From: Acidobacteria bacterium bin61
Lineage (GTDB): Bacteria; Acidobacteriota; Vicinamibacteria; Marinacidobacterales; SMYC01
Reading direction: 5' to 3'
DNA: 64,000 nt
Assembly: GCA_963578475.1 (NCBI GenBank)
Contig: CAUZCL010000005.1
Span: 60,530 to 124,529, forward strand
In this document: in pieces, positions 1-64,000 of the stretch
How positions within the stretch are numbered: the stretch's first letter is position 1
Layout: each line of letters starts with the position of its first letter
Notes under the pieces: model-generated
What the model was told of the DNA's origin: nothing
The model's input: the letters and a program-made list of their open reading frames with translations, nothing else
The model's database searches: none
Program-made: the position numbers and the translations under genes

Positions 1-153
1 TCGAGAGCTCGTCTTGCGACGGTCGTCATTTTTTAGAGTGAACCTGCAGCCGAGCGCCTCGTCGAAGGGCAGCGACGCTCGATGATTTCTAGATGTGAAC
101 TCCGGCTCCCATCGACCAGTATAGGCCGACGCCGCCGTACATCCAAAAGCGAT

Positions 154-840
154 TCATATCGATCCGTGACCGTCCGGAAAGAGCGGGAGCGGCCTCGGCT
201 CGAGCTCCTCCAGCACTTTCCATCCCCAGCTACGGCGCGTCTCGTCCGGTAAACGCTGATATCGCTCGTGATAGCGCCGCAGGAATGCCGCCGTCGCGGC
301 ATTGACGTAGCCGCCGCCGCGGATGGGTCCGAACTCCGCGTCGTAGCGCGCGGCAATCTCTCCGAAAAGGGCGTCCCGCCGCACTTTCGCGATGATGGAC
401 GCGGCGGCGACAGCGACGTGGTGCTGTTCGCCGAAATTGAACGCCCGCAGATGGGCGTAGCGTTGTCGCAGCAGCCCGAAGACTTTCTCGCCATCGGCAA
501 TGATCCGTTTGACGGCGACGGTTCGGTCGATGATGTTCGTGGCCGCGATGCGCTCGAGCTCGTTGAGAAGCCCATGGTCGCAATAGCGGTCCACCTCCTC
601 GTGGTCGCATACCTCCACCTGAACGTCTTCCGCAAGGCGGCCGATATGCTCCGCGAGCTCGGCACGCCGCGCACGCGCTTCCTTCCCCGCCCCGAACTCC
701 TTCGAGTCCACGACCCCACGCCGGGTCAGCGCCGAAGTGGCTTGAGGCTTGAGAACAACACCCGCCACTACCATCGGTCCGAGAACCGGTCCTCGCCCTG
801 CCTCGTCGATGCCGAGAATCACGACCCTATGCTTTCGCAT
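154..840 (-). CDS. rnhB: Ribonuclease HII
   Basis: Translation MRKHRVVILGIDEAGRGPVLGPMVVAGVVL... matches the RNase HII N-terminus (DEAGRG catalytic motif). The ATG at 838-840 was chosen; the listed ORF extension upstream overlaps the next gene and lacks homology. Confidence 0.85.
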   Translation of the reverse strand: MRKHRVVILGIDEAGRGPVLGPMVVAGVVLKPQATSALTRRGVVDSKEFGAGKEARARRAELAEHIGRLAEDVQVEVCDHEEVDRYCDHGLLNELERIAATNIIDRTVAVKRIIADGEKVFGLLRQRYAHLRAFNFGEQHHVAVAAASIIAKVRRDALFGEIAARYDAEFGPIRGGGYVNAATAAFLRRYHERYQRLPDETRRSWGWKVLEELEPRPLPLFPDGHGSI

Positions 841-933
841 CAGGGGCACCGGTTGCAACGATAAACGCAACCCGCTAAAAGTATGACCGAGCTCACAGGG
901 GTTCCAACGAGAAGCGAAGGAGACTCTCAGAAT

Positions 934-2391
934 ATGAGTGAGGCGGAGACAAAAGGACAGGGCGTCTACAACGTCGTGGTCATTGGTGCCGGCACAGCGG
1001 GTCTTGTCACTGCGGCGGGGACGGTCGGGCTCGGTGGACGCGCCGCGCTCATCGAGGCCAAGAAAATGGGAGGCGATTGCCTGAACTACGGATGCGTTCC
1101 GTCCAAGGCGCTGATCTCCTCCGCGAAGCTCCTCGAGCGCATCCGCCACGCCAATAAGATGGGTCTCGGGAAGATGGAGCCCTCCTTCCAGTTCGAAGAT
1201 GTCTTTGCGCGCATGCGCGAGCGGCGCGCCAAGATTGAGCCGAACGACTCCGTCGAGCGGTTCGAAGGCCTGGGGGTCGACGTCTTCCAAGCGCGCGCGA
1301 AGTTCGTTTCACCTCATGAAGTGGAGCTCGATGACGGCACGCGTCTGAAAGCCCGCAATTTCGTTGTCGCGACCGGGACGACAGCCCTCGTGCTCCCCAT
1401 CCGGGGGCTCGACACCGTGCCCTATTACACGAATGAGACGATCTTCGACGAGATGCCGACGGCGCCTTCCTCGATGATCATTCTCGGTGGAGGGCCGATC
1501 GGGTGCGAGTTTGCACAAGTCATGAGTCGGCTCGGCGTTCGCGTCAAGCTCGTGGAGCTTCTCCCCCGGCTTCTTCCTCGAGACGACGCCGATGCGAGCG
1601 GACTCATAACAGAACGCTTCGCCGACGAAGGCATCGAAGTCTTGACGGGCACGAAAGCCACACGCTTCGAGCACAAAGACGGCGTCACCATCGCGACGGT
1701 CGAGAATGCGAGCGGCGAGCACGAGCTTCGAGCCGAAGCATTGCTCGTAGCCACGGGCCGGAAGGCCAATGTCGAGAACCTCGGTCTCGATGAAGCAGGC
1801 ATCGCCTACGATTACCGCGGCGTCACCGTCGACGAGACGCTCACCACATCGCAGTCTCACATCTTCGCATGCGGGGACGTCGCTGGGCCCTACCAGTTCA
1901 CGCACACGGCGGACTACCAGGCGCGCGTCGTCGTACGGAACATTCTCATCCCTTGGTTCAAGTCGAAAGCCGACTACACCTGGGTGCCTTGGGTGACCTA
2001 TACCGACCCCGAAGTCGCGCAGTGCGGCCTAACGGAGGACGAAGCCAAGAAGAAAACCGTCGCCTACGACGTCTTCCGCTTCGACTGGAAGGATTTGGAC
2101 CGAGCCATCACCGACAGCGAAACCACGGGCTTCGTCAAAGTTCTCACCAAGAAAGACACGGACCGAATCCTCGGAGCTACCGTCGTTGGTTTTCATGGTG
2201 GCGATGTCATGCACGAGCTTCTCGTCGCAGGCAAACACGGCATCGGCCTCTCGAAGCTTTCCGGAACGATCCACGCGTATCCGACACTATCGGCTTGCGT
2301 GCAGCGCGTCGCCGATGCGTACCAGAAAACGAAGCTCACGCCCACGGTCGCGAACATCTTCAAGTGGCTCTACAAATGGAGGCGCGCCTGA
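934..2391 (+). CDS. Class I FAD-dependent pyridine nucleotide-disulfide oxidoreductase (dihydrolipoamide dehydrogenase/mercuric reductase-like, no metal-binding extensions)
   Basis: GxGxxG FAD fold (VVVIGAGTAG), redox-active disulfide GGDCLNYGCVPSK, second NAD(P) Rossmann fold, C-terminal HAYPTLSA dimerisation motif. The ATG at 934 has an AGGAG RBS 11 nt upstream; 883 is the alternative ORF start. Confidence 0.8.
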   Translation: MSEAETKGQGVYNVVVIGAGTAGLVTAAGTVGLGGRAALIEAKKMGGDCLNYGCVPSKALISSAKLLERIRHANKMGLGKMEPSFQFEDVFARMRERRAKIEPNDSVERFEGLGVDVFQARAKFVSPHEVELDDGTRLKARNFVVATGTTALVLPIRGLDTVPYYTNETIFDEMPTAPSSMIILGGGPIGCEFAQVMSRLGVRVKLVELLPRLLPRDDADASGLITERFADEGIEVLTGTKATRFEHKDGVTIATVENASGEHELRAEALLVATGRKANVENLGLDEAGIAYDYRGVTVDETLTTSQSHIFACGDVAGPYQFTHTADYQARVVVRNILIPWFKSKADYTWVPWVTYTDPEVAQCGLTEDEAKKKTVAYDVFRFDWKDLDRAITDSETTGFVKVLTKKDTDRILGATVVGFHGGDVMHELLVAGKHGIGLSKLSGTIHAYPTLSACVQRVADAYQKTKLTPTVANIFKWLYKWRRA

Positions 2392-3083
2392 TGGCAGCCA
2401 AGAAATATCTCAAGGCCGTCATCGTCGTGTTGGCGATCGCCACCTTCGCTCTCGCCGCACGACAGCTCCCGATCGAGAATTGGCTCGAATCTCTCAATGC
2501 CTGGGTCACGGATTTAGGTGTTCTCGGCATGGTCATCTTTGCGCTCGTCTATGCTGCAGCGACCGTGCTGATGGTCCCGGGCTCGCTTCTTACCCTCGCC
2601 GGCGGCGCGGTGTTCGGACTCGTTCCCGGTTTCGTCACGGTCTGGAATGGCGCGACCCTCGGCGCCGCGCTCGCCTTTCTCGTTTCGCGCTTTCTCGCAC
2701 GCAAACGGGTCGAGGCGTGGATTCAAGAGAAGCCGTCGTTCAGCGTCATCGACAAAGCCGTCGCCAGACAAGGCTGGAAGATCGTCTTTCTCACACGGCT
2801 ATCACCCGTCTTCCCGTTCAACTTTCAGAACTACGCTTACGGTCTGACGAGCGTTTCCTTCTGGCACTACGTGCTCGCCTCGTGGACGGGCATGATCCCC
2901 GGCTCGTTTCTCTATGTTTATTTCGGAACCCTCGGGCGAAGCGGGCTCGAAGCCGCGTCGGGCACAGCGAGCGAGCAGACGCTGAAGCTCGCGCTGCAGG
3001 TCGTGGGCCTTTTCGCGACCCTCGCGGTGACGGTGCTCATTACCCGCACGGCGAAAAAAGCGCTAAACGCGGCCGGAGTCTAG
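2391..3083 (+). CDS. DedA/TVP38/TMEM64 family integral membrane protein
   Basis: Multi-TM translation with the DedA-type pattern (GxxxG-rich helices, FLxRxLARK). Start overlaps the upstream stop as ATGA (translational coupling). Confidence 0.75.
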   Translation: MAAKKYLKAVIVVLAIATFALAARQLPIENWLESLNAWVTDLGVLGMVIFALVYAAATVLMVPGSLLTLAGGAVFGLVPGFVTVWNGATLGAALAFLVSRFLARKRVEAWIQEKPSFSVIDKAVARQGWKIVFLTRLSPVFPFNFQNYAYGLTSVSFWHYVLASWTGMIPGSFLYVYFGTLGRSGLEAASGTASEQTLKLALQVVGLFATLAVTVLITRTAKKALNAAGV

Positions 3084-3103
3084 CCGGCCGAGGAGGTGTG
3101 CAA

Positions 3104-3460
3104 GTGGAGATTACGTCGGTCAAAATCATGCTCATGGTCCAGGACATGCCGCGCGCGAGCCGCTTTTATCACGATGTCATCGGGCTCGAGGTAAAGTTCG
3201 AATCGCCGGAGTGGACTGAGCTCGCCTACGGAGACGCCATCGTCGCGCTTCACGGAGGCGGCAAGGGAGAGTTTCGCACCACCGGATTGGGCTTCCAAGT
3301 GAAAGACATCCGCGCTGCCTGTCGCGAGATGGAAGCCGGAGGCGGGAAAATCGCCTCACCGCCGATGGAGCGACCGGGCGAGCTGATCATCCTCGCCCAG
3401 ATCGTCGACACCGAAGGCAATCAGTTCTCGCTCACCGAGTACCTCGGCACTAGTGCTTAG
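3104..3460 (+). CDS. VOC/glyoxalase-bleomycin resistance family protein
   Basis: 118-aa product with the paired beta-alpha-beta-beta-beta module pattern (FYHDVIGLEV ... GNQFSLTEY). GTG start preceded by GAGGAGG. Confidence 0.6.
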   Translation: MEITSVKIMLMVQDMPRASRFYHDVIGLEVKFESPEWTELAYGDAIVALHGGGKGEFRTTGLGFQVKDIRAACREMEAGGGKIASPPMERPGELIILAQIVDTEGNQFSLTEYLGTSA

Positions 3461-3491
3461 CAAGATATTCGTCGGCGTGATACGTTTGCGC

Positions 3492-4504
3492 ATGCGCGTT
3501 CGGATGCCGCTACTCGTTCTACTCGCAGCCGCGTTCTCGTCTCCCGCCTGCCAAGACGTGCACGCGCCCGCGGTGGCGCCCGAGTCAGCCGATAACAAGC
3601 TCATCCAAAACCGCGGTGAAGGCAAAGATCGGTGGTGGGACAAGCTCCCGCGCGCGCGGCGTGAAGCGCTTTCACCAAGGTCGAACAAAGTCAGGACTGG
3701 TTCGAGGTCTACGAGCTCCAGCCAGGGCTTTTCGCTATCTATGAGCCGGGCCAGTTCGAGGAAGTGATCTCCTATCTTTTCGTCGGAACGGAAAAAGCGC
3801 TGCTCTTCGACGCGGGCATCGGTGTCAGCAATATGCGGCAAGTCGTCGCCGAGCTCACCGAGCTCGAGCCCATCGTCGTCAACTCTCACGCCCACTATGA
3901 CCATGTCGGCGGCAACCACTCTTTCTCGAAGGTCAGAGGCACCGAGACCAAGTACACCGCGCGCAACGCCAAGGGTCGCGCCCACGAAGCCGTCGCCGAG
4001 TTCGTCGGCGAAGGGTGGATTTGGAAGCCTACGCCGGACGGGTTTTCGAAAGAGAGCTACCGCTCTGAAGCGTTCGACGTCGTGGAAACGATACGGGACG
4101 GCGATGTCTTCGATCTGGGTGGCCGGAGTCTCGAAGTCCTTTGGACACCCGGGCACGCACCTGATGCGCTGTGTTTGCTCGATCGCGAGAACCGGCTTCT
4201 TCTCACCGGCGACACGTTCTACCCAGCAACGCTCTACGCCCATCTCGACGGGTCGGACTTCGCGGCTTATCGCGCGACGGCCCGGCGCCTATCCGCGCTC
4301 GCTGAAAAAGGCACCGACCACGTCGACACGCTGCTTCCCGCGCATAACGAGCCGTGGGTCTCGAGCGACTACTTAGAGAAGATGCGCGACGCGTTCGATT
4401 CCATCGCCCACGACGAGACCCCGTTCGTGCTCACGGACGGCAATCGCGAATACAAGTTCGATGGATTCACGATTCTGACACGCGATTCGCCAGCGACCCA
4501 GTAG
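3492..4504 (+). pseudogene. Secreted MBL-fold metallo-hydrolase, apparently frameshifted near 3650-3665
   Basis: Intact ORF 3764..4504 carries HAHYDHVGG (HxHxDH) and downstream His/Asp ligands. The expected MBL N-terminus (FEVYELQPGLFAIYEPGQFEEVISYLFVG) is encoded upstream in the same frame but without a start codon. A signal peptide (MRVRMPLLVLLAAAFSSPAC) is encoded in another frame (ORF 3453..3767). The frames meet in a cgcgcgcgcgg repeat. Confidence 0.55.
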
Positions 4505-4977
4505 TTACACGTCGGGTGGTAGAGAAGGCGGACGCGGAACGGCGCTCAGCCAACGCTTTTTGCGAGGCTTTCCGCTACCGGGTCTCTCCCACCCTTTCTT
4601 GCCGCCGGGGATCAGGCGGAACCGTGGCCGCGCGGCGCGCGGCGCGCACGCGTCGCAGAAACCCTGCCATTTGTCCGTGGGGCTCGAGCAGGATCGACAA
4701 GAACCGAACATAGCATAACTCCAAGTTGATAATTATAAGAGGGTTCAAGAAACTGTCCGGGGGGCCAATAGCCTCGAAACCCGCGCTGAGATTAACTCGA
4801 AACGTGCCTTGGACTCAAGCGGCGTGGGAAAAGCGCCTCCACGACCGTGGTGAGCGTCTCACCGCAATCGGCCTGGACCTTTACATCAAGCTCGCCATCC
4901 GCGCGGGTTTTGCCGAGATTCACCATCACGACGGGAATCTGGTTTTGCGCCGCGCGTTTCACGAATCGGTAGCCCGA

Positions 4978-5726
4978 CTAGACCATTAGCGAAGACCCGA
5001 CAACCAAAAGCGCGTCAGCCTCATCAACACGGGACATCGCTTCGGTCACGAAATCGCGAGGTACCGATTCGCCGAAGAAAACGACGTCGGGCTTCAAGAC
5101 CCCGCCGCAACACGCGCAATCGGGCGTACGAAAACGCTCTAGCTCCAGAGCGGCAGTATCAGTCTCGAGATCGGCGTCTCCGTCAGGCGCGAAGGCCGCC
5201 GCTTGCGCTCCAAAGGCGGGGTTCGCCTCGAAAAGCCGGTCCTGAAACTCGAGCCGGGGGCGCACGTCGCCACAATCGACGCAACGAACGCGGTCGATCC
5301 GTCCATGAAGATCGTTGACGTTGCGGCTTCCCGCCTTCTGGTGAAGGCCATCCACGTTTTGCGTGATGAGATAGCGAAGCGCGCCGTGCTCTTCGAGATG
5401 GGCGAGAGCTCGATGAGCGGCGTTCGGGCGAGCTTTCTCGACGAGACTCCACCCACCATGCTACGCGCCCAATAGCGCCGCCGAGCCTTCTCGCTTCCGA
5501 GAAAAGTTTGGTAGCGCATCGGCGGATTACGCTTCCACTCACCATCACCGTCGCGATAATCGGGAATCCCGGATGCGGAGCCGCAGCCAGCACCCGTGAG
5601 CGCCACGAGCCGCTCGGCGCGCGCGATGACCTCGGTCAGAGCGTGGAAGGCATGGAGGTCTTCACCGCCGCGGGATAGACTAGTGCTCGACGTTATGATG
5701 TGGCGCCTCACTTTGCTCGTTTCCAT
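4978..5726 (-). pseudogene. Sir2-family NAD-dependent protein deacylase (CobB/NpdA-like), split by a -1 frameshift in a short homopolymer (C-run on + strand) near 5450
   Basis: N-terminal ORF (5139..5726) gives LTGAGCGSASGIPDYRDGDGEW ... RRRYWARSMVGG. C-terminal frame (4978..5355 and upstream) gives GGWSLVEKARPNAAHRALAHLEEHGALRYLITQNVDGLHQKAGSRNV..LHG ... CxxC...CxxC ... VVGSSL. The two halves join in a gtgggtgg tract (one G missing relative to a continuous frame). Confidence 0.7.
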
Positions 5727-7005
5727 TCTTATCGCGAGCTCCGCCGATGCGCAGCCTCAAAGCAAGGCTCCGGACATCTGGGTCGAGCTCAAACGAAATA
5801 TGCACGCGCTCAGAGTCGCGATTCCCGAGCTCTCGGCGGCGAGCCCGGATGTGCGCGCCGACGCGGCAGAGGTACATCGCATAATGTTCGATGATATCTC
5901 GTTTGCCGCGGTTTTTCGGATCGTGGACCCGGAGCGGTACCAGCTCGTGAAAACTCTATCCGCCGGCTTCGACTATCACGGCTGGGAATCCATTGGCAGT
6001 GACATCGTGATTACCGGAACGGTGTCGCGGGAAAACCAAGCGCTTCGCGCTGCCATCCATGTTCACGCCGTGGAAAACGAGAAGACGGCCTTCTCGACCG
6101 TTTACACAGAATATCAAGGCTCGACGCGCAACCTCGCGCACAACGTCGCCAATCGCATTTTAGCCCAGTTCGGTCTCGTCGGGCTCGCAACGACCGACAT
6201 CGTCTTCGCGAGCAATCGAGACTCGAAGACCGGTAGCAAGAACCTGTGGATGATGGATTACGACGGCTTCGGCCAACGCGCGATCACGCGCAACCGCTAC
6301 CTCGATTTTCAGCCCCGCTTCAGCCCGGACGGAGCGAAGCTGAGCTTCTTGTCCTACCCGAAGAAAAACGCACCTCCCGTGCTCGCGATCCACGGCGAGG
6401 GGCCGCTCCTCGAAGGTCCGGGCATGCTGTTCTCGGCCTCATGGTCCCCTGACGGAAAACGCATCGCCTTTTCGTCGACGCGCGACGAAGCGGGTAACGC
6501 CGAGATCTACGTCATGAGTCGTGACGGGACCGCTATTCGTCGATTGACCCATCACCCGGGCATCGACGTCTCGCCTAGCTGGTCGCCGACTGGAAGAGAG
6601 CTCGTCTTCACGTCCGAAAGGACGGGGTCGCCGCAGATCTTTGTGATGGACGCCGAAGGTTTGAACCTGCGGCGGCTCTCACGTGGGGGGACGTATAACG
6701 CCGAGCCCTTCTGGTCCCCGTCCAAGATTCACCAAGAGATCGCCTATGTGTCACGCGTCGAAGGACGCCGGTTCGACATCGTCGTCTACGACCTCGCAAA
6801 CCGACAATTGCGCCAACTAACGTCTCAGTCGAGGATGAACGAGGGCGCGAGCTGGTCTCCCGACGGACGCCATCTCGTCTTCACATCCACCCGCACCGGC
6901 GAACCGCAAATCTTCATCATGAATCGAGACGGCGCCAACCAGCGGCAACTCACCTTCAAAGGCGCAAACACCACCCCGAGCTGGTCTCCCCTAAACCGCA
7001 ACTAG
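5695..7005 (+). CDS. TolB-like periplasmic protein (TolB N-terminal domain plus PD40 beta-propeller)
   Basis: Signal peptide MMWRLTLLVSILIASSADAQ, then repeated PD40 blades (SWSPDG, SWSPTG, FWSPS, SWSPDG, SWSP). Start moved to 5695 from the longer ORF 5596. Confidence 0.7.
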   Translation: MMWRLTLLVSILIASSADAQPQSKAPDIWVELKRNMHALRVAIPELSAASPDVRADAAEVHRIMFDDISFAAVFRIVDPERYQLVKTLSAGFDYHGWESIGSDIVITGTVSRENQALRAAIHVHAVENEKTAFSTVYTEYQGSTRNLAHNVANRILAQFGLVGLATTDIVFASNRDSKTGSKNLWMMDYDGFGQRAITRNRYLDFQPRFSPDGAKLSFLSYPKKNAPPVLAIHGEGPLLEGPGMLFSASWSPDGKRIAFSSTRDEAGNAEIYVMSRDGTAIRRLTHHPGIDVSPSWSPTGRELVFTSERTGSPQIFVMDAEGLNLRRLSRGGTYNAEPFWSPSKIHQEIAYVSRVEGRRFDIVVYDLANRQLRQLTSQSRMNEGASWSPDGRHLVFTSTRTGEPQIFIMNRDGANQRQLTFKGANTTPSWSPLNRN

Positions 7006-7599
7006 GACGATCTCGAACGTCAGCCCGAGCTTCTCTTTCGTTTTGACGGAGCCGCCGAGCGCCGAGAGTTGCGGCACACCCCAGCGTTTTGTGTCGAGCT
7101 CGAGCTCACCCGTCACGGTCATCCGCTCACCGGAAAACTCGAGTGTCACGGGAACCTTCAGTGGATGGCTTTCGCCTCGTAGTTTCAAGGTGTTTTCGAG
7201 CTCGAGTCGCATTGCTTCGCCGCGCTTATCGCGGACGCGGACCCGGGAGGACGTAAAGATTATCGTGGCGTATTCCGAGAGGGCGAGCACCTTGGTCTCC
7301 ATCTCGCCTTGGACCTTCGCGCGGTCGTCCTCGTCCAGCTTTTAGTCGGCAACGCTCAGCGAGGTCGGGTCGACCTCGAGCGTGAAACGGGAGCTCTCCG
7401 GCTCTTTGCTATTCCAGACCACCGTCCCAGTGAAAGCCCCGACGCGGATCCGGTGGTCGTGGCCAAACACCTTGAACAGTCCCGCGCGCCCAACCTCCAC
7501 TTCGAACTGACTTTCGTCCGGAGCGACGCGATAGGTTGTCGTCGTTTGCGGAACAACAACGACAAAAAACCCCGTCAAAAGCGATGAAATCCGCATCAT
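6991..7599 (-). pseudogene. YceI-like periplasmic protein interrupted by an in-frame TAA (7342-7344)
   Basis: ORFs 7342..7599 and 6991..7302 are in the same frame. Read-through gives a roughly 200-aa YceI-like protein (signal peptide, then VFGHDHRIRVGAFTGTVVWN ... and TVTGELELDTKRWGV). Confidence 0.7.
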
Positions 7600-7695
7600 A
7601 ACCCTCCCCTGGCGCCGGTCGCCCGATATAGAGATAATCTCAGACTAGCGCGGCACCGTTCGCCGGGCTGTTAACTAATACGCAACGCAATCCCC

Positions 7696-9511
7696 ATGGG
7701 AAGAATATCGAGCTACCTCCGCGTCGGGTTTCTGCTGTTGATCCTCAACAGCGGTTATCTACTCTCCAGAAATGAAGCGTCCATATTCTACGCGGCCAAC
7801 GTGCTGTTTCACGTCTCTCTCGCCCTCGGCCTCACTGGGCTCGCCATCTACGTCTACCGGCGTCTTGCGAAGAGCACCTTGTCCACATCGTCCTCGGTGC
7901 GAGCGCGCTCACGGGCGTAGCGCTCGTGGTTCTCGGAGCAGGCACGGCGACGCGCCCCCTTCTTCTCGCGCACATAGCCGTTGCCTCGCTCGCCGCCGCC
8001 GTCGTCGCGCTCTCGAGCAAGCTGCCGTCATCGTTCTCGGACTCGCCGCGCTCCTGCCTCTTGCCACGATCATGCGGAACAGCCTGACGCCTCCTCCCAC
8101 ACTCAATGCTGCGTTTGCGCCGATCTCGATGGAAGGTGAAGCCATGGGCGGCGCGAGAGGGCTTTTTTTCGTCTTCGGCCGAGACGCTCGACGGTGCGAC
8201 CATCCCGGCCGAGTTCTTCATGGGAAGTAAAGAATGCGGGCGCTGCCACACCGACATTTACAACCAATGGGAAAGCTCCGCCCACCGCAAGGCTTCGTTC
8301 AATAACCAGTGGTACCGAAAGTCCATCGAGTACATGCAAAGCGCCGTCGGAACGGAGCCGTCCAAGTGCTGCGGCGGCTGCCACGATCACGCGATCTTGT
8401 TCTCCGGCATGATGGACACGCCCATCGAGGAGATTATCGACCGGCCCGAGGCGCATGCCGGCCTCTCATGCACATCGTGCCACTCCATCGTGCGCGTAAA
8501 GAACACGATGGGGAAGGCAGGCTTCGTTATCGAATTTCCCGCTCTCCACGATCTCGCGACGAGCGAGAAACCCGTTATCCGAGCGCTCCATGACGTGCTC
8601 TTGCATCTCGATCCCGAGCCGCATCGGGAGACGTTTCTGAAGCCTCTGCACACGGGCGATAGCTCAGCCTTTTGCTCGACCTGTCACAAAGTCCACCTCG
8701 ACGCGCCGGTCAACCACTATCGCTGGATTCGTGGCTTCAATAGCTATGACAATTGGCAAGCGAGTGGCGTCTCCGGCGAAGGCGCGCGATCGTTCTACTA
8801 CCCCGACACGCCGAAAACTTGCACCGATTGCCACATGCCGTTCGTCCCGGGCTACGATCCGGCGGCGCCGGCAGGCCTCCTGCGATCCCACCCGCTTTTG
8901 CCGCGGCCAACACCGCGATTCCGACCGCCTATGGGGACGACGCGCAGCTCGAGGCCGTTCGAGACTTTCTTCAAGCAGGGCAAGTGACCGTCGACCTTTT
9001 CGCCCTCGTACGATCCGACGAGCCCGAGGCGGGGCAAGAGCTCGGCTCTCGAGGTCAGCAGCGCCAGCTAGCGAGCACCTTTGCCGTCGGAGAGGAAGCC
9101 GCGATGGCCATCCCCGGCCGTATGATGTCGCTGGCTGTTGCCTAAGAGGTGATCGCCCCTCTCGATCGGGCGCAGCCGTCGGTGATGCCGGGCGAGTCGG
9201 TGCGGATCGACGCCGTCGTGCGCACCCGCAATGTCGGGCATTTCTTTCCGGGCGGCACCGTCGACGCGTTCGACGTATGGGTCGAGCTGAAGACCGTCGA
9301 CAACGAAGGTCGCACCATCTTCTGGAGCGGCTATACCGATGATGACGGAAAAGGGCCGGTCGAGCCCGGCGCGCATTGCTATCGCTCGCTATTGCTCGAC
9401 GCCAAAGGCCAGCCCATCAACAAACGGCGGTGGCTCGTTCGAAGATGTGACCGCGGGCTCCGGCTTCGACCGCGCGGTCTATGGGATGGGCGTCGCGGTC
9501 GGCGATTATGA
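7696..9511 (+). pseudogene. Membrane-anchored multiheme cytochrome c (5 CxxCH) with a C-terminal beta-sandwich-like region; degraded by at least four frameshifts and one in-frame TAA
   Basis: TM helices are encoded successively in three frames (7696-7870, 7870-8010, 8010-8165), with a shift at a T7 run 8161-8167. Heme motifs CGRCH, CGGCH, CTSCH, CSTCH, CTDCH lie in ORF 8106..8987. The continuation is in frame 2 (8753..9145), followed by TAA at 9143-9145 and ORF 9149..9511. Confidence 0.55.
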
Positions 9512-10781
9512 CGGCGACGGTGACCGGGACGTCTATGTCACCGTGCTCGGTACAAACCTCTTGTTCCGTAACGACGGCGACGCCAAGTTCACCGAAATTG
9601 GGAAAGATGCTGGCGTCGACCACGACGGGTTTGGCTCGAGTGCGACCTGGCTCGACTACGACAAAGATGGCGACCTCGATCTCTTCGTGCTCAACTATGT
9701 TCAGTGGTCCATCGAAGAGGATCTCTTCTGTGCGCTCGACGGCCAGAACAAGAGCTATTGCACCCCCGAATCTTACGAAGGCGCGAGCGCGGTTCTCTAT
9801 CGCAATGACGGCAGAGGAAAGTTCACCGACGTGACCAAAGCTTCAGGGCTCGAAAACCCACGCGGCAAGGGACTCGGCGTGGCGGTGTTCGATTTCGATC
9901 TCGATGGCTGGCTCGATATCGCGGTCGCCAACGACACCCAGCCCAACTATCTCTATCAGAACAAGGGCAACGGAACCTTCGAAGATATCGGCGTGCTGTC
10001 CGGGATTGCGTTCGCCGAAAATGGCGCGGCGCGCGGCGCAATGGGGATCGACGCCTCCGACTACGACGCAAGCGGCCGACAGAGCCTCGTCATCGGCAAC
10101 TTTTCGAACGAGATGCTCTCGCTCTACCACAACGAAGGGCCCGGCTTTTTCATCGACCAGGCGCCTGTCTCCGAAATCGGCCGCGCGAGTCTCGTGACCC
10201 TGTCTTTCGCTTCGTTTTTATTCGACTACGACCTCGACGGCCACGAGGACATCTTCGTCGCGAACGGGCATGTCGAGAGCGACATTCACAACGTTCAGCA
10301 GCGCGTGAGCTACGCGCAGCCGCCGCATTTGTTCAAGAACCTCGGCGATGGCCGTTTTCGCGAAGTCACGCAGGAGATGGGCGAGCGCTTCGCCCTCCCG
10401 ATTGTCGGGCGCGGCGCGGCCTATGGCGATATCGATGGCGACGGCGATCTGGACCTCGTGGTGACGACGAGCGGAGGCCCGCCCCGGCTATTTCGAAACG
10501 ATGGAGGGAGCTCGAGCAATTGGATTGGATTCCAGCTTCGGGGCACGACGTCCAACCCGGAAGCCATCGGCGCGTTCGTGCGGGTCACAGCGGCAGGGCG
10601 CACCGAGACGCGGATGGTCAAGAGCGCTTCTGGCTATTGCTCCCAGAGCCAGCTTGCCGTCATCGTCGGGCTCGGCGCCACCGAAAAAGCCGACAAGGTC
10701 GAGATCTCCTGGCCGTCGGACGCCACGCAAACCATCGACGCCCTGGAGTCGAGGCGCATCCACGAAATCATCGAGCCCTAG
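9339..10781 (+). CDS. CRTAC1-family protein (FG-GAP repeats plus ASPIC/UnbV C-terminal domain); N-terminus lacks a signal peptide and may originally have been fused to the upstream cytochrome ORFs
   Basis: Repeated FG-GAP calcium-binding motifs (DYDGDGDRDVYV, DYDKDGDLDLFV, DFDLDGWLDIAV, DIDGDGDLDLVV) and C-terminal UnbV_ASPIC-like sequence (GAFVRVTAAGRTETRMV...SQSQLAVIVGLG). Apparent frame junction with ORF 9149..9511 near 9420-9430. Confidence 0.75.
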   Translation: MMTEKGRSSPARIAIARYCSTPKASPSTNGGGSFEDVTAGSGFDRAVYGMGVAVGDYDGDGDRDVYVTVLGTNLLFRNDGDAKFTEIGKDAGVDHDGFGSSATWLDYDKDGDLDLFVLNYVQWSIEEDLFCALDGQNKSYCTPESYEGASAVLYRNDGRGKFTDVTKASGLENPRGKGLGVAVFDFDLDGWLDIAVANDTQPNYLYQNKGNGTFEDIGVLSGIAFAENGAARGAMGIDASDYDASGRQSLVIGNFSNEMLSLYHNEGPGFFIDQAPVSEIGRASLVTLSFASFLFDYDLDGHEDIFVANGHVESDIHNVQQRVSYAQPPHLFKNLGDGRFREVTQEMGERFALPIVGRGAAYGDIDGDGDLDLVVTTSGGPPRLFRNDGGSSSNWIGFQLRGTTSNPEAIGAFVRVTAAGRTETRMVKSASGYCSQSQLAVIVGLGATEKADKVEISWPSDATQTIDALESRRIHEIIEP

Positions 10782-10980
10782 TGCCAAGGACCTACGCGCC
10801 ACACTCCTGGAATTTCGCGATCGATACGCCTATTTCCATATCGAGGTCGTCTTTTCGCGCAAGGAGCGTTTCGAGCGTGAATGCAAGCTGTACCATCGGA
10901 TGGGTGGCGATCGAGGTCAGCTCGACAACGAGCTCCATCCGCTGCCGCCCCGGGGCCGCAGCTAAAGTGCCCTGTCTGCG

Positions 10981-12624
<1,644 letters not shown>

Positions 12625-12681
12625 TTTTTTCTTGTCTCCAGTTGCAACTAGCCCTTCGGCATGCTTCTATCACAAACGCAC

Positions 12682-13593
12682 ATGCGATTCATGGTCTTTG
12701 GCGCCGGCGCTTTGGGAAGCCTCGTAGCCGCACGCCTATCTTCCGCCCATGAGGTCACTCTCGTCGGACGTCGCGAGCACGTTCTCGCCATCCGTGCATC
12801 TGGCCTGCGTGTAACAGGGCGCACGGAGTGCATCGCTACGACGATCGCGGCTGTCACAGAACCGATCGAGACACCACCCGACGTTGTGCTCGTTACCACC
12901 AAATCCTATGGGACGGCCGGAGCGGTCGAAGCTCTCGCAGGGTTCTCGAAACAGTCGATATTCGTGTCGCTCCAAAACGGTCTCGGGAACGAAGAGATTC
13001 TCGCGGAACGTGTTGAGAACGTTCTCGGCGCCGTGATCAATCAAGGTGTGACGTTCTTGGAGCCAGGCGCTGTCTATCACGCTGGCGAAGGCGAGACCGA
13101 GCTCGGAGCGTTCCAGGGAACGGCACCCGGTGATGCCGAACGGGTCGCCTGTGCGTTTCGCGAGACGGGTCTAGAAGCGCGCGCGGTCGAGGACATCCGC
13201 TCCAGTATCTGGCTCAAAGTCATCCTCAACGCCGCTGTGAACCCGCTCACGGCGCTGCTCGCAAAGCGTACGGGCGAGCTCATTGGCGACCCCGCCCTCG
13301 AAAGCGCCATCCGCCTCATCGTTCACGAGTCCGTCGCGATCGCGCGGGCCGCAGGCGTAGCGCTCGAGGAAAATACCGTCCTCGAGCAAATTTGGAGCGT
13401 TGCGCGCGCGACTAAAGACAACAAATCAAGCATGTTACAGGATCTTCAAAGAGGGCGACGCACTGAGATCGACGCCATCAACGGAGCGCTCTTGGACCGC
13501 GCGCGCTCTCTCGGCGTCGCCGCCCCCCAAAACGAGCTATTATTTCACCTAGTTCGAGCCGCCGGACAGAACAAAACGCCACGTCCAACGTAA
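12682..13593 (+). CDS. panE: 2-dehydropantoate 2-reductase (ApbA/PanE family)
   Basis: N-terminal Rossmann MRFMVFGAGALGS, ketopantoate-reductase family C-terminal helical domain. ORF listed from 12661; the internal ATG at 12682 fits the family N-terminus better. TAA stop. Confidence 0.75.
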   Translation: MRFMVFGAGALGSLVAARLSSAHEVTLVGRREHVLAIRASGLRVTGRTECIATTIAAVTEPIETPPDVVLVTTKSYGTAGAVEALAGFSKQSIFVSLQNGLGNEEILAERVENVLGAVINQGVTFLEPGAVYHAGEGETELGAFQGTAPGDAERVACAFRETGLEARAVEDIRSSIWLKVILNAAVNPLTALLAKRTGELIGDPALESAIRLIVHESVAIARAAGVALEENTVLEQIWSVARATKDNKSSMLQDLQRGRRTEIDAINGALLDRARSLGVAAPQNELLFHLVRAAGQNKTPRPT

Positions 13594-13622
13594 CAACAAT
13601 GTTCAGCCGCGCCTAGGGGGGA

Positions 13623-14237
13623 GTGCCCATGAGCCAGGAACGTCGTCGCCAGTCGATCCCGCGACTGGTCTTGGTGCCTGCCCTCGTTACTCTTGCGCTC
13701 ACCCAGCTTCGACTTACCGGAGATCTGCTCGGCTGGTCCGAGATGGGGCTGCCTTTCGAGATCGCGTGGCTCGTTCCGCTCTTTGGCGCCTATTTTGCGC
13801 TCCATCTGCGGAAAGTGGACGACTCCACGCCGAGCGCAGCACGCGTGCTCCGCGGCACACTTCTCCCGCTCGTGCTCTTTATCACCGGGCTCATCCTGCT
13901 CCGCCCGACGTCCGGCGGGATGGGGCTTTTGTCGCTCATCGCCATCGTCCTCGTGCAACGGAATTGGTCGAGACTCGGAAACGCTCTCCTCACTTACGCG
14001 TTCGCGGCGCGCCTTCCGGTGATCATCACGATGCTCGCCGCCACCCTCGGCCGCTGGGACACGGTCTTCGATGTGTCACCCTACAACACGCTCGCGGGCA
14101 CGCTGCCACAGTTGACGGTCTGGCTCGCATTCACCGTTGTCGCTGGCAGCGTGGCAGCGTCGGCCGCCCTCGCCGTGCGCAAGCGGTACCGCGCTGAGGA
14201 AACGAGGCCGTTTCCTGGCTCCACTGCTCCGGGCTAA
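13623..14237 (+). CDS. Hypothetical integral membrane protein (about 5 TM helices)
   Basis: Hydrophobic segments throughout the 204-aa translation; no recognised catalytic motif. Confidence 0.45.
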   Translation: MPMSQERRRQSIPRLVLVPALVTLALTQLRLTGDLLGWSEMGLPFEIAWLVPLFGAYFALHLRKVDDSTPSAARVLRGTLLPLVLFITGLILLRPTSGGMGLLSLIAIVLVQRNWSRLGNALLTYAFAARLPVIITMLAATLGRWDTVFDVSPYNTLAGTLPQLTVWLAFTVVAGSVAASAALAVRKRYRAEETRPFPGSTAPG

Positions 14238-14378
14238 CAACCACCGATCGGGGCGGCCGGAAGCCTTCCACTTCCCGAGGTCTGGGACCGTTCTTGTCAT
14301 ACCGAACACGATGGGATGCAGAATTAGTGAATGACTCGGTAGGATTTGCTTTGACCGCCCTCCCGCTGGAGCAGATTC

Positions 14379-14900
14379 TCAGAGGCGCGGGTCTTCGAGC
14401 CAAGCATCGAGCTCGGAGAGCCGTGCTGCCTCTTTTGCCCATCGACGCGCATCGTCGCCCAGCGAGGGATGCTTCTTGAGCAGAACCGCAACGTCCAACA
14501 AGTGTCGCGCGGCGCCGGCGCGCAACTTTAGACGCAGCAAGTCCGGTAAGTCGACGACGCGCAGCTCGCCTCCACCGGGTATCGGCACGACCGTCGCGTT
14601 CTCCCACTGAATCGCCACAGGCGGTGGCAAGATTTGAAAGGACACGTCCCCGACGCTCCCGTGAATCACCCAAGGGAGGTCCCCCGCGAGTACGTCTCCG
14701 CGTCTTAGCTCGGTCTCAATCCCATCATTCGTCAGAAGTCGTTGGAGCTCCTCAGGGCTTTCGCTCGATACGAAATCAACATCCTCCGTCGCGCGGACGT
14801 GACCCCAGGCAGAGACGGCCAGCCCATCGATGAGAAGACTCTCCGCCCCAAGGATCGAAGCCACCCGGACGGCCGCTTTAGCGAGGTCATCGTCGTTCAT
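14379..14900 (-). CDS. Minimal nucleotidyltransferase-fold protein (Pol-beta superfamily)
   Basis: hG[S]x9-13 D-h-D pattern: LIDGLAVSAWGHVRATEDVDFV. Internal ATG at 14900 chosen (ORF listed to 14954). Confidence 0.4.
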   Translation of the reverse strand: MNDDDLAKAAVRVASILGAESLLIDGLAVSAWGHVRATEDVDFVSSESPEELQRLLTNDGIETELRRGDVLAGDLPWVIHGSVGDVSFQILPPPVAIQWENATVVPIPGGGELRVVDLPDLLRLKLRAGAARHLLDVAVLLKKHPSLGDDARRWAKEAARLSELDAWLEDPRL

Positions 14901-15146
14901 GACTCGCTTCGACCTTCTCACGAAGCAACGCGCAAAAAGCACTGAGCGCGGCACATCGAAGGATGCGCTCGCCCATTTTCACAGCAAGCTGAGCACGCGT
15001 CCGGTCTTCAGCCTGCATTCGATCGATTTTCTTCGCCACGGAGCTCATGTTCGCCCGAGTGGCCACGTAAGAGCCACCACCCGCTTGTTCCCGCCTCGGC
15101 CGGCGGATATCATGCGCAAACATTGCCACGAATAAGGGGGGCCACC

Positions 15147-17252
15147 GTGTTACGCCGCTTTCTTGTCACCGTCACCGTCTCCCTGGTGGCTGCCGCGAGC
15201 CTCGCGCAGTCGCCGTTCACCCTCGAGCAGATCTTGAGCGCGCCATTCCCCACCACCCTCGTCGCGGCGCCGAATCACGGAAAGCTCGCTTGGGTGCAAA
15301 ATGCCGAGGGGAAACGGAACATTTGGGTAGCGCTAGAGCCGGGCTACGAAGCGCGTCAGCTCACACGCTACGACAAGGATGACGGCCAGGAGATCACCGG
15401 GCTTCACTTCGGTCCGGGGGCGAACCACATCGTGTTCGTTCGCGGCGGAGCACCGAACCGCGCGGGCGAGACCCCAAACCCGCGCAGTGAGCCCGACGGC
15501 GTCGAGCGTTCGATCTGGATCATCGAAGTAGCTAGCGGCGAGCCGCACGAGCTCGCCGAAGGCAGCAGCGCGGTAATCTCTCCGGACGGCGAGACGGTGG
15601 CCTTCGTACACGACGACCAAATCTGGACCGTCCCCGCGGTCGACGAAGGCGAGCCGAAACAGCTATCCGAAACGCGCGGCCGCGCCTCGGAGCTACGGTG
15701 GCCACCTGATGGCTCGAAGCTCGCCTTTGTGAGCCGCCGCGGCGATCACAGCTTCGTTGGCGTCTACAGTTTCACCGAAAAGCGGATTCACTATCTGGAT
15801 CCAGGCCTCGGACGCGATGACGATCCCGTATGGTCCTCCGATGGCGACGAAGTCGCCTTTATCCGCATCCCCAACGAACGCCAACGTCTGCCTTTCGGTC
15901 CACGAAGGGCGGGAGTGCCTTGGTCCATCCGCATCGCCCATGCCGAGACCGGGGAAGGCCGGCTCGTCTTCGAAGCAGACCACGGCATGGGAAGCGTCTT
16001 CCACAGCGTGTCCGCTCAGAACCAGCTCATCTGGGGAGAGGGTAATCGACTGGTGTTTCCCTGGGAGAAAGATGGCTGGACACATCTTTATTCGATCCCG
16101 ACCTCGGGCGGCTCGGCAACGCTTCTGACGCCCGGGGATTTCGAAGTCGAGCATGTGTTCGCGAGCTCGGACAGAACTGAGCTTCTTTACTCATCGAACC
16201 AGGACGACATCGACCGCCGGCACATCTTCCGCGTCGCGGTGTCAGGAGGGCCGCCGCGGGCCGTGACGAGCGGCAACGGGATCGAATGGTCGCCCGTCAT
16301 GACAGGCGATGGCGGTGCCATCGCCTATCTGGCCTCTACCGCCAAAACTCCCGCGCACGCAAAGATCCGCATCGGGACGAGTGGCGACCGTCCGCTCGCC
16401 GCATCGTCGCTGCCGGCCGACTTTCCCAATTCCCTCGTCGAGCCCGAGCAAGTGCTCCTCTCCGCGGCCGACGGAATGCGCTTCCACGGCCAGGTCTTCC
16501 TGCCCGCGAATCACCGCAGCGGCGAACGCCATCCTGCCGTTATTTTCTTTCACGGGGGCTCGCGCCGACAGATGCTGCTCGGTTGGCACTATATGGGCTA
16601 CTACCATAACGCCTACGCACTCAATCAATATCTCGCCAGCCGCGGCTACGTGGTGCTCTCCGTCAATTATCGTAGCGGCGTGGGCTACGGCATGGAGTTC
16701 CGCGAAGCGCTCAACTACGGCGCGAACGGCGCGAGCGAGTTCCAGGACGTCGTAGGCGCCGGGCTGTATTTGAGAGGCCGGGACGATGTCGACCCCGACA
16801 AGATTGCACTCTGGGGAGGCTCCTATGGCGGCTACCTCACTGCTCTTGGCCTCTCGCGCGCGCCCGATCTGTTCGCCGCCGGCGTCGATATCCACGGGGT
16901 CCATGACTGGAATATCGTGATCCGAAACTTTGTTCCAACCTATGACGCCGAGAAGCACGCCGCCTTTGCACGGCTCGCTTTCGAATCGTCACCCATGGCA
17001 TCCATCGACGGCTGGCGAGCTCCCGTGCTCTTGATTCACGGCGACGACGATCGCAATGTCCCCTTCAGTGAGTCGGTCGATCTCGCCGAAGCACTCGCCA
17101 AACGGAATGTCGATTACGAGGAGCTCGTCTTTCCCGACGAGGTCCATGGATTCTTGCTTCACGAGAACTGGCTGAAGGCCTTTCGCGCGGCGGCCGACTT
17201 TATCGACCGCAAGCTCGAAGCCGCGCCATCGTCCACGGAGGAACAACCATGA
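15147..17252 (+). CDS. S9 family serine peptidase (beta-propeller plus alpha/beta-hydrolase; dipeptidyl/acylaminoacyl peptidase-like), secreted
   Basis: Signal peptide MLRRFLVTVTVSLVAAASLAQS after GTG at 15147 (AAGGGGGG RBS). N-terminal propeller, catalytic GGSYGG Ser motif, Asp and His (EVHGF) in the C-terminal domain. Confidence 0.85.
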   Translation: MLRRFLVTVTVSLVAAASLAQSPFTLEQILSAPFPTTLVAAPNHGKLAWVQNAEGKRNIWVALEPGYEARQLTRYDKDDGQEITGLHFGPGANHIVFVRGGAPNRAGETPNPRSEPDGVERSIWIIEVASGEPHELAEGSSAVISPDGETVAFVHDDQIWTVPAVDEGEPKQLSETRGRASELRWPPDGSKLAFVSRRGDHSFVGVYSFTEKRIHYLDPGLGRDDDPVWSSDGDEVAFIRIPNERQRLPFGPRRAGVPWSIRIAHAETGEGRLVFEADHGMGSVFHSVSAQNQLIWGEGNRLVFPWEKDGWTHLYSIPTSGGSATLLTPGDFEVEHVFASSDRTELLYSSNQDDIDRRHIFRVAVSGGPPRAVTSGNGIEWSPVMTGDGGAIAYLASTAKTPAHAKIRIGTSGDRPLAASSLPADFPNSLVEPEQVLLSAADGMRFHGQVFLPANHRSGERHPAVIFFHGGSRRQMLLGWHYMGYYHNAYALNQYLASRGYVVLSVNYRSGVGYGMEFREALNYGANGASEFQDVVGAGLYLRGRDDVDPDKIALWGGSYGGYLTALGLSRAPDLFAAGVDIHGVHDWNIVIRNFVPTYDAEKHAAFARLAFESSPMASIDGWRAPVLLIHGDDDRNVPFSESVDLAEALAKRNVDYEELVFPDEVHGFLLHENWLKAFRAAADFIDRKLEAAPSSTEEQP

Positions 17253-19663
17253 AAACCTTTCGATTTTTTGTCCTCCTGCTCGTCTTGTTCCCAGCGCTTG
17301 CGAGCGCGCAGGAGCTGAGCGTCCCCGGCTTGAAAGACACGGTTGAGATCCTCACGGATCGCTGGGGCGTGGCCCATATCTACGCGAATAACGAGCACGA
17401 CTTGTTTTTTGCCCAGGGCTACAACGCGGCCAAAGACCGCACGTTTCAGTTCGAACTCTGGAGACGCCAAGCAACGGGTACGGTTGCAGAGATCCTGGGG
17501 CGGCGCGAGCTCGACCGCGACATTGGCACTCGGCTCCACATGTTCCGAAAGGACATGCAGCAAGAGCTCAACCATTACCATCCACGCGGCGAGGCGATCA
17601 TCAACGCTTACGTCGACGGCATCAACGCCTTTATCGACGAGACCGAACGCAATCCCGATCTCTTGTCATTGGAGTTCAAGATGCTTGGCATCAAGCCTGG
17701 CAAGTGGACGCCCGCCGTCGTTATCTCACGCCATCAAGGCCTGCTCTCGAACGTCACCAGGGAGATTCGTATTGGCCGCGCCGTGGCCGCGATAGGCCCC
17801 GAGAAGGTCCGGGAGCTCGATTGGTTCCGCCCCGGCGAGCCCGTGCTCGCGCTAGACCCCGTCATCGACGGGGCGCGCCTCGAAGACGACATCCTTCATT
17901 ATTACGAGGCCTTTCGCCGCCCGATCGCGTTCAAACCGGACGACCTCGTCGCGGCCTACCGTAACGACGACACGTCTCACAAGCGTCTCGCCGCGGCCAC
18001 GGAACCGTTCATCTCCAACGGCGACGGCACGGACGCTATCGGCTCGAACAACTGGGTCGTGAGCGGCCGCTTCACGCAGACCGGCTTTCCTTATGTCGTA
18101 AACGATCCACACCGGGTGCTCGCGGCGCCATCTCTGCGCTACTTCGTACATCTCAAAGCACCCGGCTGGAACGTGATTGGAGGCGGCGAGCCAGTGCTCC
18201 CGGGTATCTCGATCGGCCACAACGAAGTGGGCGCTTGGGGGCTCACCGTGTTCGGGCAGGACAATGAAGACCTCTACGTCTACGAAACGAACCCGGCCAA
18301 CCCGAACCAGTACCGCTATCTCGACGGCTGGGAAGAGATGCGGGTCATCAAGGACAGGATCGCGATCAAGGGCGAATCGCCCGAGACCGTCGAGCTCAAA
18401 TATACGCGGCACGGCCCGGTGCTCTTCGAAGACGAAGAGCACCACAAAGCCTATGCGCTCCGTGCGGCGTGGATGGAGATCGGAAACGCCCCCTACCTCG
18501 CCAGCTTGCGTATCAACCAGGCCAAGACGTGGGAAGAGTTCGTCGAAGCATGCTCTTACAGCCGCATCCCGGCCGAGAACATGATCTGGGGTGACATCTA
18601 CAAGAACATCGGCTACCAGGCCGTCGGCATCTCGCCCATCCGCCCGCATTGGAGCGGCCTCGTTCCGGTTCCGGGTGATGGACGCTACGAGTGGGAGGGA
18701 TACCTTCCAATAAACGCCCTTCCGCGGGTGAAGAACCCGGAGAAAGGATTTTGGGCCACGGCCAATAATTACATGCTGCCGGACGATTATCCCTATCCGA
18801 CAGCGATTCACTACACGTGGGGTGACGAGATGCGCGGGCTACGCGTTGACGAGCTGATGGCCTCGGGACGCCGCTTCACTATCGTCGACATGATGCAGTT
18901 CCAGCACGATGACCTCTCGGTGCCGGCGCGCAGCATCGTACCGCTCTTGATCGATATCGAGCCCTCGGATGCGCGCGAGAAGGCCGCACTCGCAAAACTC
19001 GACGATTGGGACTTCGTCGTCGACAAGGATTCCGTCCCGGCCGCGATTTACGTGAGCTTCGAGCGCGAGCTCATGGAGAACGTGCGCGAGCTCTTCGTTC
19101 CCGAAGCGGCGCGCTCCATCCTCACGCGCCTCAATAAAAAGCGGGTTATCGACTGGCTCGTCGCCCCCGACGGCCGGTTCGGTGAGCAGCCGATTGCGGG
19201 ACGCGACGAAGTTTTGGCGAAGAGCTTCTCCGGAGCGATCGCAAGCTTGACGGAGCGTCTCGGCTCGGACATGACGGCTTGGCAATACGGGCAAGAGGCG
19301 TTCAAACACGTCCTCATCCACCATGCCTTGAGCTCCGCGGTCGATGCGGTCACGCGCGAGAAGCTCGACGTCGGCCCCGCGCCGCGCGGCGGCTACGACT
19401 CGACGCTCAACAATACGAGCGGCCGCGACAACCAGCGCTCCGGTGCGTCGTTCCGCGTCATTATGGACGTTGCCAACTGGGACAACTCGATCGGGACGAC
19501 GGCGCCCGGACAGGCGGGCAACCCGGACAGCCCGCATTACCGAGACCTCTTCGAGCTGTTCGTGAAGGGCCAATACTTTCCGCTTTTCTACTCGCGCGAG
19601 AAAGTCGAGTCTGTCACCGAGAGCCGGACGGTGCTCGTACCGGCGGGAGCTACAGATCGTTAG
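17249..19663 (+). CDS. Penicillin amidase (S45) family Ntn-hydrolase (penicillin/AHL/pyoverdine acylase-like), secreted
   Basis: Signal peptide MKTFRFFVLLLVLFPALASAQ. Beta-subunit N-terminal nucleophile context GSNNWVVSG. Size 804 aa typical of PvdQ/QuiP/PGA. ATGA overlap with the upstream gene. Confidence 0.85.
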   Translation: MKTFRFFVLLLVLFPALASAQELSVPGLKDTVEILTDRWGVAHIYANNEHDLFFAQGYNAAKDRTFQFELWRRQATGTVAEILGRRELDRDIGTRLHMFRKDMQQELNHYHPRGEAIINAYVDGINAFIDETERNPDLLSLEFKMLGIKPGKWTPAVVISRHQGLLSNVTREIRIGRAVAAIGPEKVRELDWFRPGEPVLALDPVIDGARLEDDILHYYEAFRRPIAFKPDDLVAAYRNDDTSHKRLAAATEPFISNGDGTDAIGSNNWVVSGRFTQTGFPYVVNDPHRVLAAPSLRYFVHLKAPGWNVIGGGEPVLPGISIGHNEVGAWGLTVFGQDNEDLYVYETNPANPNQYRYLDGWEEMRVIKDRIAIKGESPETVELKYTRHGPVLFEDEEHHKAYALRAAWMEIGNAPYLASLRINQAKTWEEFVEACSYSRIPAENMIWGDIYKNIGYQAVGISPIRPHWSGLVPVPGDGRYEWEGYLPINALPRVKNPEKGFWATANNYMLPDDYPYPTAIHYTWGDEMRGLRVDELMASGRRFTIVDMMQFQHDDLSVPARSIVPLLIDIEPSDAREKAALAKLDDWDFVVDKDSVPAAIYVSFERELMENVRELFVPEAARSILTRLNKKRVIDWLVAPDGRFGEQPIAGRDEVLAKSFSGAIASLTERLGSDMTAWQYGQEAFKHVLIHHALSSAVDAVTREKLDVGPAPRGGYDSTLNNTSGRDNQRSGASFRVIMDVANWDNSIGTTAPGQAGNPDSPHYRDLFELFVKGQYFPLFYSREKVESVTESRTVLVPAGATDR

Positions 19664-21715
19664 ATGCCCACACCGCCGGTCGCAGAAAAAAAGGCTCACA
19701 TGTTAGAAGCTCATGGCGACGAGCGTGAGGACCCGTATTTCTGGCTCAACGATCGAGAGGATCCCGAGGTCATCACCTATCTCGAAGCGGAGAACGCCTA
19801 CACTAAAGAGGTGATGGCGCCGACCGAGGCCCTGCAAGAGGATCTTTTCGAAGAGATCAAAAAGCGTCTCGAGCCCAACGAGAGCTCCGTTCCGTACCGG
19901 AAAGACGACTACTACTATTACCATCGCTTCGAGGAAGGGAACGAATACGCGGTCCACTGTCGCAAACGCGAATCCCTCGAAGCGTCGGAAGAGATTCTCG
20001 TCGACGGGAACGTGCTCGCCGAAGGCCACGAATTCTTCGCACTGAGCTTGTCACTCTCAGGACTGAGCACCAACCAGAATCTTCTGGCCTACGCCATTGA
20101 CACACGAGGCCGCCGCATCTATGACGTCTATTTCAAGAATCTCGAGACGGGAGAGCTACTCGAAGACGTCCTGAATGACGTCACCGGAAACGTTGCTTGG
20201 GCCAACGACAACGAAACCGTCTTCTATTCCAAGCAACACAGCGAGACGCTGCGCTCCTATCAGATTTATCGCCACCGTCTCGGCGACCACCCGGCGGACG
20301 ACGTGCTCGTCTTCGAGGAGGCCGACGAGACCTTCGACGTTTCCGTTTTCAAGACCAAGTCCAAGCACTTTATCTTGATTGCCTCGCAGCAGACACTCTC
20401 GAGCGAGTATCGATACATCGGCGCCGATGAGCCAGGCGAAAGCTTCCAGGTCCTTCAAGAGCGCGAGCGCAAGCACGAATATGACGCGAGCCACTTCGAA
20501 GGCCACTTCTACATTCTGACGAACTGGGACGCACTGAACTTTCGGCTGATGAAAACGCTCGTCGACACGCCCGGGAAGGACAACTGGGAAGAGGTCATCC
20601 CTCATCGTGAGGACGTGCTGCTCGAGACCCTCACGATCTTCCAAAACTACCTCGTGCTCGTCGAAAGGCATGAGGGTCTCCGCGAGATCCGCGTCATCCC
20701 GTGGGACGGCTCCGACGAGCACTATTTAAAATTCGACGAGCCGGCCTATTACGCCTATCTAACAGCCAACGTCGAGCTCGACACGACCGTGCTGCGCTTC
20801 GGCTATACCTCCATGACCACACCGCGCTCAACCTTCGACTACGACATGGGGTCGAAAGAGCGCACGCTTCTGAAACAGACCAAAGTGCTCGGCGATTTCG
20901 ATCAGAGTGCCTATGTCTCCGAGCGCTTGATGGCCAAAGCGGCAGATGGTACCGCCGTACCCATCTCGCTCGTGTATCGAAGAGACACCAAGCTCGAAGG
21001 CTCCCCGCCACTTCTGCTCTACGGCTACGGCTCCTACGCCATCACCATGGAGGCCACGTTCTCGGCGCCACGGGTGAGCCTTCTCGACCGCGGCTTCGTC
21101 TACGCCATCGCTCATATCCGCGGCGGCGAGGAGATGGGCCGGGCGTGGTACGACCACGGCAAGCTCCTCGAGAAGAAAAACACGTTCACGGATTTCATCG
21201 CTTGCGGCCATCACCTCATCGCGAAGGGTTACGCCGATTCTGAGAGGCTCTACGCGTGGGGCGGAAGCGCCGGGGGCCTCCTGATAGGCGCGGTCATCAA
21301 TATGCGGCCGGATCTCTTCTCTGGCGTGGTCGCCGAGGTGCCGTTCGTCGATGTGGTAACGACGATGCTCGATGACAGCATTCCGCTCACGACCGGAGAA
21401 TATGACGAGTGGGGCAACCCCAACGACAAGGAGTATTACGACTACATCCTGTCCTACTCGCCCTATGACAATATCGAGGCGAAGGCCTACCCGCATCTGC
21501 TCGTCATGACGGGCCTCCATGATTCGCAGGTTCAGTACTGGGAGCCTGCGAAGTGGGTGGCGAGACTCCGCGCGACGAAAACAGATGACCGTCGGCTGCT
21601 CTTGAAAACCAATATGGGCGCCGGTCACGGGGGGGCGTCCGGCCGTTTCAAACGCCACCGCGAAACGGCGCTCGTTTACGCATTCTTGCTACAACTATCC
21701 CAGGGGGAGATATGA
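19664..21715 (+). CDS. ptrB: Oligopeptidase B (S9A prolyl oligopeptidase family, protease II)
   Basis: N-terminus HGDEREDPYFWLNDREDPEVITYLEAENAYT matches the PtrB signature. Catalytic GGSAGG, Asp and His in the C-terminal domain. Starts immediately after the upstream stop. Confidence 0.85.
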   Translation: MPTPPVAEKKAHMLEAHGDEREDPYFWLNDREDPEVITYLEAENAYTKEVMAPTEALQEDLFEEIKKRLEPNESSVPYRKDDYYYYHRFEEGNEYAVHCRKRESLEASEEILVDGNVLAEGHEFFALSLSLSGLSTNQNLLAYAIDTRGRRIYDVYFKNLETGELLEDVLNDVTGNVAWANDNETVFYSKQHSETLRSYQIYRHRLGDHPADDVLVFEEADETFDVSVFKTKSKHFILIASQQTLSSEYRYIGADEPGESFQVLQERERKHEYDASHFEGHFYILTNWDALNFRLMKTLVDTPGKDNWEEVIPHREDVLLETLTIFQNYLVLVERHEGLREIRVIPWDGSDEHYLKFDEPAYYAYLTANVELDTTVLRFGYTSMTTPRSTFDYDMGSKERTLLKQTKVLGDFDQSAYVSERLMAKAADGTAVPISLVYRRDTKLEGSPPLLLYGYGSYAITMEATFSAPRVSLLDRGFVYAIAHIRGGEEMGRAWYDHGKLLEKKNTFTDFIACGHHLIAKGYADSERLYAWGGSAGGLLIGAVINMRPDLFSGVVAEVPFVDVVTTMLDDSIPLTTGEYDEWGNPNDKEYYDYILSYSPYDNIEAKAYPHLLVMTGLHDSQVQYWEPAKWVARLRATKTDDRRLLLKTNMGAGHGGASGRFKRHRETALVYAFLLQLSQGEI

Positions 21716-23199
21716 GCTTTGCATTTTTGGGGCTGCTCCTGCTCGCTTCGACCATGCCCGTCGTGGGCGAAGCCGAGCTCGATAACGGCCTTCGCATCCT
21801 CGTGCTCGAGGACCATTCGCAGCCTCGGGTCGCATGCAAGATCCTCACGCGCTTCGGAGCGATAGTGGAAGAGCCAGGACGCTTCGGGAGCGCCCATTTT
21901 CTCGAGCATCTGATGTTCAAGGGTACCGCCACCATCGGCACCCATGACTGGGAAGCCGAAAAGCCTATCCTCGACGAGATCCTCGAGCTCGAGCGCGACA
22001 TCATTCAGGAGCGGAACCGCGCTCGGAGTGAGATGCGTGAGCGGGGTGTTTATCACGACTTCAAGCACGCCGAGACGACGCCCGAGCTCGAGCACTTGAT
22101 GAGCATCCTGCACGAGAAAATCATCGAGGACGAGCGCTATGTCGACACCGAAGAGAGCAACAGCTACTACCAGCGCACGGGCGGTACGCGCCTGACGGCC
22201 CAAACCGAGCAGGAATATATGAAGTTCGACATCAACTTGCCGTCGGAGAAGCTCGAGATGTTCTTCCGCATCGAGGCCGACCGCATGGTCAACAGCCGCT
22301 GGCGCCGATTCGACTCCGAAGTCGGCATCCTCTGGGAGCAACGGCTCGGCGATTTGAACCGGGCCGACACAGTCTTCAAAGAAGCCGTGGCCTCCGCGAG
22401 CGGCGTCGTCTCGCCGGTCTATTGGAACGAAGGCTACGAGACGGACTTCCCGATTCTGGAGCGCAACTACACACGTCGGCTCTACGAGACCTGGTTCGTC
22501 CCCAACAACACGATCGTCGTGCTCGTCGGCGACACCACGCTCGAGGAAGCCGAGCGGCTCACCAAGAAATATTTCGACCGCATCCCGCGCAGCGAGGAGA
22601 CGCACGACACGTTCGCGGTCGAGCCGCGCCCGGACCACTATGTGCGCGTCGAGATGCAGACGCCCCATTTCGGGCCGGCCCTCGACATCCGTCACCGCAT
22701 CCCCGGTGTCGGTCATCCCGACCGCCCGGCTGTCGAGCTGCTCGGCGAGATCCTCGGCGACCCGCGCGGCCCCATTGGCGCGGCCACGGTCGGTGAAGGC
22801 CTCGCGACGAGCCTCGCCTCCAACACCGTCGTGACCCACACGAACCGCTTCAGCTTCCCCGCCACGCTCAACGTCGTCGCGCATGGAAGTAACCTCGAAG
22901 CCTTGGAGCCGGCCATCATCACCACCATGGAGAGTCTGAGAACCGAGCGGGTTACAGACGATGTCATCCGTGCCGCGAAGAAGCGCCGACGCGCTTATTG
23001 GGAGCGCCGCCGTCTGAACTGGGACGACGTCGCCTTCGACATGGGGCACTATGCGATCATGGATAGCTGGCAGACGCTCTTTCGCGAAATGGACGCGCTT
23101 CAAGAAGTGACGGCAGACGAGTTACTGGCGACCGCGAAGAAATATCTCACAAAGACGAACCGCATCGTCGGCGTCGCCACGCGGGAGCCGGTGCAATGA
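21712..23199 (+). CDS. M16 (pitrilysin/insulinase) family zinc peptidase, catalytic subunit
   Basis: Inverted zincin motif HFLEHLMFKGT (HxxEH) plus downstream Glu. N-terminal signal-like segment. Overlaps the upstream stop (ATGA). Confidence 0.8.
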   Translation: MSFAFLGLLLLASTMPVVGEAELDNGLRILVLEDHSQPRVACKILTRFGAIVEEPGRFGSAHFLEHLMFKGTATIGTHDWEAEKPILDEILELERDIIQERNRARSEMRERGVYHDFKHAETTPELEHLMSILHEKIIEDERYVDTEESNSYYQRTGGTRLTAQTEQEYMKFDINLPSEKLEMFFRIEADRMVNSRWRRFDSEVGILWEQRLGDLNRADTVFKEAVASASGVVSPVYWNEGYETDFPILERNYTRRLYETWFVPNNTIVVLVGDTTLEEAERLTKKYFDRIPRSEETHDTFAVEPRPDHYVRVEMQTPHFGPALDIRHRIPGVGHPDRPAVELLGEILGDPRGPIGAATVGEGLATSLASNTVVTHTNRFSFPATLNVVAHGSNLEALEPAIITTMESLRTERVTDDVIRAAKKRRRAYWERRRLNWDDVAFDMGHYAIMDSWQTLFREMDALQEVTADELLATAKKYLTKTNRIVGVATREPVQ

Positions 23200-24680
23200 G
23201 CGGCGGCATCTTGTTGCTCGCTGTAGGTGTCAGTCTTGCTGTGGGAAGCGCCCACGCGCAACGCGATCCGATCCCCTTCGACCCGCCCGAAGCCATCGAG
23301 CTCGACGACAGCCGATTTGTTCTGCCTGCCCCGGACGACTACCGCGTCGAGCTCGACGAAGGCCTCGTCGCTTTCATCGCTCTAGACCCGAACACAGCGA
23401 CCGTAGAGCTCACGGCGCTCATCGGCGCGAGCCGCCTCGATGATCCCGAAGGCAAAGCCGGGCTTGTCGCCGCTGTGGCCTACGGGATGTGCCAGGTCGA
23501 AGGGCTTGGCGACCATCTCTATGCCATGGACGCGCGCTTGTCGGTCACGACGGATAACGAGCAGACCCGACTCCACCTGTCATTGCTAACGGAAGACCTC
23601 GACGAGGGTATCGCTCTCTTCGCCGAGATGCTCAAGCGCCCAAAGCTCGACGAAGCGACCCTCGATGACTATCGACGCGCCGCCGTCCGGCCACTGTGGA
23701 ACCCGGACGACCCGCGCAAGCGCCCCGAATACGAGCTTCCGAAGCTCCTCTACGGTAATCACCCGGCGGGACGCGTACCCAAGGAAGCCAGTGTCGCCGC
23801 CATCACCGTCTCAAACCTCCAGAGCTTTCACACGCAGTATTACGTTCCCAATAATGTTGTTCTCGCCGTCTCCGGCGGTATCGAGCGCGAGCCGGCGACG
23901 GCGGCTTTACGCGATGCTCTGTTTCCATGGAAGCGCGGCCGCGTCCGCCACGCCGACGTTCCGGAGATTCCGAAAGCCACCCCCCGCAAAATTCACGTCT
24001 GGAAGGTCGAGCGCCTCCAGGGCTGGATGCTCGTCGGACATCTCGGCCGTCAAGGCCGCGAGGACGAGCACGCGGCCCTAGAGGTCGCGAACTACATCCT
24101 GGGAGGCAACGGCGCCATCTGGAAGCGCGTCCATCCCGAGATCGCTCCCGCACGCGCGCAGGGTCATTTCGACGCGAGGTTTTTCGTCGAAAGCCGAGGC
24201 AAGCGCGGCCTCTCGAACGACATCTCGTCCTACGTGCCCGTGGGCTTCCGCGCACCAGCACTCACCTACGCGGTCACCTTGGGCCGACCGGAATCTATCG
24301 CCTTTCTACTGAAGATCATCGACGACGAGTGGCGCAAGATCGGCGAAGACGTGGAAGGTGGCGACATCGAGATCGCCAAAGGCGCTCTTACCCAAGGCTA
24401 CTTCCAAATGCGATATGCAGGCGCGCACGCGACCGCGCTCAGCTTCGCCGAAGAGCTCTTCTTCGAAGGCGGCCACGACTGGAGCGAGGGTTACATCGAG
24501 CGCATCCGCGCGGTGACGAAAGTAGAGGTTCTTGCCGCCGCTCGGAAGTACTACCGCCCCGAAGACCTCGTGGCGGTCCTCGTCGGACCACTCGACCAGA
24601 TCCAAAGCTCGGAGCACCCACTCTACAAAGCGAAGCTCGAAGATTTCGGCGAGATCATCGTGCACGGGTGGAACGAATAA
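23196..24680 (+). CDS. M16 family protein lacking HxxEH (non-catalytic partner subunit)
   Basis: M16 domain architecture with signal peptide MSGGILLLAVGVSLAVGSAHA. No HxxEH. Overlaps the upstream gene by 4 nt. TAA stop. Confidence 0.7.
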   Translation: MSGGILLLAVGVSLAVGSAHAQRDPIPFDPPEAIELDDSRFVLPAPDDYRVELDEGLVAFIALDPNTATVELTALIGASRLDDPEGKAGLVAAVAYGMCQVEGLGDHLYAMDARLSVTTDNEQTRLHLSLLTEDLDEGIALFAEMLKRPKLDEATLDDYRRAAVRPLWNPDDPRKRPEYELPKLLYGNHPAGRVPKEASVAAITVSNLQSFHTQYYVPNNVVLAVSGGIEREPATAALRDALFPWKRGRVRHADVPEIPKATPRKIHVWKVERLQGWMLVGHLGRQGREDEHAALEVANYILGGNGAIWKRVHPEIAPARAQGHFDARFFVESRGKRGLSNDISSYVPVGFRAPALTYAVTLGRPESIAFLLKIIDDEWRKIGEDVEGGDIEIAKGALTQGYFQMRYAGAHATALSFAEELFFEGGHDWSEGYIERIRAVTKVEVLAAARKYYRPEDLVAVLVGPLDQIQSSEHPLYKAKLEDFGEIIVHGWNE

Positions 24681-24863
24681 TCAACTTGTTCAGTGTTCTT
24701 CAATCACGCTGTGACGCATTCATCGTGATCCAACAGTGGTTCGATGAGCTCGGACGCGTCGTGCCGTGGGATCATGGATCTGGGCAAAGCGATCGACGGA
24801 TCAGTCCGGGTGGGCCAGCGTCTCACGGAGATTCAGCGATAGCCACTCTCGAGGAGAAGTTTC

Positions 24864-25691
24864 ATGCACTCTGCTTTGATTTCGACCGACGTCATCCAAA
24901 CGAAGCTCGACCGTGACGACTGGGCCATCGTCGACACGCGCTTTTACTTGCCCGAGACCGAAAGGGGCAAGGCCGAGCATCTGGAGGCGCACATTCCCGG
25001 CGCCGTCTACGCTCACCTCTACGACGATCTGGCCGCCCCTCGAACCGGCAGTAACGGCCGCCATCCTATGCCCAGCCTCGGGCACATGGTCGACCGATTC
25101 TCGCAATGGGGTATCGACGAGAACGTTCAAGTTGTCGTCTACGACAACGCGGGCGGCCAATTCGCCTCGAGGCTCTGGTGGATGTTGCGCTACCTCGGTC
25201 ACGAAGCGGTGGCCGTTCTCGATGGCAGCTTTTCTTCCTACGACGGCGAACTTCGAGGCGGACCCGAGAGCCGCGCGCCGCGCAGATTCACACCGAGAAC
25301 CCGCGAAGCGATGCGGATAGATGTCGAGGCGCTCGCGCCGCATCTCGACGACTACCTATTGATCGACGCCCGCGCAGGCGAGAGATTCCGCGGCGAGACA
25401 GAGCCACTCGATCCCGTAGCGGGTCACATCCCTGGCGCCCACAATTTGCCCTCGGGAGCGAATCTGGATGACCACGGGCGATTCTTGTCACCTACAGCAC
25501 TGCGTCAACGCTTCGAGTCCGTCATCGGTGAGCGTGACATGTCGGATGTCGTATGTTATTGCGGCTCGGGCATCACGGCATGTCACAACCTTCTCGCCAT
25601 GGAGGTTGCGGCCATCCGAGGCGCGCGACTCTACCCAGGGTCTTGGTCGGAATGGTGCGCCGACGACACCCGAGCTGTCGAGACCGGCTAG
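24864..25691 (+). CDS. sseA: 3-mercaptopyruvate/thiosulfate sulfurtransferase (tandem rhodanese domains)
   Basis: Two rhodanese domains; active-site loop CYCGSGITACH with catalytic Cys. GGAG RBS. Confidence 0.8.
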   Translation: MHSALISTDVIQTKLDRDDWAIVDTRFYLPETERGKAEHLEAHIPGAVYAHLYDDLAAPRTGSNGRHPMPSLGHMVDRFSQWGIDENVQVVVYDNAGGQFASRLWWMLRYLGHEAVAVLDGSFSSYDGELRGGPESRAPRRFTPRTREAMRIDVEALAPHLDDYLLIDARAGERFRGETEPLDPVAGHIPGAHNLPSGANLDDHGRFLSPTALRQRFESVIGERDMSDVVCYCGSGITACHNLLAMEVAAIRGARLYPGSWSEWCADDTRAVETG

Positions 25692-25759
25692 TCCCGCCGC
25701 ATGTTGGGTCGGATTGTTTTGCCAACGCCGTGACGGAGCTACGGCACGGGTCCTTGTGA

Positions 25760-26032
25760 ATGGAATCCTTCTGGCAAGACCTTAGATACGGCATCCGAAG
25801 CCTTCTGAAGACGCCTCGCCTCACGGGGTTGGTGCTGCTCTTGATGGCGCTGGGCACGGGCCTCACCGTCACCGTCTTCACTTTTCTCAACGCTCGATCC
25901 CGCCCTGTGGGTGCCATGGGTTTTCGCGCCCGAGGAGCGCGCCAATCGACAAACGCATGTCTTCTCGCTAGCTACTTGCCCGCGCGGCAGGCAGGTAGGA
26001 TCCAGCCGTCGGTGGCACTTCGACACGAGTAG
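25760..26032 (+). pseudogene. Remnant of an ADOP/MacB-like FtsX permease: N-terminal about 45 aa joined directly to the C-terminal about 20 aa (internal deletion)
   Basis: MESFWQDLRYGIRSLLKTPRLTGLVLLLMALGTGLTVTVFTF matches the conserved permease N-terminus and ...ASYLPARQAGRIQPSVALRHE* matches the conserved C-terminus. Only 90 aa in between versus roughly 800 aa expected. Confidence 0.55.
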
Positions 26033-26883
26033 CCGTCTGGCCGCCCGTATCGGAAGGCGACTTTCTTGCCCCCCTGCTGTTGTGCCGGCCACTTGGGGCG
26101 AGCCCGGCCTTTATGGAATGGCAGCGCCTCAGTTGCAACGCAACACGGCGATGGGTCCATGCGCGTCGCGCGCCGCGCCGGGACGTAGCAGGCCACGATC
26201 GCTACCGCCGCCAGCAAAAGCGGCATGCCGACAAAGGTCACCGGGTCGGTAGCGCTCACGCCGAACAGCAAGGTGGAAAGTACTTCGGTGGCGAACAACG
26301 CACTCGGGACGCCAATGACGATGCCCACGAGAATGAGACGCAGGCCCTGACTAATTACGAGTCCGAAGATTTCAGCGGCCGGCGCGCCGAGGGCCATCCG
26401 AATGCCGAGCTCGCGCGCTCGCTGGCTGACCGTGTAGCTGATGAGACCATAGAGAGCGATCGAGGCAAGGAGCAAAGCGACGACACCAAAGATCGAGCCG
26501 AGAATCAATGTGAATCTCCGCTCGGCCATAGCTTGCGACACGTAGTCCGTCATGGGAAGTAACGCGTGAACGGGAAGGTCCTCATCGATAGAGTGCACGG
26601 CGTCTCGGACGACGCTCGCAAGAGCCGAGGGCTCGCCTTCGGTGCGGATAACAATGTCCATGCTGCGGTTGAATCGTTGTCGGCAAGGGAGGTGCACCTA
26701 CTCGATTCCTGCCCGCGACAGATCTCTGAAATGAACGTGCTCCACGACCCCGACGACTTCGGTCCATTCGCGCCGAACGCCCTCCGGTCCGAACACCGGC
26801 AGCATCAATCTTTGCCCGACAGCGTCCTGGCATGGCCACGCGCTACTCGCGAGTACCTCGCGTGTGGTGGGAGATGTCGTCAT
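25972..26883 (-). pseudogene. C-terminal fragment of a second ADOP/MacB-like FtsX permease with an in-frame TAG (26698-26700) and 5' truncation
   Basis: ORFs 26698..26883 (GQRLMLPVFGPEG...WTEVVGVVEHV) and 25972..26697 (IVIRTEGEPSALASVVRD ... LYGLISYTVSQRARELGIRMALGA ... YVPARRATRMDP) are in the same frame, separated only by TAG. No N-terminal half is present. Confidence 0.6.
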
Positions 26884-26938
26884 CCAGGACCCAGACTTTG
26901 TGCTCGTCGTTGCTCATTCGCGTCGTCTCGGGGGAGCC

Positions 26939-27130
26939 TCACTTCTCTTTGGCGCGGCCAAACTCGGTCTCGCTCATCGGCTTGTCATAATCCGGCTGCC
27001 AGACGCCTTCACCGTCCGCGATTTTCCCTATCGCCCGGGCCATCTCCCGGACGTGCACGGCCACGGAGCCACAGCAGCTTCCGATGTAGTCGACGCCGAG
27101 CTCTTTGGCCTTCCGGGCGAACTCCCCCAT
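26939..27130 (-). pseudogene. Orphan C-terminal fragment of a homocysteine S-methyltransferase domain
   Basis: KELGVDYIGSCCGSVAVHVREMARAI resembles the conserved GGCCGTTPEHI end of Hcy-binding methyltransferase domains. Only 63 aa; no upstream domain. Confidence 0.5.
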
Positions 27131-27375
27131 CTCGTAGCGCGTCAGTTGAAGCGGATCGAGCTCGTGCGGAAAAGCCGGCGAGGATCATCCCCGAGGCTGT
27201 CCGCGTATCGACTGGCCACCGAAAGGCCCGCATCACGTCTTTGACATGTGCGTTGGCTCTCGATCAGAAGCTCCAGGCAGAAACTGGATGGCCATCATAC
27301 GGCCTCCCGCGACGCAGTGTCATCCGACTGCAAGGTTGCATGACCGGGATGTCAAGAGTGCTATCCTGACGGGCC

Positions 27376-29166
27376 ATGGTGATGCTTCTTTGGCTCGTGC
27401 TCGCGCAAAGTGTCGAGATCGAACCGTTGGGCGACTTCGCGCTTCCTTATCGCGCCGATTACGTCGGCTCGGAGCGCTGCGGCGCATGCCACCAGGATCT
27501 CGTCGAGCAAGGAAAGACCCACCACATGGCCCAGACCGGGCGTCCCGCGAATGCAAGCGACCCGCTTTTTTCGACCGCGTCGGGCGAGGGCGCCCAGACC
27601 ATTCCACGCGCCGAGGACGTTTCCGCAATCCTCGGCTCGGGAAAGCACGGTGTCACCCCGATCCGAGCCGCTCCCGGACGCGCCATCCGCGAGCACTTGC
27701 TGTCTTACTCGGCCGTTCTCGGAAGCTGGTTCCGCACACCGGGCACGGAAGACACCGACGACCCTCTCGGGAGCCCCCAGACAGTCGAGGGGTCACGTGC
27801 CTGCCTCGGCTGTCACGCGACCACGATCGCATGGAAAGACAATGTCCTAGTCGCGTCGCAGTCCGAGCTCGGGATTCAATGCCAGCGATGCCACGGCCCC
27901 GGAAGCGCGCATATCGACGCTGTTGCCGGCGACTCGCCGGAAGCAACCAAGATATTCAACCCCGGCGTTCTGACGAGGCACGGACAGGTACGTTTTTGCG
28001 CGCAGTGCCACCGCCAACCCATCGACATCGAGCCGCTCGAGGTGCTTGGGCGCGACAAAAAGCTCGCGCGTCACGCGGGGGCGGGACTAATGATGAGCGC
28101 ATGTTTTCGCTCGTCGCCGCGGGATCGTACGCTGACCTGCACCGACTGCCACAGTCCGCATAGAAACACCACTGCCGCCGATCACGTCCAATATCGTGAA
28201 ACGTGCTTGCGTTGCCACACCGAGCCCGGTCCCGCGCACGAGTACGAGCGGGTCACACCGTCTTCGGACTGCATCGGCTGCCACATGCCGAAAGAGTCGG
28301 AGGGTTTCTACGGCATGACGTTCACCGATCATTGGATTCGGGTGCCGGGTCGCGCCTCGCGTCAACGTGACGACCTGGACTACCTCGAGCTTCTCTATCG
28401 CAACGAGTGGGAGATCGACGGGATCGGCGAAGAAAGGCGCTCTCGCCTCGCACTTGGGCTCGCAGAAATCTTCTTTGGGCTCGGGCGGGGCGAGGACGCA
28501 TTCCAGTGGGTACGCGAGAGCTTGAGCCACGCCCCCGAAACGCAGCATCGACTCAAAGCGGCCGCAATGTTCCGGGAAGGCGGCGCGCTCGACGAGGCAG
28601 AAGCCATTCTGCACGAAGCACTTGGCCTCGACGCCAATCTGTTGCGCGCCCATTTCGATCTCGGAGAGATCGCTGCGGAGCGCGGTGCGTATGAAGAAGC
28701 GACGGCCCACTACGAGCGGGCCCTGGCTATCAGAAACGATTTCGCCGAAGGCCATACTGCTCTGGGAGCTGCGCTGCGGCACCAGCATCGTTTGACGGAA
28801 GCGCTCGAGCATTATCGCGCGGCCTTCAACCTGGCACCGGAAAACTCGCCTGATGACTGGATGGTGCTCGACGGCCTCGCCTGGGTCCTCGCGACACACC
28901 CCGAGCCCGCGTTGAGAGATCCCGAGGAGGCTTTGCGACTCGCCGAGCGAGCGGCGACGGTTACCGACTACAACAACCCGATCGTGCTCGATACGCTCGC
29001 GGCCGCCTATGCTGCGACAGGAGACCTAGTGACGGCACGAAACGCCGTCCAGCGAGCGATCGAGATCGCGGAAAAAGCTGGAGTCAGCGAGCTGGTCGCG
29101 GTTTTCCACGAGCGGCTCGCGGTCTACGAGAGCGGAGCGGCCTTCGTGGCACCGCCCCCGCGCTAG
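27376..29166 (+). CDS. Multiheme cytochrome c (7 CxxCH) fused to a C-terminal TPR-repeat domain
   Basis: CGACH, CLGCH, CQRCH, CAQCH, CTDCH, CLRCH, CIGCH in the N-terminal roughly 330 aa. C-terminal roughly 250 aa forms TPR-like helical repeats. Confidence 0.8.
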   Translation: MVMLLWLVLAQSVEIEPLGDFALPYRADYVGSERCGACHQDLVEQGKTHHMAQTGRPANASDPLFSTASGEGAQTIPRAEDVSAILGSGKHGVTPIRAAPGRAIREHLLSYSAVLGSWFRTPGTEDTDDPLGSPQTVEGSRACLGCHATTIAWKDNVLVASQSELGIQCQRCHGPGSAHIDAVAGDSPEATKIFNPGVLTRHGQVRFCAQCHRQPIDIEPLEVLGRDKKLARHAGAGLMMSACFRSSPRDRTLTCTDCHSPHRNTTAADHVQYRETCLRCHTEPGPAHEYERVTPSSDCIGCHMPKESEGFYGMTFTDHWIRVPGRASRQRDDLDYLELLYRNEWEIDGIGEERRSRLALGLAEIFFGLGRGEDAFQWVRESLSHAPETQHRLKAAAMFREGGALDEAEAILHEALGLDANLLRAHFDLGEIAAERGAYEEATAHYERALAIRNDFAEGHTALGAALRHQHRLTEALEHYRAAFNLAPENSPDDWMVLDGLAWVLATHPEPALRDPEEALRLAERAATVTDYNNPIVLDTLAAAYAATGDLVTARNAVQRAIEIAEKAGVSELVAVFHERLAVYESGAAFVAPPPR

Positions 29167-29176
29167 AGGAGTCCCG

Positions 29177-29701
29177 TCAGCTCGAGACGAGATTCCAGTA
29201 GTTCTCCTTGCAGTACTCTTCGAGCTGCTTCGCAAGGTGCGACGCGGCACCCTTCATGCTGCCGCCGCGCTCGCGCTCGTCGGCACCCATGAACATCTGC
29301 TGAGCGCCACTCGGTAGGGTGACCAGGGTCTGGATGCGATGCCGTTCGGTGATCCAATTGTTGTCGTAGTAGTTCTTCCCGGTGCCCCTGTCGTTGACCC
29401 GCATGTCGAGCTCCCGGCGGTGCTGCTCGTGAACGGCATGCGTCAGGACCTCGACGAGCATGTCCGCGCTTTCCCGGTCGTCGACGACCTTGAGCCACTT
29501 CTTCTTTTTGGCGATGCGTTTCGCCACTTCTTTGGTCACCTTGGGCATGTTAACTTCGTCGTTGGCCAACCCTTCCGTAAAAACGTAAACCATGAACGGT
29601 TGGTCTGGTTTCTTGGGTGGCTTCCGTTGCTCCTGGGCGAAGCTAGTAGCCGCGAAATAAGCACCCCCACAAATAATAGCGATTAGGACTCGTCGATGCA
29701 T
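29177..29701 (-). CDS. Secreted hypothetical protein
   Basis: Signal peptide MHRRVLIAIICGGAYFAATSFAQE, lysine-rich, no known motif. Last gene of the minus-strand TPR–GWxTD operon. Confidence 0.4.
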   Translation of the reverse strand: MHRRVLIAIICGGAYFAATSFAQEQRKPPKKPDQPFMVYVFTEGLANDEVNMPKVTKEVAKRIAKKKKWLKVVDDRESADMLVEVLTHAVHEQHRRELDMRVNDRGTGKNYYDNNWITERHRIQTLVTLPSGAQQMFMGADERERGGSMKGAASHLAKQLEEYCKENYWNLVSS

Positions 29702-29736
29702 CGAGTGCCTCCTTTTCCGTGTCGGCGGAGATTCGG

Positions 29737-31842
29737 CTATTCGCCGGGCAGTCCAGCCAGTCTGGCCTGTACTCCTCTTTGATCGGGCTTCAGTTCGAGT
29801 GAACGCTCATAGAGACCTTTCGCTTTGTCGATCTCTCCGAGACGCTCGTAGCAATCCCCAAGCGCATTCAGCGCCGTCGTATCGGGAGCCCGGATCGCCG
29901 CGGAGCGCTCAAGGTAATCTTTCGCGCGGGCATAGTCTTCTTTGATGTAATAGGCAAAAGCCATTCCTTCGACAACTTCGTACTCGTTCGGAAAGGAGTC
30001 CTCGAGAGGCGTGAGCAACTCGAGCGCGCGATCCGCATCGCGGTCGAAGAGCACGATTCCGGCTAGCCGCCACTTCGCCATCGGCAGGTTGGGATTGTCG
30101 GCGGCCACCGCTTTCTCATACTGCGCCCTGGCTTCTTGAGTGCGTCCGGACGACATGAGCTCACTGCCAATCGTCATATCGAGCAATCCGGCCACTTCCG
30201 TGTTGAAGCTGTGACGATAAATGAACGCCGGGCGAGGCACTTCATTTCTCGGGCTGACGGTCAGGGGAGTGAGTTTCGACGCGAGGACTGTCCCGTCGGA
30301 GCCGACGAGCTGCGCCCGCATCGTGTAAAAACCGCTATCGAGACCCAGGAGCGAGACTTCCTTCACGACCGCGCCGTCCCTCGCGGCGACGCGTTCCTCG
30401 TCAATCACGTTCTGCTCGGCACCCAAGATCTGGAAAACAACCTCCTGCCCTGGCTCGCCCCCGATTACTTGGACGAAAGCGCGCACGTTGGAGGCGACCG
30501 AGAACACGTTCCCTACGGAGGGATAGACTTCCACTGAGCCGACTTGATACGCGCGGTGTGTCGCCGGGCCGGTGAGATCATTTTCGCCGCCATATCCGAG
30601 CACGATATCGCTGAGGGCAGGCTTGCCTTCCTCGATGGCCGGAACGTGAAGGTCGAACTCCGCCGCCGTGTAGTCCTTCGTCGCTCGATTTTTCAACACG
30701 ATGCTGATTTTGTAGTCGCCAGGGATCAACGGAAAATTGTCGCGGTAAGCGAGCGGATAGTGACTCGCCCGTTTGAACTGGGCCGCACTCATCTGCAGAA
30801 GGGGCTGGTTCAAATTGTACGCGACGGTCCGGCCTTCGAGGTCGCGTGCTTCGAAATCGACATCGAGCGTCGTATAGTGCCGCGTCCTGCGCTCGTCCAC
30901 CTCGAAAGTGAAGTTGGTAGGGTCGATATCGAACGCGAAATGAACGAATGGGATGTTGCCAGGCCCATATAGCACCGCGTAGCCACTACGGCTGGCAAAA
31001 TATTTGAACGAGTAGTCCGCGCTGACCATGTGGCCGAATTGCTTGTAGCCCTCGAGATCTCGAGTATCGACCCTTTTCGTGGGTGACGTTTCGATGTCGG
31101 CGAACGTGCGCTGCGCGCCCAGGGACGGACGGACGTTGAGCTCGAGAGGGTCGATCTGGGCGCGGCCGGAGAAAATGTCGAAGCCCGTGTTCTCCGTCAA
31201 ATCCACCGTCAGCACGGCACGAGCGAGGTCGAGCGAGAGCCTCGAAATGACTTCCAAGCCCTGGTGCTGATTCACTTGAAAGTTCTGGCTCACGTAGCCA
31301 CCACGCAGGATGGCCTGAGGCCCATCGTTGAACGGGTTGTAGAGCTGGAACTCCCCGATGTCATTATCCTTGTAGAACATCAGATTGAAGCGCGGCGGGA
31401 GCCCGTCATTGGGCTCACCTCTATAGATCCAAAGCTCCGTTTCCACGACTTCGTTGTAACCGACATAGGCTTGGATCTCCGCGGGCTCACCGAGGATGAT
31501 GTAATACCTGCCGCGATCGGTTTTCCAACCGGGGCGCGGAGAATCGCGCCCGAGGACGGTAAGCGCGTGTTCGAGGCGGCGGTAGTGCTCGACTTGAAAC
31601 TCGTTCTCGAGCGTGGCGGGATCGGGATCGCGGCGCGCCCAAAAAGCTTCGATGAAGCGCGTGCGCTCTTCACGTGTCGCGAGCTCGAGAAAAATATCCT
31701 TCTCAATGTCGGTGATGATATACACGACCTCCATCTCGAACCACTCACGATAGTCGTCGGCGACTTTGTCGAGGCGGTCATCCGCTAAAGCGGCAGCGGC
31801 GACGAGCAGAATGGGCAGCGTTTTGACAATCCAGTTTGCCAT
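29737..31842 (-). CDS. GWxTD domain-containing protein with C-terminal TPR repeats
   Basis: GWKTDRGRYYIILGEP (GWxTD signature) near the N-terminus after signal peptide MANWIVKTLPILLVAAAALA. TPR-like C-terminus. Start moved to the internal ATG (ORF listed to 31908). Confidence 0.7.
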   Translation of the reverse strand: MANWIVKTLPILLVAAAALADDRLDKVADDYREWFEMEVVYIITDIEKDIFLELATREERTRFIEAFWARRDPDPATLENEFQVEHYRRLEHALTVLGRDSPRPGWKTDRGRYYIILGEPAEIQAYVGYNEVVETELWIYRGEPNDGLPPRFNLMFYKDNDIGEFQLYNPFNDGPQAILRGGYVSQNFQVNQHQGLEVISRLSLDLARAVLTVDLTENTGFDIFSGRAQIDPLELNVRPSLGAQRTFADIETSPTKRVDTRDLEGYKQFGHMVSADYSFKYFASRSGYAVLYGPGNIPFVHFAFDIDPTNFTFEVDERRTRHYTTLDVDFEARDLEGRTVAYNLNQPLLQMSAAQFKRASHYPLAYRDNFPLIPGDYKISIVLKNRATKDYTAAEFDLHVPAIEEGKPALSDIVLGYGGENDLTGPATHRAYQVGSVEVYPSVGNVFSVASNVRAFVQVIGGEPGQEVVFQILGAEQNVIDEERVAARDGAVVKEVSLLGLDSGFYTMRAQLVGSDGTVLASKLTPLTVSPRNEVPRPAFIYRHSFNTEVAGLLDMTIGSELMSSGRTQEARAQYEKAVAADNPNLPMAKWRLAGIVLFDRDADRALELLTPLEDSFPNEYEVVEGMAFAYYIKEDYARAKDYLERSAAIRAPDTTALNALGDCYERLGEIDKAKGLYERSLELKPDQRGVQARLAGLPGE

Positions 31843-31985
31843 GATCTTGTAGACTAGCGGGTTCAGTCGCGCTACGCAACACCGTGCTGGCTCCTTACGA
31901 AGCCCCAACTACCCCGTCGTCAAGCGATGAACTATAGGTCGCAACCGTATGATTACAAAGAGATTAAGTGCCTCGGTCGCAGACT

Positions 31986-33425
31986 TTACTGCTCGCGCTT
32001 CCGAAGCCCGACCTCTACGCGCTCGCGGACGGCGTCAGGAACCGTCTGCCCGAGCTCACGAGCCCGCTCGAGATGAGAAAGCGCGTCCGCATAGTCTCCC
32101 GTCACGGCAAGGGCCGCGCCGAGCTGCAAGTGAACGACACCGAGCTCGGGCTCGACCTGAAGCACCTCGAGGTAGTGATCGGCCGCTGCGCGGTAGCGCT
32201 TCAGCCGGAATAGAAACTCTGCAAGCGAGCGGCGGGCAGCTACGTTTTCGGGCTCGAGCTCGAGCGCGTGCTCGTAGTGCGTCATGGCTTCGTCGGTACG
32301 ACCTTTGAAAGCCAATATGCTCGCCAAGCTCACGAGCGTAGGGACATGGTCGCTGCCTGCCAACAACGATTCTTCGAAGTGGCTCACCGCATCGTCATAG
32401 GCGCCTTCCCGCCCAAGCACAGCTGCGAGGCCGGCATGTCCGGCTGCGTCATCGCCTTTGATCTCGAGCGCCGCCCGGTAATGTTCTTTCGCTTCGAGAT
32501 CTTTGTCTTGTCGCAACAAGACGTCACCTAAGCGCACTCTCATCGCGGCGTCGTCGGGCCTGAGCGCCACCAAGTGTCGATAGGTAGACTCCGCCTGTAC
32601 CAGGTTGCCCGCTTCAGCGAAATCTCGGGCGCGTCCCAGCTGGGCGGTCGAGGACACAGATTCCTGCAACATTTGGATGTGGATCGGATCGGCAATGGGA
32701 ATGGACGCGGCCGAGGTCGTCACCCTCCTGGCCGCTTCGACGGCCTTATCGTTTTCGCCCATACGCCGGTAGAGCCTCGCGAGAGCCGCATAGGTCGATC
32801 CCGCATCAGGGCTCAGCTCGGATGCTCGCTCCAAGTGAGCGCGGGCTTTCTCGAGCTCGCCTCTGCCCATCATCATGCGACCGAGCGCAAGCTCCGCCGA
32901 AGCGTCTTTCGGGTCGAGCTCCACAGCACGGATGTAGAGCGCCTCCGCATCCTCCATCGCACCCTCTTCTTCGAGGAGCTCGGCGCGCACGACGAGCAGA
33001 GCAGGGTAGTCGGAGCTCACTTCGAGAGCGCGCGCGGTCTCTTCCATGGCGGCGGCGCGATCGAAGTCGAGCAACGCATGCACCAAAAGGTAGTGCCAAC
33101 GAAAATCCGAAGGCTCGAGCTCGAGAGCTTTCTGATAGCAAAGAGCCGCCTCCTGCTCGAGGCCGTGCGCGTGGTACACAACGCCTAGATCTCCCCACGC
33201 CTCGTGAGAGCTCGGCGCCTTCTCGACGCCCTCGCGAAAATATTGAATCTTGTGAGCAACCTCGGGCTCCATCTGCGATCGGTCCACGTCAGGAATCTCG
33301 GGCGCCTGCGAGTTGGCAAGCCGGATGACCGCCACGAGGGCGACCCCACCGACGATCAGCCCGGCGATTTTCGGAGCGTATCTGGAGGTCGAGTGCTTGA
33401 GTTGTTTGCGCTGACTCCTCTCCAT
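31986..33425 (-). CDS. Membrane-anchored tetratricopeptide-repeat protein
   Basis: N-terminal TM helix IAGLIVGGVALVAVI followed by more than 10 TPR-like repeats. Confidence 0.7.
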   Translation of the reverse strand: MERSQRKQLKHSTSRYAPKIAGLIVGGVALVAVIRLANSQAPEIPDVDRSQMEPEVAHKIQYFREGVEKAPSSHEAWGDLGVVYHAHGLEQEAALCYQKALELEPSDFRWHYLLVHALLDFDRAAAMEETARALEVSSDYPALLVVRAELLEEEGAMEDAEALYIRAVELDPKDASAELALGRMMMGRGELEKARAHLERASELSPDAGSTYAALARLYRRMGENDKAVEAARRVTTSAASIPIADPIHIQMLQESVSSTAQLGRARDFAEAGNLVQAESTYRHLVALRPDDAAMRVRLGDVLLRQDKDLEAKEHYRAALEIKGDDAAGHAGLAAVLGREGAYDDAVSHFEESLLAGSDHVPTLVSLASILAFKGRTDEAMTHYEHALELEPENVAARRSLAEFLFRLKRYRAAADHYLEVLQVEPELGVVHLQLGAALAVTGDYADALSHLERARELGQTVPDAVRERVEVGLRKREQ

Positions 33426-33562
33426 CGCTCCTATTGTCTGAGGGGTCTGGTCGGGCTGTCAACAACGCGCCTGGTTGACAGGGCTGAGCGGGCGCAGGAA
33501 AATGCAAGGGCATCTCCCATGACCCCCTACGCGACGCAAGTGGCTGTACAGCAAAGGCTTCT

Positions 33563-35254
33563 ATGAACCAACGACTCGCGCTCCTCGTTTGCACAACCTA
33601 CCTCTCAACATTCGCGATTCGCCACACCGAGGCGCAAGATGACGCCTTTTTCACCGACATTACCGAAGCGGTCGGGCTCGACTTCGAGCACGAGCCAGGC
33701 ACGGAGGGAAACTACTGGGCGCCCGAGGTCATGGGCTCGGGAGGCGCTTTCTTCGATTTCGACGGCGATGGGGATCTCGGCATCTACCTGATCCAAGGCG
33801 GCTCGCTCCCCGAATCCAAGAGTACGAAGCGCCTTCCGAACAGGCTGTTTCGTCAAAACGACGACGGATCCTTCGAAGACGTGACCGAAAGCTCCGGTTT
33901 GGGCAACACCGGCTACGGGACGGGCGTGGCCATCGGGGACGTCGACAATGATGGCCTCGTCGACGTCTATGTCGGGAACTACGGACCCGACGCCCTCTAC
34001 CGCGGCAAAGGCAACGGTATCTTCGAGGACATCACCAAAGCCGCGGGTATCGCGGACAACGCATGGACAGCCTCGATCGCGTTTTGCGACTACGATGCCG
34101 ACGGTTTCTTGGATATCTACGTCTCACGTTACGTCAAACACGACGCCACCAAAAAATGCGTCAGCGGTTCCGGCGCCTCGGACTATTGCAGCCCCCAGAG
34201 CTTCGACTACGAGAGTGACACACTCTATAAGAACGATGGCGACGGTACGTTCACGGACGTTTCCAAAAAAGCCGGTATCGCCACCGTCGAAGCACCGGGC
34301 CTCGGAGTTCTTTGCCAGGATTTTACTGGCGATGGATTATTGGATTTCTACGTCGCCAACGACGGCGAAGCCAATCAGCTTTGGGAAAATGCCGGCGATG
34401 GAACGTTCTCGGACCAGGCAATCATCATGGGCGCGGCTCTAAACTCGTTTGGTCGTCCCGAGGCGAGCATGGGGGTAGCACTCGGCGACGTGGATGGCGA
34501 CAGCGATTTCGACCTGTTCATGACGCATTTGATCAACCAGACCAATACGCTCTATTTGAACGACGGCACTTGGGGCTTCGAAGACGTCACCTCTGCACGG
34601 GGGCTCGGGGCGTCGAGTTTGGAATATACGGGGTTCGGCACGGCTTTCGTGGACCTGGATTTGGACGGAGATTTGGACCTCGCCGTGGTGAACGGCCGCG
34701 TGGATCAGAAGCCGGCGCATCCCGACGCGAAGCTCGGTGACTATTGGAACCTCTACGCGGAGCCGAATTTCCTTCTGGAAAATGATGGCAGCGGAAAATT
34801 CAAAGACATTAGCGAAAAAGGCGGCGCGTTCACCTCCCTCGTCGAGATCAGCCGAGGTCTCGTTCTCGGTGACGTCGATCGCGATGGGGACATCGACTTC
34901 CTGGTGTCGAACACCGCGGGACGCGCCCGGTTGTTCCGCAACGACGCTCCGAGAAAGGGCCGCTACTTGATGGTGCGCGCCTACGACAAAGAGCTCCAGC
35001 GCGATGCGCACGGCGCCGTTGTCACGGTGAGCGCTTCAGGCAAGACCTATGCGCGCACCGCCGATTCCAGTTATAGCTATCTGTCCAGCAACGAGCCAAA
35101 GGCGCATTTCGGAATTCCTGGCGCGAGCCGCGCGGATTCGATTCGAGTGCGCTGGCCCGACGGATCCGAAGAGGTTTTTCCCGGCGTGGAGCTAGACCAG
35201 GCCGTGACGCTCGAAAAGGGCAAAGGCCGCAAAGCCACGAATCCCGGAAACTGA
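33563..35254 (+). CDS. CRTAC1-family secreted protein (FG-GAP repeats plus ASPIC/UnbV domain)
   Basis: Signal peptide; FDFDGDGDLGIYL, DYDADGFLDIYV, DFTGDGLLDFYV, DLDLDGDLDLAV, DVDRDGDIDFLV. C-terminal UnbV_ASPIC-like end. Confidence 0.85.
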   Translation: MNQRLALLVCTTYLSTFAIRHTEAQDDAFFTDITEAVGLDFEHEPGTEGNYWAPEVMGSGGAFFDFDGDGDLGIYLIQGGSLPESKSTKRLPNRLFRQNDDGSFEDVTESSGLGNTGYGTGVAIGDVDNDGLVDVYVGNYGPDALYRGKGNGIFEDITKAAGIADNAWTASIAFCDYDADGFLDIYVSRYVKHDATKKCVSGSGASDYCSPQSFDYESDTLYKNDGDGTFTDVSKKAGIATVEAPGLGVLCQDFTGDGLLDFYVANDGEANQLWENAGDGTFSDQAIIMGAALNSFGRPEASMGVALGDVDGDSDFDLFMTHLINQTNTLYLNDGTWGFEDVTSARGLGASSLEYTGFGTAFVDLDLDGDLDLAVVNGRVDQKPAHPDAKLGDYWNLYAEPNFLLENDGSGKFKDISEKGGAFTSLVEISRGLVLGDVDRDGDIDFLVSNTAGRARLFRNDAPRKGRYLMVRAYDKELQRDAHGAVVTVSASGKTYARTADSSYSYLSSNEPKAHFGIPGASRADSIRVRWPDGSEEVFPGVELDQAVTLEKGKGRKATNPGN

Positions 35255-37450
35255 ATGGCATACTTTTCTTCCGAGAAGAAGCTGCCCTCCCTTCTTCTCT
35301 GCGTTTTCTTGCTCTTTCTCGTCGCCGTGGTGCTTCGAGCGCAGCCGAGTGACGGGCATGCCCGCATGCTCGAGTTGCTGCGACAGATCATCGAGCGTGC
35401 TCCGAACGAAAGCCTCTATCTCGGCGATGGGGAGGCTCGGGCGATGAGGGCTCGCGTCGAGGCGCTCGGACCGGATGCTCCCGACTACGTTCAGTTCGAG
35501 GCCTATTTGAAGCTCGGTGAGGCGGAACAACATGTCGGTCGGGAACAGGCGGCCATCGACTACCTCGAGCGCGCTCACGCCCTGCTGCCGCAGCTCGAGA
35601 ACGACTTGGCGCCAAATTGGATTGGGCGGCTGAAGTTCGCGTTGGGAGTGGCTCATCTTCGTTTCGGGGAGACTCAGAACTGCGCGCTGCACCACGCCCC
35701 AGAAAGTTGCCTTCTCCCGATTCGCGGTAGCGGCATACACGTCCTCAAGGAGCCATCCGAACGAGCGAGCGTGTTCTTCACCGAGGTCTTACAGCACGAC
35801 CCACCTGGTTCGAAAGCGTATCTCACCGCCCAGTGGCTTCTGAACATCGCCTATATGACTCTCGGCCGCTACCCCGAAGATGTGCCTCATGACTACCTCA
35901 TTCCGCCGGAGGTCTTCAGCTCCGACGAGCCTTTCCCTCGGTTCAATAACGTCGCGCAGGAAGCGGGGATGGCGACGTTCGCTCTATCGGGCGGCGTCGT
36001 TGTCGAGGACTTCGACGAGGACGGTTTCCTCGATTTGCTCGTCTCCTCCTACGACCCTTCGGAGCAACTCCGCCTGTTTCAGAACAACGAGGACAAGACA
36101 TTCACCGACGTGACGCTAAACGCTGGGATAGTAGGTATTTACGGCGGCCTCAACATGGTGCAGGCCGACTACGACGACGACGGCGACATGGACGTGCTTG
36201 TTTTGCGCGGCGGGTGGCTCGGCAAAGGCGGGCAACATCCGAACTCGCTCCTTCGGAACAACGGCGATGGCACGTTCACCGACGTCACCTTCGACGCGGG
36301 GCTCGGTGAAGTGCACTTGCCAACACAGACCGCGTCATGGGCCGATTTCGACAACGATGGTGACGTGGACCTCTATATCGGGAATGAGACCAACGGCGGA
36401 CTCGACGGTTTGTGTCAACTATTCGAGAACCTTGGCAACGGTCGGTTCGCCGACGTGGCGCCCAGTGCCGGAGTAACCAACAGAAAGTTCACGAAAGCAG
36501 TTATCTGGGGTGACTATGACGGCGATCGGTACCCGGATCTGTTCGTGTCCAACGTCGATGGAGCCAATCGCCTCTATCACAACAACCGCGACGGAACGTT
36601 CGACGACGTCGCGATGGCACTCGGCGTCACCGAGCCGGCCACGAGCTTTCCCGCATGGTTTTGGGACTACGACAATGATGGCGTGCTGGATCTCTACGTG
36701 ACCGGCTACGACGCACTCGTGGACGACGTTGCGCGATCCTATCTCGGGGAGCCGTTCACCGCGGAATTGGCTCGCCTCTATCGCGGCGATGGCAAGGGTG
36801 GTTTCGTGGACATGACCTCCGCTACCGGGCTGACGCGGCCGAGCGCTCCCATGGGATCCAATTTCGGTGACTTGAACGGCGATGGCTTCCTGGACTTCTA
36901 TCTGGGAACCGGCTACACCGCCTATTTCGCGTTGGTGCCCAACCTGATGTATCTCAATCTCGAAGGCAAGCGCTTTGCCGACGTGACGACCGCAGGTGGC
37001 TTCGGTCACTTACAGAAAGGGCACGGCGTCGCCTTCGTCGACTTCGACAATGACGGCGATCAGGACGTCTTCGAGCAAATGGGGGGTGCACTGCCCGGCG
37101 ACAAGTACTTCGACGTTCTCTACGAGAACCCCGGGTTCTCTAACCACTATCTCGCCGTCGAGCTCTTCGGCAGGGAGACGAACCGCGCCGCGATCGGTGC
37201 TCGCATCCGCGTGGACGTCGCGGCCTCGAACGGGAGCCGCTCCATCTACAAGCACGTGAACAGCGGGGGCAGCTTCGGGGCCAACTCGATCCGCCGGCAG
37301 CTCATCGGACTCGGGAACGCGGAGCGTATCGAACGGCTTACGATTTATTGGCCGACGACGGATCGTACGCAGACCTTCGAGAACGTGCCGCTCGACCGAA
37401 CGATCCAGATCGTCGAAAACCTCGATAGCTTACGGCTGCTTCCCTTCTGA
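35255..37450 (+). CDS. CRTAC1-family secreted protein with an N-terminal helical (TPR-like) extension
   Basis: Signal peptide, roughly 200-aa helical N-domain, FG-GAP repeats (DFDEDGFLDLLV, DYDDDGDMDVLV, DFDNDGDVDLYI, DYDGDRYPDLFV, DFDNDGDQDVF), UnbV_ASPIC C-terminus. Starts 1 nt after the upstream stop. Confidence 0.85.
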   Translation: MAYFSSEKKLPSLLLCVFLLFLVAVVLRAQPSDGHARMLELLRQIIERAPNESLYLGDGEARAMRARVEALGPDAPDYVQFEAYLKLGEAEQHVGREQAAIDYLERAHALLPQLENDLAPNWIGRLKFALGVAHLRFGETQNCALHHAPESCLLPIRGSGIHVLKEPSERASVFFTEVLQHDPPGSKAYLTAQWLLNIAYMTLGRYPEDVPHDYLIPPEVFSSDEPFPRFNNVAQEAGMATFALSGGVVVEDFDEDGFLDLLVSSYDPSEQLRLFQNNEDKTFTDVTLNAGIVGIYGGLNMVQADYDDDGDMDVLVLRGGWLGKGGQHPNSLLRNNGDGTFTDVTFDAGLGEVHLPTQTASWADFDNDGDVDLYIGNETNGGLDGLCQLFENLGNGRFADVAPSAGVTNRKFTKAVIWGDYDGDRYPDLFVSNVDGANRLYHNNRDGTFDDVAMALGVTEPATSFPAWFWDYDNDGVLDLYVTGYDALVDDVARSYLGEPFTAELARLYRGDGKGGFVDMTSATGLTRPSAPMGSNFGDLNGDGFLDFYLGTGYTAYFALVPNLMYLNLEGKRFADVTTAGGFGHLQKGHGVAFVDFDNDGDQDVFEQMGGALPGDKYFDVLYENPGFSNHYLAVELFGRETNRAAIGARIRVDVAASNGSRSIYKHVNSGGSFGANSIRRQLIGLGNAERIERLTIYWPTTDRTQTFENVPLDRTIQIVENLDSLRLLPF

Positions 37451-37821
37451 CGCCCACGACATCACTTGGACACTGGCAGAAAAATGCAGCCACAGAGGCA
37501 CAGAGATCAAGAGGTCTTTCGTGTGGCAGCGGCGTCGGTAGACGACTCGCGGTTACAGCGACAACGCCGTGGCCGCTGACCATGCGGATTGGTTGCTGGT
37601 AGCTACAGCCTGTTCGCGTTCGACATGGCTTAGTAGCACATACGTCTCACAATCGGCACGAGTGCGATCGCACGGCTTGCCGCGAGGGTTTTGCCACCCG
37701 TACAGCACGAAGAGATCATCTCCTGAACCTCTGTGCCTTTGTACCTCTGTGGCAACAAAACGGAAGGATTTCGTGCCGATCAGGCGATAGCGCGATGGCT
37801 GGACTGGCGCCACAAAACAAA

Positions 37822-37852
37822 AAAAAGGGCGGGCCGTGAGGGCCCGCCCTTG
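37822..37852. terminator. Bidirectional rho-independent terminator in a convergent intergenic region
   Basis: aaaaaaaa-GGGCGGGCC-gtga-GGGCCCGCCC-tt: perfect 9-bp GC stem with an A-tract on one side and a T-tract on the other (read on the minus strand it follows the TonB-receptor stop at 37867). Confidence 0.6.
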
Positions 37853-37866
37853 ATTCAAGAGAATCT

Positions 37867-40800
37867 CTAGAACATGTACTTGAACAGGACCTGGAGGACC
37901 CGAGGGTATCCACCCTGGCCGGTGATCCGACCAAAGTTGCCCACGCCAAAGTTCGAGCTCGGTCCGTTCCAGTTCGGTTGGTTGAAGAAGTTCACGAACT
38001 CGATGCGGATACTGAAGTTCTGGTTACCTCCAAGGCGCGTCATCTTCTCGAACGACAAGTCCCAGTTGAACAGCCACGGGCTCCGGAGGGACGCATCCGT
38101 GAACGGTGAGTTGCCGACCTGGCCGACCTGGGTCACCGCCGAGAAGGCCGCCGGGTTGATGTAGTTGTCCACGCGGTCTGCCGTGCTTCCAGACGTATTC
38201 GGATCCGTGCCCGTGGTATTCGGACGCTGGTGGTCGTAGCCGATGGCGCCGCCCCAGTTGCTCGACTGCTTGATGGCGAGTGGGAAGCCTTCACGCATGA
38301 TCGTCGTCATGGCCACGGACCAGCCACCCAGGATGGCCTCGGCGGCGCCGCCGTCGGGGCTCGGGAAGCGGTACAGTCCGCTGAGGTTGATCCAGTGCCG
38401 CGAGCTAAGACGCGACGGACCGAAATCCGCGTCTACAGCGTTGGTCACGAAGATCGTGCTCTCCTCATCACTCAGGCGGTTGGCACTCTCATAAACGTTA
38501 TCGCGCTGATTGCTGAAGGTGTAGTTGAACTTGGCACCCCAGTTGCCGCGGAAGCGTTTCTCCAACTCGAGCTTGACCGCGTCGTAGCGCGAACGCCCCG
38601 AGGAGACTCTCTTGGCGAAAACGCTTTGGAACTGCGGGAACGGACGCGCGAGCTGCCCTTGGCTAATGGTCGCGTTGTCGTTACCGAGCCCCTGGCCTGC
38701 GAATGGGTTCGAAACTTGGGTGCCGATCCCGGCACCCAGCGCTGCCGCGGCTGACGGAGCGAGCTGGTTCATTTGAGTGCCCGCGTCATTCGTGCCGCCG
38801 ATCGCCAGATCCGTGCCCTTGCTGCCCATGTAGCCGACGGTAACGACCATGTTGTTGGCGAATTCCTTCTGCAGGTCGAGTGACCATGTCTGGAACTTGG
38901 GATGGTTGCGGAACTGGTCGATGTAATTCAGGTTCTGGCCCACGTTCTGGAGTCGGCCCAACACATTGCCAACCGGCTGGTTCACACCTGTTGGGAACGG
39001 ATTCGACAGCGTGCCGGCTCCGCCCCTCTCGAAGTTGTTGTAGGTCGTTTGAGCGCTGAACCCAAGATTCGCGTGATTGTTCGTGCTCGGACCACCGCCG
39101 GTGAGAGGCGACCAGAAGATGCCGTAGCCACCACGAAGGACGGCCGAGTCGTTGACCGAATACGCAAAGCCGGCCCGTGGACCAACCTTGATGCCCGGCG
39201 GGTTACCGGTGCGCGTGGCCTGCCCGTCGACGCCCGCGTAGAGAACGCCGCCGGTCAAATTGCTGGTCGGATTGATCGGGAACGGGTTGTCGAAATCCCA
39301 GGCGGTGATGATCTGGTTGTTGCTCTCGCCCATGCCTGTCTCGTGCTCCAACCGGATACCGAGGTTCAAAACGAGGTTGTCGTTGACGCGCCAATCATCC
39401 TGAACGAAACCGGCACCATACAAGATGTCGTTGAAGTTCTGGCTGGCGATCGTGGCGCCACCGCTATTGGGCAGTCCGAGCACCATCGAAGCGATAGAGT
39501 TACCGTTGCTACCGGGTCCCTCGGTGAATCGCGGGATGAAGTTGAAACCCATGGGGGCCGGGCGGTTCCAGTCGATCCCGTACTGGCGGAACACACCACC
39601 GAACTTCAGGGTGTGGGACCCGACGAAACTCGAGTAAACACTGCTGATCTCTTTGGTGGAGTGGACACGATTGTTGTTGGACCAGCTGCCATGCGTGTTG
39701 CCGCCGTCTCCGTAACCGGTCGCGCCGATATCCGGGAACTGCTGGATGCCGATCGCGTTCATCGTGTCAGCATCGAAGCCCATCGCGATGGCGTCCGCCG
39801 TCGAAAACTCGGGCTCCACGACGGTGTCGTAAAAGCGCGAGTAACCGATCCGGAACGTGAGCACGGAGGTATCGCCAAGGATGTGCGTGCTGTTGATGGC
39901 CACGAGATTGACATTACGGAAGAGAATGGCGGACCCCGTGTCGTACTCGGGCAAATTGCCGTCGAACACGGCCTGGTAGTAAGGATTGGCCGGCTCTTCG
40001 GACTTGTAGAACATGTAGGTGCCGGTCAACTGCCAGTTGTCGGTCATCGACGAGTTGATGTTACCGCTCGCCTGCCACGCCTTATTGTCGAGAATAGCGG
40101 TGATAGTGCATTCGTTGCCCACGCCTGCCACAACCCGGCCACCCTGGGGGAGGCAGGTATCGCCGACATCGGCGAGAATCCCGGCTAGGCTGCGGCCGAC
40201 CGGGTCAATCTGACCCGCAGGAATCACGGCTCCGGGGAACGCTGCCCCAGTTAGCGGGTCATAAATCGGGAAGCCCAGGCCCGAGAAGTCGCCGGCCGCC
40301 ATGGCCTGCGTCGGGAAGTTGAGCGTGCTCACACGAGAGCTAATGTTCTTGTACCCCTCATGGGCCATCCAGAAGAAGACTCTGTCACGGACAATCGGAC
40401 CACCAAATGAACCACCCCAAAGGTGGTACGGCTCGATGGAAGCGTCCTGTCCGGCACGATCCTCGAAAAAGGTCGGCGCCCGGCCCCAGGTGGGACGGTT
40501 CTGATACAGACCCGCACCGGCCCAGTTGTTGGAACCGCTCTTGTGAACGGAGTTGAACACACCACCCGAAGTACGACCCATTTCAGCGTCGTAGGTGGCG
40601 ATCTGGACTTTCATTTCCTCGAGCGCCTCGAAGCTGGGGTTGATGACGCCGCGGTTGACGAAGTCGGTCATGCCGACGCCGTCCATGGTGTAGTTGTTGC
40701 CCCGCTGCGGACCGCCACCGAGAGAAAGGAGCGATGCGTTCGACTGATCCTGCATGCGAACGAACACTGGATCTCCGGCATGAACGACGTTCGGCGTCGT

Positions 40801-41259
40801 CACGGCCATGATGAACACGTTCCGACCCGGCGTAGGCAGGATTTCCATCTGCGCCTTGTCGATGGCCGAAGCGATGGAGGCGTTGGCCGTGTTGATGAGC
40901 GGTGTCTCACCCGTTACCGTTACCGATTCAGCGATGCCGCCGACCGCTAGCGAGACGTCTTGCACGAGTTGCGAAGCCACGCCAATCTCGAGGGCTTCCC
41001 GCGTATAGGGCGCAAACCCTGCGAGCTCAACCCCAAGATTGTAGCGGCCGGGCGCCACGACCGCGAAAACGTATTCTCCGCGCTCGTTCGTAACCGACGT
41101 ACGAGCTACACCGGTACCGACGTTGGTCAGGGTCACAGTGGTCCCTGGAAGCACACCGCCATCGGCATCCTGCACTGCTCCCCGCACGCCGCCTGTAAAC
41201 GTCTGAGCTGACGCAAAAGCGGGTACCAGTAGCAGGAGACTAATGATAAAGGCTCTCAT
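37867..41259 (-). CDS. TonB-dependent outer-membrane receptor with N-terminal carboxypeptidase-regulatory-like domain (about 1130 aa)
   Basis: Signal peptide MRAFIISLLLLVPAFASAQ, CarboxypepD_reg-like beta-sandwich (TVTLTNVGTGVARTSVTNERGEYVF), plug and beta-barrel regions, C-terminal aromatic residue. RBS GGAGGGA before the ATG at 41259 (ORF listed from 41340). Confidence 0.85.
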   Translation of the reverse strand: MRAFIISLLLLVPAFASAQTFTGGVRGAVQDADGGVLPGTTVTLTNVGTGVARTSVTNERGEYVFAVVAPGRYNLGVELAGFAPYTREALEIGVASQLVQDVSLAVGGIAESVTVTGETPLINTANASIASAIDKAQMEILPTPGRNVFIMAVTTPNVVHAGDPVFVRMQDQSNASLLSLGGGPQRGNNYTMDGVGMTDFVNRGVINPSFEALEEMKVQIATYDAEMGRTSGGVFNSVHKSGSNNWAGAGLYQNRPTWGRAPTFFEDRAGQDASIEPYHLWGGSFGGPIVRDRVFFWMAHEGYKNISSRVSTLNFPTQAMAAGDFSGLGFPIYDPLTGAAFPGAVIPAGQIDPVGRSLAGILADVGDTCLPQGGRVVAGVGNECTITAILDNKAWQASGNINSSMTDNWQLTGTYMFYKSEEPANPYYQAVFDGNLPEYDTGSAILFRNVNLVAINSTHILGDTSVLTFRIGYSRFYDTVVEPEFSTADAIAMGFDADTMNAIGIQQFPDIGATGYGDGGNTHGSWSNNNRVHSTKEISSVYSSFVGSHTLKFGGVFRQYGIDWNRPAPMGFNFIPRFTEGPGSNGNSIASMVLGLPNSGGATIASQNFNDILYGAGFVQDDWRVNDNLVLNLGIRLEHETGMGESNNQIITAWDFDNPFPINPTSNLTGGVLYAGVDGQATRTGNPPGIKVGPRAGFAYSVNDSAVLRGGYGIFWSPLTGGGPSTNNHANLGFSAQTTYNNFERGGAGTLSNPFPTGVNQPVGNVLGRLQNVGQNLNYIDQFRNHPKFQTWSLDLQKEFANNMVVTVGYMGSKGTDLAIGGTNDAGTQMNQLAPSAAAALGAGIGTQVSNPFAGQGLGNDNATISQGQLARPFPQFQSVFAKRVSSGRSRYDAVKLELEKRFRGNWGAKFNYTFSNQRDNVYESANRLSDEESTIFVTNAVDADFGPSRLSSRHWINLSGLYRFPSPDGGAAEAILGGWSVAMTTIMREGFPLAIKQSSNWGGAIGYDHQRPNTTGTDPNTSGSTADRVDNYINPAAFSAVTQVGQVGNSPFTDASLRSPWLFNWDLSFEKMTRLGGNQNFSIRIEFVNFFNQPNWNGPSSNFGVGNFGRITGQGGYPRVLQVLFKYMF

Positions 41260-41709
41260 GCAAATCCCTCCTGTAAATTGGAAATGAAGCCAGTGATGGA
41301 CCCGAAACCAGTCTCTCAGAATTGAGGTTTGGCATCGCAAAAATAGAAAGAAGGAGCCCCAGCCCCACCCATTCGTACCTAGACACAGCAGGACTGGTAT
41401 AGCTCCTGTCTGTCTCCATCGAGCACTCTCGGGTCCTCCTTAGGCATTTCTACGGCAGTGAGCTTAATAATTCACCTACCGGTTGTCAACCTAGTCAAGG
41501 AATAGCAAATCTCGCGCCAAGTTACCTGCCGGCGCGTACGACACGTGGATCGGACACAACTCCCTACTTAACAAGCACTTAACATTTAACCCGCGAGAGG
41601 CGGAGCCAGGCTTCGCCTGCCGTTAATCCAATCGCTTGAACAGTTGTACAACCGGCCGGATCCGAAACCGATCACTAGACGGCCACGTAACATTCACTGC
41701 GACAAGGAC

Positions 41710-42153
41710 TTACTGCTTTTCCCATGCATCCATGAGGCCCTGAGCCTCGCCTCCAGGGGCCCAAATCACGAGCGCTTTGACGGGCTCATCGCCAGGCACG
41801 ATATGATTCACTTCATCCGGCGGGCGCACGAAACCGAGCATACCCGGTTTGAGCAGATGGCTCACGCCATTGACGACGTGCTCGAGCTCCCCCGAGAGGA
41901 TATAAAAAACCTCGGTCGAGCCATGAGGGTGGTTTCCCGAGTTCGTACCCGGCGGAAAGGTAATTCCCCCTATCTCGACCTCGCCGCCCCCGAGATTCCT
42001 CGAATCGAGCAGCATCTTCAGACTGGTGCCGCTCGTGGGGCTCAGATAGACCTCGTCCTCAAGCATCATTCTTTGGGTCGAAACCGACTCCCCAACAGAC
42101 ACACCGATACCAAAGACGACAGTGAACAACAAAACAAGCTTGGTGCGTCGCAT
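41710..42153 (-). CDS. Secreted cupin-domain protein
   Basis: Signal peptide MRRTKLVLLFTVVFGIGVSVG. Cupin motifs G(x)5HxH(x)3,4E(x)6G-like (GNHPHGSTEVFYILSGE) and PGDEP...H. GGAGG RBS before the ATG at 42153. Confidence 0.6.
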   Translation of the reverse strand: MRRTKLVLLFTVVFGIGVSVGESVSTQRMMLEDEVYLSPTSGTSLKMLLDSRNLGGGEVEIGGITFPPGTNSGNHPHGSTEVFYILSGELEHVVNGVSHLLKPGMLGFVRPPDEVNHIVPGDEPVKALVIWAPGGEAQGLMDAWEKQ

Positions 42154-42220
42154 CCGATCTCCTCCTTCGGTTATGACGGCAGCACCTCGAGGTGTTCGTG
42201 CTCCTCGCGTGAGCCCCGCG

Positions 42221-43930
42221 TTAGAGCGCGGGGTGTTTCTGATGGTGGGCCGTCTTCGATTGATATGCATGAGCCAGCAATAAAATCTCAGCCTCGCCGA
42301 AAAGCTTTCCCGTAAATCTCAAGCTCGTGGGTGTGCCTTCGAAGAAACCGCCCGGCACGCTGATCTCGGGATGGCCGGTCAAATTCGTCAGACCCAAGTT
42401 GCTCCCGATGAAACCGTCCAAGTCGTCCAGGGCCTCGTCGACCTGTTCCATGATGCGCATGCGCAGACGATTCGCTTGGATGTACTCGACCGCGGGAACG
42501 AAGCGCGCCGAGCGGAAGCTTTCCGGCCACCGGCTTTCTTCGGGAAGCGCCTTCATACTGTCGAGATCGCCCTCGAGCGTCAGGTCGTCGAAAGCAGCGG
42601 CGGATTCGGTGGTGAGGATGAAGCCGATGGCGTCGGAAGGCACGTCGGGGAGATCGAATGGCTCGAGATCGACACCCAGCGATCGGATCACGTCGAGCGC
42701 TTCGCGGTTGTTTCTTTGGGTCGCTCGCTGCCGTGCGACGCGATCGGCGTTCTCCGGGTCGTCTTCGATCTCGTCGAAAGCGGAACGCAAGTAGCCGATG
42801 CGAAGCTCGCGCACGTCGCGCCCTCCGTCCCACACGAACGGGACGTCGAAGAGCGTGTTGTCTTTTCCATCCGGTCCCCGAATCGCGTCGAATACGAGCG
42901 CGCAGTCCTCGGCGGAGCGGCACATAGGGCCAATCTTATCCATCGACCACGACAGCGCCATCGCCCCGTAGCGGCTCACGCGACCGTAAGTCGGTCTCAG
43001 TCCGGCGACGCCGTTGCGGGTCGCAGGCGAGATGATCGAGCCGCGCGTCTCGGTGCCGATGGCGAAGCCGACGAGCCCGGCGGCGGTCGCTGAGCCCGGC
43101 CCCGCGGACGAGCCGCTCGAGCCTTGCTCCGTGTTCCACGGGTTGCGCGTACGCGCGCCGAACCAGCGATCGCCGGAAGCAAGAGCGCCCATCGAAAGCT
43201 TCGCCACGAGCACCGCGCCCGCTTCGGTGAGCCGCGTGTAAACGGTCGAGTCGGTGTCGATCCTTTGCTCTTTATAAGGTGTGGCGCCCCACGTCGTCTT
43301 CGTGCCGCGCACGGCCAGAAGATCTTTCGCGCCCCACGGGATGCCGTGGAGCGGTCCTCGATAAGTGCCAGCCGCGATCTCTTCGTCGGCGCGCTTCGCC
43401 TGCTTCATCGCGATGTCTTCGGTAACGCTAATGACGCAGTGAAGCTCCGGGTCATATTTTCTCAAACGCGCGAGATAGAGCTTCGTGAGCTCTGTCGGCT
43501 TGACGTCACGCCTCGCGACGAGGCGTCCGAGATGAGTCGCCGGCAAAAAAGCGAGCTCTTCGTCCGTCGACGGCATCGAGACGTTGACGTCACTCGGCGC
43601 CATCGAGCTCTCGCCTTTCGGGATCGCCTTTCCCGGTGGAACGGGATTGAAAACGAGCGCGGGGACGGTGTCGTTTCCGAGACCGGCAGCGCGGATCGCC
43701 TCGAATCCTTTCAAGGGGCTGCGCTCACCGTTGAGCCTCTCGAGCAGCGCTTGCTGCTCGGCCGGCGTGAAGTTGAGCCCAGCGATCTTCTGTGCCGCAT
43801 CGATCATCTCGATCGTCACGGTCGGGGCATCGTTCGCGACGGCTGCCAGAGCTCCCGGCATCAAGGTGGTCCCGAGCCCGAGAGAGGAAAAACAAGCGAC
43901 GAATCGTCGGCGGTTCATTTCTGTAGTCAT
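42221..43930 (-). CDS. Amidase-signature family amidase with Tat signal peptide
   Basis: Twin-arginine motif NRRRFVA. Amidase signature GSSGSSAGPGSATAAGLVGFAIGTETRGSIISPA (Ser-cisSer-Lys triad region). Confidence 0.8.
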   Translation of the reverse strand: MTTEMNRRRFVACFSSLGLGTTLMPGALAAVANDAPTVTIEMIDAAQKIAGLNFTPAEQQALLERLNGERSPLKGFEAIRAAGLGNDTVPALVFNPVPPGKAIPKGESSMAPSDVNVSMPSTDEELAFLPATHLGRLVARRDVKPTELTKLYLARLRKYDPELHCVISVTEDIAMKQAKRADEEIAAGTYRGPLHGIPWGAKDLLAVRGTKTTWGATPYKEQRIDTDSTVYTRLTEAGAVLVAKLSMGALASGDRWFGARTRNPWNTEQGSSGSSAGPGSATAAGLVGFAIGTETRGSIISPATRNGVAGLRPTYGRVSRYGAMALSWSMDKIGPMCRSAEDCALVFDAIRGPDGKDNTLFDVPFVWDGGRDVRELRIGYLRSAFDEIEDDPENADRVARQRATQRNNREALDVIRSLGVDLEPFDLPDVPSDAIGFILTTESAAAFDDLTLEGDLDSMKALPEESRWPESFRSARFVPAVEYIQANRLRMRIMEQVDEALDDLDGFIGSNLGLTNLTGHPEISVPGGFFEGTPTSLRFTGKLFGEAEILLLAHAYQSKTAHHQKHPAL

Positions 43931-43999
43931 GGTCTCTGCCTCGTGACGAGGAGTCTATCACCAGTGCCACTCGTCTTTTCCTGCTAGCATGACCGCTTC

Positions 44000-45181
44000 T
44001 TGACCGACACAACCCAACGTTTTCGCGCCACCGCCGCGCTCTTCACAGGCGTCGGGCTCTCGGCGACCGGTTTCATCACGCTCATCACAGTGACGCCTCT
44101 CGTCGCTGAAGATCTTCTCGGAAGCGCGCGCTGGAGCGGGCTTCCGACCGCGCTGGCCATCATCGGGACCGCCGTCGGAACCAGCTGGCTGTCCTTCGTC
44201 ATGTCCCGGCGTGGCCGGCGACGCGGTCTTCTGCTCGGCTACTTCACGGCGATGGTGGGCTCCATGATGGCCGCGCTGGCCGCGGGCACATCGACCTTCC
44301 CTCTCTTGGCGCTCTCCTTATTCGTCCTCGGCGCCGGCTATGGAGCGAGCCGCCTCTCGCGCTACGCGGCCGCGGATTTCTACGAGCCGGAACGCCAGGC
44401 TCGCGCCATCGGCTGGGTGGTCTGGGCCGGAACGGTAGGCTCGGTACTCGGCCCGATACTGCTCGAGCCGTCACGCGCGCTCAGCAGCACGCTCGGTTTT
44501 CCGGACATCGTCGGGCCCTTTCTCGTAGCCGCCCTCGCCATGGGCTCGGCCGGCTTCGTTCTCTTCGTCGCTTTCCCGGGCGGCTCCCTGACCGAGGCCA
44601 CCCAGAAGGCGAGCGGCCCACTTCCGCTCCACCACTTGCGTCACGCAAAAGGCCAAGTCGCTCTCGCCGCCCTAGTGATCGGCCAACTCGTCATGATCCT
44701 CATCATGGCGATCACACCCGTTCACTTGAGGAGCGCGGGTGGCGGGCTCCAATCGATCGGCCTCGTCATCGCCTCCCACACTTTCGGGATGCACGCGCTC
44801 TCTCCGCTCTCCGGCTATTTGAGCGACCACTTCGGACGTCGACCCGTAATTCTGATTGGTGGTGCCCTGCTCGTCTCCGCTGGGCTGGTGTCCTCGGGGG
44901 CGGGCGGTGAGACTACGCAGCTTGCGCTCGGTCTGTTTCTGCTCGGTTGGGGCTGGAACCTCAGCTTTGTTTCCGGGAGCGCCCTTCTCACCGAGGCCGT
45001 GCCCAGCGAAAATCGCATGCGCCTCCAAGGCTTCGCCGACTCGGTGGTTTGGGCGAGCGCCGCCGCCGCGGGTCTGAGCTCGGGTGTGCTGCTCGAATCC
45101 GTGGGCTTCGCGATGCTTTGTCACATTGGCGCCCTACTCGCGCTCGTGCCGGCCGCGCTGTTAGCACTCAGGAGGTGGTAG
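44000..45181 (+). CDS. MFS transporter
   Basis: 12 predicted TM segments, MFS-type loop motifs. TTG start at 44000 per ORF table. Confidence 0.7.
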   Translation: MTDTTQRFRATAALFTGVGLSATGFITLITVTPLVAEDLLGSARWSGLPTALAIIGTAVGTSWLSFVMSRRGRRRGLLLGYFTAMVGSMMAALAAGTSTFPLLALSLFVLGAGYGASRLSRYAAADFYEPERQARAIGWVVWAGTVGSVLGPILLEPSRALSSTLGFPDIVGPFLVAALAMGSAGFVLFVAFPGGSLTEATQKASGPLPLHHLRHAKGQVALAALVIGQLVMILIMAITPVHLRSAGGGLQSIGLVIASHTFGMHALSPLSGYLSDHFGRRPVILIGGALLVSAGLVSSGAGGETTQLALGLFLLGWGWNLSFVSGSALLTEAVPSENRMRLQGFADSVVWASAAAAGLSSGVLLESVGFAMLCHIGALLALVPAALLALRRW

Positions 45182-45507
45182 TGGCGGGCTCGGCGTTCGA
45201 CGAAGTCCGCACGATCGTCCGCCGCATCCCGCGCGGCCGCGTGATGAACTACGGACAAATTGCGGAGCTACTGAGTCGCACGCTCTCCGCCCGCGCGGTC
45301 GGCTGGGCGATGCAAGATTGCCCGGATGGCGTCCCCTGGCAGCGCGTTGTTAATGCTGCAGGCGGCATCTCGACGGAGCATCTCGTCGATCCTCCCGATT
45401 TGCAGCGGCGCCTGCTCGAGAGCGAGGGCATTCGCTTCAGCGATGACGGGAAGCTCTCGATGGCGCGCTACCGCTTCACACCAACGAAAAAGACCAAGAA
45501 GAAGTAG
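45181..45507 (+). CDS. Alkyltransferase-like (Atl) protein: MGMT DNA-binding domain with Trp replacing the active-site Cys
   Basis: VPWQRVV in place of the MGMT PCHRV motif. 108 aa. GTG start overlaps the MFS stop (TAGTG) with AGGAGG just upstream. Confidence 0.6.
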   Translation: MAGSAFDEVRTIVRRIPRGRVMNYGQIAELLSRTLSARAVGWAMQDCPDGVPWQRVVNAAGGISTEHLVDPPDLQRRLLESEGIRFSDDGKLSMARYRFTPTKKTKKK

Positions 45508-45568
45508 CTCGTTTTGGATCGCCGGTAAATGTCCCGTGTCGAGATGTTAGCGGTTTTCTGCTCCCGGT

Positions 45569-45597
45569 TTGACACAAGACTCTATTTTGACTAACTT
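45569..45597 (+). promoter_or_regulatory. Candidate sigma70-like promoter for the phd–vapC operon (possibly leaderless)
   Basis: TTGACA (45569-45574), 17-nt spacer, TAACTT (45592-45597). ATG of the antitoxin at 45605 about 7 nt downstream. Confidence 0.25.
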
Positions 45598-45604
45598 ATA
45601 CAAA

Positions 45605-45904
45605 ATGACCAACAATCCCAAACCCAAGGTCCTGAGTGCAGCCGAGGCCAAACTCCATTTCGCAGAAGCTCTTCGCAACGTGGACAAAGGGAACGTGATT
45701 GTAATCACTCGCTACGGAAAGCCAGTGGCAGCGCTTGTAGGTCCGGCGGACCTCGCGCAACTTCAGAGACTCAAGTCCCAGGTTCCAGAGGAAGGTTTGG
45801 CTCAGCTCGTGCACCGATGGAAGGACTCTCGAGAGTTTTCCGACGCCTTGGACGAAGTCGCCAGCAATCGCACCGAAGGCAGGGTAGCTCCTCAACTGGA
45901 CTGA
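45605..45904 (+). CDS. phd: Phd/YefM family type II antitoxin
   Basis: N-terminus KVLSAAEAKLHFAEALRNVDKGNVIVITRYGKPVAALV matches the Phd/YefM fold. Internal ATG chosen (ORF listed from 45569). Confidence 0.7.
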   Translation: MTNNPKPKVLSAAEAKLHFAEALRNVDKGNVIVITRYGKPVAALVGPADLAQLQRLKSQVPEEGLAQLVHRWKDSREFSDALDEVASNRTEGRVAPQLD

Positions 45905-45909
45905 ACCAT

Positions 45910-46335
45910 TTGTACCTGTTCGACACGAATGCGATATCGGAGGCCTTGAGGCCTCGTCCCAACCAAGAGTTTGTCACCTGGATCCAGTCTTTGGCTCCCG
46001 AGAGCCAATTCACCAGCATCGTTGTTATAGCGGAGCTCTATGCTGGTGCCTACCATTCTCGTGATCCATCAAAGTGGCTTCAACGACTCGAGCAAGAAGT
46101 TTTCCCACGCTTGCGCATCTTGGATTTCGACATTGAATGCGCTCGAGTGTATGGGCAAATTCATGCAGAGCTAGCTCGAGCTGGCACCCCCATTGGCGAC
46201 ATCGATACTGAGATTGCGGCAACCGCGCTACGCCACGACCTGGTTTTGGCAACGGCCAACGTAAAACACTTTCAGCGAGTTTCCGGGTTGGCGCTCTGGT
46301 CGTTCACCCCGGGCGACGAAGCCAGGTCGCGATAA
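45910..46335 (+). CDS. vapC: VapC family PIN-domain toxin
   Basis: YLFDTNAISE start (PIN Asp), conserved acidic residues (IAEL, TANVKHF). TTG start 6 nt after the antitoxin stop. Confidence 0.75.
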   Translation: MYLFDTNAISEALRPRPNQEFVTWIQSLAPESQFTSIVVIAELYAGAYHSRDPSKWLQRLEQEVFPRLRILDFDIECARVYGQIHAELARAGTPIGDIDTEIAATALRHDLVLATANVKHFQRVSGLALWSFTPGDEARSR

Positions 46336-46405
46336 GAGCGTCGGCGAAGGCGGGGACCGCGTCAGCCAAATTCCGGGTCGCCGGGAATGTCCGGCGGCAG
46401 AGTTG

Positions 46406-46744
46406 TCATCGGTTGCTCCTCACCCGCCGCACCAGATCCTGGAAGCGTGGATCCGCGTGCAGGCCTTCGAAGACCCAGCGCAGATAGTTATGCTCCAGGC
46501 CATTGACGAAAGGACACCGCTCCTCGAAAGCGCGCTCGAGCCACGAAAACGCACTATCGGCTTCACCGAGCAACGCGTAGATGGAAGCAACTTGAGCCGC
46601 ATCGATATACACGCTCCGGCCTCGGCCTTCGAGCTCGAAAAGAATCTCTTTAGCTCGCCCACGGTCTCCATTCGCGGCATGCACCATGCCGAGCGTCCAG
46701 CTATGCCTCGCCGACGACGCGAGCGCCACCTCGATCTCGCGCAA
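46406..46744 (-). CDS. TPR-like C-terminal domain fragment (possible gene remnant)
   Basis: 112-aa ORF with helical-repeat pattern (AQVASIYALLGEADSAFSWLERAFEER ... DPRFQDLVRR). No N-terminal partner domain present. Confidence 0.35.
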   Translation of the reverse strand: MREIEVALASSARHSWTLGMVHAANGDRGRAKEILFELEGRGRSVYIDAAQVASIYALLGEADSAFSWLERAFEERCPFVNGLEHNYLRWVFEGLHADPRFQDLVRRVRSNR

Positions 46745-46846
46745 GCTGTCCTATGCCGCCTTTGCCGAGCTCCTCGAGAAGCTCGTAGTGGGAGATCCTC
46801 CGCGCAACCACAGCTCGCTCAGTTTATTCGCGAACGGCGGGCCTGG

Positions 46847-47908
46847 CTAGCGCCTCACGGCCGTGATCTCTTTGATCTGCTCGCGGATCGCCGGGGCCTT
46901 TCCCGCCTCTTCGAGGCGCGTCCACAAACCCGCGACCGTGTCGCGGTCGACGAGGCCGGCGGGCGATCCGGATTCGGACGTCGTGAGTCCCTCCGCTTTG
47001 CGGAAGGCATCCACGGCCGTGACGAGCTCTTCCGTGTAGATGTAGGCACCGTTCTCGCTCGCTAGCTTGGACCGGCCCGCGCGAAAGTAGCCAAGCGCAT
47101 GAAGCATGATCTTGAGCTGCACGACGTCTCTGCCCGAATATTGCTGCAGCGTTCGAAACCCGAGCGTCTGGCCGATCGTGTCGTAGATACGCCGGAGCTC
47201 GGCGACGGGCGTTTCGTTCTCGCAGACGTTCACGTGGGTCGAGACCCGATCGGCTCGGCGCGAATGTCCTTCACGCGGGTCCGCAACGATGACGGCCGCA
47301 GATTGCGTTCGGCCTTTGCGAGCATCACCTCCGGTCGCCTGGCCCGCTTCGAGCGCGGCGATGAGGCGGTCGGCGAGGTGCCGGCCGCTGCCTTCGGTCG
47401 ACTCGAAGGAGCGAGCGACAGCCTCAACGACTTCAGGTCCTACGAGCGAGTTTCCCTGCGCGGCGTAGTTTCGGCCCGCGAGCTCACCCGACCAGGAGCG
47501 CGTTTCGGCGCCCGTATGTTGCGCCGTGCCGCCTTTCAAACCGATGGCACCAATCTGACGATGCGCGGCCCGCTCGTCATGAGCGAGGGTGCGGCTGAGC
47601 GCTTCCTCCGCACTATGGCCCTTCGCGAGCAAATCGAGGATCTCGTTTCCGTACTCGGTGCGTGTGCTCGCTTGCGTCGCGACCGCGCCGACGCCTGCGC
47701 GCACCCAGGGAACCCCGTTGCCGACACACGGGTTCCGCGTCGTGACGGCAACGCCAGATTCACCCGTTATCGGATAGATCGCGGCGATCGAGAAGGTTTG
47801 AAAGACGAGGTCCTCACCCGGCGCGGGCCACGCCGCTGGCTCCTGCGGCTTGGCTTCGATGGGAACCCAGAGAGAAACGAGAAAGGCAATAGCGGCGCGC
47901 TTCGACAT
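46847..47908 (-). CDS. DUF1028 (Ntn-hydrolase-like) protein fused to a C-terminal peptidoglycan-binding domain, secreted
   Basis: Signal peptide. FSIAAIYPITGESGVAVTT (DUF1028 N-terminal pattern). C-terminal LQ..LHALGYF...GAY..T..AV..F.K..GL (PG_binding_1-like). Confidence 0.6.
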   Translation of the reverse strand: MSKRAAIAFLVSLWVPIEAKPQEPAAWPAPGEDLVFQTFSIAAIYPITGESGVAVTTRNPCVGNGVPWVRAGVGAVATQASTRTEYGNEILDLLAKGHSAEEALSRTLAHDERAAHRQIGAIGLKGGTAQHTGAETRSWSGELAGRNYAAQGNSLVGPEVVEAVARSFESTEGSGRHLADRLIAALEAGQATGGDARKGRTQSAAVIVADPREGHSRRADRVSTHVNVCENETPVAELRRIYDTIGQTLGFRTLQQYSGRDVVQLKIMLHALGYFRAGRSKLASENGAYIYTEELVTAVDAFRKAEGLTTSESGSPAGLVDRDTVAGLWTRLEEAGKAPAIREQIKEITAVRR

Positions 47909-47957
47909 AAGTCGCCAAGGTTATTACGCCCGACCTCCATGCGGCAAGAAGTGTTTG

Positions 47958-48206
47958 TCAGGCAGATTCGGACGGTTCTTTTTGGATCCCCGCGAGAAGC
48001 GCCGTCGCCTCTTCCGAGCGATCTTTGGTAACGTCGAGGCGCACCTTCCCCAGGAACGGATTGCCGGAGAATACCGCGCCAGCGTGCTCTCCTAGGGCGA
48101 CGTATTCGATGCCGGCGCCATCGAGAACCGATTTCGCGATGGCGAGGAGAGCCGGGTTCGCAGAGTCGAAAATGTTGACGAGCTCGATATCGTTGTTGTC
48201 AGCCAT
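47958..48206 (-). CDS. DUF2007-like small protein (putative signal-transducing protein commonly next to histidine kinases)
   Basis: 82-aa acidic protein immediately downstream (7 nt) of the histidine kinase on the same strand. Confidence 0.5.
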   Translation of the reverse strand: MADNNDIELVNIFDSANPALLAIAKSVLDGAGIEYVALGEHAGAVFSGNPFLGKVRLDVTKDRSEEATALLAGIQKEPSESA

Positions 48207-48212
48207 GGCCTC

Positions 48213-50255
48213 TCACGTCAGTGTTGTCGAATAAGCAGCCCCCACCCGCGGGCGTTCGGCGGGAGGCCCACCCTTGATGGGGATCGCCACGGTAAAGGTC
48301 GAGCCCTTTCCGAGCTCGCTCGTCACCGTGACCCGCCCGCCATGGTTCTGCACGATGCGGTAGCAGATCGACAAGCCGAGGCCTGTCCCTACACCGACAC
48401 CCTTGGTCGTGTAACCGGGGTCGAAAATACGGGCGAGATCCTCTTCCGCGATGCCGGCTCCGTCGTCGGAAATGCGCACGATGGCCTCGTCGCCGTCGCG
48501 AAGCGTCTCGATCCGAATCTGACCGCGATCGTCGATAGCCTGAATGGCATTGACGATGAGATTCATGAAGACTTGATTGAGCTGTCCCGCATAACCGTTC
48601 ACCTGCGGGATGTCGCCATAGACTTTGTCGACCGAGATGCGATTTCTCGTTTTGTGCTCGACGAGAGCGAGTGTCTCTTCGAGCCCTTGGATGAAGTCGA
48701 TGCTCTGCCACTCCGACTGATCGAGGCGCGCGAACTTCCTGAGATTCGAGACGATGTGAATGATGCGGCGAGACGCCGTCTCGTTGACGGCGTTCATCTC
48801 ACGCAGCACGGCGATGGAGCTCGAGATCGATTCTAGCTCGGGAGCGGTCAAGCTCTCACCGGAGGCCAGGCGGTCACCCACGCGCGCGAGCGCTTTTCCT
48901 TCCGTCTGCGTATTGCTGTGGATGGCGCCGAGCGGAGTGTTGAGCTCGTGGGCAATGCCGGCGACGAGCTGTCCAAGCGACGCCATTTTCTCGGACTGAA
49001 TCAGCTGGAGCTGCGTCTCTGATAGCTCCCGGAAATCGACGAAGCGCTGGAAGGCAACCGAGATCGCATCGGCGCACTCGGTCAGCGTTGTCACGTGCTC
49101 TTCCGTCGGCTCGTCCGCCTGCGAGCTAGAGGCGAAGAGGACCCCGTGCGAGAACGGCACGGCGACGAGCCAGCGCGACTCGAGGTGCCCGCCCTCTTCC
49201 GCAAAGTCAGTGCCGTCGAACCGCAGGGGCTCGACCCGTTGTTCTTTCCACGCATCGATGAGCTGCTGGACCTGCGGCGTGTCGTTGACCGAGAGGTCCT
49301 TTGTCACTAGCCCCCCGCCCTCCGTCGCGCTGTAAGTCTGCACCTTGTCGTCGTTGAAATTAATGATGGCGATGCCACAGACCGAAAAGCGAAGCCCGAG
49401 CCGCCGTAGCTCGTCCTGCAAGACGTCGATGGCGAGCGCCAGGTCGTCCGGTTTCTTCATCAAGAAGACTTGTCTCACCACCTTGGCGACCGAGCGGCCT
49501 CGGCGGAGCTCGCGGTTTTGCTCGTGGAGCGTCAATCTCTCGAGAGCATCGAACAAGTCCTGTGGCGTCATACGCATATGGCCGAACTCCGCGTAGTAGA
49601 CCCAGCGCACGATCCCGTATTTGTCGACGAGGATGCCCGTCGGAAACGCGACATCTTTTCCGGGACCGCCGCCCCGGTGGCGGATGTCGAGCTTGTCGAT
49701 GAGCTCGCCGTTCTCGTCGGAGAGAAAGGTGAAATCAGCCCCGACCTTCCGTCGGAAGGCTTCCGAGATCGCAGGAGGATCGACGCTAATAGCGAAAATC
49801 CGGGCATCGGCATCCGCGACCCTCGCTTGGAATTTCTGGAGCTGCCCGAGCTCACTCGTGCAAAACGGTCACCAGGGCCCCCGGTAGAAGAGGTAAAGCG
49901 CTGTTTTGCCGTCGAGCCCCTGGAGGCTTTTCGAGTCGAAGGTCCCGCCGCGGGAATCCTGGAGCGTGAAGCTTGGAAACGGCTCGCCCAGCTTCAAGCT
50001 CGTTTCTCCGCGCGAGAATCGCGCGCCGATGCTCATGTACCAGGTAAGGCCGGCGAGCGTCACGAGCTCGACGAGGAAGAGAACCCAATGAACGACGTTT
50101 AGCCTCGTCAGCACGGTAGCAAAGCCGATGGCCGCGCTCGCGCCGACGAGCGCGAATTGCTCGAAAGGATAGCGGCGATACTTACCGCGCCGAAGCGTCC
50201 ACTGGAAGAGAAAGACGCTCACAACGAGGATTGCGATGCCTACGAAAGCCAGCAT
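48213..50255 (-). CDS. Candidate selenoprotein: 3-TM anchor plus AhpC/TSA–TlpA-type redoxin domain (W-U-P-F-C, U encoded by in-frame TGA 49869-49871) fused to sensor domain plus HisKA/HATPase histidine kinase
   Basis: The frame is open from 50255 to 48213 except for one TGA. Upstream of TGA: LKLGEPFPSFTLQDSRGGTFDSKSLQGLDGKTALYLFYRGPW. Downstream: PFCTSELGQLQKFQARVADADARIFAISVDPPAISEAFRRKVGADFTFLSDENGELIDKLDI...FPTGILVDKYGIVRWVYY...TPQDLFDALERL (redoxin fold). It then continues without a stop into the GAF/PAS-like region, the H-box LGQLVAGIAHELNTPLGAI, and the N/G1/G2 boxes of the ATPase domain. The ORF table splits it into 49869..50255 and 48213..49610 only because of the TGA. Confidence 0.6.
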
Positions 50256-50559
50256 GTGTGTACTCCATACTAGCGTAATCCTTCTGGGCAGAGCCCCGCC
50301 AGCACGGCCTCATCTGGCAGTGTGGTGAAAGCGACATGACGAGCACCATCCCAAAAAATCCATCACGAATAGCCACCCGAAGAGAACCTGCTGCCGGTCG
50401 GACAGACGAGCGTGGATTAGCAGCGAGTCCGTCACTAGCGTTTACGAGTTTCGTTCTGAATGCTACACTAGATCCAAAGACTAACAATCCAGTTCACCTT
50501 CACGGTAACCGAAACTAACCAATTTTCGGGCCGGTCGTCTGTCTTCTTCAGGTGGTTGT

Positions 50560-51225
50560 TTGAGCGCTTCGAGTTTCCGTTTTCGCTATCTTGTGGGCCT
50601 TTTGTGTCACATCGCTCTGGCCCAGGTAGCGTGTACGCCCCTTACGCTCTCACCCGACAGGGCGCCGTTGATTCTGGCCTCCTGCGGTGCGCAACCAAAC
50701 TTCACCTCCGCGACCCAACTAAAAAAGTGGCAAAGCTTCCCGGTCGACATCTACGTCGATCTCGGTCCGATTCCCGAAACGCTGGTCGAGGTCTATCGCG
50801 AAGGTGTCGAGCGCGGCATCCATCTCTGGGCGGAAGCCCTACCACAGACGACGGGCCGCTTGGTTCAGTTTCGGGTGAGCTACTCTCCGAACGCGGCCCC
50901 GGTCACATTATCTCTCAGTGCAGGCCCGCTTCCGGAAAACGCAATGGGCATCACCGCGCTCACCTTCACGGACGAGCTCATCGTGAACGCCAAAGTTAAG
51001 CTGACGCGTAGCCATTACGAGCGCACCCCCTTTCTCGTGAACGACCTCGCCAACACGACCGCGCACGAGATCGGCCATGTGCTCGGCATCGTGGACCACT
51101 CCCCGTCCTCCGAAGACAAAATGTCGGTGGCAGACAATTTTGGCGTTCACAATCAAGAACAAGACCCTGTGAGTCTTCTCACCGCGAGCGACCTCAACAC
51201 CCTCCGAGAAGCTTACTGCCGCTAG
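50560..51225 (+). CDS. Small secreted zinc metalloprotease, snapalysin-like (M7-type HExxHxxGxxD motif)
   Basis: Signal peptide. TAHEIGHVLGIVDHS closely resembles the snapalysin HETGHVLGLPDHY zinc site. 221 aa. Confidence 0.6.
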   Translation: MSASSFRFRYLVGLLCHIALAQVACTPLTLSPDRAPLILASCGAQPNFTSATQLKKWQSFPVDIYVDLGPIPETLVEVYREGVERGIHLWAEALPQTTGRLVQFRVSYSPNAAPVTLSLSAGPLPENAMGITALTFTDELIVNAKVKLTRSHYERTPFLVNDLANTTAHEIGHVLGIVDHSPSSEDKMSVADNFGVHNQEQDPVSLLTASDLNTLREAYCR

Positions 51226-51285
51226 GGGCAACTTGCTTCAATCAGTACCCGCGCACTAACATCGCGCGTTCTTTTATCGAGCGAG

Positions 51286-53964
51286 GTGTGCTTCATGGTC
51301 CGTGCGTCCGTCTTTTCTTTTATTCCTACTCTCTTCCTCGTTGGCTACGTAAGCGCCCAAGAAGCGTTTTGGCCAGGTGCGAGCTATGACTCCACTGTGC
51401 CCACGATGGAGCAAGTCTTGGGCCACGCCCCCGGCGATAGGATCGTCTCCCATGCCGAGATGCTCGAATATCTGCGAGCGCTGACCGAGGCGCGACCCGC
51501 GCAAATCCAAGTGCAAGAATACGCGCGAACATGGGAAGGACGTGAGCTCGTCTATGCAGTCATCGGATCGCCGGCCAACATGGGAAGGCTCGACGAGATA
51601 CGCGCCAATATCCAAAGGCTCGCCGACCCCCGCACGACGACCGACGCGGAAGCCGGCGCCATTATCGAGAACCATCCCGCCGTCACCTGGCTTGCCTACG
51701 GGGTGCACGGGAACGAAATCTCTTCACCGGATGCGGGCTTGCTCACGGCCTACCACCTCCTCGCCGCCCAGGGCGACGAGATCGTGGACACAATATTGCG
51801 CGAAACCCTCGTTGTCATCGTTCCGACGCAAAACGCCGACGGACGCGACCGCTTCGTGAATCACTTCCGCGTCGCCGAAGGCATCGCGCCGAGCGCCCAT
51901 CCGGCGGCCGCCGAGCACGACGAGCCGTGGCCCGGCGGTCGGACCAATCATTATTATTTCGACTTGAACCGCGACTGGCTCGCTTTGACGCAGCCCGAGA
52001 CGCAAGGCCACGTGCGCGCAATCCTTCAATGGTTCCCGCAAATCTTCATCGACCTGCACGAGATGGGCGGCAACTCGACTTATTACTTCACGCCGGAAGC
52101 CATACCCTACAACCCTCACATCACCTCGGGCCAGAGAGAAACGCTCGATGTCTACGGACGCAACAACGCGAAGTGGTTCGACACCTACGGATTCCTCTAC
52201 TTCACGCGCGAGATCTACGACGCCTTTTACCCCGGCTACGGTGCGAGCTGGCCGCTATTTCACGGCACACTCGCGGCGACTTACGAACAAGCGTCGGCGC
52301 GCGGGCTCGTCTTCCGTCGCAACGACGGGACCGACCTTCACTTCAGAGACGGCGTGCGCCATCACTTCGTGGCCTCCATCGCTACCACGGAAACAACTGC
52401 GCGGAACCGCGCGCGCTTTCTCGACGGTTTCTGGACCTACCGTAAGTCCGCCATACAAGAGGGCCGGAGCGAGAGTGTAAAAGCCTACGCCATTGCCAAC
52501 GAAGGAGACACGGCGGCGGTGCGCAAGCTCGCGGGCATTCTCGCCGAGCACGGTATCGAAGTGAGCCGCGCAACAGCAGCTTTCACGGGCTGCGGCCGCG
52601 CCGGCGACTTTCCCGCGGGAAGCTTGATCGTCGAGCTCGCGCAGCCGGCGAAGCGACTCATTCGAACGATCCTCGATGCCGACGTCCCGCTCGGCGATGA
52701 CTTTCTGGTAGAGCAAGAGCGCCGGCGCAAGAGAAACCTTCCGGACGAGATCTACGACGTCACGGGCTGGGCGCTGCCGCAGCTCTTCAACGTCGAGACG
52801 GTCACCTGCGATGTCGTCCCCACGGGTAATTTCGAGCCCGCTGGGAGCGAGCGCGTCACCCCCGCGACGATCACAGGAGGCCGCGCGCGCGTCGCCTACC
52901 TCGCGCCCTGGGGCACGGCCGCGGCCGGGCGTTTGCTGGCAGGAGCGCTCCGCGCTGATCTTCGCGTGCTGAGCGCCGACAAAACGATCGAGCAAAGCGG
53001 GCGGACCTACCCCACGGGGACGCTCATCTTTCCCGTGGACCAGAACCCGTCCGAGATGCACGACACGCTCGACGAGCTCGCGCGCCAGACGGGCGCCGAG
53101 GTCGTCGCCACCGATACCGGCTGGGTCGAAGGCGGCGTCAACTTCGGAAGTCGCAACGTTCGGCACGTACGGCGGCCCGAGGTGGCGCTCGCATGGGACG
53201 AACCGACTTCGTCCAGATCCGCGGGCGCAACACGCTTCGTGCTCGAAGGTCAATACGGCTATCCCGTCACGCCTATCCGCTCGCGGCGAATAGCTTCGAC
53301 CGATCTGCATCCTTTCGACGTCCTCATCCTGCCCGAAGGAGACTACGACTCGGTGTTCGACGAAAAGACGACCGTGAGCTTGAAGCGCTGGGTGGAGGAA
53401 GGCGGGACGCTTATCGGGCTCGGGAGCGCGGTCGACTTTCTTACCGATGCAGAGCTTTTGTCATCGCGGCGCGAGAACCAGACGGAGCGCGAGGACGATC
53501 CCAAGAAAGAGGGCGACACACCTCCCGCGATGCTGCTCACGTCCGAAGAGGATTACCTGAAAGCTATCGAGCCGAAAGAAGAGAGGCCCGACGCGGTCGC
53601 CGGAGTCATGGTGCGCGCCAAGCTCGACCCCGACCACTGGCTCAACGCCGGCATGGGTGACAGTGTCTATGCGCTCGTGCGCGGCCGAGCGATCTATACG
53701 CCACTCACGCTCGACAAAGGACGCAACCCCGCAGTCTTCGCCGGCGCCGACGAGCTCGTCGCGGGCGGTTATTTGTGGGAAGAGAACCGCAAGCAGATGG
53801 CCTATAAGCCGCTCACGATGGTCGAAGGCCACGGGCGCGGCCTCGTCATCGGTTTCGTCGCCGACCCGAACTACCGTGCCTATATGGACGGCCTCAACAC
53901 GATCTTTTTGAACGCTGTCTTCCGGGGTCCCGCGCGGGCCCGCCCAGCCGTGCTCGGGCGATAG
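51286..53964 (+). CDS. M14 family zinc carboxypeptidase with large C-terminal extension, secreted
   Basis: Zn ligands in GVHGNEISS (HxxE) and later His. Substrate-binding NADGRD/R residues. Catalytic Glu region FIDLHEMGG. 892 aa. Confidence 0.8.
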   Translation: MCFMVRASVFSFIPTLFLVGYVSAQEAFWPGASYDSTVPTMEQVLGHAPGDRIVSHAEMLEYLRALTEARPAQIQVQEYARTWEGRELVYAVIGSPANMGRLDEIRANIQRLADPRTTTDAEAGAIIENHPAVTWLAYGVHGNEISSPDAGLLTAYHLLAAQGDEIVDTILRETLVVIVPTQNADGRDRFVNHFRVAEGIAPSAHPAAAEHDEPWPGGRTNHYYFDLNRDWLALTQPETQGHVRAILQWFPQIFIDLHEMGGNSTYYFTPEAIPYNPHITSGQRETLDVYGRNNAKWFDTYGFLYFTREIYDAFYPGYGASWPLFHGTLAATYEQASARGLVFRRNDGTDLHFRDGVRHHFVASIATTETTARNRARFLDGFWTYRKSAIQEGRSESVKAYAIANEGDTAAVRKLAGILAEHGIEVSRATAAFTGCGRAGDFPAGSLIVELAQPAKRLIRTILDADVPLGDDFLVEQERRRKRNLPDEIYDVTGWALPQLFNVETVTCDVVPTGNFEPAGSERVTPATITGGRARVAYLAPWGTAAAGRLLAGALRADLRVLSADKTIEQSGRTYPTGTLIFPVDQNPSEMHDTLDELARQTGAEVVATDTGWVEGGVNFGSRNVRHVRRPEVALAWDEPTSSRSAGATRFVLEGQYGYPVTPIRSRRIASTDLHPFDVLILPEGDYDSVFDEKTTVSLKRWVEEGGTLIGLGSAVDFLTDAELLSSRRENQTEREDDPKKEGDTPPAMLLTSEEDYLKAIEPKEERPDAVAGVMVRAKLDPDHWLNAGMGDSVYALVRGRAIYTPLTLDKGRNPAVFAGADELVAGGYLWEENRKQMAYKPLTMVEGHGRGLVIGFVADPNYRAYMDGLNTIFLNAVFRGPARARPAVLGR

Positions 53965-54024
53965 CGCATTAGGCGTTCGGCGCTATTCACCTTATGATGG
54001 CGACAACGTAGAGAAAGGAAATCT

Positions 54025-55068
54025 ATGCGTTTCGTGTACCCACGTCTCGAGAACTTGATCTTTGTCGGCTTGCTGGCTTTCGGGATCACGGCTTGCTTGA
54101 GCGACGAAAACGAAGAAGCGCCCGCCGCCGCTCCCGAGGTCGTCTCCGAGGTTGAAGAAGTGAATGCGGAGCCGGCTGATCCCGAAACGTTCCCCAACAT
54201 CGTCGCGATCGTGAACGGGGTAGAGATTTCGAAAACTGAGCTCCTCGAGCGCATCGCGGGCGCCGATGCGCAAAAGGGCGGAAGCCCCGGCCCCAAGACC
54301 GTCGCGTATTATCGTGAGATCCTGGATCAACTCGTTGGCGCGGAGCTTCTCTATCAAGCGTGCCGCGATCGAGACATGCTCGCGACGAGCGCCGACGTGG
54401 ACAGAGAGCTCGACAAGCTAAAGAGCCGCTTCCCGCAACCCGACCGGTTCGAGCAGTCCCTCGAAGCTCACGGCATGACCCTCGAGAAGCTACACACCGA
54501 AATGCGGCGAAATCTGAGCATCCATAAATTCATCGAGACGGATATCGCCAGTCAAGTGAGCGTCTCCACGGAAGACGTGCGACGCTTCTATGACGGGGCT
54601 CAAGATCAGATGCGCCAACCGGAACAGCTGCGGTTGAGCCACATACTGAAAAGCGTCGATCCCGAGGCCACGACCGAGGAGCGAGCGACCGCGCTCGCGG
54701 CTATCGAAGGCGTCCTTCTCGAAGCGAGCTCCGGAGCGGATTTCGCTGCGCTCGCGCGGGAGAATTCCGAAGATCTGGGCTCGGCGCAAAACGGCGGAGA
54801 GCTCACCGTAACGCGCGGTCAAACCGTGCCGCCCTTTGAGCAAGCAGCTTTCGCGCTCGAACCTGGCGGGCTGAGCCCCGTGGTCGAGACACAGTTCGGC
54901 TACCACATCATCAAGATGTTGGAGAGGATCGAAGGACAGCTGATTCCTTACGAAGACGTTCAGGCGCAGATCGAGCAGGGTTTGAAACAAGAAGCGATTC
55001 AGTCCCGCATGCAGCAAGCGATCGCGTCGCTAAAAGAAAGTGGCGAGGTGGAGCTCTTCATCGAATGA
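54025..55068 (+). CDS. PpiC-type (parvulin) peptidyl-prolyl isomerase lipoprotein, SurA/PrsA-like
   Basis: Lipobox LAFGITAC. SurA-like N-domain. Parvulin domain (LSHILKSV...GGELTVTRGQTVPPFEQAAFAL...GYHIIK). Confidence 0.75.
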   Translation: MRFVYPRLENLIFVGLLAFGITACLSDENEEAPAAAPEVVSEVEEVNAEPADPETFPNIVAIVNGVEISKTELLERIAGADAQKGGSPGPKTVAYYREILDQLVGAELLYQACRDRDMLATSADVDRELDKLKSRFPQPDRFEQSLEAHGMTLEKLHTEMRRNLSIHKFIETDIASQVSVSTEDVRRFYDGAQDQMRQPEQLRLSHILKSVDPEATTEERATALAAIEGVLLEASSGADFAALARENSEDLGSAQNGGELTVTRGQTVPPFEQAAFALEPGGLSPVVETQFGYHIIKMLERIEGQLIPYEDVQAQIEQGLKQEAIQSRMQQAIASLKESGEVELFIE

Positions 55069-55114
55069 GGAATGAGCGCTCATGTTCGCCAGCATCGCTC
55101 GCGGCGAGAGGTAG

Positions 55115-55758
55115 CTAGCGGGTCATTTTCTGTTCGAGCTCGTCGCGGAAATTGAGGATGACGTTGAACTGATTCGAGCCGCCGCGTTGGACCATCACGA
55201 AATGGCCGCCGTCTGGCGAGACATCGTACTGACGCTCCTGCTGTACCTCGTCCCCTACACGAAAAGCTCTTCGAAACAAAATCTCGGGCTTTCCGGGCGA
55301 TGGTGAGTCCATACAATATTGCCCGGCTTCAGGTCACGGTGGACGATTTCGGCTCGGTGCGCGTTGTCGAGCGCGTCGGCAATTTGACTTCCGTAGCGAA
55401 GGACGTCCTGAAGCGGTAGCGGGCCCTTGCGAAGGCGCTCCGCGAGTGTCTCACCTTCGATGTACTCCATGACCAGGTAGGCAACCCCCTCATCCTCACC
55501 TAAATCGTGGAGTATACAAATGTGCGGGTGGTTCAAGCGCGAGATAGCACGCGCCTCACGCTCGAAACGCTCGCGCCACGCGGGATCTGAAGCTACCGCA
55601 TCGGGAAGTACTTTGATGGCCACCGTGCGACCGAGCCACGTATCGCGAGCTTTGTACACTTCACCCATACCGCCTGCACCGATGGGCGAGAGAATCTCGT
55701 AGTTACCCAGCCCTCTGCAGGATTCGAGCACCATCGGCCGTAGGTTATAGCAGACCAC
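55115..55758 (-). pseudogene. Remnant of a Ser/Thr protein kinase–PD40 beta-propeller fusion gene (kinase N-lobe joined to the extreme C-terminal tail)
   Basis: ORF 55255..55758: IGAGGMGEVYKARD...VAIKVL...HPHICILHD...HRDLKPGNIV, then divergence. ORF 55115..55312 in another frame: YDVSPDGGHFVMVQRGGSNQFNVILNFRDELEQK. This is the same C-terminal signature as the second kinase remnant at 62700-62966. Confidence 0.6.
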
Positions 55759-55875
55759 ACGGCAGGCGGGACCCCAAAGCGCCTCGAGCTTGGTCTGGAC
55801 TGAGTAAATCGCAACAACCAGCCAAAAACGCGGACGGACGGGACTCGTCCGCAGCTCGTGCTGCGAACACGTCGT

Positions 55876-56200
55876 CTAGCCAAGTAACTCGATAACGGCT
55901 CGGGTGCCGGAAGCCTTGGTCAGTCGGCGATCTCCAGTTAGTAGAGTGGCGCCGAGCGCCTCCGCGAGACTCATGTAGGCGCCGTCATAGGTAGGAACAT
56001 TGTCTTTGAGCGCCCAGATCCTCGTCAGGAAATCAGAGTGAGCGTAGCGGTTCAAATCGAGAAGAGCGAGGTGCTGAAGTGCTAACTGTGCGCGTTCGTC
56101 ACTAATTTCACCAACTAGAACGTACCTCCGCAACGTTGGCCAGCGGTTTGGCTGAAACTCCGGTCGATCCGGAAGCCCATGACATGTACGCAGAGTTTGC
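55876..56200 (-). CDS. PIN-domain (VapC-like) C-terminal fragment
   Basis: RYVLVGEISDERAQLALQHLALLDL...YDGAYMSLAEALGATLLTGDRRL. No PIN N-terminus or antitoxin upstream (listed ORF N-terminal 100 aa is low-complexity). Confidence 0.4.
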
Positions 56201-56973
56201 GACTTCCGGACATGACTTGAACGCTTGGGACCTCGAGTTCGAAAAGCCGGACGCGATCGGCGCCAAGATCGCCGTTGCCATCCGCACACCTCCGATGAGG
56301 TATGCAAGACAAGGAGCGACGGGCGAGACCAAAGGTGGGGTCGTCGGACCGGGAACTCCCTATTCCCGCTATCGCAGCCAAGATCCGTTCTTCGTCGGTG
56401 TTTCTTTGGATCGTTTTGTGCGAAACAAAGCCCCAGAGAAAAGCCTTTCACAGCACGTTCGAGAGGAAATCTATCGCTCTCTCGGAATCTATCGGGCCCC
56501 ATCCGTGCGATATCTCACACGTGATGGGAAGCTGAGCGGCGTCCCACCGATGCATCATGGTCAGCACGTCAGCATCGATGCAATGGCCAAGTTTGGCACC
56601 CTGATAGCCAACAAGGGTAAAGATCCAAGGACGGGCCGCCAGCTTTTGCACGCCGGCGCCCTGGAATAAATTTTGCCACGCACGGACCGCTCCGGCTATG
56701 CCGAGGGCTGGGCGATTGAGACGCGACCCGACGATCCCGGTCAAAGCGATCAAGTCCACTACGCAAAGTTTTTTTCACCTTTGGCCCTATCGGAATGCTG
56801 AGGGTTGCTTCTATCAGTATCCGCAGGCCCAGGGCTTTGGAGGCAATCTGATTGCCGTCTTTCCGAACAGCATGGTTGGGGTACGCGTTGCCCAGAATTT
56901 GTTCGGAGGCGATGACCCTTATGACTCCAAGGCGATGGGACGTTTGGCAGACTTCCTGGTTCCATTCTGCTAA
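56136..56973 (+). pseudogene. Frameshifted C-terminal fragments of a beta-lactamase-family serine hydrolase
   Basis: ORF 56136..56669 (...MHHGQHVSIDAMAKFGTLIANKGKDPRTGRQLL) and ORF 56698..56973 (GFGGNLIAVFPNSMVGVRVAQNLFGG) carry the family C-terminal signatures in different frames. No SxxK N-terminal region. Confidence 0.45.
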
Positions 56974-57167
56974 AGCTCGATGTTGAGGGAGCAGCCAGCG
57001 AGGCGCGCTCGCCCACGCGGTTTCCATTCAAATCGCGCTGTCCCTGCTGCGGCTCGTGCAGCGAACACGTGTTCACGGAGCGCGAGTATCACTCGAGCTT
57101 GCCAGCGCGTCTGAAGAAACGAGACCTCGTTGTTACGACATGTGCCGAGGGCTCCCTCGACGCCGAC

Positions 57168-57851
57168 TTATTGCCGCCGAAACGTAAACGTCCCAACCGG
57201 AGCCACCGCATCCCCTAACGCCAGTGGTGCGCCTTCAAGATGCGCGATCGGGATACGGGGCACCGTGTCGTCGTCGGGCGCGCTGTACGTATTGCCGCTA
57301 TCGGTGCCGGCATCGTAGGGCTGAAGCTCGACGACGATCTCGTCGGCCCAATCTCCGTTCTCGAACAAACTCATCTCGCTCACGCCCACGAACCAATCGG
57401 GGCTCGGCGCGACCATCGAGACGAGGGTCACGAACGGAAACTCGACGCTGATGTCGAAAGCAAGGGGCACGTTGCCCGGCGAGCGCGCGATACCATCGCC
57501 GGACAGAAGGTTCTCTGCGTTGCCGTTTTCAATCGCCCGTCCGATTCCCACGTCGAGCGGCGTTTTGGAGCCGAGCTCCGCCATCACTTCGATGCCGTTG
57601 GTCGCGATCTCACCGGGGTTCCAAAAACGTATGCCCGCGCGATGGGTCGCGCCGATGAGTCCCGAGAAGTGCGGATTCGAAGGGAACATGTTGGGGTGGG
57701 TCGCGGCGCTCCAGGTAGCCGCGAAGGTTACGACATAGCTCGCGGTGGCGTCGTATGTTGGTGGCGGCCCAGGCGCTACCGGAGGCGTCGTGGCGGTGGG
57801 ACCGGTATCGCCGCAGCCGGCGCTGAGAAGAAGCGCTGCGGCCGAGAACAC
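57168..57851 (-). CDS. Spondin_N domain lipoprotein
   Basis: Lipobox LLLSAGC. YVVTFAATWSAATHPNMFPSNPHFSGLIGATH...FWNPGEIATNGIEVMAELG matches the bacterial spondin N-terminal domain pattern. Confidence 0.6.
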   Translation of the reverse strand: MFSAAALLLSAGCGDTGPTATTPPVAPGPPPTYDATASYVVTFAATWSAATHPNMFPSNPHFSGLIGATHRAGIRFWNPGEIATNGIEVMAELGSKTPLDVGIGRAIENGNAENLLSGDGIARSPGNVPLAFDISVEFPFVTLVSMVAPSPDWFVGVSEMSLFENGDWADEIVVELQPYDAGTDSGNTYSAPDDDTVPRIPIAHLEGAPLALGDAVAPVGTFTFRRQ

Positions 57852-57862
57852 GATTTCTCACG

Positions 57863-60247
57863 CTACTTCCCTTTGGCCCCTTGCTCCGCGAGAAAAAGCC
57901 AGGTCTCGACGACGGTATCGGGATTCAGTGACACGCTGTCGATACCTTCGTCTAGGAGCCACTTCGCGAAATCTGGATAGTCCGAAGGTCCCTGCCCGCA
58001 TATCCCAATGTACTTCTCGGCTTTATGGCAAGCCCGAATCGCGTCATGGACCATCTTTTTGACGGCGTCGTTCTGCTCGTCGAAGGTCGCGGCGACGAGC
58101 GCGGAGTCGCGGTCGACGGCCAAGGTGAACTGGGTGAGATCGTTCGAGCCGATCGAGAAGCCGTCGAAATATTCGAGAAACTCGTCGGCGAGGATGACGT
58201 TGGACGGGATCTCGCACATCATGATCAGCCTAAGGTCGTTCTTTCCGCGCTCGAGGCCGTTTGCGCGCAGCGCCTCGATGACGGCTCGAGCCTCGTCGAG
58301 GGTGCGCACGAAGGGGATCATGACTTCGACGTTGTCGAGCCCCATCTCTTCCCGCACGCGCTTCACGGCTTGGCACTCGAGCGCGAAGCAAGCAGAGAAC
58401 TCTTTCGAGAAGTAGCGAGACGCGCCGCGAAAGCCGAGCATCGGGTTCTCTTCGTTGGGCTCGTAGCGCGCGCCCCCGAGAAGGTGAGCATATTCGTTGG
58501 ATTTGAAGTCCGACAAGCGGACGATGACTTTCTTTGGATGAAAGGCCGCGCCGAGCATCGAGATCCCCTCGGTAAGCTTGTCCACGTAAAAGCTCACCGG
58601 GTCCAGGTATCCGCGTATGCGCTCGCACACTTTCTTCTGCAAGTCCGCGGGCAGCTTGTCGAGCTCGAGAAGTGCGCGTGGATGAACGCCGATCATATTG
58701 TTGATGACGAACTCGAGCCGCGCGAGTCCGACGCCGGCGTTCGGAAGCGAGGCGAAGTGAAAAGCTCTTTCCGGGTTGCCCACGTTCATCGTCACGTCGA
58801 GCGGGACCTCCGGCATCGCGTCGAGAGCCACGCGGTCGACGTCGAACTCGAGCGCGCCGTCATAGATGAATCCCGTATCGCCCTCGGCACAGCTCACCGT
58901 CACGGCTTGACCCGTATGCAACAGATTCGTAGCCTCAAGGCTGCCGACGATCGCCGGGACACCGAGCTCCCGCGCGATGATGGCCGCGTGGCAGGTACGC
59001 CCGCCACGATTGGTCACGATGGCGACGGCGCGTTTCATGACGGGCTCCCAGTCCGGATCGGTCATATCCGTCACGAGCACTTCGCCCGGCACTAGCGTGT
59101 CCATGTTGTCGACATCCGCGATCAGGCTCACTTTTCCCGAAGCAATCTTTTGCCCCACCGCACGGCCGTCGAGAAGGACCTTGCTCCGAGTTTTCAGCCG
59201 ATAGCGCTCGAGCACTTGGCCGTTGCGGCGGCTCTTCACCGTTTCCGGACGCGCCTGCACGATGTAGATTTGCCCATCGACGCCGTCCTTCGCCCACTCG
59301 ATATCCATGGGACGGCCGTAATGTTTCTCGATGAGGAGCGACTGGCGGCCTAACTCCTCGAGCTCGTCATCGGTAAGGATGAACCCCGCGCGCTCCTCTT
59401 CCGAGGTCTCGACGGAGCGGATTTTCTCCTCGACTTCGTCGCCGTCGGCATAGATCATCTTTGTTGCTTTCTCACCGAGCAAGCGTGAGAGAACGGCCGG
59501 CCGGCCCGCTTCGAGATTCGGCTTGTACACATAGAACTCGTCGGGGTTGACGGCTCCCTGAACGACGGCTTCACCGAGGCCGTAGCTTCCCGTGATAAAA
59601 ACCACATTGTCGAAACCGGATTCTGTGTCGAGCGTGAAGGCGACCCCGCTCGACGCGAGATCGCTCCGCACCATGCGCTGCACACCCGCCGAGATCCCGA
59701 CCTCGCGATGCGCGAATCCCTGATGCACCCGATAAGCGATCGCGCGGTCGTTGTACAGCGAGGCAAAGACTTTCTTGATCGCCACGAGAACGTTGTCGAG
59801 ACCTTCGACGTTCAGAAAGCTTTCCTGCTGGCCCGCGAAAGACGCCTCGGGCATGTCCTCCGCCGTGGCGGAAGAGCGCACGGCGAAGGCATTTCCCTCG
59901 TCGAGCGCTTCGAAGGCTTCGCGGATAGCGGACGTAACCGCATCGGGGAGGGGCAGTTCTTCGATCGCGCTCCGAATCTCCCGGCCCACACGCACGAGCG
60001 CGTGGACGTCCTCGACATCGAGCTTTTCGAGCGTATCGTGGATACGCCCGTCGAGCCCGGCTCCCTTCAAGAACAAATGGAAGGCGTCCGTCGTGGTTGC
60101 GAAGCCTCCGGGGACCCGGACGCCGAGCTCGGTGAGGTGGCGGATCATCTCGCCGAGAGACGCGTTCTTGCCTCCGACGAGGCCGACATCCGACATCCCG
60201 GTTTCTTTGAGTGGTTTGACGTAAGATAGTTTCGACATGCGCACCAT
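57863..60247 (-). CDS. ppsA: Phosphoenolpyruvate synthase (pyruvate, water dikinase)
   Basis: Full-length 794-aa match: N-terminal ATP-grasp ([11 protein letters not shown]), central phospho-His domain ([24 protein letters not shown]), C-terminal PEP-utilising TIM barrel (GSNDLTQ). Confidence 0.95.
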
Positions 60248-61058
60248 GTTCTACGTTTCCGACCGTACGGCCATTACCTCCGAGACCATCGGCCACAGCC
60301 TCCTCGCTCAGTTCGAGACTGCGCCCGACTACCGGGAAGTTACCATACCCTACGTCGATACTCCCGAAAAGGGGGCGGAGGTCGTGGCCCAGGTCAACGC
60401 GGCCGCCGAGGCCGATGGCGAAATGCCCTTCGTCTTCAGCACGCTCGCGGACCCCGTGACCCGCAACCAAATCCACGCATCCCAAGGCCTGATCCTCGAT
60501 CTTTTCGAAGGCTTCTTGGGCCAGCTCGAGCAAGCGCTCGGCGCGAAGGCTGTCGTCAAACGAACGCGCTCGCACCGCATCAGCAATTTGTCTTCCTACG
60601 AGGCGCGCATCGCGGCGATCGATTACAGCTTGCAGCACGACGACGGCGCACGCATCAAGGATTACGACAAAGCGGACATCATTATGTTGGGGGTGTCCCG
60701 CGTCGGAAAGACGCCGTCGTGCCTCTACCTCGCGATGCATTTCGGCATCCGCGCCGCCAACTACCCGATTACCGAGGAGGACCTTTCTACGTCACAGCTT
60801 CCGGTGCCCGTCGCGCCGTTTCGCGACCGGTTGCACGGTTTAACGATCGATCCGAAGCGCCTCGCCAGCATCCGCGAGGAGCGGCGCCGCGGGAGCCGCT
60901 ATGCGTCCATCGAGCAGTGCCGCTCCGAGGTGCGACAGGTGGAGGCGCTCTTCAAGTCCTTCAATATCCCGTTCATCAACACAACCAGTACATCGGTCGA
61001 GGAGATCTCCACGCGCGTCGTGCAGACGCGGGGCCTCGAGCGTCACACCACCGTCTAA
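60237..61058 (+). CDS. ppsR: PEP synthase regulatory protein (bifunctional kinase/pyrophosphorylase, DUF299)
   Basis: [23 protein letters not shown]-terminus and P-loop [17 protein letters not shown]. Divergent from ppsA with overlapping 5' ends (canonical ppsR–ppsA arrangement). Confidence 0.85.
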
Positions 61059-61239
61059 GGGCCCGAGCACGATCCCCAACACCTAGTGGTCGTGAGCTCG
61101 TAGAACTCCCGCACTATGGAAACATAACCAACGCGCTTGCCGATCAACTCCGTCTGGACGGAGCTCTTGCGAGTCGGATGTGGCGATGCCTTGAACCGCC
61201 GTGCCCAAACCCATAGAATCGCCCGAGAGTAGATAGGAA

Positions 61240-62969
61240 TATGCCTCTCGAGCCCGGCGCCAAGCTTGGCGCTTACGAAGTTCTCTCGCTCATCGGAGTC
61301 GGGGGCATGGGAGAAGTCTACCGCGCGCGCGACACCAAGCTCCGGCGGGACGTAGCGATCAAAGTCTTGCCCGAAGACTTATGAAAGCGCCCATAGCCAT
61401 TTCTCCGGATGGAAGTCTTTTGGCCTACGCCGCCGAGGACGCCGAGGGGTCCGGCGTCTTTCTTCGGTCGCTCGATAGCTTCGAGACGAGAAAACTTTCG
61501 GGAACCGAAGGTGCGGACGCGCCTTTCTTTTCCCCGGATGGCGAGTGGGTCGGGTTCTTCGCCGCAGGAAAGCTCCAGGAAGTGTCCGTGGAGCGCGGCG
61601 CGCCCCTCTCCATCGCGCAAGCTCCGACCGGCATAGGCGCGAGCTGGGCGGCCGATGACACGATCGTTTTCGCTCCAGCCTTCGGTGCCGGTCTTTTTCG
61701 GGTCTCGGCCGACGGAGGCGTGGCCGAGCAACTCACACAGCCCGATTTCGCCGAAGCTGGCTACGCCCACACTTGGCCGGACCATCTACCCGGCGAACAG
61801 AAGCTATTGTTCAACGTGGGCGGAAAGGGCGCTGCAGTCCTGAATCTGGAGACGAGAGATTGGCACATCGTTCAGCAGGATAGCCACGGAGCACGATAGC
61901 TTTCCACGGGCCACATCATCTATTCGAGCTCAACGATAGGAGGAGGCCTCCTCGCAGCACCGTTCGATGGCAAGAGTCCAGCGGTTACCGGTCCGACGGT
62001 TTCCGTGATCGACGCTGTTCGCTACCTCTCCGAATGGGCGTGGCCCTACGCAGCGGTATCGCAAACGGGAACGTTGGTCTATGTGAGCGAACCTGCCGAG
62101 CCAGCAACGCTCGCTTGAATGGATCGTGAAGGAACGATGACACCCATCGGAAGCGACGTCCGTCTGACGGCGCCTTTCACCGGACGGCGAGAAGGTCCTG
62201 TTTACCGACGACGGCGGGTCTATCTGGGTTCGCGACATTCGTCGGGGAACGATCGACGTTCTCGTCAGCGCCGCCACGCTCGGGGGTAGTGGTGCATGGG
62301 GAGCTGTCTGGAACCCGGATGGCCGCCGGATCACCTTCTCGTCCAATTGCGCCGGACGCTGGGACCTCTACGAGATTTCGGCATCGGGCCGCGGCGATCC
62401 GGAAGCCCTCCCCGTCGGCAAGCACGACCGATACTCTAAATCTTGGTCGTCGGACGGGCGGTTCCTCGCCTACGTAGAAGCTCATCCCATCACAGGTTTT
62501 GATCTCCGGGTGCTGCCAGTTGGCGAAGAGCCTGTCCCGGTTCTGGCCACGGAATTCAATGAGGACGCTCCAGCGTTTTCTCCAAACGGTCGCTACATCG
62601 CTTACGTCTCCAATCAATCGGGCCGGTACCAGGTCTACGTGGTGTCTTATCCGGAAGGAGAGGTTTTTCGCATCTCCACCGATGGTGGAGATGAGCCCGT
62701 CTGATCCCGCGACGGACGGGAGCTCTTCTTTCGTCACGGAATCAGGTTTCTTTCTGTCGCGATTACAGACGACCCCGAGTTTCAGACATCAACTTCCACC
62801 AAGCTCCACGAGCAGCCCTTCGACCGAAGCGGTTACGGGTTTGGTAGTTACTATGATGTCTCGCTCGATGGCGAGCGCTTTGCGGTGGTGGCCGACCGAT
62901 CGACGACGGAGTTCAAGGTCGTCTTCAACTGGTTCCAAGAGCTGGAGCGCCTCGCACCTACGAAATAGG
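61240..62969 (+). pseudogene. Ser/Thr protein kinase–PD40/TolB-like beta-propeller fusion gene, multiply disrupted (catalytic domain deleted after VAIK; several frameshifts)
   Basis: 61240-61382: [47 protein letters not shown] then TGA overlapping the next ATG. 61381..61899 has PD40 blades (ISPDGSLLAY, FSPDGEWVGF). 62510..62704 has FSPNGRYIAYVSNQSG. 62702-62969 (another frame) has DGRELFF...YDVSLDGERFAVV...FKVVFNWFQELERL*. Confidence 0.6.
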
Positions 62970-63042
62970 GTGGCGCAACCGGCGAATCGGACCTCTCGCG
63001 CCATATTTGGCAATCGTAATTATGGTATAATTATGGTAACAG

Positions 63043-63324
63043 ATGCTTCACTTTGAATGGGATGAACGCAAGAGTGCTGCGAACAAGAAGAAACACGGCG
63101 TTTCCTTCGAAGAAGCGCAATCCGTGTTCTTCGACGAAGGCGCCATCGAGTACGACGATCCGGAGCACTCTGATGACGAAGACCGTTTCATCCTGGTCGG
63201 AAAAAGCTATCTGTTGCGTGTCCTCGTCGTCTGCCATTGCTTCAGGCTGTCCGCATCGGTGATTCGAATCATATTTACACGGAAGGCGACCCGTCGCGAG
63301 CGCCCTGCACGCAGAGAAAGGTGA
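63043..63324 (+). CDS. brnT: BrnT family toxin (DUF497 RNase toxin)
   Basis: MLHFEWDERKSAANKKKHGVSFEEAQSVFFDE...IRIIFTRKATRRE matches the BrnT pattern. Confidence 0.7.
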   Translation: MLHFEWDERKSAANKKKHGVSFEEAQSVFFDEGAIEYDDPEHSDDEDRFILVGKSYLLRVLVVCHCFRLSASVIRIIFTRKATRRERPARRER

Positions 63325-63327
63325 AAG

Positions 63328-63546
63328 ATGAAGAAGGAATACGATTTCTCGAAGCTCAAAGGGCGGAAGAACCCGTACGCGAAACGGCTAAAAAAGCAGA
63401 TTACGATACGTGTCGGTGTCGACGTGCTCGAGTACTTCAAAGAGCTCGCAGACGAAACCGGGATCCCTTATCAGAATCTGATCAATCTCTATCTTCGAGA
63501 TTGCGTCATCTCCAAAAAGCGTCCGTCTTTGAAATGGGCGTCGTAG
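63328..63546 (+). CDS. brnA: BrnA family antitoxin
   Basis: KKQITIRVGVDVLEYFKELADETGIPYQNLINLYLRD matches the BrnA pattern. Starts 4 nt after the brnT stop. Confidence 0.7.
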   Translation: MKKEYDFSKLKGRKNPYAKRLKKQITIRVGVDVLEYFKELADETGIPYQNLINLYLRDCVISKKRPSLKWAS

Positions 63547-63592
63547 ACTTTCTCATTGGTGAGCTGGCGCGTCGGAAGTTCGTCGAGACCAA

Positions 63593-64000
63593 CTATTCGG
63601 AGCCGCCCACGGCTTTCAAAACGCGGGCGATGACGCCGTCCACGTCAGCGCCTTCGACCCAGCGCGAGACGACCACGAGGTCGTGTTCCGGGTCGACCCA
63701 AATCGTGCTCGTCGAGCCGGCGCCCAGCGCGAAGAAGCTCGACTCGGGCGCGCTCGGGAAACGCTCGCGGCCCGTGTTGAGCACCACATGAAGCCGTAAT
63801 TCGGCTGTATGGCGACGGGCGTCGTCGCGCGCGCGACCCAATCGTCCAGCAAGATCTGTCGACCCTTCCACCGTCCGTTGCGCAAGAAGAGATAGCCGAA
63901 GCGCTCATGATCGCGCGTGCTGATGAACAGGCCGCCGCCCCAATGCCCGCCGCCACTCACCGATTGCACCCGCCGTCCCTCTAGATCGACGAAGGACGTG
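63593..64000 (-). pseudogene. Beta-lactamase-family serine hydrolase, C-terminal part, frameshifted; continues beyond the window edge
   Basis: ORF 63616..63969 (GGGHWGGGLFISTRDHERFGYLFLRNGRWKGRQILLDDWV) and ORF 63593..63871 (FFALGAGSTSTIWVDPEHDLVVVSRWVEG) carry consecutive family signatures in different frames. Confidence 0.4.

Follow-up and report, generated by a model that had tools for sequence, protein, structure and literature searches.

Gene content and lesions of the 3.45-10.97 kb region

The window, by which we mean the whole 64-kb stretch of DNA analyzed here, comes from an uncultured marine Vicinamibacteria bacterium that is most closely related, among named taxa, to “Ca. Marinacidobacterales” MAGs. 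It contains 6 dead genes between 3.45 and 10.97 kb: those for a metallo-beta-lactamase (MBL)-fold hydrolase, a Sir2-family deacylase, a YceI-like protein, a TM/pentaheme/TPR cytochrome of the 907-aa type, a CRTAC1/ASPIC protein, and a PilZ protein. Together they carry about 8 small frameshift events, 4 nonsense codons (TGA, TAG, and 2 TAA), and 2 deletions (1,247 nt and ~670 nt), with up to 7 lesions plus truncations in individual genes. Their reading frames are interrupted relative to the intact orthologs of close relatives, and the neighbors under selection are free of lesions. All 5 of the disruptions recognized in the first-pass annotation are present, as judged from reading frames, Pfam domains on the pieces, and the uninterrupted orthologs that a comparison with the syntenic relatives L006 and L090 returned at the broken frames; the damage exceeds what had been described.

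The MBL pseudogene (3453-4504, plus strand; Pfam Lactamase_B on a 246-aa core) has an intact allele, P0257, of 332 aa and 97% amino acid identity. A frame change had been proposed in its CG repeat, and the alignment to L006 and L090 places there, at 3649-3650, the gain of one CG in a (CG)n run, specific to the window. Five nucleotides downstream of this run, a TGG>TGA change at 3662-3664, previously overlooked, is common to L090. The spacer between this gene and the Sir2 gene contains a 7-nt tandem duplication (CGCGCGG, 4629-4635) specific to the window lineage. In the Sir2 pseudogene (4792-5726, minus strand), Pfam SIR2 covers the C-terminal piece only, and 2 window-specific lesions are found, a 1-nt deletion at 5451/5452 and a newly recognized TGG>TAG change (CTA at 4978-4980 on the plus strand), where both L090 and L006 have an uninterrupted gene of 306 aa. 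The loss of one base near 5450 was thus correctly read, but the base lost is a C and not a G, the coding strand GTG GGC TGG having become GTGGGTGG.

The TolB-like gene that follows (5698-7005, plus strand) encodes an intact 435-aa PD40 beta-propeller protein (Pfam TolB_N and PD40), with a full-length 89% amino acid match to L006, intact copies in L004, L005, and L090, and a dN/dS of 0.14. It reads cleanly in the window, as had been claimed, and although it lies between dead genes it is outside the decay. Beyond it, the YceI-like gene (6991-7599, minus strand), with its Pfam YceI domain split over 2 pieces, carries an in-frame TAA that is common to L090; L006 has GAA at this position in a 201-aa ORF. 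This stop had been noted as a TAA at 7342-7344; these positions read TTA on the plus strand, and the YceI gene, like the Sir2 gene, lies on the minus strand.

The longest catalog of damage belongs to the pseudogene of a membrane-anchored pentaheme cytochrome of ~907-aa type with beta-sandwich and TPR domains (7696-9426, plus strand), delimited from reading frames and indel lists. Members of this cytochrome-TPR family are ~900-960 aa long, with Pfam Cytochrome_C554 and TPR, and combine in one ORF an N-terminal TM segment, 5 CXXCH motifs, a beta-sandwich, and a TPR region at the C terminus. The lesions comprise single-base deletions at 7881 and 8022, an in-frame 6-nt deletion at 7999, two single-base deletions flanking a T7 run at 8163-8169, two single-base insertions at ~8889-8896, a GAA>TAA change at 9143-9145, and deletion of the 3' ~320 codons, and every one of them is absent from L090. 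The frame changes and the TAA had been seen on first pass, where the T7 run was put at 8161-8167 and taken as a site of frameshift; the run itself is unchanged, and the −2 shift around it is made up of 2 separate losses of a single C. Similarly, the +2 shift near 8892 consists of 2 insertions (CC>CCC and TTT>TTTT). Once repaired, the translation shows 96% identity to P0001, which is uninterrupted, and 88% identity to P0002, of 907 aa, and it keeps all 5 CXXCH motifs, but the gene as it stands is split over 4 frames, and its last ~320 residues, the TPR region among them, are missing. The window copy is a relic of the multiheme cytochrome-TPR family and not a functional member of it.

Measured against L090, 1,247 nt have been deleted at 9426/9427 (1,212 nt when L006 is the reference), and the junction shows 2-3 nt of microhomology (CGG). 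The deletion took away the last ~320 codons of the cytochrome, the spacer, and the ~78 codons with which ASPIC began, and it joined the cytochrome out of frame to CRTAC1. The CRTAC1/ASPIC gene (9427-10781, plus strand; FG-GAP and UnbV_ASPIC by Pfam) is indeed without its N-terminus, but by this deletion and not by a frameshift near 9425. Its tblastn match is limited to residues 81-536 of the L006 protein, and the 480-aa ORF reported by gene callers starts in out-of-frame cytochrome DNA. Whereas the CRTAC1/ASPIC-UnbV family has proteins of ~540 aa with a signal peptide, FG-GAP repeats, and UnbV_ASPIC at the C terminus, and full-length orthologs of 536-540 aa are found in L006, L092, and L090, the window copy retains FG-GAP_3 and UnbV_ASPIC and has lost the signal peptide with the deleted ~78 codons. 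A further deletion of ~670 nt, not previously reported, has its junction at 10782-10789; of a PilZ-domain gene of ~275 aa, it leaves only ~58 codons at the 3' end (10782-10965, plus strand). This remnant, identified by comparison with relatives, matches only residues 208-274, and L004, L005, L006, and L092 hold 665-730 extra nucleotides here that encode the PilZ protein. In L092, there is a 4-nt overlap between the TPR end of the cytochrome and the start of CRTAC1, and PilZ follows 38 nt later, a spacing that hints at an operon arrangement of cytochrome-TPR, CRTAC1, and PilZ.

Authenticity, order, and extent of the decay

Through the lesions, the window is matched at 100% identity by contigs of ERZ27247690, ERZ27247711, Logan SRR9039929, and JGI 3300031801. 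These 4 assemblies represent 3 pipelines, MEGAHIT (the 2 ENA assemblies), Logan, and JGI, and some of them may draw on overlapping read sets of one study, with at least 2 truly independent samples among them. Judged at the contig level, this identity means that the lesions are not consensus errors. Fragment proteins are on record from NCBI, JGI, ENA, and Logan, and ERZ1643211, from an unrelated dataset, has 2 of the window's stops in common.

If the interruptions were nevertheless an assembly or consensus artifact, whether through collapsed strain variation or through systematic indel errors, one would look to the right edge of the region, where contigs end inside CRTAC1 in 2 samples (window 10559-10565) and an alternative contig end is 13% divergent; this support is seen in contigs, reads aside, and it indicates that strain heterogeneity is present there. 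An artifact should be unreproduced and confined to error-prone contexts. However, the sequence is identical in the MEGAHIT, Logan, and JGI contigs, the lesions are not only homopolymer indels but also point nonsense changes and deletions with clean junctions, a lineage 1.3% diverged and sampled in another dataset has inherited 2 of the stops, and 3.9 kb of adjacent intact genes in the same contigs are indel-free. We therefore regard an artifact as highly improbable, and the suggestion of a locally poor consensus made on first pass is refuted as far as contigs allow.

Functional interruptions, through phase-variable switching, programmed frameshifting, or stop-codon readthrough, might be imagined from the one frameshift in a (CG)n run and the others that adjoin the T7 run. 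Yet these are very short repeats, the T7 run shows no change, the MBL TGA lies just past the CG run, and genes with up to 7 lesions plus truncations have orthologs that are uninterrupted at every site. In addition, all 3 stop codons serve as terminators, with TAA, TAG, and TGA ending long ORFs 4, 9, and 8 times, respectively, and orthologs have sense codons at the 4 stop positions, so that codon reassignment is excluded, as had already been argued from TAA. Programmed recoding was rejected along with it on the sense codons and continuous frames of the orthologs, and a contingency locus on the multiplicity of lesions, the TGA beside the CG run, and the lack of an ON variant in otherwise identical contigs. 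We give a functional role next to no credence; it is effectively refuted.

The relatives allow the lesions to be polarized. L090 is a sister lineage at 98.7% nucleotide identity, and it agrees with the outgroup L006 against the window at every frameshift, 2 of the stops, and the 1,247-nt deletion, none of which it has. It does have the MBL TGA and the YceI TAA in common with the window, so decay began before that split and continued after it. These 2 stops are accordingly the earliest lesions. Later, on the window's own branch, came all the frameshifts, the 1,247-nt deletion, and the stops in Sir2 (TAG) and the cytochrome (TAA). The ~670-nt PilZ deletion likewise occurred after the split from L092 (~95-95.7% nucleotide identity), in which CRTAC1 and PilZ are intact; it is unplaced relative to L090. 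In more distant relatives the same genes are either intact or affected by deletions that differ and arose independently, and in L004 and L005 these genes have been lost or replaced via different deletions with the TolB-like gene intact in all. In the 90%-identity cytochrome cluster, too, 907-aa members stand beside many fragments. Single-base frameshifts in relatives assembled from long reads (L006, L091, and several cluster members) may be sequencing errors, and it is therefore chiefly the large deletions of L004 and L005 that carry the argument for parallel decay.

The region does not resemble the genomic island proposed on first pass. Its GC content of 0.57-0.66 equals that of the flanks, its genes are syntenic in relatives, including L006 and L090, at 88-99% identity, and searches for bounding repeats and for Rfam families found neither; a mobile element was rejected on the same grounds. 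Relaxed selection, which had been offered together with localization, holds up, but at least 6 further truncated gene remnants elsewhere in the 64-kb window indicate that the decay is not strictly local.

Mutation rate, selection, and the cause of the decay

Alignment with L090 over 8.67 kb places each of the 8 small-indel sites, and also the 2 lineage-specific nonsense changes, within the 4.7 kb of dead sequence, and the PyrRedox, VTT, glyoxalase, and TolB-like genes, which make up ~3.9 kb, have no small indel and no lineage-specific nonsense change. The chance that all 10 lesions would land in the dead part is 0.54^10, or ~0.002. These 4 genes and the ilvD, ApbA, and peptidase genes are uninterrupted, in keeping with the earlier description of the flanks, for which PyrRedox, ilvD, and the peptidase genes are lesion-free.

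Six neighboring genes in this uncultured marine acidobacterium are, we are largely confident, truly broken, and by ordinary decay after selection was lost. The decaying cluster is ordinary biology, with no new mechanism. We propose that these are genuine pseudogenes fixed in a natural, nearly clonal population, and that selection lapsed on a neighborhood comprising the MBL hydrolase, Sir2, YceI, and a co-directional unit of cytochrome-TPR, CRTAC1, and PilZ. Spontaneous mutations would then have accrued at an approximately neutral rate through repeat slippage, single-base indels, nonsense changes, and microhomology-mediated deletions, with the TolB-like gene and the flanking housekeeping and peptidase genes kept clean by purifying selection. 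The cause would be that the functions were no longer needed, the cytochrome/CRTAC1/PilZ trio decaying as one functional unit, and the lineage would be losing accessory genes more widely. The 6 genes have unrelated annotations, and for MBL and Sir2 this explanation does not account for a joint lapse of selection.

Rates on the window's branch bear on this. Dead DNA has accumulated 33 substitutions in 4.69 kb (0.70%), which is not above the ~0.96% at synonymous sites of flanking intact genes (10 changes in ~1,045 sites), and this points to relaxed selection without local hypermutation. A mutational hotspot, in which error-prone repair or transcription-associated mutagenesis raised the rate and selection was never relaxed, could draw on the indels, which are about one quarter of window-branch events in dead DNA and are in several cases paired within 10 nt with an adjacent substitution (8158-8170, 8888-8896). 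We find such a hotspot scarcely believable given that substitution rate and the TolB-like gene, which sits inside the region lesion-free at normal divergence. The ratio of nonsynonymous to synonymous changes in the cytochrome is 10 (including the stop):4 on the window branch and 8:2 on the L090 branch, which is the direction expected under neutrality, on small terminal-branch counts. Compared pairwise with L006, the broken genes have a dN/dS of 0.10-0.27 and the flanks one of 0.07-0.26; in the broken genes the values are still low because the decay is recent. Overall, the dead region has lost ~1.9 kb and gained 13 nt.

It is also conceivable that loss was adaptive in this habitat, with inactivation of the cytochrome-TPR/CRTAC1/PilZ/YceI module, and perhaps of MBL and Sir2, repeatedly driven to fixation in several lineages. 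The same genes have been destroyed by different lesions in the window, L004, L005, and partly L090 and L006, the lesion-bearing population is clonal across samples, which is compatible with a sweep, and the cytochrome has an excess of lesions. Specifically, 8 of 11 small-indel events fall in the cytochrome's 37% of the dead length (binomial P ~0.02, post hoc), so a pure uniform neutral model fits only loosely. Against this, the lesion density (~1-3 per kb) and the number of nonsense changes (2 observed versus ~1.7 expected) fit a neutral rate on this branch, other, unrelated remnants occur elsewhere in the window, and the 907-aa gene persists in many members of the clade. Lesions after the first one are neutral in any case, so their multiplicity is uninformative on selection, and we consider adaptive loss improbable. 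A broader proposition is that YceI, cytochrome-TPR, CRTAC1, and PilZ, with MBL and Sir2, form a hotspot of recurrent, lineage-independent inactivation across this marine Vicinamibacteria clade that is both adaptive and a sign of early genome erosion. We consider this doubtful, but if it were true, then an extracytoplasmic multiheme electron-transfer module would have been lost adaptively after a habitat shift, and genome erosion in a whole large-genome lineage would be at an early stage not described before. The 13%-divergent haplotype, which abuts the region at 10594, hints that the decayed segment may also be undergoing replacement through recombination with relatives. Ordinary decay after loss of selection is our preferred reading.

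Comparison with known systems

Incipient genome erosion is exemplified by Sodalis glossinidius and Mycobacterium leprae. It has also been described in a large, GC-rich bacterial genome, that of “Streptomyces philanthi”, in which pseudogenes are reported to be randomly distributed with on average one frameshift each (PMC8092579). The window is similar in that frameshift-dominated pseudogenes lie in accessory, regulatory, and transport genes with core genes intact, the genome is still large (9-10 Mb in the window's relatives), and gene callers give split or shortened ORFs. It differs in having 6 adjacent genes broken, one of them with at least 7 lesions; the comparison is drawn from 64 kb alone and claims no host association for the window organism.

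With phase-variable contingency loci the window shares one lesion, a unit gain in a dinucleotide repeat, but it has multiple irreversible lesions per gene and very short repeats. Frameshift artifacts of metagenomes and long reads likewise give runs of short ORFs with partial Pfam domains in gene calls, whereas the lesions here recur in different samples and from different short-read assemblers, and a sister lineage has inherited part of them. A further parallel is the deletional bias and neutral decay of pseudogenes described for Rickettsia and other bacteria, with which the window has in common small indels, nonsense changes, larger microhomology deletions, and a net loss of DNA. The indel:substitution ratio of the window, ~10:28, is highish on small counts, and nothing essential distinguishes its decay from theirs.

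Lesions and intact counterparts

The stretch from 3.45 to 10.97 kb is a well-supported cluster of genuine recent pseudogenes, which very probably arose through relaxed selection and ordinary mutation. In ORF listings, the GC3 frame plot and three-frame displays, the coding signal switches frame or crosses stops at five places, each corresponding to one recognisable gene, and none of the pieces gives more than part of the expected Pfam content: Lactamase_B on the 246-aa core of the MBL hydrolase, SIR2 profile positions 86-178 on a 125-aa piece, YceI divided between pieces of about 84-85 aa and 103 aa, Cytochrome_C554 on a 293-aa piece, and FG-GAP with UnbV_ASPIC on the 480-aa ORF of CRTAC1. These breaks, together with the uninterrupted orthologues described below, bear out the five disrupted genes of the first-pass annotation, in which two of the nonsense codons and PilZ, the sixth dead gene, went unnoticed. 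The TolB-like gene between them (TolB_N and PD40; 5698-7005, plus strand), which had appeared to read cleanly, is complete, and it is intact in every relative compared.

The MBL gene carries a CG insertion within a CG run at 3649 and a TGG>TGA change at 3662-3664. On the minus strand, Sir2 has lost one base at 5451/5452 and has a TGG>TAG change (CTA at 4978-4980 on the plus strand), and YceI has a GAA>TAA change (TTA at 7342-7344 on the plus strand). The cytochrome-TPR gene has single-base losses at 7881 and 8022, an in-frame 6-nt loss at 7999, two single-C losses flanking an unchanged T7 run (8163-8169), two +1 insertions at ~8889-8896 and a GAA>TAA change at 9143-9145. A 1,247-nt deletion at 9426/9427, with CGG microhomology, took ~320 codons from the C-terminal end of the cytochrome and the first ~78 from CRTAC1, along with the spacer; this deletion replaces the shift near 9425 originally proposed for the ASPIC gene. 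Further on, a ~670-nt deletion at 10782-10789 took the first ~210 codons of PilZ, leaving a 58-codon relic at 10789-10965. A window-specific TGG>TGC at 8369, one of the nonsynonymous changes gathered in the dead cytochrome, has left the second heme motif as "KCCGGCH" where the conserved form is "KWCGGCH".

Scanning one-genome-per-species contigs with the TolB-like protein identified three syntenic relatives (88-92% nucleotide identity). Their chromosomes are 9-10 Mb long, and each bears the label "Candidatus Marinacidobacterales" (class Vicinamibacteria); a literature search on "Marinacidobacterales" and on the sample accessions found nothing. The comparison with syntenic relatives proposed at first pass yielded uninterrupted orthologues in L006 (a more distant reference contig), in L090 (a contig of the sister lineage) and among protein homologues. 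L006 encodes uninterrupted MBL (341 aa), Sir2 (306 aa), TolB-like, YceI (201 aa), CRTAC1 (536 aa) and PilZ-domain (~274 aa) proteins, and its cytochrome has two frameshifts of its own, at a CCC run near codon 80 and within the TPR region. Used as a protein query, the repaired cytochrome translation returned 7,408 homologues, typically of 900-960 aa with a TM segment, multiheme cytochrome, beta-sandwich and TPR repeats, among them P0001, which is uninterrupted, 740 aa long and 96% identical, and P0002 (907 aa, 88% identical). L090 (ERZ1643211), the contig that encodes P0001, matches window 761-9427 at 98.7% DNA identity and was our key comparator.

Assembly error, recoding and mobile DNA

A locally poor consensus had been left as one of two causes. 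Exact-protein look-ups traced the same fragmented genes to contigs from ENA ERZ27247690 and ERZ27247711 (MEGAHIT), Logan SRR9039929 and JGI 3300031801, which match the window at 100% DNA identity over 2106-10565 or 6305-14987, although some of these assemblies may share read sets; the fragment proteins are on record from NCBI, JGI, ENA and Logan. The lesions comprise point substitutions and clean deletion junctions too, and both the MBL TGA and the YceI TAA occur in L090, which is 1.3% diverged and comes from a different dataset. Since the lesions are the same in three assemblers and are partly inherited by the sister lineage, consensus error is not credible. Codon reassignment, already excluded at first pass, and recoding are likewise rejected, because the orthologues are uninterrupted with sense codons at these positions and TAA, TAG and TGA all terminate long ORFs. 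The suggested island setting also fails: the window has ~61% GC with no compositional break across the stretch, a repeat search found no meaningful direct or inverted repeats (family D1 is the FG-GAP motif inside CRTAC1), and Rfam gave zero matches across the whole window, so a genomic island or mobile element is rejected. Redundancy through a close paralogue is rejected too, since the intact multiheme-TPR gene at 27376-29166 resembles the dead cytochrome only in its TPRs and the CRTAC1 genes at 33563-37450 share only 29-35% identity with the dead CRTAC1. Pseudogenisation under relaxed selection, in turn, agrees with the reproducible lesions, the existence of intact orthologues and a substitution rate not above that of flanking synonymous sites.

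The 27376-29166 gene (596 aa) belongs to a different family and lies 6 kb upstream of two intact CRTAC1 genes, and the window thus holds a living and a dead version of the cytochrome/TPR/CRTAC1 theme. A second contig from the same sample as a window-identical contig (L003; ERZ27247711 k141_1608234) is 100% identical to window 10594-22624, PilZ deletion junction included, while its last 328 nt (against window 10266-10593) are 13% divergent, mostly at third codon positions, with a best match to any available relative of <=91%. Two other contigs (ERZ27247711, JGI) stop at 10559-10565. This pattern suggests either a recombination boundary within the CRTAC1 gene or an alternative haplotype there. 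Neither an exact 41-nt pattern from the divergent haplotype nor the deletion junction had a match in a metagenome contig collection that evidently does not include the sample, which makes both nulls uninformative.

Timing, rate and selection

Raised pairwise dN/dS, a proposed sign of pseudogenes, could be computed but separates nothing: against L006 the dead genes give 0.10-0.27 and the flanks 0.07-0.26, because the decay fills only a few percent of the L006 divergence. Changes were therefore polarised over 8.67 kb with L006 as outgroup and L090 as sister, which placed 55 substitutions on the window branch and 33 on the L090 branch. All small indels fall on the window branch and in dead DNA; in this comparison the PyrRedox, VTT, glyoxalase and TolB-like genes (~3.9 kb together) have none. 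By our own arithmetic, 33 window-branch substitutions fall in the 4.69 kb of dead DNA (0.70%), against 10 changes at ~1,045 flanking synonymous sites (~0.96%); as the former rate is not above the latter, local hypermutation is not needed. Nonsynonymous to synonymous changes in the cytochrome stand at 10:4 on the window branch and 8:2 on the L090 branch, close to neutral on both, if on small counts, and the L090 cytochrome is also frameshifted at the TPR start. Lineage-specific nonsense changes number 2, against ~1.7 expected by our arithmetic under neutral drift for this length and divergence. The cytochrome holds 8 of the 11 indel events (P about 0.02, post hoc), a minor excess over its share. 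In the order of decay the two stops common to the window and L090 came first, and some 10 more lesions followed over about 0.6% divergence.

On the window's terminal branch, the intact genes (883-3460 and 5698-7005) have 12 nonsynonymous and 10 synonymous changes (omega about 0.44 by our arithmetic), and their long-term omega is 0.14-0.22. Weak purifying selection in a clonal population would fit these values, as would recent mutations that have yet to be purged.

Parallel loss in relatives and a probable wider erosion

Related contigs have lost the same genes to differing extents. L090 has one cytochrome frameshift plus two stops common with the window; L005 is without the cytochrome, CRTAC1 and the 5' third of Sir2, and its YceI is fragmented; L004 has lost most of MBL and the first 180 codons of CRTAC1, has a frameshifted PilZ, and carries non-homologous DNA instead of YceI and the 5' half of the cytochrome. 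In the cytochrome cluster at 90% identity, several 907-aa members occur alongside fragments of 97-766 aa. The argument for parallel decay leans mainly on the large deletions, since single-base frameshifts in long-read data may be errors. In L092 (95.7% nucleotide identity), where CRTAC1 and PilZ are intact, the TPR end of the cytochrome overlaps the start of CRTAC1 by 4 nt and PilZ lies 38 nt further on; the arrangement suggests that the three genes probably form one transcription unit, and they probably decay as one.

The unrelated DNA in L004 lies at L004 11318-13988 (for YceI and the cytochrome 5' half) and 7696-8537 (for the MBL 5' part). The first holds a 525-aa ORF and a 121-aa ORF (L004 13449-13814), the latter presumably similar to the four-helix-bundle proteins that 23S rRNA intervening sequences encode; the second holds a 244-aa ORF on the opposite strand. 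The 525-aa and 244-aa ORFs have no Pfam match, and we interpret them as non-homologous replacement DNA. A 701-aa S9/Tricorn-type peptidase, intact at window 15147-17252, survives as short 5'/3' remnants in L004 (~21085), L005 (~16150), L006 (~20720) and L091 (~6098), with apparent breakpoints that differ between L004, L005 and L006/L091, so the relatives also shed genes that the window retains. The ~820 nt at 14258-15082, with a 173-aa ORF partially matching AbiEii toxin, are not in L004, L006 or L091, through either insertion in the window lineage or deletion in the others.

Pseudogenisation is densest in the flagged stretch, as its description as localised implied, but it is not confined there. 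Gene calls and domain scans reveal three adjoining relics at 25760-27184: an ADOP permease with its first 42 and last ~20 residues left (25760-26029), the last quarter of a second on the opposite strand (25975-26697; profile 616-797 of 803), and the C-terminal ~40 residues of a homocysteine/betaine S-methyltransferase (26942-27184). Others are an AbiEii fragment (14379-14900), half a Ser/Thr kinase domain cut after profile position ~141 of 563 (55255-55734), and PD40/TolB-like fragments at 61381-61899 and 62705-62965, with ~0.8 kb between them that has no clean ORF. Loss of accessory genes in this lineage seems to reach beyond the flagged stretch.

The cluster is useful chiefly as a caution for annotation and as a small, dated case study of stepwise decay. 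Its 246-aa Lactamase_B, 293-aa Cytochrome_C554, 480-aa CRTAC1 and two YceI fragments are called as separate "proteins", and Pfam-based metabolic reconstructions would consequently credit this MAG lineage, wrongly, with a multiheme cytochrome, a sirtuin and an MBL hydrolase. With the same genes lost in parallel in related 9-10 Mb genomes, the cluster could be a starting point for work on genome erosion in marine Acidobacteriota. It points to no new mechanism: incipient genome erosion is known in large GC-rich genomes (PMC8092579), and the window cluster is like it, another instance of a known process.

Follow-up and report, generated by a model that had tools for sequence, protein, structure and literature searches.

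The DNA analysed here, a 64,000-nucleotide stretch of an acidobacterial genome (the window), contains at positions 7696-10781 of its forward strand a locus in which a multihaem cytochrome c is directly followed by a CRTAC1/ASPIC protein, raising the question of whether these are the debris of one ancestral gene or of two. The original prediction favoured a degraded cytochrome-CRTAC1 fusion, and the components that it listed are all present, distributed over three reading frames of the forward strand: a membrane anchor, with hydrophobic ORFs at 7696-7920 (frame 1) and 7926-8087 (frame 0); the longest remaining cytochrome ORF (8106-8987, frame 0, 293 aa; Pfam Cytochrome_C554, E 1.5e-9); continuations of the cytochrome and a beta-sandwich piece at 8753-9145 and 9149-9511 (frame 2); and a 480-aa ORF (9339-10781, frame 0) in which Pfam identifies FG-GAP_3 (seven stretches, E 9.5e-43) and UnbV_ASPIC (E 7.5e-16). 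The 293-aa ORF carries five CXXCH motifs, in the order CGRCH, CGGCH, CTSCH, CSTCH and CTDCH (approximately 8235-8249, 8370-8384, 8469-8483, 8673-8687 and 8820-8834), and the 480-aa ORF, as had also been predicted, lacks a signal peptide, its N-terminus not being hydrophobic. Chance resemblance is ruled out, as the reconstructed cytochrome matches a database protein with 1199 bits and 94% identity. The GC composition profile of the window presents no anomaly pointing to foreign DNA.

The locus was compared with a contig of the same species (L002, 98.6% DNA identity) and one of a sister species (L001), and we consider it very probable that what remains here is a two-gene operon in decay, neither a fused gene nor a degraded fusion. 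In L001 the gene order is TolB-like, YceI (reverse strand), cytochrome-TPR (907 aa), CRTAC1 (540 aa), PilZ and IlvD (reverse strand); CRTAC1 occupies 4999-6621 and its start overlaps the cytochrome stop by 4 nt (4999-5002). The order in L002 is identical. Against these, window positions 7696..9427 are the pseudogene remnant of a membrane pentahaem cytochrome c-TPR gene of about 907 aa, equivalent to codons 1-581 of P0002, the orthologue in the sister species; the remnant is read in frames 1, 0, 2, 0 and 2, is collinear with both contigs, and shares 94% identity with P0001 and 87% with P0002. Positions 9428..10781 are a 5'-truncated CRTAC1 gene (FG-GAP/VCBS beta-propeller plus UnbV_ASPIC; codons 90-540) that is free of internal lesions and has 91% DNA identity to the L001 orthologue. 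The intervening start of the 480-aa ORF (9339..9427) is a spurious 5' extension in which cytochrome DNA is read out of frame from an accidental ATG (MMTEKGRSSPARIAIARYCSTPKASPSTN), so that the first 29 residues of the ORF are out-of-frame cytochrome sequence.

The two remnants meet at a deletion junction with 2 bp of GG microhomology (9426..9428, break at 9427/9428), where the window lacks 1247 bp that L002 has at 8670-9916 and 1246 bp that L001 has at 4022-5267. In the flanking alignment, window 5000-9427 corresponds to L002 4233-8669 and window 9426-9556 to L002 9915-10045; an in-frame deletion of 1245 bp is excluded, since these two BLAST segments overlap by 2 bp and the actual loss is 1247 bp. 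The deletion took the last ~326 cytochrome codons (i.e. the rest of the beta-sandwich, all of the TPRs and the conserved ...NNER.IHEH tail) together with codons 1-89 of CRTAC1, including the start codon and Sec signal, and joined the cytochrome sequence ...INKR out of frame to CRTAC1 codon 90 (GGGSFEDVT). The ancestral arrangement was accordingly an inner-membrane pentahaem cytochrome c of about 907 aa with C-terminal TPRs, followed, with a 4-nt start/stop overlap, by a Sec-secreted CRTAC1 of about 540 aa, and in this lineage an illegitimate deletion at the GG microhomology joined the two stumps. That the 480-aa ORF is still open would follow from the deletion being recent and from the accidental ATG upstream in cytochrome-derived DNA.

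Besides this deletion the cytochrome stump contains five further indels (-1, -6, -1, -2 and +2 bp), four of them frame-breaking and the 6-bp one in frame, and one nonsense codon. Relative to L002, three deletions fall in the transmembrane region (-1 bp at 7881/7882, -6 bp at 7999/8000 and -1 bp at 8022/8023); the -2 bp lesion (8162..8169) comprises two single-base losses either side of a T7 run; the +2 bp insertion (8893..8894) lies at the conserved RSHRF motif and moves the reading from frame 0 to frame 2; and an in-frame TAA (9143..9145) replaces the GAA of both L002 and L001. The invariant tryptophan of SKWC (W228), beside a haem motif, is changed to cysteine at 8369. All indels that L001 can polarise are derived in the window lineage, whilst in two indel columns L001 resembles neither sequence. 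Most of the derived substitutions that the cytochrome gene carries are non-synonymous (non-synonymous to synonymous, 10:4 in the window and 9:2 in L002), and the L002 gene is itself already broken by a frameshift in the TPR region (740 + 161 aa); from these two observations we infer that the cytochrome-TPR gene probably died first, CRTAC1 being lost later through the deletion. Selenocysteine insertion or read-through at the in-frame stops was rejected, given that the codon at 9143 is a TAA in place of the relatives' GAA; elsewhere in the window, the TGA at 27367 was likewise dismissed as a recoded stop, as the ORF that it closes (26566-27369) lies antisense to an FtsX gene, looks non-coding and has no Pfam hit.

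Adjacent genes are also damaged. Immediately downstream (10783..10992, forward strand) remain approximately the last 70 codons of the PilZ-domain gene, with one further frameshift, its first ~209 codons and the intergenic spacer (~675 bp) being deleted relative to L001. Upstream, on the reverse strand, the YceI-family gene (6991..7599) is split into 103 + 85 aa by a premature TAA (7342-7344; GAA in L001), identically in L002, and the SIR2-family gene (4792..5520) has, relative to L002, lost 1 bp near codon 23 and acquired a stop in place of a tryptophan codon. The locus thus sits in a local decay zone of about 6 kb (4792-10992), the other genes comparable with L001 or L002 (window ~760-21100) being intact.

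The intact gene pair is widely conserved in Acidobacteriota, tightly operonic and without a characterised member. Homologues in the cytochrome-TPR family number more than 7,900, with 567 clusters formed at 50% identity (E<=1e-30), and the recurrent module proposed in the original prediction is borne out: a same-strand CRTAC1 gene lies immediately downstream, within ~1.2 kb, in 65 of the 72 evaluable species-level loci, within 400 nt in 55 of the 72, and with an exact 1- or 4-nt overlap in 20 of the 72. A longer TPR-CRTAC1 of ~1170 aa is often the third gene, as confirmed in three sampled loci. The E. coli yceJ-yceI pair suggested YceI as a general cytochrome partner; this was rejected, as YceI adjoins the cytochrome gene only in L001, L002 and one further locus (L004). 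Members of the P0002-like family are membrane pentahaem cytochrome c-TPR proteins of ~900-960 aa, named in databases as 'tetratricopeptide repeat protein' or 'multiheme c-type cytochrome', or misnamed as 'PilF/TadD'. The window copy retains the transmembrane histidines, every one of the five haem-binding motifs and the first part of the beta-sandwich, but not the complete beta-sandwich, TPR array and ...NNER.IHEH tail in one ORF of ~900 aa; judged by sequence it is certainly homologous to this family, yet a pseudogene rather than a functional member. Similarly, the window CRTAC1 keeps the FG-GAP_3 and UnbV_ASPIC domains of its family but lacks codons 1-89 and is translatable only from the accidental foreign-frame ATG.

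The alternative that the ancestor was one cytochrome-CRTAC1 fusion gene, later broken by frameshifts, draws on the abutting frames, on the ASPIC ORF lacking a signal peptide and on the existence of database proteins with both halves (P0121, 1520 aa; P0122; P0123; P0150). The abutment, which the original prediction took as a hint of fusion, is however precisely the product of the 1247-bp, out-of-frame deletion, and an independent start and signal peptide for the ASPIC gene, which that prediction held to count against a fusion, do exist: CRTAC1 orthologues begin with their own Sec signal (L002 N-terminus, MKSHVLFFSLLLLPRASVGA), deleted in the window. The closest relatives, L001 and L002, have two genes, as do the 65 loci above with a separate downstream CRTAC1. 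A search with the chimeric sequence gave four 'fused' proteins among its 120 best hits, none a clean natural fusion: P0122 and P0150 contain long out-of-frame stretches indicative of frameshift read-through, P0121 reflects stop loss with the CRTAC1 signal peptide kept internally, and P0123 is a different, independent internal-deletion chimera. Among the 120 best homologues of the cytochrome none has FG-GAP or ASPIC domains, and nearly all are ~900-960 aa with TPRs. Apparent natural fusions of this kind are thus uncommon and for the most part artefactual, and we regard descent from a single fused gene as extremely unlikely. The frameshifts and deletion might alternatively be errors of sequencing or assembly, the genes being intact in the living organism; this would suit a sequence of metagenomic origin in which the lesions cluster in ~1 kb and two indels touch homopolymer runs (8162-8169, 8893-8896). 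Nevertheless, three indels lie outside homopolymers, two stop codons arise by base substitution, genes across ~15 kb of flanking DNA are undamaged by comparison with L001 and L002, the source-like contig comes from a k141 assembly of short reads, and the non-synonymous excess fits true relaxed selection. The junction-spanning 480-aa product occurs, residue for residue, on six assembled contigs that mostly share the neighbouring proteins, making a single misassembly event an unlikely origin; the PilZ-deletion junction recurs in an independent assembly of a different sample (contig L093); and over 17376-39166, where the window overlaps assemblies made independently from other runs, identity is 100%. 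On L093 a divergent CRTAC1 allele abuts window-identical DNA, indicating strain heterogeneity at the locus. Recurrence across assemblies, which may sample one clonal population, argues that the lesions are real, and we judge assembly error very improbable.

The third alternative concerns what remains after the deletion, i.e. whether the 480-aa ORF (9339-10781) is a functional new gene, a signal-less, N-terminally truncated CRTAC1 kept by selection. The six small lesions are all in the 1.73-kb cytochrome stump, the 1.35-kb CRTAC1 stump being free of them, a distribution with a probability of ~0.03 if lesions were random along the 3085-bp locus, and this asymmetry could mean that selection still acts on the truncated ORF; moreover, an ATG is available, with a weak GGAG 12 nt upstream, and the ORF is conserved on the six contigs. 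Those contigs may, however, be one population, and earlier death of the cytochrome gene explains the asymmetry equally well. The product would lack an export signal and ~89 N-terminal residues of a closed beta-propeller, and would begin with the 29 out-of-frame residues, and no promoter-like site was found upstream of the ORF (a promoter and terminator scan of 7300-11100 gave nothing above shuffled expectation at a useful place). Selective retention of this ORF is accordingly a reading to which we give little credence, and decay of a two-gene operon remains our preferred account.

The second cytochrome-TPR/CRTAC1 neighbourhood to which the original prediction compared this locus is present as it was described. 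It comprises an intact seven-haem (c7/NrfB-like) cytochrome-TPR gene with seven CXXCH motifs (27376..29166, forward strand), of a family other than the degraded pentahaem one; reverse-strand genes for a GWxTD + TPR protein (29737-31908) and a TPR protein (31986-33425); and, on the forward strand, two intact FG-GAP/ASPIC CRTAC1 genes, of 563 aa (33563-35254) and, with a helical N-terminus, 731 aa (35255-37450). This tandem pair (33563..37450) can be compared with the second and third genes of the fuller cytochrome-TPR operon. The seven-haem family lies beside CRTAC1 in other genomes too; as a universal third gene it was rejected, being found in this role at only six marine Vicinamibacteria loci.

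An AlphaFold2 model of P0002 (pLDDT 85.5, pTM 0.86) has five N-terminal helices, a haem domain, a beta-sandwich and TPRs, and suggests a five-helix cytochrome b-like membrane domain followed by a pentahaem c552-like domain, the beta-sandwich and the TPR domain. Two histidines, H39 and H93, do not vary across 110 sequences, and the window encodes both transmembrane His motifs (ANVLFHVSL and LLLAHIAVA), which the -1 bp lesion at 7881 has placed in frames 1 and 0 respectively. The haem domain resembles the pentahaem cytochrome c552 of Thermochromatium tepidum (PDB 5ZE8; NrfA-like fold, COG3303) at only 13-16% identity; that protein is soluble, whereas the Acidobacteriota family adds the five-helix membrane domain, beta-sandwich and TPRs, and the function of c552 is itself unknown (bioRxiv 10.1101/2023.11.21.568154). 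Identity as an NrfA nitrite reductase was rejected, as the motifs are all CXXCH with no CXXCK and neither Pfam nor NCBIfam gives an NrfA family hit; the NCBIfam search yielded no model above its cut-off, and the 60 best matches listed in a PDB sequence search with the family profile were all TPR proteins. CbcL and ImcH of Geobacter (PMC6295460) share the logic of a b-type-cytochrome-like multi-helix membrane domain (HydC/FdnI-like in CbcL) combined with periplasmic multihaem c. In CbcL, unlike the Acidobacteriota family, the haems are N-terminal and six transmembrane helices C-terminal; haem counts also differ (five in the family, nine in CbcL, seven in ImcH), and the Geobacter systems have neither a TPR domain nor a CRTAC1 partner. 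The likeness is probably one of resemblance rather than membership. Searches of the literature on CRTAC1/ASPIC proteins with multihaem cytochromes turned up no account of this operon, the only related case found being the hydrazine synthase (HZS)-like clusters of non-anammox bacteria, in which a CRTAC1-family FG-GAP gene lies between haem-c-protein genes (PMC12758564). These clusters differ in having HZS alpha and beta-gamma homologues, in occurring in other taxa and in lacking TPRs, but they indicate that CRTAC1-cytochrome neighbourhoods are not unique to the Acidobacteriota operon.

In the mechanism that we propose for the intact system, the five-helix membrane domain with its two invariant histidines probably holds b-type haem and would pass electrons from the quinol pool via the five c-haems of the c552/NrfA-like fold, and the TPR platform would serve as the docking site of one or more co-translated CRTAC1 propellers. 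The basis for the haem b and TPR-docking ideas is fold similarity, conservation and gene order, from which we infer both. Tentatively, since we rate the whole proposal as possible but somewhat short of an even chance, the operon may encode an undescribed, widespread periplasmic redox module, in which a cytochrome b-like + pentahaem c552-like + TPR protein hands electrons to, or scaffolds, one or two co-translated CRTAC1 propellers. Such a module would give the bacterial CRTAC1/ASPIC family its first mechanistic context, and would be dispensable, having been repeatedly lost by internal deletion (in the window and, independently, in P0123).

The locus is an ordinary pseudogene pair whose 293-aa and 480-aa ORFs are relics, and annotating or counting it as a fusion of cytochrome and CRTAC1 should be avoided. 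It illustrates how two adjacent genes joined by a deletion can look like a Rosetta-stone fusion. It also shows a group of neighbouring genes decaying in an uncultured marine acidobacterium. For the family, gene order ties the enigmatic CRTAC1 propellers of bacteria to electron transfer by membrane-anchored multihaem proteins, a link that is testable.

The forward strand at 7696-10781 reads as six ORF fragments, namely two hydrophobic ORFs (7696-7920, frame 1; 7926-8087, frame 0), a 293-residue ORF with five CXXCH motifs assigned to Pfam Cytochrome_C554 (8106-8987, frame 0), two frame-2 pieces after it (8753-9145 and 9149-9511), and a 480-residue ORF (9339-10781, frame 0) that matches Pfam FG-GAP_3 in seven stretches together with UnbV_ASPIC. 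NCBIfam yielded no match above its cut-offs beyond the Pfam assignments for these ORFs, and ORF and Pfam analysis reproduced the anatomy given in the original prediction. When the cytochrome frames of the window were stitched into one sequence and used as a homology query, more than 7,900 homologues were recovered; the 120 best were nearly all proteins of ~900-960 residues with C-terminal TPR repeats, and none of these 120 carried FG-GAP or ASPIC domains. The top matches, P0001 (94% identity) and P0002 (87%, 907 residues), are encoded on a same-species contig (L002) and on a contig of the sister species (L001, GCA_964491595.1), respectively. L001 has the order TolB-like / YceI (reverse strand) / cytochrome-TPR (907 residues) / CRTAC1 (540 residues) / PilZ (276 residues) / IlvD (reverse strand) / ApbA, with the CRTAC1 start overlapping the cytochrome-TPR stop (4999-5002), and the flanks of the window match this gene order.

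L002 and the window share 98.6% identity over 8.7 kb, and BLASTN places window 5000-9427 collinear with L002 4233-8669 and window 9426-9556 collinear with L002 9915-10045, so that 1247 bp present in L002 (8670-9916), or 1246 bp when compared to L001, are missing from the window. A GG dinucleotide is common to both breakpoints. The deletion removed the cytochrome past ...INKR (i.e. the remaining beta-sandwich, every TPR and the conserved tail), the boundary between the two genes, and CRTAC1 codons 1-89 with the start codon and signal peptide MKSHVLFFSLLLLPRASVGA. The resulting junction is out of frame, and residues 1-29 of the 480-residue ORF are a wrong-frame reading of cytochrome DNA. The locus had been read as a degraded cytochrome-CRTAC1 fusion because the ASPIC ORF has no signal peptide and its frame abuts that of the cytochrome; both clues are consequences of the out-of-frame join, and the fusion reading is wrong, since relatives carry two genes. 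The locus is an ordinary deletion-plus-frameshift pseudogene pair.

A search with a chimeric query copying the window join returned four two-domain cytochrome and CRTAC1 proteins among the 120 best matches, and reading of all four sequences did not support an ancestral fusion. Long low-complexity segments read out of frame are present in P0122 and P0150, and P0121 (1520 residues) is a lost stop codon read through, with the CRTAC1 signal peptide kept internally. P0123 (780 residues; L086 6001-8343, and present on four contigs, two of them >1 Mb) is an independent in-frame deletion chimera of another lineage, in which the cytochrome breaks off close to where its beta-sandwich ends and CRTAC1 takes over from about residue 335; the operon has therefore been lost through internal deletion more than once. 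The P0123 locus also lies near a small PilZ gene.

The cytochrome stump carries further forward-strand lesions relative to L002: losses of 1 bp at 7881, 6 bp at 7999, 1 bp at 8022 and 2 bp at 8162-8169, a gain of 2 bp at 8893-8894, and GAA>TAA at 9143. With L001 as outgroup all polarisable indels are derived in the window, whilst at two indel columns L001 resembles neither sequence. Derived substitutions show non-synonymous to synonymous ratios of 10:4 in the window lineage and 9:2 in L002, several falling at invariant residues (e.g. W228C in SKWC), and a TPR-region frameshift breaks the L002 gene itself into 740 and 161 residues. From the non-synonymous excess and this split, the cytochrome-TPR gene was probably inactive already in the common ancestor of the two strains.

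Neighbouring genes have also decayed. The reverse-strand YceI-family gene (6991-7599) has a single GAA>TAA premature stop at 7342-7344, identically split in L002 and intact in L001 (201 residues), and the forward-strand PilZ-domain remnant (10783-10992) retains approximately its last 70 codons, with one further frameshift, after deletion of about 675 bp, including the first ~209 codons, relative to L001. Further upstream the decay zone extends to a reverse-strand SIR2-family deacetylase gene (4792-5520), which compared with L002 has lost 1 bp near codon 23 and has one tryptophan codon turned into a stop. Genes beyond 4792-10992 are intact where comparable with L001 or L002 (window ~760-21100), and GC content showed nothing unusual. 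DNA at 14258-17153 is missing from L001 at that position; a 709-residue ORF (15123-17252) overlaps this region and is called on a window-identical contig (L092) as 701 residues with PD40/Tricorn/DPPIV_N and Peptidase_S9 domains.

Judged from assembled contigs, assembly error is an unlikely source of the lesions. The exact junction-spanning 480-residue product recurs on six contigs, mostly with the same neighbouring proteins; the window is matched at 100% identity by a 174-kb contig of a short-read (k141) assembly and, over 17376-39166, by assemblies of two other runs; the PilZ-deletion junction is shared with L093, contig k141_1608234 of ENA ERZ27247711, from a different sample; and two of the lesions are substitutions creating stop codons. 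L093 matches the window without differences from 10594 to 19624, and its terminal 330 nt (window 10266-10593, within CRTAC1), where the contig ends, differ at 44 sites, 34 of them synonymous, explained either by strain recombination that brought in a third CRTAC1 allele or by chimerism at the end of the contig.

The further proposal that such pairings form a functional module is supported by comparative gene order. In a one-genome-per-species scan (80 loci; relatives of at least 51% identity, almost all Acidobacteriota), 72 loci had sufficient downstream sequence, and in raw counts a same-strand CRTAC1 gene followed the cytochrome-TPR stop within ~1.2 kb in 65, within 400 nt in 55 and with an exact 1- or 4-nt overlap in 20, seven having none. 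Together with the related loci, the pairing is thus, as far as gene order can indicate, a real and conserved signal. Farther downstream, many loci show another CRTAC1-like match, weaker than the first; in all three loci scanned it was a ~1170-residue TPR-CRTAC1 protein, an arrangement resembling the intact pair at 33563-37450. Distant pentahaem members vary, L083 being without CRTAC1 nearby and L084 having a convergent pair. In L008, from a Marinacidobacterium genome, the cytochrome-TPR match is ~4 kb long (6367-10351) with no CRTAC1 downstream, and the cytochrome gene may there be duplicated in tandem. The family comprises 567 clusters at 50% identity (E<=1e-30), and a literature search found no paper describing it.

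The second neighbourhood cited in the original prediction is present as described, with a 7-haem cytochrome-TPR gene (27376-29166), reverse-strand GWxTD-TPR (29737-31908) and TPR (31986-33425) genes, and two intact CRTAC1 genes (33563-37450). A 59%-identical homologue of the 7-haem protein directly adjoins a convergent CRTAC1 pair and a 41%-identical one is not beside such a pair, whilst a c7/NrfB-like cytochrome-TPR related to it (27% identity, E 5e-15) is the third gene in six marine Vicinamibacteria loci. Across the window (27376-41340), L090 and L091, the 7-haem and GWxTD-TPR proteins occur together in all three loci; TPR-only proteins, the CRTAC1 pair and a CarboxypepD_reg/OMP beta-barrel protein each occur in two. 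These genes seem to make up a second, looser neighbourhood, which may be envelope-spanning.

An AlphaFold2 model of the intact P0002 (110 homologues; pLDDT 85.5, pTM 0.86) comprises five N-terminal helices, the haem domain and the beta-sandwich, then a TPR domain of seven or eight pairs and a short strand at the C-terminus; the transmembrane histidines H39 and H93 are invariant in 110 sequences. The tail after the TPRs (DNNER..IHEH, residues 892-902), which the window deletion removed, is conserved in the family alignment (A2), with H900 invariant and residues 901-902 modelled by AlphaFold2 as a short strand; it may fold back onto the haem domain and could there provide a haem ligand. The protein could act as a conduit like CbcL (PMC6295460), in which a putative haem b in the membrane would connect to the five c-haems and the TPR domain is predicted to dock the co-translated, exported CRTAC1 propeller. 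A CRTAC1 gene has been reported among the haem-protein genes of hydrazine-synthase-like clusters (PMC12758564). The conserved cytochrome-TPR / CRTAC1 operon that lies behind this locus is of moderate interest, and is open to experiment.

Follow-up and report, generated by a model that had tools for sequence, protein, structure and literature searches.

A conserved in-frame TGA in the redoxin domain of a membrane-anchored acidobacterial histidine kinase most likely encodes selenocysteine

A TGA codon interrupts a histidine kinase gene on the minus strand of the window (the whole stretch of 64,000 nucleotides analysed here, from Acidobacteria bacterium bin61). Most probably this codon, which is conserved, specifies selenocysteine at the redox-active site of a membrane-anchored kinase found in a clade of Acidobacteriota. 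We put the probability at roughly 0.85 that this is a genuine selenoprotein gene, in which a hairpin directs the decoding of UGA-129 as selenocysteine (Sec) within a 680-residue inner-membrane redoxin kinase. What was observed directly is that the TGA is conserved, that its flanks are under constraint, that a hairpin follows it and how the domains are arranged; Sec insertion, the membrane topology, the redox switching and the nature of the signal are inferences. All sequences used were metagenome-assembled, and no expression, selenium or activity data were available.

The gene occupies a single frame of 681 codons (50255..48213, minus strand), whose only stops are the internal one at codon 129 and the one that ends it. 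Retranslation of this frame confirmed the in-frame TGA that the initial annotation had placed in the W-TGA-P-F-C motif of an AhpC/TSA redoxin (DNA ggg ccc tgg TGA ccg ttt tgc; protein YRGPW[TGA]PFCTSELGQLQKF). The following features were delimited in and directly upstream of the gene:

48213..50255, minus strand: complete gene of the proposed selenoprotein sensor histidine kinase, 680 residues, with the ATG at 50255 and the terminator TGA at 48213-48215.
50263..50266, minus strand: GGAG motif resembling a Shine-Dalgarno sequence, with the ATG 7 nt downstream (sequence inspection; function inferred).
50022..50255, minus strand: N-terminal membrane anchor, residues 1-78 (hydropathy peaks; kept in orthologues).
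49566..50000, minus strand: AhpC/TSA-fold redoxin domain, residues 86-230 (Pfam, PDB sequence alignments and conserved columns).
49869..49871, minus strand: in-frame TGA codon 129, proposed to encode selenocysteine (TGA in 17/17 sequences, Cys in standalone homologues).
49860..49862, minus strand: Cys132 codon, the proposed resolving partner of Sec129 (TGC in 17/17).
49464..49565, minus strand: long connecting helix, residues 231-264, highly conserved, LTLxEQNRELRRGR..VVRQVFLM (helix 102-135 of the AlphaFold2 (AF2) model; invariant columns).
49026..49451, minus strand: GAF-like alpha/beta domain, residues 269-410 (AF2 secondary structure, GAF_2 in homologues, invariant columns).
48717..49013, minus strand: DHp/HisKA domain, residues 415-513 (Pfam, invariant H436, model helices, Foldseek matches).
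48276..48710, minus strand: HATPase_c catalytic domain, residues 516-660 (Pfam; N, G1, F and G2 boxes intact).

The Pfam scan was performed with Cys substituted at the TGA and retrieved AhpC-TSA (PF00578; residues 90-218, E=2.4e-22, 79.6 bits against a cutoff of 26), Redoxin (1.5e-18), HisKA (427-513, 1.9e-07) and HATPase_c (558-660, 1e-26). These domains lie in one frame. The core of the original description, a Sec codon at the first position of a thioredoxin-fold CxxC within a redoxin domain that is covalently fused to a sensor histidine kinase, is supported. The definition of a HisKA-type kinase (an H-box His together with N, G1, F and G2 boxes) is met by the phospho-acceptor His436 in AHELNTPLG (codon 48948-48950, minus strand) and by the invariant HATPase_c residues N560, N569, D597, G599, G601, F611 and G623-G627. 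A Foldseek search with the AF2 model, which covers residues 130-680 only and is of low confidence in its redoxin part, matched the folds of HK853, ZraS and WalK. The GAF-like domain contains the invariant residues Cys293, Trp336 and P367-F368-x-H370-G371, and several homologues of the kinase carry GAF_2 (PF13185) as a precomputed annotation. The active site of the redoxin domain is W128-U129-P130-F131-C132, and its conserved Pro205 lies within FPTGILVD. The anchor comprises three hydrophobic segments (~2-21, 34-50 and 57-77) with the loop RRGKYRRYP between the first two; the positive-inside rule, together with the lack of a transmembrane segment between redoxin and kinase, leads to the inference of an N-out/C-in topology.

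The TGA recurs at the same alignment position in every orthologous locus that still contains this part of the gene (16/16, from Acidobacteriota MAGs and 46-97% identical) and is therefore not a product of chance. Together with the window this makes 17/17 sequences at 46-97% amino acid identity, which span different species-level genomes, assemblers and habitats, and full-length orthologous frames of 680-750 aa are present in 11 other genomes. The dN/dS ratios ranged from 0.11 to 0.45 in the upstream flank of the TGA and from 0.07 to 0.23 in the downstream flank, so that the criterion for a selenoprotein gene, a TGA kept in orthologues with the protein conserved on both flanks, is met (<0.5 upstream, <0.25 downstream). 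A collection of 5.8 billion proteins yielded ~80 homologous protein clusters, all of which start downstream of the TGA, with differing start codons and a maximal coverage of the query of 79%; there is therefore neither a Cys form of the redoxin-kinase fusion among these clusters nor a conserved internal start. Cys at the TGA column in homologues, for which the initial annotation had proposed a check, was encountered in standalone 3TM+redoxin proteins (36-43% identical; YRGDWCPFC), with WCP(F/Y)C in P0121, P0122, P0124-P0126 and P0129. Another check proposed there, that of the orthologous fusions, returned TGA always and Cys never, and in no orthologue were redoxin and kinase divided between two conserved genes. 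In their genomic surroundings, the standalone Cys homologues revealed no consistent association with kinases.

The initial annotation had also raised the alternative that the TGA is a pseudogenising change from TGC or TGT, to which a sequencing error in the source genome may be added. Such damage is not foreign to the family, since the orthologues from five long-read MAGs (L002, L003, L014, L016 and L017) show additional frameshift or stop lesions at other places in the gene and the kinase copy at locus L013 is truncated N-terminally. A lesion at codon 129 can nevertheless be regarded as excluded because the TGA is kept in 17/17 sequences, both flanks are under purifying selection and a downstream hairpin is conserved at the nucleotide level; the absence of a Cys version among the ~80 clusters likewise speaks against lesion or error.

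Automatic gene callers annotate two products here, as would be expected if the TGA were a true stop that ends a 128-residue membrane peptide and is followed by a separately initiated, truncated redoxin-GAF-kinase, and GAF-like kinases without any redoxin part do exist in other Acidobacteriota (L018, L019). We consider this very improbable, since the called starts are scattered, without conservation, inside the redoxin fold, the thioredoxin fold would be cut exactly at its active-site Cys, and the redoxin strands upstream of the TGA are selected in the same frame (dN/dS 0.11-0.26). It would also leave unexplained the synonymous constraint just past the TGA. With UGA-129 read as Sec, gene callers systematically mis-annotate the redoxin-kinase family as truncated kinases.

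The constrained segment coincides with one further feature:

49838..49855, minus strand: SECIS-like hairpin GUGAGCUCGGGCAGCUCC (RNAalifold consensus, pairing and synonymous constraint).

This hairpin, GAGCU-CGGGC-AGCUC, has its first base 15 nt past the UGA and consists of a 5-bp stem (G19-C33..U23-A29, counting the U of UGA as 1) and the loop CGGGC; an optional pair G17-C34 would leave U18 bulged. It was picked by RNAalifold from the alignment, is 100% paired in 17/17 sequences and has the lowest synonymous divergence among the 416 5-codon windows of the gene (0.166 vs a median of 0.516), and the probability of its exact codons is ~0.04 per sequence given the gene's own codon usage. The nucleotide conservation of the region could partly reflect the conserved ELGQL peptide plus codon bias. 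The hairpin is small (5-6 bp, local fold -5.4 kcal/mol), the 75 nt past the TGA fold no better than shuffled sequences (z=+1.02) and MFE folding did not select it. No compensatory changes were seen in the 17 sequences; since the stem is nearly invariant, the covariation count is uninformative. The criterion of a SECIS-like stem-loop 3' of the UGA with a small G-containing apical loop is thus met, without covariation or unusual stability, and the hairpin that the initial annotation had proposed to look for is there in a weak sense only: short, conserved and with G in its loop, but within a 75-nt region that is thermodynamically ordinary.

The SECIS of E. coli fdhF has a minimal upper stem-loop with a bulged U17 and the loop residues G23/U24. 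The kinase hairpin resembles it in the short upper stem, the G-containing loop ~20 nt past the UGA and the possible bulged U, but differs in its loop (CGGGC instead of GGUC), lies ~3 nt farther from the UGA and lacks an extended lower stem; any binding of SelB to it is conjectural.

With regard to the Sec context of these genomes, a gene ~1 kb upstream of the kinase in two orthologous loci (L011, L012) passes the NCBIfam model TIGR02187.2 'PDO_seleno_TRX' (239.9 bits vs a cutoff of 185). This gene contains a TGA in FTTPM[TGA]PHC and a hairpin, GGCCA-GGU-UGGCC, at similar spacing, and TIGR02187 is listed as a UxxC selenoprotein family in a 2026 review (PMC13188914). Vicinamibacteria/'Marinacidobacterales' Acidobacteriota appear to use Sec beyond the classic formate dehydrogenase context. 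Neither selA, selB, selD nor tRNA-Sec was seen in the window and ~0.95 Mb of retrieved loci, which do not cover whole genomes: tblastn with approximate E. coli SelA, SelB and SelD queries gave no match in the window or 80 loci, no tRNA-Sec was detected in the 17 orthologous loci, and Rfam (gathering thresholds) and ARAGORN retrieved no RNA genes from the window. A search for further TGA-interrupted coding frames within the window gave no second candidate; an FG-GAP/UnbV tandem pair parted by a TGA (35252-35254) was rejected as two complete genes.

Readthrough of UGA-129 with another amino acid, by a SelC*-type tRNA-Cys, an allo-tRNA suppressor or near-cognate Trp or Cys insertion, merits consideration because tRNA-Sec-like opal suppressors and acidobacterial allo-tRNAs have been reported (Mukai et al., PMC5389517) and because the Sec machinery has not been demonstrated in the kinase-bearing genomes. 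We nevertheless judge it improbable. The site is the classic nucleophilic Cys of a CxxC motif, a setting in which Sec/Cys pairs are the norm (Zhang et al., 2006, PMC1794560), and for Cys a TGC would suffice, yet none of the orthologues uses it. In addition, a TGA-bearing gene of a known selenoprotein family adjoins the orthologue in two genomes, and ordinary genes here also terminate with TGA, as seen in many ORFs of the window and in the kinase gene itself (8/12 intact orthologous frames, the window's included).

ResA and TlpA are extracytoplasmic proteins that act in cytochrome maturation. The redoxin domain of the kinase, which matches such proteins in sequence at 1e-4 to 2e-6, shares with them (for example PDB 3c71, 1st9) the W-C-x-x-C motif and the Pro-Thr...D signature (FPTGILVD) at the cis-Pro loop, but it is inferred to be cytoplasmic, proposed to bear Sec and proposed to act as an input module. 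The ResA/TlpA-like criterion (WCxxC plus cis-Pro loop) is met by WUPFC and the invariant FPT at the level of sequence alone, and a cis conformation is not shown. The criterion of extracytoplasmic location is not met; as the redoxin and the ATP-dependent kinase have no TM segment between them, the domain must by inference be cytoplasmic, not periplasmic. It also meets the definition of Prx-like PF00578 UxxC selenoproteins through W-U-P-F-C (definition from PMC13188914).

Even if the protein is a genuine selenoprotein, its redoxin domain could be a tethered catalytic peroxidase or oxidoreductase rather than a sensory input. The best solved relatives of the domain are BCP-type peroxiredoxins (2ywn, 1.4e-13), with ResA chains matching at 2e-6 to 2e-4; the Cys132 column is that of the peroxidatic Cys of BCP-type peroxiredoxins in PDB sequence alignments, and the standalone 3TM+redoxin homologues lack a kinase. 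We regard a tethered enzyme as unlikely. In the alignments to 2ywn and 2cx3, U129 takes the Thr position of the peroxiredoxin motif PxxxTxxC, and the catalytic Arg of 2ywn (LAKRAVFVID) aligns with the invariant Pro205 (AFPTGILVD), so that neither peroxiredoxin criterion is met. Moreover, the redoxin sits where a related kinase (L073) has PAS domains, is absent from the kinases L018 and L019, and is linked to the GAF-like domain by a near-invariant long helix. Because the peroxiredoxin Thr and Arg are missing and the ResA-type Pro motif is present, a selenol/thiol switch is, as far as can be told from the alignments, more likely than a peroxidase, and the peroxide sensing suggested initially is not favoured for a domain that resembles a ResA/TlpA-type CxxC oxidoreductase.

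If UGA-129 is decoded as Sec under the direction of the hairpin 15 nt downstream, the product would comprise, from N- to C-terminus, three TM helices, a cytoplasmic ResA/TlpA-like redoxin, the long helix, the GAF-like domain and a HisKA/HATPase_c transmitter. An oxidant, a disulfide or an electrophile may react with the exposed selenolate of Sec129, which would then close a selenenylsulfide with Cys132. This change of redox state, located at the N-terminal end of the active-site helix, could be relayed to the DHp helices by way of the connecting helix and the GAF-like domain, and it would there switch autophosphorylation of His436 and hence output to an unlinked response regulator. As everything past codon 129 needs Sec insertion, synthesis of the kinase would be confined to conditions in which both selenium and the Sec machinery are present. 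We lean towards regarding it as the first selenoprotein signal-transduction kinase, obligately Sec-dependent with no Cys form known, in which Sec is the sensing residue and selenium-gated synthesis of the transmitter couples redox and selenium status to gene regulation; this broader proposal is held with moderate confidence.

ArcB, RegB/PrrB and SenS/PdtaS-like Cys switches are thiol-based redox-sensing kinases in which reversible oxidation of Cys-type residues controls the output; the residues concerned are ordinary Cys located in the linker, PAS or DHp regions. The proposed Sec kinase would share with them an output set by the reversible oxidation of a cysteine-type residue. To our knowledge, none of them has a dedicated thioredoxin-fold domain with selenocysteine.

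The Prx-like thiol:disulfide oxidoreductase selenoproteins (PF00578; PMC1794560, PMC13188914) resemble the kinase in the AhpC/TSA fold, the first-position Sec of UxxC and the existence of Cys homologues, but are listed solely as PF00578 UxxC/UxxU proteins without a signalling domain. In contrast, the redoxin of the kinase has a 3-TM anchor and a helix-linked GAF-like domain plus kinase, and no Cys fusion was found. We did not find the redoxin-kinase architecture in the selenoprotein catalogues that were searched. The families tabulated in the 2026 review (PMC13188914) are overwhelmingly redox and other enzymes; neither this review nor PMC9312934 nor NCBIfam contains a kinase or sensor selenoprotein, the full texts of both reviews lack 'two-component', 'signal transduction' and 'sensor' and use 'kinase' for PSTK alone, and no NCBIfam model fits the redoxin-kinase protein. 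The only literature mention of a selenoprotein histidine kinase that was found is a candidate put forward by Kivenson et al. (2021; PMC8318568, Table S6/S7 #28). This is a REC-PAS-HK-REC hybrid whose 'U' stands 7 residues inside an N-terminal extension that precedes the evident Met start; without a redox motif or comparative support, it was rejected both as unrelated and as unconvincing. Nothing relevant was found in the literature on selenocysteine in Vicinamibacter. If true, a histidine kinase with Sec in its input domain would take selenium biology from catalysis to signal perception, and since no Cys orthologue of the fusion exists, the family would allow the reasons for keeping Sec instead of Cys to be tested in a natural setting.

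Two neighbours of the kinase gene were delimited:

47958..48206, minus strand: DUF2007 gene, probably co-transcribed with the kinase (only in the four closest orthologous loci).
46847..47908, minus strand: DUF1028 gene, a conserved neighbour of the kinase (11/17 orthologous loci).

The DUF2007 gene is located downstream as initially described, with a gap of 6 nt (TGA GAA GCC ATG), not 7. The statement that no response regulator lies nearby held when the ten largest ORFs of the interval from 33.5 to 55 kb were scanned with Pfam, which found none; the HisKA-type criterion of an adjacent cognate response regulator is accordingly not met, with no Response_reg among the scanned neighbours. The neighbours conserved with the window across the orthologous loci are DUF1028, DUF2007, MFS and M14 peptidase genes.

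Translation of the minus-strand kinase gene at 48213-50255 gave 681 codons with one internal stop, a TGA at codon 129 (49869-49871; DNA context GGG CCC TGG TGA CCG TTT TGC; protein context YRGPW[TGA]PFCTSELGQ). The gene's own terminator is also TGA. The Pfam domain search of the translation was run with Cys in place of the internal TGA, and the domains identified and the downstream neighbours are as follows:

Residues 90-218 of the kinase protein, AhpC-TSA (Pfam E=2.4e-22)
Redoxin, in the same protein (Pfam E=1.5e-18)
Residues 427-513, HisKA (Pfam)
Residues 558-660, HATPase_c (Pfam E=1e-26)
47958-48206, minus strand, DUF2007 gene, 6 nt after the kinase stop and followed by DUF1028
46847-47908, minus strand, DUF1028 gene

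The initial annotation had described the gene accurately (a single in-frame TGA, redoxin and kinase domains, no response regulator adjacent) except for the gap to the DUF2007 gene, which it gave as 7 nt. In 11 of 17 orthologous loci a DUF1028 gene neighbours the kinase gene; most of them have it immediately downstream, whereas in L011 and L012 it lies close by on the opposite strand. The "signal transducing" DUF2007 gene was seen only in the four closest relatives.

The main alternative to a selenocysteine (Sec) codon was a pseudogenising TGC/TGT to TGA mutation. Among 5.8 billion proteins searched, ~80 were clear family members (47-98% identity), all of which begin 3' of the TGA column, at many differing Met/Val/Leu positions within the redoxin domain, and which never cover more than 79% of the query; such scattered starts past the TGA indicate gene callers halting at a conserved in-frame stop. 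Scanning one genome per species (GTDB) yielded 17 loci with matches into or through the redoxin domain, exclusively in Acidobacteriota MAGs (labelled Vicinamibacteria, "Candidatus Marinacidobacterales" or Acidobacteriota). The TGA occupies the same column in 16 of these (context W/F-[TGA]-P/L-F-C), and the remaining locus, L013, has a copy that is truncated at the N-terminus and starts mid-redoxin. That copy lacks ~150 codons at its start, the Sec site among them, and is preceded by ~270 nt without an open frame. Of the 17 TGA-bearing sequences, the window included, 12 have a frame of 680-750 codons that is intact apart from the TGA; the five exceptions, in which further frameshifts or early stops occur at other points of the gene (L002, L003, L014, L016, and L017), are OZ/CB-series MAG assemblies, which we take to be long-read, and their extra lesions are probably assembly indel errors. 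The dN/dS values were 0.20-0.45 in the membrane segment, 0.11-0.26 in the redoxin strands 5' of the TGA and 0.07-0.23 immediately 3' of it, with synonymous sites near saturation between clades. A pseudogene is incompatible with a TGA conserved in 16/17 loci, proteins that are not called across it and low dN/dS on both sides, and the same conservation and dN/dS pattern rules out two independent genes. We consider it very likely that the TGA is a conserved site of functional recoding and, slightly less firmly, that it codes for Sec specifically (probability about 0.85); the proposal that a sensor histidine kinase has a conserved Sec codon in a UxxC redoxin input domain is essentially upheld.

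TGA ends 8 of the 12 intact kinase frames (the window's own counted) as well as many coding-like ORFs in the window, so it is an ordinary stop in these organisms and a local recoding signal is needed. In an ungapped alignment of the 17 sequences beginning at the TGA (the U of UGA being position 1), RNAalifold identified a single element, GAGCU-CGGGC-AGCUC (positions 19-33), whose five pairs form in all 17 sequences, the sole change being G-C to G-U in two of them. No compensatory changes were found in the stem among the 17 sequences, and support for the hairpin is consequently conservation rather than covariation. This conservation acts at the RNA level. Across 416 sliding windows in the gene, synonymous divergence is lowest at codons E135-L139 (0.166 vs. 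a median of 0.516). Gln139 is encoded by CAG in 16/16 sequences, whereas the Gln codons two and five positions on are split ~50:50 between CAG and CAA. For the hairpin Gly, GGG is used in 13/17 sequences, against a share of only 25% among the Gly codons of these genes. Given the codon usage of the gene itself, the probability of this exact codon string is ~0.04 per sequence. Locally the hairpin folds with a G17-C34 pair and a bulged U18 (-5.4 kcal/mol), resembling the fdhF SECIS upper stem, which has a bulged U and a GGU loop ~22-25 nt past the U of its UGA. Bacterial SECIS elements are characterised by a small G-containing apical loop immediately 3' of the UGA (PMC1088965). Two points weaken the SECIS case: the hairpin is short, and the 75-nt region after the TGA, taken whole, folded no better than shuffled sequence.

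Neither selA, selB, selD nor tRNA-Sec was found in the window or in the 0.95 Mb of fetched loci, whole genomes being outside the scope. The fetched loci were also scanned for interrupted frames of the UxxC/CxxU type, which revealed a second TGA-containing gene ~1 kb upstream of the kinase orthologue (L011:4432-5094 and L012:~4204-4863, both on the plus strand). It encodes a two-domain protein disulfide oxidoreductase (FTTPM[TGA]PHCP) matching NCBIfam TIGR02187.2 "PDO_seleno_TRX" at 239.9 bits (cutoff 185), and carries a hairpin, GGCCA-GGU-UGGCC, 17 nt after the UGA, with its G-rich loop at nearly the same distance from the UGA as in the kinase gene. Given this match and the TGA, an established selenoprotein family appears to be represented in at least two kinase-bearing genomes. 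Selenoproteins have been recorded in Acidobacteria (Zhang et al., 2006; PMC1794560). A PilZ-like ORF (RRKxxR...NLSxxGAF) lies between the two genes in L011 and L012.

A homologue search with the N-terminal 252 residues recovered standalone ~238-residue proteins that share the three hydrophobic segments and read YRGDWCPFC (36-43% identity). Cys stands at the TGA column in these proteins, and the standard Sec/Cys-pair criterion is thereby met. These Cys-containing proteins are standalone redoxin paralogues, and neither the 5.8-billion-protein search nor the GTDB one-per-species scan turned up a Cys version of the fusion. The best solved relatives by sequence were BCP-type peroxiredoxins (2ywn, 1.4e-13; 2cx3) and AhpE, followed by ResA/TlpA proteins. 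In alignment with them C132 corresponds to the peroxidatic Cys, U129 to the conserved peroxiredoxin Thr, and Pro205 (FPTGILVD) to the catalytic Arg. Since both the Thr and the Arg are replaced, the domain lacks the two features that define a peroxiredoxin. Pro205 is invariant in an alignment of ten sequences, and its motif resembles the ResA/TlpA cis-Pro motif. As judged from sequence, the domain fits a putative CxxC thiol-disulfide oxidoreductase on an AhpC/TSA scaffold, and it matches the "Prx-like thiol:disulfide oxidoreductase" selenoprotein type (PF00578, UxxC; PMC13188914).

Hydropathy analysis placed three membrane segments at the N-terminus, with a basic loop (RRGKYRRYP) after the first; no membrane segment was found between redoxin and kinase, from which we infer that the redoxin must be cytoplasmic. 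The AlphaFold2 model covers residues 130-680 only (71-sequence alignment, mean pLDDT 74). In it a 34-residue helix (residues 231-264) of almost invariant sequence, LTLEEQNRELRRGR..VVRQVFLM, leads from the end of the redoxin to a GAF-like alpha/beta domain (residues 269-410, with invariant Cys293), followed by two DHp helices and the ATPase domain; Foldseek matched the model to HK853, ZraS, and WalK. Cys293 (FSVCGI; 49377-49379, minus strand), W336 and PFxHG 367-371 are invariant in 71/71 aligned family members, and Cys293 could be a second redox site, a ligand site, or a partner of the redoxin active site.

Related kinases without a redoxin occur in other bacteria, with linker, GAF-like domain, and kinase core common to all:

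L018:5903-7813, GAF-like kinase core alone, beginning at the linker
L019:6001-7875, GAF-like kinase core alone, beginning at the linker
L073:3518-5188, PAS-like sequence upstream of the core

Since these relatives have the core alone or PAS domains in front of it, the redoxin of the fusion takes the input position, and the predicted architectures show modular exchange of the input domain. A redox-switch mechanism is plausible, although inferred without activity data: U129 and C132 would alternate between selenol/thiol and selenenylsulfide, and the state of this switch would be relayed via the helix and GAF-like domain, controlling autophosphorylation of His436. As a corollary, the transmitter would be translated only upon Sec insertion. 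The stimulus could conceivably be peroxide, an electrophile, disulfide stress or a redox carrier of the membrane, and no response regulator gene adjoins the kinase gene.

The prokaryotic selenoproteome reviews of 2022 and 2026 (PMC9312934, PMC13188914) have no entry for a kinase, a sensor or a two-component protein, and no NCBIfam model reached its cutoff for the protein, the top matches being generic kinase families. A full-text literature search gave one relevant mention, "a histidine kinase" listed among bSECISearch candidates from a Desulfobacula MAG (Kivenson et al., 2021; PMC8318568). It was rejected as a precedent, being an unrelated REC-PAS-HK-REC hybrid without a redox motif, whose "U" falls within an extension preceding the obvious start, seven residues in. 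UxxC thioredoxin-fold selenoproteins are known; the fusion with a sensor histidine kinase is, within the literature searched, undescribed.

Further features of the window were observed:

45817-46335, plus strand, PIN-domain (toxin-like) ORF between an MFS transporter and the DUF1028 gene; tblastn of the orthologous loci gave no match
33488-35254 and 35255-37450, plus strand, FG-GAP/ASPIC-UnbV genes, head to tail in one frame with a single TGA between
27370-29166, plus strand, multihaem cytochrome c motifs (Cytochrome_C7, paired CXXCH, MtrC/MtrF-like) with C-terminal TPR repeats
29737-33458, more TPR/GWxTD proteins
25972-26697, minus strand, FtsX-like permease C-terminal domain in an ORF of only 241 codons

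Each FG-GAP/ASPIC-UnbV gene has its own complete domain set, so the pair was rejected as a read-through or selenoprotein candidate and the genes were regarded as tandem paralogues. The FtsX-like ORF may be a fragment of a longer MacB-type permease, one possible lesion of the kind that the initial annotation had mentioned.
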